A stretch of DNA of 16,446 nt from Candidatus Hydrogenedentota bacterium (GCA_029974275.1 JARKSN010000092.1:1-16446), one strand, 5' to 3'. Numbered from the stretch's first letter, positions 1 to 16,446 are shown. Translations and numbers: made by a program. Notes: generated from the sequence alone by a model not told the origin.

Positions 1-61
1 AAGCCAACACCACCAAGAAAGCCAGCATCAAAGGAAAACGAAAAATCGCCGGATGGGACAA
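1..61 (-). CDS. Possible 5' end of an exported or membrane protein (partial, runs off window start)
   Basis: Minus strand reads TTG at 61-59 then MSHPAIFRFPLMLAFLVVLA, a signal-peptide-like hydrophobic stretch. SD-like GAGGT and AGGAGG lie upstream. Only 20 codons are visible. Confidence 0.35.
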   Translation of the reverse strand, partial: MSHPAIFRFPLMLAFLVVLA

Positions 62-185
62 CGACTACCTCAAGGAAATCCTCCTGGCTATGTGACTTTT
101 AATGCGATAGCCCTGCCCCATCGCGTTCCGGCCGCGTCGGCAAAAATGTTTCTCGAAAGCCCCCCTGCCGTCGCGTCAAGGCGTC

Positions 186-1019
186 CTAAATTCTGCTTTT
201 GCCGATTTGAGAAAGCGCGATGCGAAGCTCGTCGCAGTCACGAAATCGCTTTTCGGGTTTTTTTTCGATCATGCGCATGATGATGTCGCTCAGGGCGGGG
301 GGGCATTTGGCATTGACTTCTGCAGGGCGCAGGGGCGCGACGAGCAAGTGGCACTGGTAGAGTTTGGTAAGGCTGTCCACTTCGAAAGGCACCTTGCCGG
401 CGAACAGCAAATACAGCGTGATGCCGAAGGAATAGATATCGCTTTGGGGCGTCGCTTTCTTCTTCTCGATGAGCTCGGGCGCCACATACATGGGCGTGAC
501 CTGTTCGTGGATGGCGTTATCGAACAACGCGAACAGGTGCGCGCGCGACAGGGAGTAATCGGTCAATTTGGCGATGCCCTGCCGCGTGAACAGGATGTTG
601 GCGGGCTTGAGATCGTGATGCATGAAGCCTTGTTCATGAATGTACTGCAAGCCGTTGCAGATTTGCGCGGCGATCACGAGACGTTCCTGCAGATCCCATC
701 GGCGGTTGGCGATGTACCATTTCAAGTCGGGGCCGTCTACGTATTCTTGAATGAGGCAAGGGCCGTCGTCGCCCTCGAGAAATTCGAACGTGCGCACCAC
801 ATTGGGATGGTTGAATTGCCGGAAGCGCCCGACGCTTTTCGCAAAATCGCGCTGGTGCACGGCGTTCCGGAAAAAATTGCCGTGAAACAATTTGACCGCG
901 ACGACTTGCCCGGTGTTGGCGTCGATGCCGCGGTATACAGTTCCCGCGCCGCCGCGTCCGAGGATGCGGTCGATCCTGAAGTGATAGAGTTTGCTGCGGT
1001 CTGGCAGTTCAAATGTCAT
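186..1019 (-). CDS. Hanks-type Ser/Thr protein kinase, catalytic domain only (277 aa)
   Basis: Gly loop GRGGAG, VAVK, HPNVV, catalytic loop HHDLKPANIL, DYS at the DFG position, YVAPE and SDIYSFG. SD-like GAGGTG upstream. Confidence 0.92.
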   Translation of the reverse strand: MTFELPDRSKLYHFRIDRILGRGGAGTVYRGIDANTGQVVAVKLFHGNFFRNAVHQRDFAKSVGRFRQFNHPNVVRTFEFLEGDDGPCLIQEYVDGPDLKWYIANRRWDLQERLVIAAQICNGLQYIHEQGFMHHDLKPANILFTRQGIAKLTDYSLSRAHLFALFDNAIHEQVTPMYVAPELIEKKKATPQSDIYSFGITLYLLFAGKVPFEVDSLTKLYQCHLLVAPLRPAEVNAKCPPALSDIIMRMIEKKPEKRFRDCDELRIALSQIGKSRI

Positions 1020-1056
1020 CGGCCCACCTCGCGCCGTTGCAATCGCGCCCGCGAAG

Positions 1057-1437
1057 CTACTGACTTACGTCCACCTCCGGCGCGTCCGCCCACAGCGCGT
1101 CAAGGTCGTAAAATTCGCGCGCTTCCCTGCGAAAGATATGAAACACCACGCTGCCATAGTCAAGCACGAGCCAGTTTCCGCTCAGCCCCCCCTCGGTATG
1201 CAACAGGCGCACGCCCGCCTCGCGCATGCCCTCGCGCACGGCGCTGTAGATAGCCTTGAGGTGCGGCTCGCTCGTCGCGCTGCACATCACGAAACTGTCC
1301 GCGATCACCGTGAGCCCGCGCACATCGTACGCCTTGAGATCGACGGCCTTGTGTTCGGCCGCCAACGTGGCGGCGCGCAGGGTGTGCGGCAGAAAATCGG
1401 GCTCTTGACTCGGACTCTTCTTGACTAGCTTTGCCAC
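1057..1437 (-). CDS. rsfS: Ribosome silencing factor RsfS (Iojap family)
   Basis: KAVDLKAYDVRGLTVIADSFVMCSATS..HLKAI, WLVLDYGSVVFHIF and REFYDLDALW are typical Iojap motifs. GTG start with GGAG upstream. Confidence 0.93.
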   Translation of the reverse strand: MAKLVKKSPSQEPDFLPHTLRAATLAAEHKAVDLKAYDVRGLTVIADSFVMCSATSEPHLKAIYSAVREGMREAGVRLLHTEGGLSGNWLVLDYGSVVFHIFRREAREFYDLDALWADAPEVDVSQ

Positions 1438-1447
1438 AAAAACTCCC

Positions 1448-2878
1448 TTACGCGCCCAATTCCTTGCGCAAAATCTCGTTCACCAACTGTGGATTGCCGC
1501 GGCCTTTGGTGGCCTTCATCATTTGTCCGACGAGGAACCCCATCGCCTGTTTCTTGCCCGCTTCGAAATCGGCGACAGGGCCTGGGTTCGCGGCGATGAC
1601 GTGCCGCGCGATCTCGGCGAGGGCGTCGGGGTCGCTGATCTGCACGTTGCCGCTCGCTTCGACCAAGGCCTTCGCGCCTTTGCCGGTCGAGAACATTTCC
1701 GGCAGCATGTCCTTCGCGATTTTGCCGCTGATCGTGCCGTTTTCGATGAGACCGATCATCTCCGCGAGCGACTCCGGCGTGACCGGGCAGTCGCTGATCT
1801 CGTGTTTTGCCTCGACCAACATCGCTTGCAGATCGACCATGATCCAGTTCGCGGCGGGTTTCGCCGTGGCGCCAGCCTTCACGGTCGCCTCGTAGTAATC
1901 GGCCATCGCGCGGGTCGACGTCAGCACGCGCGCATCGTAGTCGCTGAGTCCGTACTGCTCGACGAACCGCGCGCAACGCGCCTGCGGCAATTCGGGCAAG
2001 GACTCGCGAATGCGCGTCTCCCATGCATCGTCCACCGACAAAGGCACGAGGTCCGGCTCGGGGAAATAACGATAGTCGTGGGCCGATTCCTTCGTGCGCT
2101 GCGCGAAGGTCACGCCACGGTCGGCGTCCCACCCACGGGTCTCTTGCACGATGGTGCCGCCTTCGGACAGTACCTGCTTTTGGCGTGCAATTTCGAAGTC
2201 GATGGCCTTCTGTGTGCCGCTGAACGAGGCTACGTTCTTGACCTCGGTCTTCACGCCAAATTTTTCCTGACCGACGGGCCGAATGCTGATGTTGGCTTCG
2301 GCGCGCAGCGAGCCTTCTTCCATGTTGCAGTCGCTGACGCCCAGGTATTGCAGAATCTGCTTCAGCGCCGTCAGGTACGCGAAGGCTTCCTCCGCGCTAC
2401 GAATGTCCGGCTCGGTGACGATTTCCAACAACGGCACGCCGCAGCGGTTGAAGTCCACGCCGCTGTCGCCGCCGCCGATGGTGTGCGTGTTGCGCGCGGT
2501 ATCTTCTTCGAGGTGCGCGCGCGTGATGCCGATGCGTTTGGTCGTTCCGTTCACGGGAATTTCGAGCGACCCCTCGTAACACAGCGGCAAGTCGTACTGG
2601 CTGATCTGGTAGTTCTTCGCAAGGTCGGGATAGAAATAATTCTTGCGGTCCATCTTCGACCAGCGCGATATCTTGCAGTTCAGCGCGAGGCCCGCCGCGA
2701 TGGACATGTCGACGGCAGCTTTGTTAATGACCGGCAGCACGCCCGGCATGCCCAGGCACACGGGGCAGACATTGGTGTTCGACGGGGCGTGGAAGTTCGT
2801 GCTGCACCCACAGAAGACCTTCGACTTCGTGGCCAGCTCCACGTGCACTTCCATCCCGATGACTGCTTCGTAATCCAT
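1448..2878 (-). CDS. gatB: Asp-tRNA(Asn)/Glu-tRNA(Gln) amidotransferase subunit B
   Basis: VIGMEVHVEL, CPVCLGMPG, RKNYFYPDL, HLEED, GVPLLEIVTEPD, YRYFPEPDL and a C-terminal YqeY-like GQMMKATKGRGNP. Confidence 0.98.
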   Translation of the reverse strand: MDYEAVIGMEVHVELATKSKVFCGCSTNFHAPSNTNVCPVCLGMPGVLPVINKAAVDMSIAAGLALNCKISRWSKMDRKNYFYPDLAKNYQISQYDLPLCYEGSLEIPVNGTTKRIGITRAHLEEDTARNTHTIGGGDSGVDFNRCGVPLLEIVTEPDIRSAEEAFAYLTALKQILQYLGVSDCNMEEGSLRAEANISIRPVGQEKFGVKTEVKNVASFSGTQKAIDFEIARQKQVLSEGGTIVQETRGWDADRGVTFAQRTKESAHDYRYFPEPDLVPLSVDDAWETRIRESLPELPQARCARFVEQYGLSDYDARVLTSTRAMADYYEATVKAGATAKPAANWIMVDLQAMLVEAKHEISDCPVTPESLAEMIGLIENGTISGKIAKDMLPEMFSTGKGAKALVEASGNVQISDPDALAEIARHVIAANPGPVADFEAGKKQAMGFLVGQMMKATKGRGNPQLVNEILRKELGA

Positions 2879-2898
2879 TGCGCATCCCTAATCGATTT

Positions 2899-3080
2899 AA
2901 GATTCACCACAAAGGCACAAAGGACACAGAGAAAGCACAGAGAAGACACTACAGAGAAGTTAAACCACAGATACACACAGATGGACACGGATAAGAGCCA
3001 TAAAACCCTTCGCGACTCTGCGTCTTTGCGTTAAATCCTTCTCTTTTCTTTGTGTCTTTGTTCCTTTGTGTTAAAATCTT
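2899..3080. repeat. Nested imperfect inverted-repeat element of short periodic units in the gatA-gatB junction
   Basis: Outer arms aagattcaccacaaaggcacaaaggacacagagaaa (from 2899) and tttctttgtgtctttgttcctttgtgttaaaatctt (to 3080) are imperfect complements. agagaag (2953-2959) pairs with cttctct (3038-3044). Inner modules lie at 2963-2992 (10-nt period) and 3008-3035 (8-nt period). Confidence 0.85.
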
Positions 3081-3093
3081 CTCTTCTTCTCTC

Positions 3094-4563
3094 TCACGCC
3101 ACCGGCGCGGCGCCCATCTCGAAACCGCGGTGCTTCTCATACGTGTAGGCCGTGCGCAGCAGCGTTTCCTCGTCGAACGGCTTCCCGAGCAACTGCAATC
3201 CCGCCGGCAGTTTCGCGTCCGTCAATCCGCAGGGGACTGACATGCCCGGCATGCCCGCGAGGTTCAACGAGATCGTGTAGATGTCGCTCAGGTACATCTC
3301 CAACGGGTCGTCCGTCTTCGCGCCGACCTCGAAGGCCGCCGTCGGCGAAGTCGGCCCGGCGATCACGTCGCACTGCTCGAAGGCCTGTTGGTAATCGCGA
3401 CGGATTAGCGTGCGCACCTTCTGGGCCTTCAAATAATACGCATCGTAATAGCCGCTCGACAGCACGTACGTGCCCAGCATGATGCGGCGTTTCACCTCCG
3501 GCCCGAAGCCGTCGGTCTTGGACAGGTGATAGAGGTCGTGCGTGTTCGCCGCCTGCGGCGAACGGTAGCCGTAGCGGACGCCGTCAAAGCGTGCGAGGTT
3601 CGCGCTGGCCTCGGCGGTGCAGATGATGTAGTAGACCGCGATGGCGTACTTCGAATGCGGCAGCGAGACCTCGACGATCTTCGCCCCGCGCGATTCGAGC
3701 ACCTTCACCGCCGCCTCGATCTTCTCGCGCATCTCGGCGTTGAGTGCGTCCGTGAAGAACTCCTTCGGCAACCCGACGCGCAGCCCGGTGACATCGTCGC
3801 GCAGGGCCTTCGTGAAGTCCGGCACGGCGATGGCCGCCGAGGTCGAATCGTGCCGGTCATGGCCGCAGATCGCGTTGAGCACGAGGGCCATGTCCTCGGC
3901 GTCTTTCGAGAATGGGCCGATCTGATCGAGCGACGACGCAAAGGCCACCAGCCCGAACCGCGATACGCGCCCATACGTCGGCTTCATGCCGAGACACCCG
4001 CACAACGCCGCCGGCTGCCGAATCGAGCCGCCCGTGTCGCTGCCGAGCGAATAGGCGCATTCGTCCGCCGCGACCGCCGCCGCCGAGCCGCCGCTCGAAC
4101 CGCCCGGCACACACTTCAGGTTCCACGGGTTGCGCGTGACTTGCACCGAGGAGTTCTCCGTGCTCGAGCCCATCGCGAACTCGTCCATGTTCACCTTGCC
4201 CAACGGCACCGCGCCCGCCGAAAACAAACGCTTCATCACCGTCGCGTCGAAGGGGCTGCGATAGCCCTTGAGGATTTGCGAACAACACGTCGTCGTGCCC
4301 TGTGTGGTGCAGATAACGTCTTTAATCGCCATCGGCACGCCCGCAAGCGGCCCGCGATCCTCACCGCGCTTCAACGCCGCGTCGGCATCATCGGCCTTCG
4401 TCAAAGCGTGCTCGCGCCAGACGTCCGTATAGGCTTTCACTTTCTCGTCCACCGCGTCGATGCGCGCCAAAAACGATTCCGTGATTTCCCGCGAAGTCGT
4501 TTCCCCCGCGCGCAAGGCATCGCGCAATTCGTGCGCGGTCAATCGATACCAATCCCGGCCCAT
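3094..4563 (-). CDS. gatA: Asp-tRNA(Asn)/Glu-tRNA(Gln) amidotransferase subunit A
   Basis: Amidase signature: AIKD, MDEFAMGSSTENS, PGGSSGGSAAAVAA, SLGSDTGGSIRQPA, FGPEVKRRIMLGTYVLSSGYYDAYY. Lies between gatC and gatB. Confidence 0.98.
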   Translation of the reverse strand: MGRDWYRLTAHELRDALRAGETTSREITESFLARIDAVDEKVKAYTDVWREHALTKADDADAALKRGEDRGPLAGVPMAIKDVICTTQGTTTCCSQILKGYRSPFDATVMKRLFSAGAVPLGKVNMDEFAMGSSTENSSVQVTRNPWNLKCVPGGSSGGSAAAVAADECAYSLGSDTGGSIRQPAALCGCLGMKPTYGRVSRFGLVAFASSLDQIGPFSKDAEDMALVLNAICGHDRHDSTSAAIAVPDFTKALRDDVTGLRVGLPKEFFTDALNAEMREKIEAAVKVLESRGAKIVEVSLPHSKYAIAVYYIICTAEASANLARFDGVRYGYRSPQAANTHDLYHLSKTDGFGPEVKRRIMLGTYVLSSGYYDAYYLKAQKVRTLIRRDYQQAFEQCDVIAGPTSPTAAFEVGAKTDDPLEMYLSDIYTISLNLAGMPGMSVPCGLTDAKLPAGLQLLGKPFDEETLLRTAYTYEKHRGFEMGAAPVA

Positions 4564-4566
4564 GCG

Positions 4567-4863
4567 TTACTCCATCTCCAGGATGCGCGGCACGATGAAA
4601 TACTCGCCATCCGTCTTCGGCGCATTGGCCAGCGCCTCTTCCCGCGTCAACGACGGCTCCACGACATCGTCCCGGTAGACATTGACCATTTCGAGCACAT
4701 GCATCGTGGGTTCAATGCCGGTCGTGTCCAGCGCATTCAACTGGTCCATATACGATAGAATCTCGCTCATCTCGCCCACGAGCCGATCCTTGGCTTCCTC
4801 GCTCAACGTGAGCTGGGCCAACCGCGCGACATACTCCACATCGGACTTTGTAATACTCGCCAT
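4567..4863 (-). CDS. gatC: Asp-tRNA(Asn)/Glu-tRNA(Gln) amidotransferase subunit C
   Basis: ITKSDVEYVARLAQL...REEALANAPKTDGEYFIVPRIL. ATG at 4863 has AAAGGA upstream and is preferred over the longer 4887 start. Confidence 0.96.
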   Translation of the reverse strand: MASITKSDVEYVARLAQLTLSEEAKDRLVGEMSEILSYMDQLNALDTTGIEPTMHVLEMVNVYRDDVVEPSLTREEALANAPKTDGEYFIVPRILEME

Positions 4864-4906
4864 GACGGTCCTTTCGCCAAAAAACACAGGGATATATGCA
4901 GCACGG

Positions 4907-4936
4907 ATGGTATCACACGGTCCCCGGGTTTGTCCA
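4907..4936 (-). promoter_or_regulatory. Putative sigma70-type promoter for gatCAB-rsfS-kinase
   Basis: Minus strand TGGACA (4936-4931), 18 nt, TACCAT (4912-4907), with an extended -10 TG. Confidence 0.4.
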
Positions 4937-4963
4937 AGAATCGAATGATTGAGCCGTCTCTCG

Positions 4964-6973
4964 TCACGGTTCGATCACGAGGACGTTGTGGATCGCCAGG
5001 CCGCCCATGCGCGCCGTCAGAACGCCGTCTTTCCAGCTCCACTCGAGGCCTTCCGGGTCCGGCGCGAGGTAACAACGGGCGGGGGCCTTGTCCATCGGCA
5101 CGCGAACAACGAACGGGCCCGCGTTCGGCACGTTTTCGACCATGTGCCGGTTCGGCGCGAGATAACCGGCCGCGGATCGGTTTACAAACTGAATCAACAG
5201 ACGGCCGTCCTTTTGTCGCGCGGACATCTCGATCCACCAGGGGCCTTCGTGACGCATGACTCTGGGCGCTTCGAGGGCATGAACCATGTCCCCGATACAG
5301 GAACGAAGGCGCGGGTAGTGGGATGCTCCGTATATGCGGAACAGAGGACCGTGCACCGCGACGACCACGCCTTTGCCTGCGGCGTTGATCGTTGCGGCGG
5401 GAAAGCCGATCTTGTCGCGTTCGGGTTCTTGCTGGCGCAACAGGGGCGCCAACTCGCGTCCGGTGGCGCAGGCGACGCGCTGCCACTCACCGCTCACGAT
5501 GACCGCGCCGCCGTTCGCCGGGATGTAGTTTTCGCCGGTGATTTTTCCGTCGGCGAGCGTCACGCCCAACCAATCGCCGAACTCTTGCGCGGCATGGTCG
5601 CCGCTGACGATGAGGCGCCCCCCATTTTCGACGTACGCCCGCAATGCCTCGCGAACCGTCTCGGGCAATCCCTTTTGCTCCGGGACCACGACGATCGGGT
5701 ACTGGGCGATGCGTTCGAGCAGCATGTCCTCATTGAGAATGTCGACCGAATAGCCGTTCTCGAGCAGGCCATGCACGGCGCCTTCCATGGGAATGTTCGC
5801 GCCGCCGGGGTTGAAGAGCGGGTCGCAGTGCGCGTAGTAGAAACTGCGGCTATGCAGCACGGCGACCTGGGGAACCGTCTCGGACTGAAAGCAATAGTCC
5901 TTGCGTTGACGACAGAACTGCGCCACTTGGGCAAGCACGTCCTGATGCCACGCGGTCAGCCGTCCGGTGCGTTGCGGCACGTTGTAGACAAACACGCCGC
6001 CGCCTTGCGCAAGGGCCACGGCCACTTCCTGGCACAAGTGCGGCACTGGCTTGAGGGTCCACCCCAAATGGAACGCCGGCCAGTTGGGATCCGTCTTGAG
6101 GAAGGCCCACGCCATCAGGTTCCACGGTTTGCCGTGAGCCGAGAAAACGCGCGACTCGGCGCAGGCGCGTTCGGAACCGAACGACGGATCGAAATCGCCG
6201 CTAAGATAGTCCACCGGGACCGTGATTGAATCGGGCTGGCGCACGCTGTACATCCAGTTGCTGCACACGGCGACATCCGGTTTGGCCTTATGCACCGCCT
6301 CCGCGTAGGCGCGCACGTGTTCGACAAACAGGTCGCGCTGGAAGGACAGCCATTCCGCCCAATGCGGGTCGCCCGCCTTCTTGGGAATGTCCGTGATGCC
6401 CGTGCGTTTGGCAAATTCCCGTTTGCAGCCCTCCGTCCACGATGGCGGGCTGGCCCAGCATTCGCCGTCAACCCACACGCCATCGAGATCATACTCGGTA
6501 AGGACCTCGATGAGTTGCGGGATCATGAGGTCGCGCGTGTAGGCGCTCATTCGGTCGGTGGCGTTGGGGTTTGGGGCGCCTTCCGCGTCGACCATGGCCC
6601 ACTCGGGGTGCACCTCGATCGCGCGCGAATCCCATACGCCGGAGTAATGGATGGACAACGGAATGCCCATGTCCTTCGTGACCTTGCGATACACCTTGAG
6701 GGAGTCGTTCACGATGCCCGGCGACGGCGATCCGACCTTTGTCGGGTAGCCTGTGTAGCCTGGATGCCCTTTGCAGTCGTATTGGACATAATCGGGCTTC
6801 ACCTTTTCGAGCTGCTCGCGAATGTGCTCGTACGTCACTTCGCGCCCGAGTTCGGTGTCGCCCGCGGTGGGATGCAGATCGTAATGAAGCCCAAAAAACG
6901 CGTTGTCCGACCATTTCACCGCGCGTTTCTCATCCGCCGCCAAGGTCAATGCCATAATCGCCGCCCAGATCAT
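4964..6973 (-). CDS. Putative secreted glycoside hydrolase, GHL6/GH151 alpha-L-fucosidase-like, with GH42-type trimerisation-like domain
   Basis: [29 protein letters not shown] and LDGVWVDG suggest a TIM barrel. [25 protein letters not shown] suggests a GATase-like domain. Short hydrophobic N-terminus. ATG 6973 overlaps the macrodomain stop (ATGA); 6994 is an alternative start. Confidence 0.75.
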
Positions 6974-7518
6974 CGTTTTCCTTGCCTCCCGCATTCCAAT
7001 TCATGAAGCGCCATAGAGAACGCATTGTATGTTTCCGCGCCGAAAAGCACAAAACGCACTCGTTCGATCTCCAGGCGCTTCTCCAAAAACTGCGCAACGG
7101 CGGTCACGGCGATTCGGGCGGCGTCGGGAATAGGGTACCCATACACGCCGCAACTGATCGCGGGAAACGCAATCGTCTTGAGGCCGCGTTCGGCGGCGAT
7201 CTCGAGGCTGCGCCGGTAGCACGAAGCCAGCAGTTCCGGCTCGCCGTGGCGCCCGTTGCGATAGATAGGGCCAACGGCGTGAATGACGTAGCGCGCCGGC
7301 AGATTTCCGCCGCCGGTGATCTTCGCGTCCCCCGTAGTGCACCCGCCGAGCGTGCGGCACTCCGCCAGAATGGCCGGGCCGCCTGCCCTGTGGATGGCTC
7401 CGTCCACGCCGCCGCCGCCCAAAAGACTCGAGTTGGCCGCATTGACGATGGCGTCGACTTCTTGTGTGGTGATATTCCCTTGGATGGTCTCTATGCGCGA
7501 CAAGACATGGGCATCCAC
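6970..7518 (-). CDS. ymdB: Macrodomain protein, O-acetyl-ADP-ribose deacetylase / ADP-ribosylhydrolase (YmdB/MacroD-like)
   Basis: [33 protein letters not shown] and [17 protein letters not shown] start with GGAGGA upstream. Confidence 0.93.
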
Positions 7519-7543
7519 CCCGTTCCTCCTTTGGCTTTTGGGA

Positions 7544-7939
7544 TCAACAACGAGGCGGGGTCAGGCGTTTCAGCCCTACGCTGTCTTCAAGCTCCTGCTC
7601 CACTTCCGCCACGTTCGGGGCATTGTACACAACCATGTTGTGCAGATGCTCGAGGTGTTCCGTCGCGATGCTCGTGAATTCAACGGCAAGCCCGCCGTCA
7701 TCGACACGCGCCACGACGCCCATCACAGCCAAGGGAGAAAAGGCTTCGTCGTCATTCAAAAGCAAAGCGACCTCGCATTCGGTCCCCTTGGGCAGGCGCG
7801 ACTCGGAAACGACATACACGCCGTTCATGCTGAGGTTTTCCACGCTTCCATGAACGATGACGCCCTGGCGCGTTTTCAACCTTGCCCGCACATGGACCCG
7901 GATGCGCGTGAATCCGCGAACGTTCGTTCCTCTGTCCAT
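7544..7939 (-). CDS. Stand-alone PilZ-domain (c-di-GMP-binding) protein
   Basis: RxxxR (RGFTR) and D/NxSxxG (NLSMNG) motifs, plus [18 protein letters not shown] 7939 with GAGGG upstream is preferred over 7978. Confidence 0.85.
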
Positions 7940-8167
7940 CGCATCCCTCGCTTTCACCCGCTCTCGCGCGCACCACACTCCTCCCTCTCCAGTCTACGCT
8001 CCTTCTCAAAAAACGGCAACAAGCGCCACGGTCAGGACGATCGCACGCAATAAGCGAGCGATGGCGCATTTTTTAGCCCCGGTCTCTGTGCCGCGCTACA
8101 AAGAGGAGAACTCTGAGGGGAATGGAATCGCCTGTGCCTTCGAGAAGAGTCCGCCCAACTCCAGTTT

Positions 8168-8196
8168 TTGACGCGCACCCCCTAAAACTATATATT
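8168..8196 (+). promoter_or_regulatory. Putative sigma70 promoter for the lipoprotein pair
   Basis: TTGACG (8168-8173), 17 nt, TATATT (8191-8196). Confidence 0.6.
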
Positions 8197-8270
8197 GCGT
8201 ACACGCGCCCCCTTGGTGTACTCTATCTTGTAGCTGAAGACGGTGAAACGCAAAAACAGAGGGCAGGGTC

Positions 8271-8732
8271 ATGCGTCGAATAGCGAGCAGGGCGGTGATG
8301 GCAGGGATGTTGGCGATGGCGGCGCTTTGGCTGTGCGGATGCGCCCACAGCCGGGGATTGCATGCGACCAAGGAACGCGAGATGACCTTGGGGCTCGTGC
8401 AGAGATACGTCCACGAAGGCATGTCGGCGGTCGAAGTGATCGAAGCCCTCGGCTCGCCCAACATGGTGCGGCGCGATTCCGAAGGACGCGAGTCCTGGGT
8501 CTACGACAAGGTCGCCACCGAAACCTCGCATTCGGAAAGCGATACGGGCGTGAGCGGGCAGGTGAGCGGGACCGGTGTGGCGCAGAATTCGCTTTTGCTG
8601 GGCGCCATCGGCGGTCGCCATAACCGCAGTTCCGGGGCCACCGCCACCACCCAAAAAACCCTTACCGTGATCATCAAATTCGACAAAAACGGCCAGGTCG
8701 AAACGTATTCCTACCATACCAGCACGTTCTGA
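8271..8732 (+). CDS. Lipoprotein with SmpA/OmlA (BamE)-like domain
   Basis: Lipobox LCGC. GMSAVEVIEALGSPNMV...ESWVYDK and LTVIIKFDKNGQV match the SmpA/OmlA pattern, with a Gly/Ser-rich insert. Confidence 0.75.
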   Translation: MRRIASRAVMAGMLAMAALWLCGCAHSRGLHATKEREMTLGLVQRYVHEGMSAVEVIEALGSPNMVRRDSEGRESWVYDKVATETSHSESDTGVSGQVSGTGVAQNSLLLGAIGGRHNRSSGATATTQKTLTVIIKFDKNGQVETYSYHTSTF

Positions 8733-8750
8733 CGCGCGAAAGGGGTCGCA

Positions 8751-9254
8751 ATGAATACACGCGCCGCATGGGGCATCCTTGCCGTTCTGATCCTCACGCT
8801 CGGCGGATGCGCCACCGAGAAAAAACCGCTTCGAGCGCCCTCACAACTCGATATTCGAGGCATTCAATCACGGGAATACGACACGCACGACGTCGCCCTG
8901 GTGATGAAAGCGGTCCTGAACGTGCTTCAGGACATGGGGTACATCGTGAGCACGGCCGACGAAAAACTCGGCCTGCTCACCGCAAGCAAGTGGACCGACA
9001 TCGAGCACTCCAAGCAGACCATCAAGGAAGCCAAAAAACAGATGACCCCGCTTTCCAAAAGCCTCGTCATGGAATGCACCGCCAATATCAGCGCCTTGGG
9101 CAAACAATGCCGCGTCCGCGTAAACTTTCAACAGCGCACGCTCGATGCCACGGGCGCAACCCTCAGCGCAAGCCCCATCGTCGACGCACGGTTCTACCAA
9201 ACCTTTTTCAGTCAAGTCGATAAAGGCATATATCTGCAACGGGAGGGGATATAG
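8751..9254 (+). CDS. Lipoprotein of unknown function
   Basis: Lipobox LGGC after a hydrophobic signal. AAGGGG SD, 18 nt after the previous gene. Confidence 0.75.
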   Translation: MNTRAAWGILAVLILTLGGCATEKKPLRAPSQLDIRGIQSREYDTHDVALVMKAVLNVLQDMGYIVSTADEKLGLLTASKWTDIEHSKQTIKEAKKQMTPLSKSLVMECTANISALGKQCRVRVNFQQRTLDATGATLSASPIVDARFYQTFFSQVDKGIYLQREGI

Positions 9255-9384
9255 CCCCCCCCTGCCGGGATGCGCTGGAGACCAGGACCCCATGCGTCCC
9301 CTTCGGTCAATCGCATTTCCTCACCGGCCCGCATCGGGAGCGCTTGGGCTGAAAGGTCAGGGTCGGGTTGTAGGCGATTTTATG

Positions 9385-9413
9385 TTGAGTTATATAATCA
9401 TATATGCAATAAT
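9385..9413 (+). promoter_or_regulatory. Putative promoter with palindromic operator upstream of the sulfite reductase
   Basis: AT-rich island with TTGAGT, 17 nt, AATAAT. TATAAT also occurs at 9393-9398. Imperfect palindrome TATATAATCATATA at 9391-9404. Confidence 0.5.
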
Positions 9414-9469
9414 TGTCGGCATTTCAGGGCAACCTGTGTGTGCAGCAGTAGGCAGTAGGAGCATGAGAT

Positions 9470-11263
9470 ATGGCCACGGATGAAACCCAAGAAGACGCGC
9501 CGGAAACGGGAACCGCTGGAAAGCTCACGGAGGTGGAACTGCTGAAAGAGGCGAGTCGCGGCCTATACGGCGCGTTGGCGGAGGAACTGGCGAGTCCGTC
9601 CGACCATTTTTCGGAAGCGACGGCGCAGCTTATGAAGTTCCACGGCTCGTACCAGCAGGACAACCGGGACGTGCGCCCGGCCCGCAAAAAACAGGGGCTC
9701 GACCGTGATTACAAGATGATGGTGCGCACGCGGTTTCCGGGCGGCGGCATTTCAGCGCAACAGTATTTGTTGTGCGACGCGCTGGCGGCGACATACGGCC
9801 AGAACGACATGCGCATCACATCGCGTCAGACGTTCCAGTTCCATGGCGTCGTGAAGGGAAAACTGCGGCCGCTCATTCATGATCTAAATCACTTGGGCCG
9901 CATTTCCACGATCGCTTCCTGCGGCGACGTCGTGCGCAACGTGACCGCCCCGCCGGTGGCGGACATTGATCCCCGGTATGCGCGGATCGGCATGGACCTT
10001 ATCGCGTTGGCTCGCGACATCAGCGATCGGTTCAGCCCCAAGACGGCGGCCTATTTCGATCTCTGGCTTGACGACGAGAAGGTGACGGTGAACGCGGACG
10101 GAACGGTCGTGTATGAGAAGGATTTGCCTGCGGAGCCGGTCGACGAGCCGCTGTACGGGAAGACTTATTTGCCGCGCAAGTTCAAAATCGGCATTGCGAC
10201 GGACTTCGACAACTCCATCGACGTCTACACGAACGATCTGGGCGTTCTGGCGATCATGAACCCGGACGGGACGGTTGCGGGCTTCAACATTCTCGTAGGG
10301 GGAGGGCTTGGGCATTCGCACAACCGGCCGGCGACGTATCCGCGTCTGGCCACGCCGCTGGCGTTTGTGCAGCCGGAAGAGGTCGTGCCGCTGATCGAGG
10401 CCGTCATCCAGGTCCAGCGCGACCACGGCGATCGCACGAACCGAAAACATGCGCGGATGAAGTACCTCATCGACGATTGGGGCCTGGAGCGTTTTCGGTC
10501 GAAAGCGTTCGCCTATGCGGGCCGGGAATGCCCCGCGCCGCGCGACGTCACGCCTTCGGCGCAGCCCGACTACCTCGGCTGGCACAAGCAGAGCCAACCG
10601 GGGCTCAACTACGTGGGCGTCTGGGTCGAGAATGGCCGCGTCCGGGATTTCGAGGACGGCATCCGGTTCAAGTCGGGTCTCCGCGCGATCATCGAACGCC
10701 ACCGGCCGGACGTGCGCCTGACGCCGCATCACAACCTCGTTCTCGCCAACATTCGCGACGAAGACGTGGACAGCGTCCAAGCGCTGCTCGACGAATATGC
10801 CCTGCCAACCGACAAGGGCGTTTCGACGTTGCGCCGTTTGGAGATGGCCTGTCCGGCGCTGCCGTTGTGTCCGTTGGCGACATCGGAAGCCGAGCGCGTA
10901 TTTCCGTCCGTGATCAAGGCCCTCGAAGAGGCGGGACATGGCGACGCGGACGTCATCATCCGCATGAGCGGTTGCCCGAACAGTTGTTCGAGGCCGGCAA
11001 CGGCGGAAATCGGAATCGTGGGCAAGGGAACGGACCAGTACATTCTCCAAGTCGGCGGCGATCACTGCGGCGCGCGCCTTGCCGCGACGCTGCTGCCGGT
11101 GGTCAAAACCGTCGACCTTGCGCCTGCGGCGTCGCGTCTGCTGCATGGGTGGAAGGCCGAACGCTTCGAGGGCGAGTCCTTTGGCGATTGGGCCGGGCGC
11201 ATGGGCGCCGACAATTTGCGCGCGCGCGTGATCGAATTCGAGAAGGCGAAGCGGCAGGCCTGA
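9470..11263 (+). CDS. cysI: Assimilatory sulfite reductase, siroheme/[4Fe-4S] hemoprotein (CysI/Sir family)
   Basis: MKFHGSYQQDNRD, RITSRQTFQFHG, CGDVVRN, YLPRKFKIG, HARMKYLI, and cluster ligands CPALPLC and SGCPNSC. AGGAG SD; adjacent to cysH. Confidence 0.93.
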   Translation: MATDETQEDAPETGTAGKLTEVELLKEASRGLYGALAEELASPSDHFSEATAQLMKFHGSYQQDNRDVRPARKKQGLDRDYKMMVRTRFPGGGISAQQYLLCDALAATYGQNDMRITSRQTFQFHGVVKGKLRPLIHDLNHLGRISTIASCGDVVRNVTAPPVADIDPRYARIGMDLIALARDISDRFSPKTAAYFDLWLDDEKVTVNADGTVVYEKDLPAEPVDEPLYGKTYLPRKFKIGIATDFDNSIDVYTNDLGVLAIMNPDGTVAGFNILVGGGLGHSHNRPATYPRLATPLAFVQPEEVVPLIEAVIQVQRDHGDRTNRKHARMKYLIDDWGLERFRSKAFAYAGRECPAPRDVTPSAQPDYLGWHKQSQPGLNYVGVWVENGRVRDFEDGIRFKSGLRAIIERHRPDVRLTPHHNLVLANIRDEDVDSVQALLDEYALPTDKGVSTLRRLEMACPALPLCPLATSEAERVFPSVIKALEEAGHGDADVIIRMSGCPNSCSRPATAEIGIVGKGTDQYILQVGGDHCGARLAATLLPVVKTVDLAPAASRLLHGWKAERFEGESFGDWAGRMGADNLRARVIEFEKAKRQA

Positions 11264-11300
11264 TCGCGCCGCATCGATTCCATGGCATGGAGACCCGACG

Positions 11301-12035
11301 ATGATTCTGAGTGAATCAACGGACCTGTTGGACGGATTGAACGCGCTGGATCCGGAAGCGTTGTTGCAGTGGGCCGTCGCGACGCACGGCGCCCGAGCCG
11401 CGCTCCTGACGAGTTTTCAGAACACCGGATGCGTGATGGTCGACATGGCGAAACGCGCCGCGCCGGGACTGCGCGTGGCGACGGTGGACACCCTGCGCCT
11501 GCACCCCGAAACGTACGCCTTGATGGAGCGCATCGAGCAGCGGTACGGCATTCGCATCGAGCGTTTCAAGCCTGAACCCGAATGTCTCGAACGGATGATC
11601 GCCCATCACGGGGAATTCTTGTTCTTCGACAGCCAGGAGAAGCAGGAACTCTGCTGCCACATTCGCAAGGTCGAGCCGAACGAGCGGGCGCTCGATACGG
11701 TGGACGTGTGGATCACGGGGCTGCGCCGCGACCAGTCCGACGCCCGGAAATACGCGCCCAAGGCGTCCCGCGTCGATCACAAAGGCCGCTCTATCGTGAA
11801 ACTTGCGCCGCTTATCGACTGGAGCGAAGACCAGGTTCGCGCCTATTTGGCCGAAAACGACGCGCCCTACAACCCCCTCTACGATCAAGGCTACGCCAGC
11901 ATCGGCTGCGTGATTTGCTCGACGCCGATTAAACCCTGGGAGCATAAGCGCGCGGGCCGCTGGCGCTGGTTCAACCACATGGGCGACGATCATAAAAAGG
12001 AATGCGGCATCCACACGCAAGGCAGCGGCATATAG
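11301..12035 (+). CDS. cysH: APS/PAPS reductase, Fe-S type (probably APS-specific)
   Basis: TSFQ, VDTLRLHPETY, CCHIRKVEP, WITGLRRDQS, YNPLYDQGYASIGCVICS, RAGRW and C-terminal ECGIH. The CC plus CxxC pattern marks 4Fe-4S enzymes. Confidence 0.94.
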   Translation: MILSESTDLLDGLNALDPEALLQWAVATHGARAALLTSFQNTGCVMVDMAKRAAPGLRVATVDTLRLHPETYALMERIEQRYGIRIERFKPEPECLERMIAHHGEFLFFDSQEKQELCCHIRKVEPNERALDTVDVWITGLRRDQSDARKYAPKASRVDHKGRSIVKLAPLIDWSEDQVRAYLAENDAPYNPLYDQGYASIGCVICSTPIKPWEHKRAGRWRWFNHMGDDHKKECGIHTQGSGI

Positions 12036-12061
12036 ACGAACCGAAGCAGGCGCCGGCGCAA

Positions 12062-12484
12062 TCAGGCATCCCGGGAAATAGAAGGCCGCCCCAAAAAACG
12101 TGCAAGAAACGCGGCCACAACCAGGAAAGCCCCAAACCCCAAGGCGAGGTTGCCGCCGACATGAAGCCCCACGGCCGTCGCGCCATACCGTATCGCGACC
12201 CCGGCATGCGAACAGGCGCCGCCGATGAAACACAAAAACAGCCCCGTCATTCCCGCACTAAAAAGCCGAGGCCGCTTTGCCAATCGCGGCGCATCCCAAA
12301 CTCGCTGGAGAGCCAACATCGACGCCAAAGACTCTTCGTCCGATTCCGCCGCCGCATGAAGCCATTCGATCCGCATGCGATGGCGTATCCAGATAGTCAC
12401 GATCTCCCGCAACCCCAGGAAGACCAGGGTCCCCGCGCTCACCGTGGCGACAAGGCCGGAAAATAGAATCAGCAGCGTATTCAT
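12062..12484 (-). CDS. Small membrane protein of unknown function (~3 TM segments)
   Basis: Hydrophobic stretches LLILFSGLVATVSAGTLVFLGL, LFSAGMTGLFLCFIGGA and LALGFGAFLVVAAFLA. Fills the gap between cysH and the helicase promoter. Start at 12484 is inferred. Confidence 0.65.
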   Translation of the reverse strand: MNTLLILFSGLVATVSAGTLVFLGLREIVTIWIRHRMRIEWLHAAAESDEESLASMLALQRVWDAPRLAKRPRLFSAGMTGLFLCFIGGACSHAGVAIRYGATAVGLHVGGNLALGFGAFLVVAAFLARFLGRPSISRDA

Positions 12485-12537
12485 GGCATGATTTGGACCG
12501 GGGCGACCGGAAAACGGTTTCGCGTTATTGCGCGCAC

Positions 12538-12566
12538 TTGATCGACGCAATACCTGATGTTATATT
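12538..12566 (+). promoter_or_regulatory. Putative sigma70 promoter for the helicase-exonuclease operon
   Basis: TTGATC (12538-12543), 17 nt, TATATT (12561-12566) with an extended -10 TG. AGGA SD before ATG 12597. Confidence 0.6.
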
Positions 12567-12596
12567 CAGTCGCAGGACCCCACGCAGGATGTCACC

Positions 12597-14882
12597 ATGA
12601 ACGTCGCACAGACCATCGACCGCCTTCGGCAAGACGATCGCTTCATGCGGAACCTCACCCAATGGCGCTCCATCCCCGCGCGTGAGGCCCGCTATGCCGG
12701 ATTCCCGGAGGGACTTCACCCGCGACTGATCGAGGGCCTCAAGGCGCGAGGCATCACCGACCTGTACACGCACCAGCGCGCGGCCATCGAGGCCGTGCTC
12801 GCGGGCGAACACATCTGCGTCGTGACCCCAACGGCGTCGGGCAAGACGCTGTGCTACAACGCCCCGGTGCTGAATCGCCTCCTATCGGAGCCCGACGCGC
12901 GCGCCCTCTACCTGTTCCCTACCAAGGCCCTGTCGCAAGACCAGGTCAAGGAATTGCAGTCAACTATCGAGGAACTCGAAGTCAAAATCGGAACGTACAC
13001 GTTCGATGGCGACACGCCCGGCTCCGCGCGCAAAGCGATTCGCAACGCGGGGCATATCGTCGTCACGAATCCCGACATGCTGCACACGGGCATCCTGCCG
13101 CATCACACGATCTGGATGAAGCTCTTCGAGAACCTGCGCTACATCGTCGTCGACGAACTCCACCACTATCGAGGCGTGTTCGGCAGTCACTTGGCCAATG
13201 TCTTGCGACGGCTCAAACGCATCTGCGCGTTCTACGGGTCAGACCCGCAATTTATTTGTTGCAGCGCCACCATCGCCAATCCCAAGGAAATGGCCGAGCG
13301 CATCGTCGAAAAGCCCATTCATCTCATTGACGATAACGGCGCGCCCGCGGGCGAGCGACATTTCCTCTTCTACAACCCGCCCGTCGTCAACGCAGAACTC
13401 GGCATCCGCAGGTCGTCGGTGCATGTAGCAACGGATATCGCCACCCAATTGCTCTCGAAGGACATTCAATCCATCGTGTTTACGCGCAGCCGACTGCGCG
13501 TCGAGATCATGACCACGTATCTGAAGGATGCCGTGGCGCGGCTCGGCAAAGACACCGATCTCGTGCGCGGATATCGCGGCGGCTATCTGCCGACCGAACG
13601 CCGCGCCATCGAAAAGGGCCTGCGCGACGGCGAGATCATGGCGGTGGTCAGCACGAACGCGCTCGAACTCGGCATCGACATTGGATCGCTCGACGCCTGC
13701 ATCATGGTGGGTTACTCGGGCAGCGTGGCCAGCACGTGGCAACAGGCCGGGCGCGCGGGACGCCGCTCGAGCACGTCGCTGGTCATTCTCGTCGCGTCGA
13801 GCGCGCCGCTTGATCAATACATCATCTGCCACCCCGAGTACTTCTTCGAGTTGTCGCCGGAAAATGCAACCGTCGACACAAAAAACTTGTTTATTGTGTC
13901 AAGCCATGTCAAGTGCGCGGCCTTCGAGTTTCCCTTCAAAGACGGCGAGGCGTTTGGGTTGGACGCTGTGTCGACCCAAGGCGTTCTCGAATACCTCGGC
14001 GAGCAGCGCATCCTGCGGCACGTGCGCGACAGATGGCATTGGAACGCAGACGCGTATCCCGCGCAGGACATCAGCCTGCGCACCGCCGCGCCCGGAAATG
14101 TGGTGATTCTCGACACCACGCAAAATGGCCGCGTCATCGGCGAGATCGATTATTTCTCGGCGCCGACCGAGGTCTATCAGAACGCCATCTATCTGCATCA
14201 GAGCGCGCAGTACACCATCGAGAAGCTCGACCTCGAAGACCGCAAGGCCTACGCGCGTCCCGTCGAAACCGATTACTACACCGACGCGCAGGTGAAGGTC
14301 GACTTGCGCGTGCTCGACGCGTTCCGCTCGGAAACCGTCGGCCAGGCGTCGCGTAACCACGGCGAAGTCAGCGTGACGTGGCTTCCGTCGATCTATAAGA
14401 AAATCAAATTCGGCACACACGAAAATGTGGGATATGGCGATATCCATCTTCCCGAAATCAACATGCACACGACCTCTTACTGGATCGCGTTTTCCGAGGA
14501 CCTGTCCGAGCGCACAGACCTGCCTCAAAGTCGTCTCGGCGCGGCGCTCAATGGCTTGGCCAATACTCTACGGCAAGTCGCCCCCGTGCAGGTGATGTGC
14601 GACCCGACCGATATTCGCGCCCTGGGCCTGTTGCGATCGCCCTTCTCCGAGCAGCCGACGATCTTTCTGTACGAGACCTATCCCGGCGGCGTCGGGTTCA
14701 GCGAGAAGCTCTTCACGACACACGACCGTCTGCTCGAAGCCGCGATATCGCTCATCAGCCGTTGCGGCTGCAAAGAAGGCTGCCCCAGCTGCGTCGGCCC
14801 CGCTCTGGAAATCGGCGGCGAACACGGCAAGAGCGGCGCGCTGATCCTGGCTAAAATGGCGTTGGATTACCGGGAACGATGA
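12597..14882 (+). CDS. SF2 DExH helicase with C-terminal DUF1998 Zn-binding domain (MrfA/YprA/SftH/Hrq1 family)
   Basis: LYTHQ, TPTASGKT, FPTKALSQDQ, TNPDMLH, DELH, SAT, YRGG, TNALELGIDIG, QQAGRAGR, YPGGVGFS and CGCKEGCPSC. Confidence 0.93.
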   Translation: MNVAQTIDRLRQDDRFMRNLTQWRSIPAREARYAGFPEGLHPRLIEGLKARGITDLYTHQRAAIEAVLAGEHICVVTPTASGKTLCYNAPVLNRLLSEPDARALYLFPTKALSQDQVKELQSTIEELEVKIGTYTFDGDTPGSARKAIRNAGHIVVTNPDMLHTGILPHHTIWMKLFENLRYIVVDELHHYRGVFGSHLANVLRRLKRICAFYGSDPQFICCSATIANPKEMAERIVEKPIHLIDDNGAPAGERHFLFYNPPVVNAELGIRRSSVHVATDIATQLLSKDIQSIVFTRSRLRVEIMTTYLKDAVARLGKDTDLVRGYRGGYLPTERRAIEKGLRDGEIMAVVSTNALELGIDIGSLDACIMVGYSGSVASTWQQAGRAGRRSSTSLVILVASSAPLDQYIICHPEYFFELSPENATVDTKNLFIVSSHVKCAAFEFPFKDGEAFGLDAVSTQGVLEYLGEQRILRHVRDRWHWNADAYPAQDISLRTAAPGNVVILDTTQNGRVIGEIDYFSAPTEVYQNAIYLHQSAQYTIEKLDLEDRKAYARPVETDYYTDAQVKVDLRVLDAFRSETVGQASRNHGEVSVTWLPSIYKKIKFGTHENVGYGDIHLPEINMHTTSYWIAFSEDLSERTDLPQSRLGAALNGLANTLRQVAPVQVMCDPTDIRALGLLRSPFSEQPTIFLYETYPGGVGFSEKLFTTHDRLLEAAISLISRCGCKEGCPSCVGPALEIGGEHGKSGALILAKMALDYRER

Positions 14883-14897
14883 AGAGAGAAGAACGTG

Positions 14898-15090
14898 ACA
14901 CAAAGCCGCAAAGGCACAAAAACACAAAGCCTTTCGGAAGAGCAACCACAGATGCACACAGATGGACACAGATAAAGAAAATCTGCTCTCTTTTCATCCT
15001 CACTTCATCTGTGTCCATCTGTGTGCATCTGTGGTTCAATTCTTCTCTTCCCTTTGTGCGCCCTCCGTGTCCTTTGCGCCTTTGTGGCGA
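14898..15090. repeat. Nested inverted-repeat element with a perfect 30-bp inner stem, between helicase and exonuclease
   Basis: aaccacagatgcacacagatggacacagat (14944-14973) is the exact reverse complement of 15007-15036, with a 33-nt loop. ggaagag (14936-14942) pairs with ctcttcc (15045-15051). Imperfect outer arms lie at 14905-14929 and 15063-15088. Confidence 0.93.
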
Positions 15091-15101
15091 GTCTTCCTCC
15101 C

Positions 15102-16446
15102 ATGTCTGACATCAAGGACAAATTGAAAGAGCTGCTCGTCACACGCGGCGTGATGGCCGGGTCCGATTTGCAGAAGAAGATTGCGGCCTTGCAGGAAGAG
15201 CGTGCGGCGGGCGCATACGAGATCGAGCGCGTCGTGCCGGGTGAAGTTGTCGGCGAGGGCGATGATCGCTTCTATCTCGTCCGCACGGACTATCCCCTCG
15301 ACACGCCACGCGGGAAGGTCACATTGGGCGACGCCTTGCATGCCCATGCCGACCACATCGCGTTCTCGGCATGCGACAGCGACCTCGCCGATTTCGACGC
15401 GACCACGGCCGTCTTTGTCGACGCGGAGACCTCCGGCCTTGCGGGTGGCACGGGGACTGTCGCATTTCTCATGGGCTTTGGTTATTTCACGGAGAACGTC
15501 TTCCGCCTGGAGCAATGTTTCATGCGCGACTACGACGAAGAAGAACCGATGCTTCGTTACATCGACACGCTGCTCCAGCGCTTCGATACGGTCGTCAGCT
15601 ACAACGGCAAGAGCTTCGACGTTCCCCTGTTGCGCACGCGCATGATCGCCAATCGCATCCCGTCGCGTCTCGACACGCTGATGCAGTTTGACCTGTTGCA
15701 CGCCGCACGCCGTTTTTGGAAAGTGCGTCTGCGCGATTGCTGTCTCGGCAACATCGAGCGCGCCGTGCTCGGCGTCGAACGCCACGGCGACGTGTCCGGC
15801 GCGGAAATACCGGAACTCTACTTCGACTACCTCCGCACGCGCGACGCCCGCAAACTCGACCGGGTGTTCTACCATCACGCCTGCGATATCCTCTCCCTTG
15901 CAGCGCTGATGGCGTGGCTGTCGCAATGCCTCGCGCATCCCGAAGGGGAAGGTTTTGAGCATGCCGAGGACCGCGTCTCGCTTGTAAAACTTCATTTCCG
16001 ACAAAAGCGCTACGACGAGGCCATCGCCGTCGGCATGCGGGTGCTGGAGGAAGAACCCGATCCCGCCGTCCGCCGCGCGTGTCTGGAACTCATGGCGGCT
16101 GCGTACAAGAAGAACCAAGATTGGCAAGGAATGGCCAACGCGTGGGAATTGCTCCTGAACGATTTCCCCGAAGACCTGCCCGCACGCCTGGAGCTGGCGA
16201 AGTATCACGAGCACCGGAGCCTAAACTTGGTCGAGGCCACGCGTCTTTGTGCGGAAACGATCCAGTTTCTCGAAGTGCGCGAGGCCCTCGAACGAATAGT
16301 CGATGCCGATCGGATGTACCTGATCGCTTTTTCTAAACGCCTCCACCGTCTCCGGAGCAAGCTGTCGCGTGCACCAGGACTTAGCGACTGTCCCGCCCGC
16401 GCTGGAATTGGACTTCTCCGATGGCAAGAATGTGTAGACCATCATT
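15102..16446 (+). CDS. RNase H-fold (DEDD-type) exonuclease with C-terminal TPR-like helices, MrfB/YprB family (3' partial)
   Basis: Translated by hand; absent from the ORF track because no stop occurs before the window end. Reads MSDIKDKLKELL...VFVDAETSGLAGGTGTVAFLMGFG...SYNGKSFDVPLL...FDLLHAARRFWK...LGNIERAVLGVERHGDVSGAEIPELYFDYL...YHHACDILSL...LELAKYHEHR. Follows a DUF1998 helicase, as in mrfAB. Confidence 0.9.
   Translation, partial: MSDIKDKLKELLVTRGVMAGSDLQKKIAALQEERAAGAYEIERVVPGEVVGEGDDRFYLVRTDYPLDTPRGKVTLGDALHAHADHIAFSACDSDLADFDATTAVFVDAETSGLAGGTGTVAFLMGFGYFTENVFRLEQCFMRDYDEEEPMLRYIDTLLQRFDTVVSYNGKSFDVPLLRTRMIANRIPSRLDTLMQFDLLHAARRFWKVRLRDCCLGNIERAVLGVERHGDVSGAEIPELYFDYLRTRDARKLDRVFYHHACDILSLAALMAWLSQCLAHPEGEGFEHAEDRVSLVKLHFRQKRYDEAIAVGMRVLEEEPDPAVRRACLELMAAAYKKNQDWQGMANAWELLLNDFPEDLPARLELAKYHEHRSLNLVEATRLCAETIQFLEVREALERIVDADRMYLIAFSKRLHRLRSKLSRAPGLSDCPARAGIGLLRWQECVDHH

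What the first reader, a model, noticed from the sequence alone, without database searches (positions are those of the whole stretch)
2899..15090. Two homologous ~200-bp nested-palindrome elements inside unrelated conserved operon junctions: candidate dispersed cassette or landing-site system
Seen: 2904-2992 (+) aligns with the reverse complement of 15007-15090 across two modules, tcaccacaaaggcacaaaggacacagagaaagcacagag versus tcgccacaaaggcgcaaaggacacggagggcgcacaaag, followed by a 30-mer matching at 28/30. Read in the direction of transcription, both elements have the same layout. That layout is: upstream stop codon, GA-rich run, two purine-rich periodic arms, short loop, two pyrimidine-rich arms, then the next start codon within ~10-25 nt. 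Neither contains a transposase, and I see no obvious target duplication. Established: gatA/gatB and mrfA/mrfB are normally closely adjacent partners. Inference: this is a genome-wide REP-like family that targets intra-operon junctions. From memory, unverified, similar CACAGA-type repeats flank sporadically inserted GxxExxY (PD-(D/E)xK) nuclease genes and other small accessory genes, so these may be empty cargo sites.
Basis: partly seen in the sequence, partly recalled or inferred. Interest (0 to 1): 0.85.

Follow-up and report, generated by a model that had tools for sequence, protein, structure and literature searches.

The report
Gene-less hairpin cassettes between operon genes
Two 215-220-base hairpin-forming inserts wedged between normally adjoining genes are empty copies of a widespread, apparently undescribed small DNA cassette whose full version carries a tiny nuclease gene of unknown role and is built like the inserts that bacteria cut out of ribosomal RNA.

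Summary
Element A (2879-3093, gatA/gatB junction) and element B (14883-15101, MrfA-type helicase / RNase-H-fold exonuclease junction) share two modules in the same order relative to transcription. Neither module occurs by chance in shuffles. Both elements are low-GC hairpins without an ORF.

They belong to a genome-wide family: 89 arrays of three or more phased C[AG]C[AG][AG]A[GT] units, against 0 for the reversed motif. 95% of array bases lie outside genes.

The same arm types flank GxxExxY (PF13366, PD-(D/E)xK) genes: 4 of 5 in this genome, and 82 of 114 sampled across about 11 phyla. Repeat-unit type follows nuclease clade.

Relatives have tight, unoccupied junctions at both window sites. 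A third junction (MoxR/DUF58) shows absent, solo-arm, nuclease-filled and four-helix-bundle-filled alleles.

[quoted passage not shown] The published Coxiella IVS also has it (GA run, three heptamers, ORF, inverted stem cut by RNase III).

Best reading: A and B are gene-less derivatives of an IVS-type selfish cassette. How it moves is unknown. I found no recent copies, no target duplication, and no RNA-pairing bias in gene-carrying copies.

This scan has found the same family before on other genomes. My literature searches found no description.

The parts
1448..2878 (-). gatB, the gene downstream of element A
   Evidence: NCBIfam GatB, 672 bits
2879..3093 (-). Element A: 215-nt gene-less composite R2-R1-loop-M'-L' (read on the minus, sense strand); 42% GC
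   Evidence: Sense-strand RNA fold -66.4 kcal/mol, z -3.75. At least 7 copies share this architecture in the genome.
2901..2942 (+). A, L module: terminus GATTCAC plus four phased CACAAAG/CACAGAG units. On the sense strand it is the pyrimidine-rich L' arm, 22 nt upstream of the gatB ATG.
2965..2992 (+). A, M module: three CACAGAT units with a 10-nt period
3008..3038 (-). A, R1 module: TTTAAC terminus plus three CGCAAAG/CGCAGAG/CGCGAAG units
3048..3078 (-). A, R2 module: TTTTAAC terminus plus three ACAAAG-type units; pairs with L'
3079..3093 (-). A, GA-rich run directly after the gatA stop codon
3094..4563 (-). gatA, the gene upstream of element A
   Evidence: NCBIfam GatA, 630 bits
12597..14882 (+). 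DEAH helicase with an MrfA Zn-binding domain, the gene upstream of element B
   Evidence: PF00270, PF09369; TIGR03817 at 667 bits, below its cut-off
14883..15101 (+). Element B: 219-nt gene-less nested hairpin (outer R-like/L' arms, inner M/M' arms); 48% GC
   Evidence: RNA fold -106.6 kcal/mol, z -14.5.
14897..14929 (+). B, outer purine-rich arm (CACAAAG/CGCAAAG units)
14944..14977 (+). B, M arm
   Evidence: (I3)
14978..15002 (+). B, 25-nt loop, the place where full-length cassettes carry the gene
15003..15036 (+). B, M' arm, 97% complementary to M
   Evidence: I3
15052..15093 (+). B, L' arm with terminus GTGGCGAGTC, 8 nt before the ATG
15102..16445 (+). RNase_H_2-fold (MrfB-like) exonuclease gene, running off the contig end; the gene downstream of element B
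   Evidence: PF13482, 129 bits; relatives align from residue 1 at this ATG

Best explanation
A and B are non-autonomous (gene-less) copies of a small selfish cassette. Its full-length form is: GA run, a short terminus (TTCAC / TTTAAC / TTGAAC), three or four phased heptamer-core units, a roughly 125-aa GxxExxY PD-(D/E)xK nuclease gene, and then the same array inverted.

Shown here:
- The same three arm types found in A and B (L, M, R) bracket GxxExxY genes elsewhere in this genome.
- Arms and nuclease are inherited and transferred together.
- The two window junctions are tight and unoccupied in relatives, so both elements are lineage-specific insertions.
- Such junctions gain, lose and swap these cassettes.

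Inferred:
- Gene-less copies arise by loss of the gene and by nesting or recombination of arms. B looks like an M/M' hairpin sitting in the loop of an R/L' hairpin. A is a degenerate R2-R1-M'-L' composite.
- They are tolerated inside operons because they carry no terminator, lie between the stop and the ribosome-binding region, and fold so that stop and start are brought together.
- By analogy with 23S rRNA intervening sequences, which have the same build, the stem may be cut by RNase III.
- The nuclease, acting on the phased units, is the best candidate for the enzyme that moves or maintains the cassette. This step is unshown.
For: - Family: 89 arrays of at least 3 phased units against 0 for the reversed motif. 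Only 133 of 2668 array bases lie in called genes, against 86% coding overall.
- Link in this genome: 5 TIGR04256 genes. By inspection 4 are bracketed by inverted arrays: C191 by L (CACGGAG), C141 by M (CACAGAT), C22 and C163 by R (CGCAGAG). The fifth sits at a contig edge. The automatic rule of 5.
- Link elsewhere: in 78 loci from genome contigs the inner-flank inverted score is at least 40 in 52, against 0 of 72 outer-flank controls. 82 of 114 loci have at least 3 phased units within 220 nt.
- Co-inheritance: unit type needs 26 changes on the nuclease tree against a mean of 46 (minimum 41) in 300 shuffles. All 6 rows with ...AT units fall in one 12-row clade (SH-aLRT 95), and none of the 76 ...AG rows does. 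A CACGGAG clade spans three phyla.
- Insertion: the gatA-gatB spacer is at most 45 nt in 20 of 25 relatives, and 28 nt in the closest. The helicase-exonuclease gap is 2-15 nt in 7 of 16.
- Turnover at one junction (MoxR/DUF58, 30 loci): 17 short (one a solo three-unit array), 7 with PF13366 genes scoring from 149 (TIGR04256 score of the own-genome copy) down to 23 bits, and 1 with a PF05635 gene and different arms.
- Relatives: arrays in 39 of 41 genomes (0-167 per genome; reversed control 0-2) and GxxExxY genes in 38 of 41; Spearman 0.56.
- Catalytic D...(D/E)xK residues are invariant. The AF2 model has pLDDT 95.7.
- No terminator or promoter consensus in A or B.
- IVS anatomy: passages of PMC4990558. 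The same build surrounds 14 of 21 four-helix-bundle genes against 0 of 18 controls.
Against: - No copy of the A-type composite is more than 77% identical to another over 166-211 nt, so there is no sign of recent copying in this genome.
- No target-site duplication could be defined. The TTAA at both ends of many copies is part of the conserved terminus.
- No gene-filled allele was found at either window junction within 1.5 kb in 40 relatives.
- 32 of 114 GxxExxY loci lack detectable arrays.
- One relative has 4 GxxExxY genes and no array of this pattern. Two have 6-7 arrays and no gene found.
- The correlation is moderate and kin are not independent.
- RNA-level part: in 70 gene-carrying cassettes the arm mismatches show no sense-strand G.U bias (53 against 65; 127 transversions). 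Among gene-less two-arm copies here the sense strand folds better in only 12 of 17 (p 0.14). A's fold is only modestly better than shuffles (z -3.75).
- The fold of the nuclease is generic (best Z 7.4) and says nothing about its substrate.
- Gene positions come from my own crude ORF caller.
Confidence: 0.7

Rival explanations
1. Exapted regulatory RNA or DNA elements. Whatever their origin, A and B are now kept by the host as intercistronic structures. These would act as RNase III processing sites, as mRNA stabilisers, or as devices that bring stop and start codons together so that translation stays coupled. A further possibility is a pyrimidine-rich leader next to the start codon.
For: - The L' terminus faces a downstream start codon in 27 of 35 cases, mostly 10-35 nt away (p 0.002).
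- The L' terminal module is nearly invariant across copies, while whole copies are only 69-77% identical.
- In R/L' hybrid copies the sense strand folds 9-31 kcal/mol better than the antisense strand.
- B's stem starts 1 nt after the stop codon and ends 2 nt before the ATG.
- GxxExxY genes are co-oriented with both flanks in 39 loci against 8 opposite.
Against: - Relatives manage both junctions with 2-45 nt and no such element.
- The orientation and G.U pattern may be inherited from one founder architecture, so copies are not independent.
- There is no G.U bias in 70 independent gene-carrying cassettes.
- 8 of 35 termini lie in the other orientation.
- Arm spacers are not kept complementary between arms.
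Confidence: 0.15
2. Landing pads. The hairpins are pre-existing recombination sites (attC-like) into which small genes such as GxxExxY or four-helix-bundle genes are captured, so that A and B are empty sites.
For: - The gene always sits in the loop between the arms.
- One junction (MoxR/DUF58) carries a GxxExxY gene in 7 of 30 loci and a four-helix-bundle gene in another.
- Gene-less arrays far outnumber genes: 1150 pattern matches against 197 genes in 41 genomes.
Against: - Arm word and nuclease clade go together across phyla.
- At the shared junction each cargo has its own arms: CACGGAG, CACAAAG, CACAGAG, GAATTAG and, for the four-helix-bundle gene, TTCGGGT. The arms therefore arrive with the cargo.
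- I looked for no recombinase or cassette platform.
- Relatives show bare short spacers, not empty hairpins, at the window junctions.
Confidence: 0.1
3. REP/BIME-type repeats mobilised by a RAYT (Y1 HUH) transposase, or miniature derivatives of a conventional insertion sequence.
For: - Multi-copy intergenic palindromes, with 4 PF01797 hits in the genome. Two of them (C141:7201-7539 and C268:122362-122601) lie 0.4-0.7 kb from arrays.
- Insertion-sequence copies bound the contig.
Against: - The Y1 genes are flanked by other palindromes (a CCCCGAAGGGGAT type and a GTAGCGCCCGG...CCGGGCGCTAC type), not by these arrays.
- No transposase lies between arms anywhere in the 53 groups.
- Element A has no match in 72,556 plasmid records.
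- The arms are phased arrays, not single 20-40-bp palindromes with a GTAG tag (abstract of PMC3733652, seen in the listing).
Confidence: 0.04

Closest known systems
ORF-bearing intervening sequences (IVS) of 23S rRNA, e.g. the Coxiella burnetii helix-45 IVS with the S23p four-helix-bundle ORF (PMC4990558, passages read; also PMC11270868, passages)
   Same: - A selfish insert in a transcribed, non-coding spot.
- A GA run (AGAAGA) followed by three tandem heptamers (GACAGAT), a small ORF in the middle, and terminal inverted repeats that form a long stem.
- ORF-less short forms exist.
- Sporadic distribution.
- Here, four-helix-bundle genes of relatives have the same inverted tandem-unit arms (14 of 21 against 0 of 18 controls), and one sits at the very junction that holds GxxExxY genes in other genomes.
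   Different: - A and B lie in mRNA junctions, not in rRNA. None of 20 four-helix-bundle loci of relatives lies in an rRNA gene either.
- A and B carry no ORF.
- Their cognate full-length forms carry a PD-(D/E)xK nuclease, not a four-helix bundle.
- RNase III cutting is untested here, and my pairing-bias test gave no support for it.
REP / BIME / REPIN elements with their RAYT (Y1 HUH) genes (PMC3116915, PMC3333891, PMC3733652, PMC8266576: listing and abstract starts only)
   Same: Many gene-less intergenic palindromes per genome, with few protein genes flanked by the same repeats. They are tolerated between operon genes.
   Different: - The associated protein is a PD-(D/E)xK nuclease, not a Y1 transposase.
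- The arms are arrays of 3-5 phased heptamer cores, not one short GTAG-tagged palindrome.
- The RAYT-type genes of this genome have other flanks.
MITEs (miniature inverted-repeat elements of DDE transposons)
   Same: 100-300 bp, non-coding, with terminal inverted repeats; multi-copy; can be nested.
   Different: No target duplication is shown, no parent insertion sequence is known, and the termini are tandem arrays shared with a nuclease cassette.
Integron gene cassettes with attC sites (recalled, not tested)
   Same: Small promoterless genes co-oriented with the host's transcription, hairpin-forming flanks, and alternative cargos at one site.
   Different: Two inverted arms per gene that travel with the cargo. 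The cassettes are dispersed, not in arrays beside an integrase.

Membership tests
GxxExxY (TIGR04256 / PF13366) hairpin cassette, gene-less form | Inverted arms made of at least 3 phased C[AG]C[AG][AG]A[GT] units | tested here: met
   A: arrays at 2908-2942, 2966-2992 and 3008-3030. B: arrays at 14947-14973, 15007-15033 and 15052-15086. Genome-wide: 89 arrays against 0 for the reversed motif.
GxxExxY (TIGR04256 / PF13366) hairpin cassette, gene-less form | The same arm types bracket GxxExxY genes | tested here: met
   Own genome: 4 of 5 by inspection, 3 of 5 by the automatic rule. 82 of 114 loci overall. Inner against outer flank control: 52 of 78 against 0 of 72.
GxxExxY (TIGR04256 / PF13366) hairpin cassette, gene-less form | Lineage-specific insertion in an intergenic spacer | tested here: met
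   Relatives have short spacers at both junctions. 95% of array bases are non-coding.
GxxExxY (TIGR04256 / PF13366) hairpin cassette, gene-less form | Mobilised or maintained in trans by the nuclease | not testable with these tools
   Only indirect evidence: unit type follows nuclease clade, and there are no near-identical copies.
23S rRNA intervening sequence (IVS) | Terminal inverted repeats forming a long stem, with a GA run and tandem heptamers at the 5' side | tested here: met
   compared with the text of PMC4990558.
23S rRNA intervening sequence (IVS) | Located in a helix of an rRNA gene | tested here: not met
   A and B lie between protein genes. Rfam finds no rRNA in the window.
23S rRNA intervening sequence (IVS) | Excised from the transcript by RNase III | not testable with these tools
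   No RNA run was listed. The indirect pairing-bias test was negative.
REP / REPIN-RAYT | The RAYT gene is flanked by the same repeats | tested here: not met
   The Y1_Tnp genes C141:7105-7584 and C268:122263-122769 are flanked by other palindromes.
REP / REPIN-RAYT | A short (20-40 bp) palindrome with a GTAG or CGTC tag | tested here: not met
   The arms are 25-45-nt arrays of phased units without that tag. The feature is taken from the abstract of PMC3733652.
MITE of a conventional IS | Target-site duplication and a parent IS with matching ends | tested here: inconclusive
   No duplication beyond the conserved terminus. No transposase between arms. No plasmid match. ISfinder is not available.
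Intrinsic terminator or promoter cassette | GC stem followed by a T run, or -35/-10 hexamers | tested here: not met
   0 sites in 2600-3400 and in 14600-15400.
Any Rfam RNA family | A match at the family's gathering score | tested here: not met
   Only 7 sub-threshold matches to microRNA-precursor models on B's hairpin (28-44 bits against cut-offs of 90-100).

The most novel reading that the evidence does not exclude
GxxExxY proteins would be the enzymes of a new class of prokaryotic mobile element. In this reading a minimal PD-(D/E)xK nuclease recognises phased heptamer arrays at both ends of its own cassette and moves or copies it, together with the far more numerous gene-less hairpins such as A and B, into spacers between genes. 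The classical 23S rRNA intervening sequences with their four-helix-bundle ORFs would be the sister branch of the same cassette design. That would give two large protein families of unknown function, and the old heptamer-repeat puzzle, one explanation.
Probability: 0.35. Interest if true: 0.85.

Novelty: new variant of a known kind. Interest (0 to 1): 0.7.

Why it matters
GxxExxY/PDDEXK_3 is a large family listed with unknown function (table row in PMC3424549). It is present in 38 of 41 genomes of this order, with up to 41 copies in one genome, and in about 11 phyla in my sample.

Tying it to a defined DNA anatomy gives the family a first testable substrate. It also explains why low-GC hairpins split otherwise tight operons such as gatCAB. 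Finally, it links them to the rRNA intervening sequences, whose origin PMC4990558 still describes as unclear.

A carrier in culture makes bench tests practical: in Bacteroides finegoldii a cassette sits between the radA stop codon and the next gene's start.

For genome annotation, these inserts are currently unlabelled. They can mislead start-codon calls: the first-start ORF at 15021 runs into element B. They may also break assemblies.

Tried and rejected
- Rfam, at permissive threshold, over the window: only sub-threshold microRNA-hairpin matches on B.
- Sigma-70 promoter and intrinsic-terminator scans: nothing in A or B.
- RAYT link: rejected.
- RNA evidence: no RNA holder was listed for window 9000-16446.
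- PDB by sequence: no relative at E up to 1.
- Foldseek against PDB: nothing at E of 0.001 or better. VIA-align wide: best Z 7.4, generic nuclease folds.
- Plasmid collection: no DNA match to A. GxxExxY is present in only 7 of 72,556 records.
- Filled alleles at the two window junctions: none within 1.5 kb in the fetched loci of 40 relatives. In 4 gatB loci and 13 exonuclease loci the partner gene was not within reach, and I did not follow these up.
- Sense-strand G.U test on gene-carrying cassettes: no bias.
- Search for recent copies: one 99% pair (C163/C194) lies at contig ends and is probably an assembly overlap.
- TTAA as a target duplication: rejected, because it is part of the conserved terminus AAGA(A)TT(T/C)A(A)C.
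- Literature (8.09 M PMC papers plus 0.36 M preprints): 'GxxExxY' gave 3 papers, none about repeats. PDDEXK_3/PF13366 gave 2. Six array 15-mers gave 0. The family accessions gave 8, none describing the arms outside rRNA. Supplements were not read.
- Not done: complex prediction, a covariance model, the metagenome and viral collections, and a phage search.

Full report
**Observation.** The window is a whole 16,446-bp contig (C127) of a 4.38-Mb, 342-contig assembly with 60.5% GC. On the minus strand lie gatC (4567-4887), gatA (3094-4563) and gatB (1448-2878). On the plus strand lie a DEAH helicase with the MrfA zinc-binding domain (12597-14882) and an RNase_H_2-fold protein starting at ATG 15102.

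Between gatA and gatB lie 215 nt (element A, 2879-3093, 42% GC). Between the helicase and the exonuclease gene lie 219 nt (element B, 14883-15101, 48% GC).
- 2899-2942 matches 15052-15095 (44 nt, 82% complementary).
- 2953-2992 matches 15007-15046 (40 nt, 85% complementary).
- B holds a 34-nt, 97% stem.
- Both shared words are absent from 200 shuffles.

Read in the direction of transcription, both elements have the order: stop codon, GA run, two purine-rich arrays, loop, two pyrimidine-rich arrays, then 22 nt (A) or 8 nt (B), then ATG. As sense RNA, B folds to -106.6 kcal/mol (z -14.5). A folds to -66.4 kcal/mol (z -3.75).

**Anatomy.** The arms are arrays of a 7-nt core at 8-10-nt spacing. 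I distinguish three modules:
- L: terminus GATTCAC plus four CACAAAG/CACAGAG/CACGGAG units.
- M: terminus TTGAAC or TTAAAC plus three CACAGAT units at 10-nt spacing.
- R: terminus TTTAAC plus three or four CGCAGAG/CGCAAAG or ACAAAG units.

On its sense strand A is R2-R1-loop-M'-L'. B is R-like, M, loop, M', L'.

**A genome-wide family.** The motif C[AG]C[AG][AG]A[GT], in runs of at least three at 7-13-nt spacing, gives 89 arrays in 53 groups. The reversed motif gives none.
- Only 133 of 2668 array bases fall in genes called by my own crude ORF caller, against 86% coding overall.
- Of 38 groups with both neighbours called, 32 lie between co-directional genes, against 67% of all adjacent pairs (p 0.024).
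- The L' terminus occurs 36 times. In 27 of the 35 with a called neighbour, the next gene reads away from it, with the start mostly 10-35 nt downstream (p 0.002).
- At least seven loci share A's full architecture, but they are only 69-77% identical to A or to each other.
- Rfam, promoter and terminator scans find nothing relevant.

**Link to a nuclease gene.** The genome has five TIGR04256 (GxxExxY, PF13366) genes. By inspection four sit between inverted arrays:
- C191:43856-44251 between L and L' (CACGGAG units).
- C141:3906-4310 between M and M'.
- C22 and C163 between R-type arms.

The fifth is 86 nt from a contig edge. My automatic rule recognises three of the five. The single four-helix-bundle gene of this genome has no such flanks.

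The link holds widely:
- Of 597 matched stretches in genome contigs, 564 encode relatives and the best 80 were kept.
- In 78 with both flanks, the inverted-repeat score of the inner flanks is at least 40 in 52, against 0 of 72 for flanks 280 nt further out.
- Pooling these with 29 loci from relatives and the 5 own genes, 82 of 114 have at least three phased units within 220 nt; 32 do not.
- The typical ends read TTCAC-CACAGAG x3 ... gene ... inverted.
- In a cultured Bacteroides finegoldii record the cassette begins 1 nt after the radA stop and ends 6 nt before the next ATG. It is annotated only as 'GxxExxY protein'.
- The genes are co-oriented with both flanking open frames in 39 of 71 loci, opposite to both in 8, and mixed in 24.

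**Arms and gene travel together.** On a quick maximum-likelihood tree of the 114 proteins (123 columns, many forks unresolved), the unit label needs 26 changes, against a mean of 46 and a minimum of 41 in 300 shuffles.
- All six rows with ...AT units, including the M-type gene of this genome, fall in one 12-row clade (SH-aLRT 95). None of the 76 ...AG rows does.
- A CACGGAG clade joins Planctomycetota, Verrucomicrobiota and Acidobacteriota. A CGCAGAG clade joins four phyla.

Kin share labels, so this shows co-inheritance and co-transfer. It does not show recognition.

**Junctions in relatives.** I searched forty genomes of the same family or order.
- gatA-gatB: 25 loci hold both genes. 20 have at most 45 nt (typically 8-13; 28 nt in the closest, with GatB 86% identical). 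Five have unrelated fillers of 67-397 nt. Four loci show only gatB.
- Helicase-exonuclease: 16 loci hold both genes, and seven have 2-15 nt. In four the 'gap' is over-estimated because the exonuclease start lies inside it; one of these opens with a purine-rich phased array of another unit word. Three others carry unrelated palindromes. Thirteen loci show only the exonuclease gene.
- No GxxExxY gene lies in any of these 60 loci.

So A and B are insertions of this lineage, and no filled allele of these two sites was found.

Between the MoxR-type ATPase and the DUF58 gene that flank the C191 cassette, 30 loci show:
- 17 spacers of 0-51 nt, one of them a solo three-unit array;
- three fillers of 72-149 nt;
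- two with an unrelated small ORF;
- seven PF13366 genes, scoring 146, 143, 90, 71, 42 and 23 bits plus the own copy (149 bits against TIGR04256), with different arm words or none;
- one PF05635 (23S rRNA intervening-sequence protein) gene at 119.5 bits with TTCGGGT arms.

Across the 41 genomes, arrays occur in 39 (0-167 per genome; reversed control 0-2) and GxxExxY genes in 38 (0-41 per genome). Spearman rho is 0.56. Exceptions exist: one genome has four genes and no array of this pattern, and two have arrays but no gene found.

**The known relative.** A literature search led to the Coxiella burnetii IVS paper (PMC4990558; 12 passages read). It describes a 428-nt selfish element in 23S rRNA. 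[quoted passage not shown] Its 5' region is AGAAGA plus three tandem GACAGAT heptamers, followed by the S23p four-helix-bundle ORF. That is the anatomy seen here.

I tested the extension. Four-helix-bundle genes occur in 36 of 41 relatives. Of 21 loci analysed, 14 have inner-flank inverted scores of at least 40 (0 of 18 controls) and 13 show tandem units. The unit words differ from locus to locus. None of 20 such loci is in an rRNA gene.

**The protein.** D74, E/D84 and K86 (the PD...(D/E)xK motif) and the GxxExxY residues are invariant in 5 and in 43 sequences. The AlphaFold model is confident (pLDDT 95.7). It matches only generic restriction-endonuclease, Cas4 and Hjc folds (best Foldseek E 0.003; best Z 7.4). 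No solved sequence relative exists.

**Mechanism: what is shown and what is not.** Shown: family membership, the association with the nuclease gene, co-inheritance of arms and gene, lineage-specific insertion, and turnover at junctions.

Not shown: how copies are made. There are no near-identical copies here and no definable target duplication.

The RNA-level idea is that the stem is processed by RNase III or simply brings stop and start together. It rests on the IVS analogy, on the orientation bias and on the co-orientation of the genes. My direct test failed to support it. In 70 gene-carrying cassettes, arm mismatches are no more often G.U-compatible on the sense strand (53) than on the antisense strand (65), and transversions (127) are as common. 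Among gene-less two-arm copies here the sense strand folds better in 12 of 17 (p 0.14). Cores are conserved on each arm while spacers are not kept complementary. That fits sequence-specific recognition of the units better than a pure stem requirement.

**Rivals.** The RAYT/REP reading is rejected, because the Y1 genes of this genome have other flanks. The landing-pad reading is weakened because arms change with the cargo. Exaptation as a regulatory element cannot be excluded.

**Novelty.** My searches found nothing on these arrays or on repeats around GxxExxY genes. This scan has reported the same GxxExxY hairpin family at least 8 times, and four-helix-bundle IVS-type cassettes at least 18 times, on other genomes. 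Earlier notes place this genome in Hydrogenedentota; I did not check that.

Noticed in passing
window 1-116 and 16389-16446: Both contig ends are copies of repeated sequence. The left 115-119 nt recur at 99-100% identity at or within about 30 nt of the ends of 9 other contigs (a tenth, C121, shares the last 97 nt at its very start), and they end a transposase-like ORF (...IAGWDNDYLKEILLAM*). The right 58-63 nt recur on three other contigs, at or within about 130 nt of their ends. The contig is probably bounded by insertion-sequence copies that broke the assembly.
   Followed up: partly
G000 C141:7105-7584 (-) and C268:122263-122769 (+): Two Y1_Tnp (RAYT/IS200-type) genes are flanked by their own palindromes (a CCCCGAAGGGGAT type and a GTAG-tagged GCGCCCGG...CCGGGCGC type). 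This is a second, separate repeat system in the same genome. Copies of the second palindrome are nested inside some heptamer elements (C59, C193).
   Followed up: partly
G000 C193:10330-11200: A tandem array of a roughly 240-nt composite unit (R'/R arms, a GTAG-type palindrome and a third hairpin), repeated at least three times.
   Followed up: no
L207 (G002:C81) against L201, L216 and L227: The MoxR/DUF58 junction holds a 23S_rRNA_IVP four-helix-bundle gene in one relative and PDDEXK_3 genes in seven loci. The PDDEXK_3 bit scores fall from about 146 to 23, which looks like a decay series of an old resident or like repeated reinsertion.
   Followed up: partly
L208 (G022:C84), MoxR/DUF58 spacer: A 32-nt spacer made almost wholly of three GTGCGAA/GTGCGGA units. 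It is a solo arm, possibly a footprint of a lost cassette.
   Followed up: no
G003 (relative): 41 matches to GxxExxY in one 6.1-Mb genome but only 21 arrays of the CRCRRAG pattern. This is a large expansion, presumably with other unit words.
   Followed up: no
L033 (G010:C10), helicase/exonuclease junction; also G000 C70:1901-2130: A 199-nt, 30% GC hairpin built of ACAGGATTTAC/ACAAGAT-type units fills the same helicase-exonuclease junction in a relative. The same kind of word sits in the loop of an M/M' hairpin in the window's genome. It resembles the arm words seen around four-helix-bundle genes.
   Followed up: no
window 15021-15101: The first in-frame start (GTG 15021) of the exonuclease ORF lies inside element B. 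Relatives align from ATG 15102, so automatic callers may over-extend this gene into the repeat.
   Followed up: yes
L231 (NZ_OY725952.1, Bacteroides finegoldii) 640-1118: A textbook full-length cassette in a cultured gut bacterium, lying exactly between the radA stop and the start of an FAD-dependent protein gene. The downstream terminus GTGGTGAA lies 6 nt before the ATG, and I see no separate Shine-Dalgarno sequence.
   Followed up: partly
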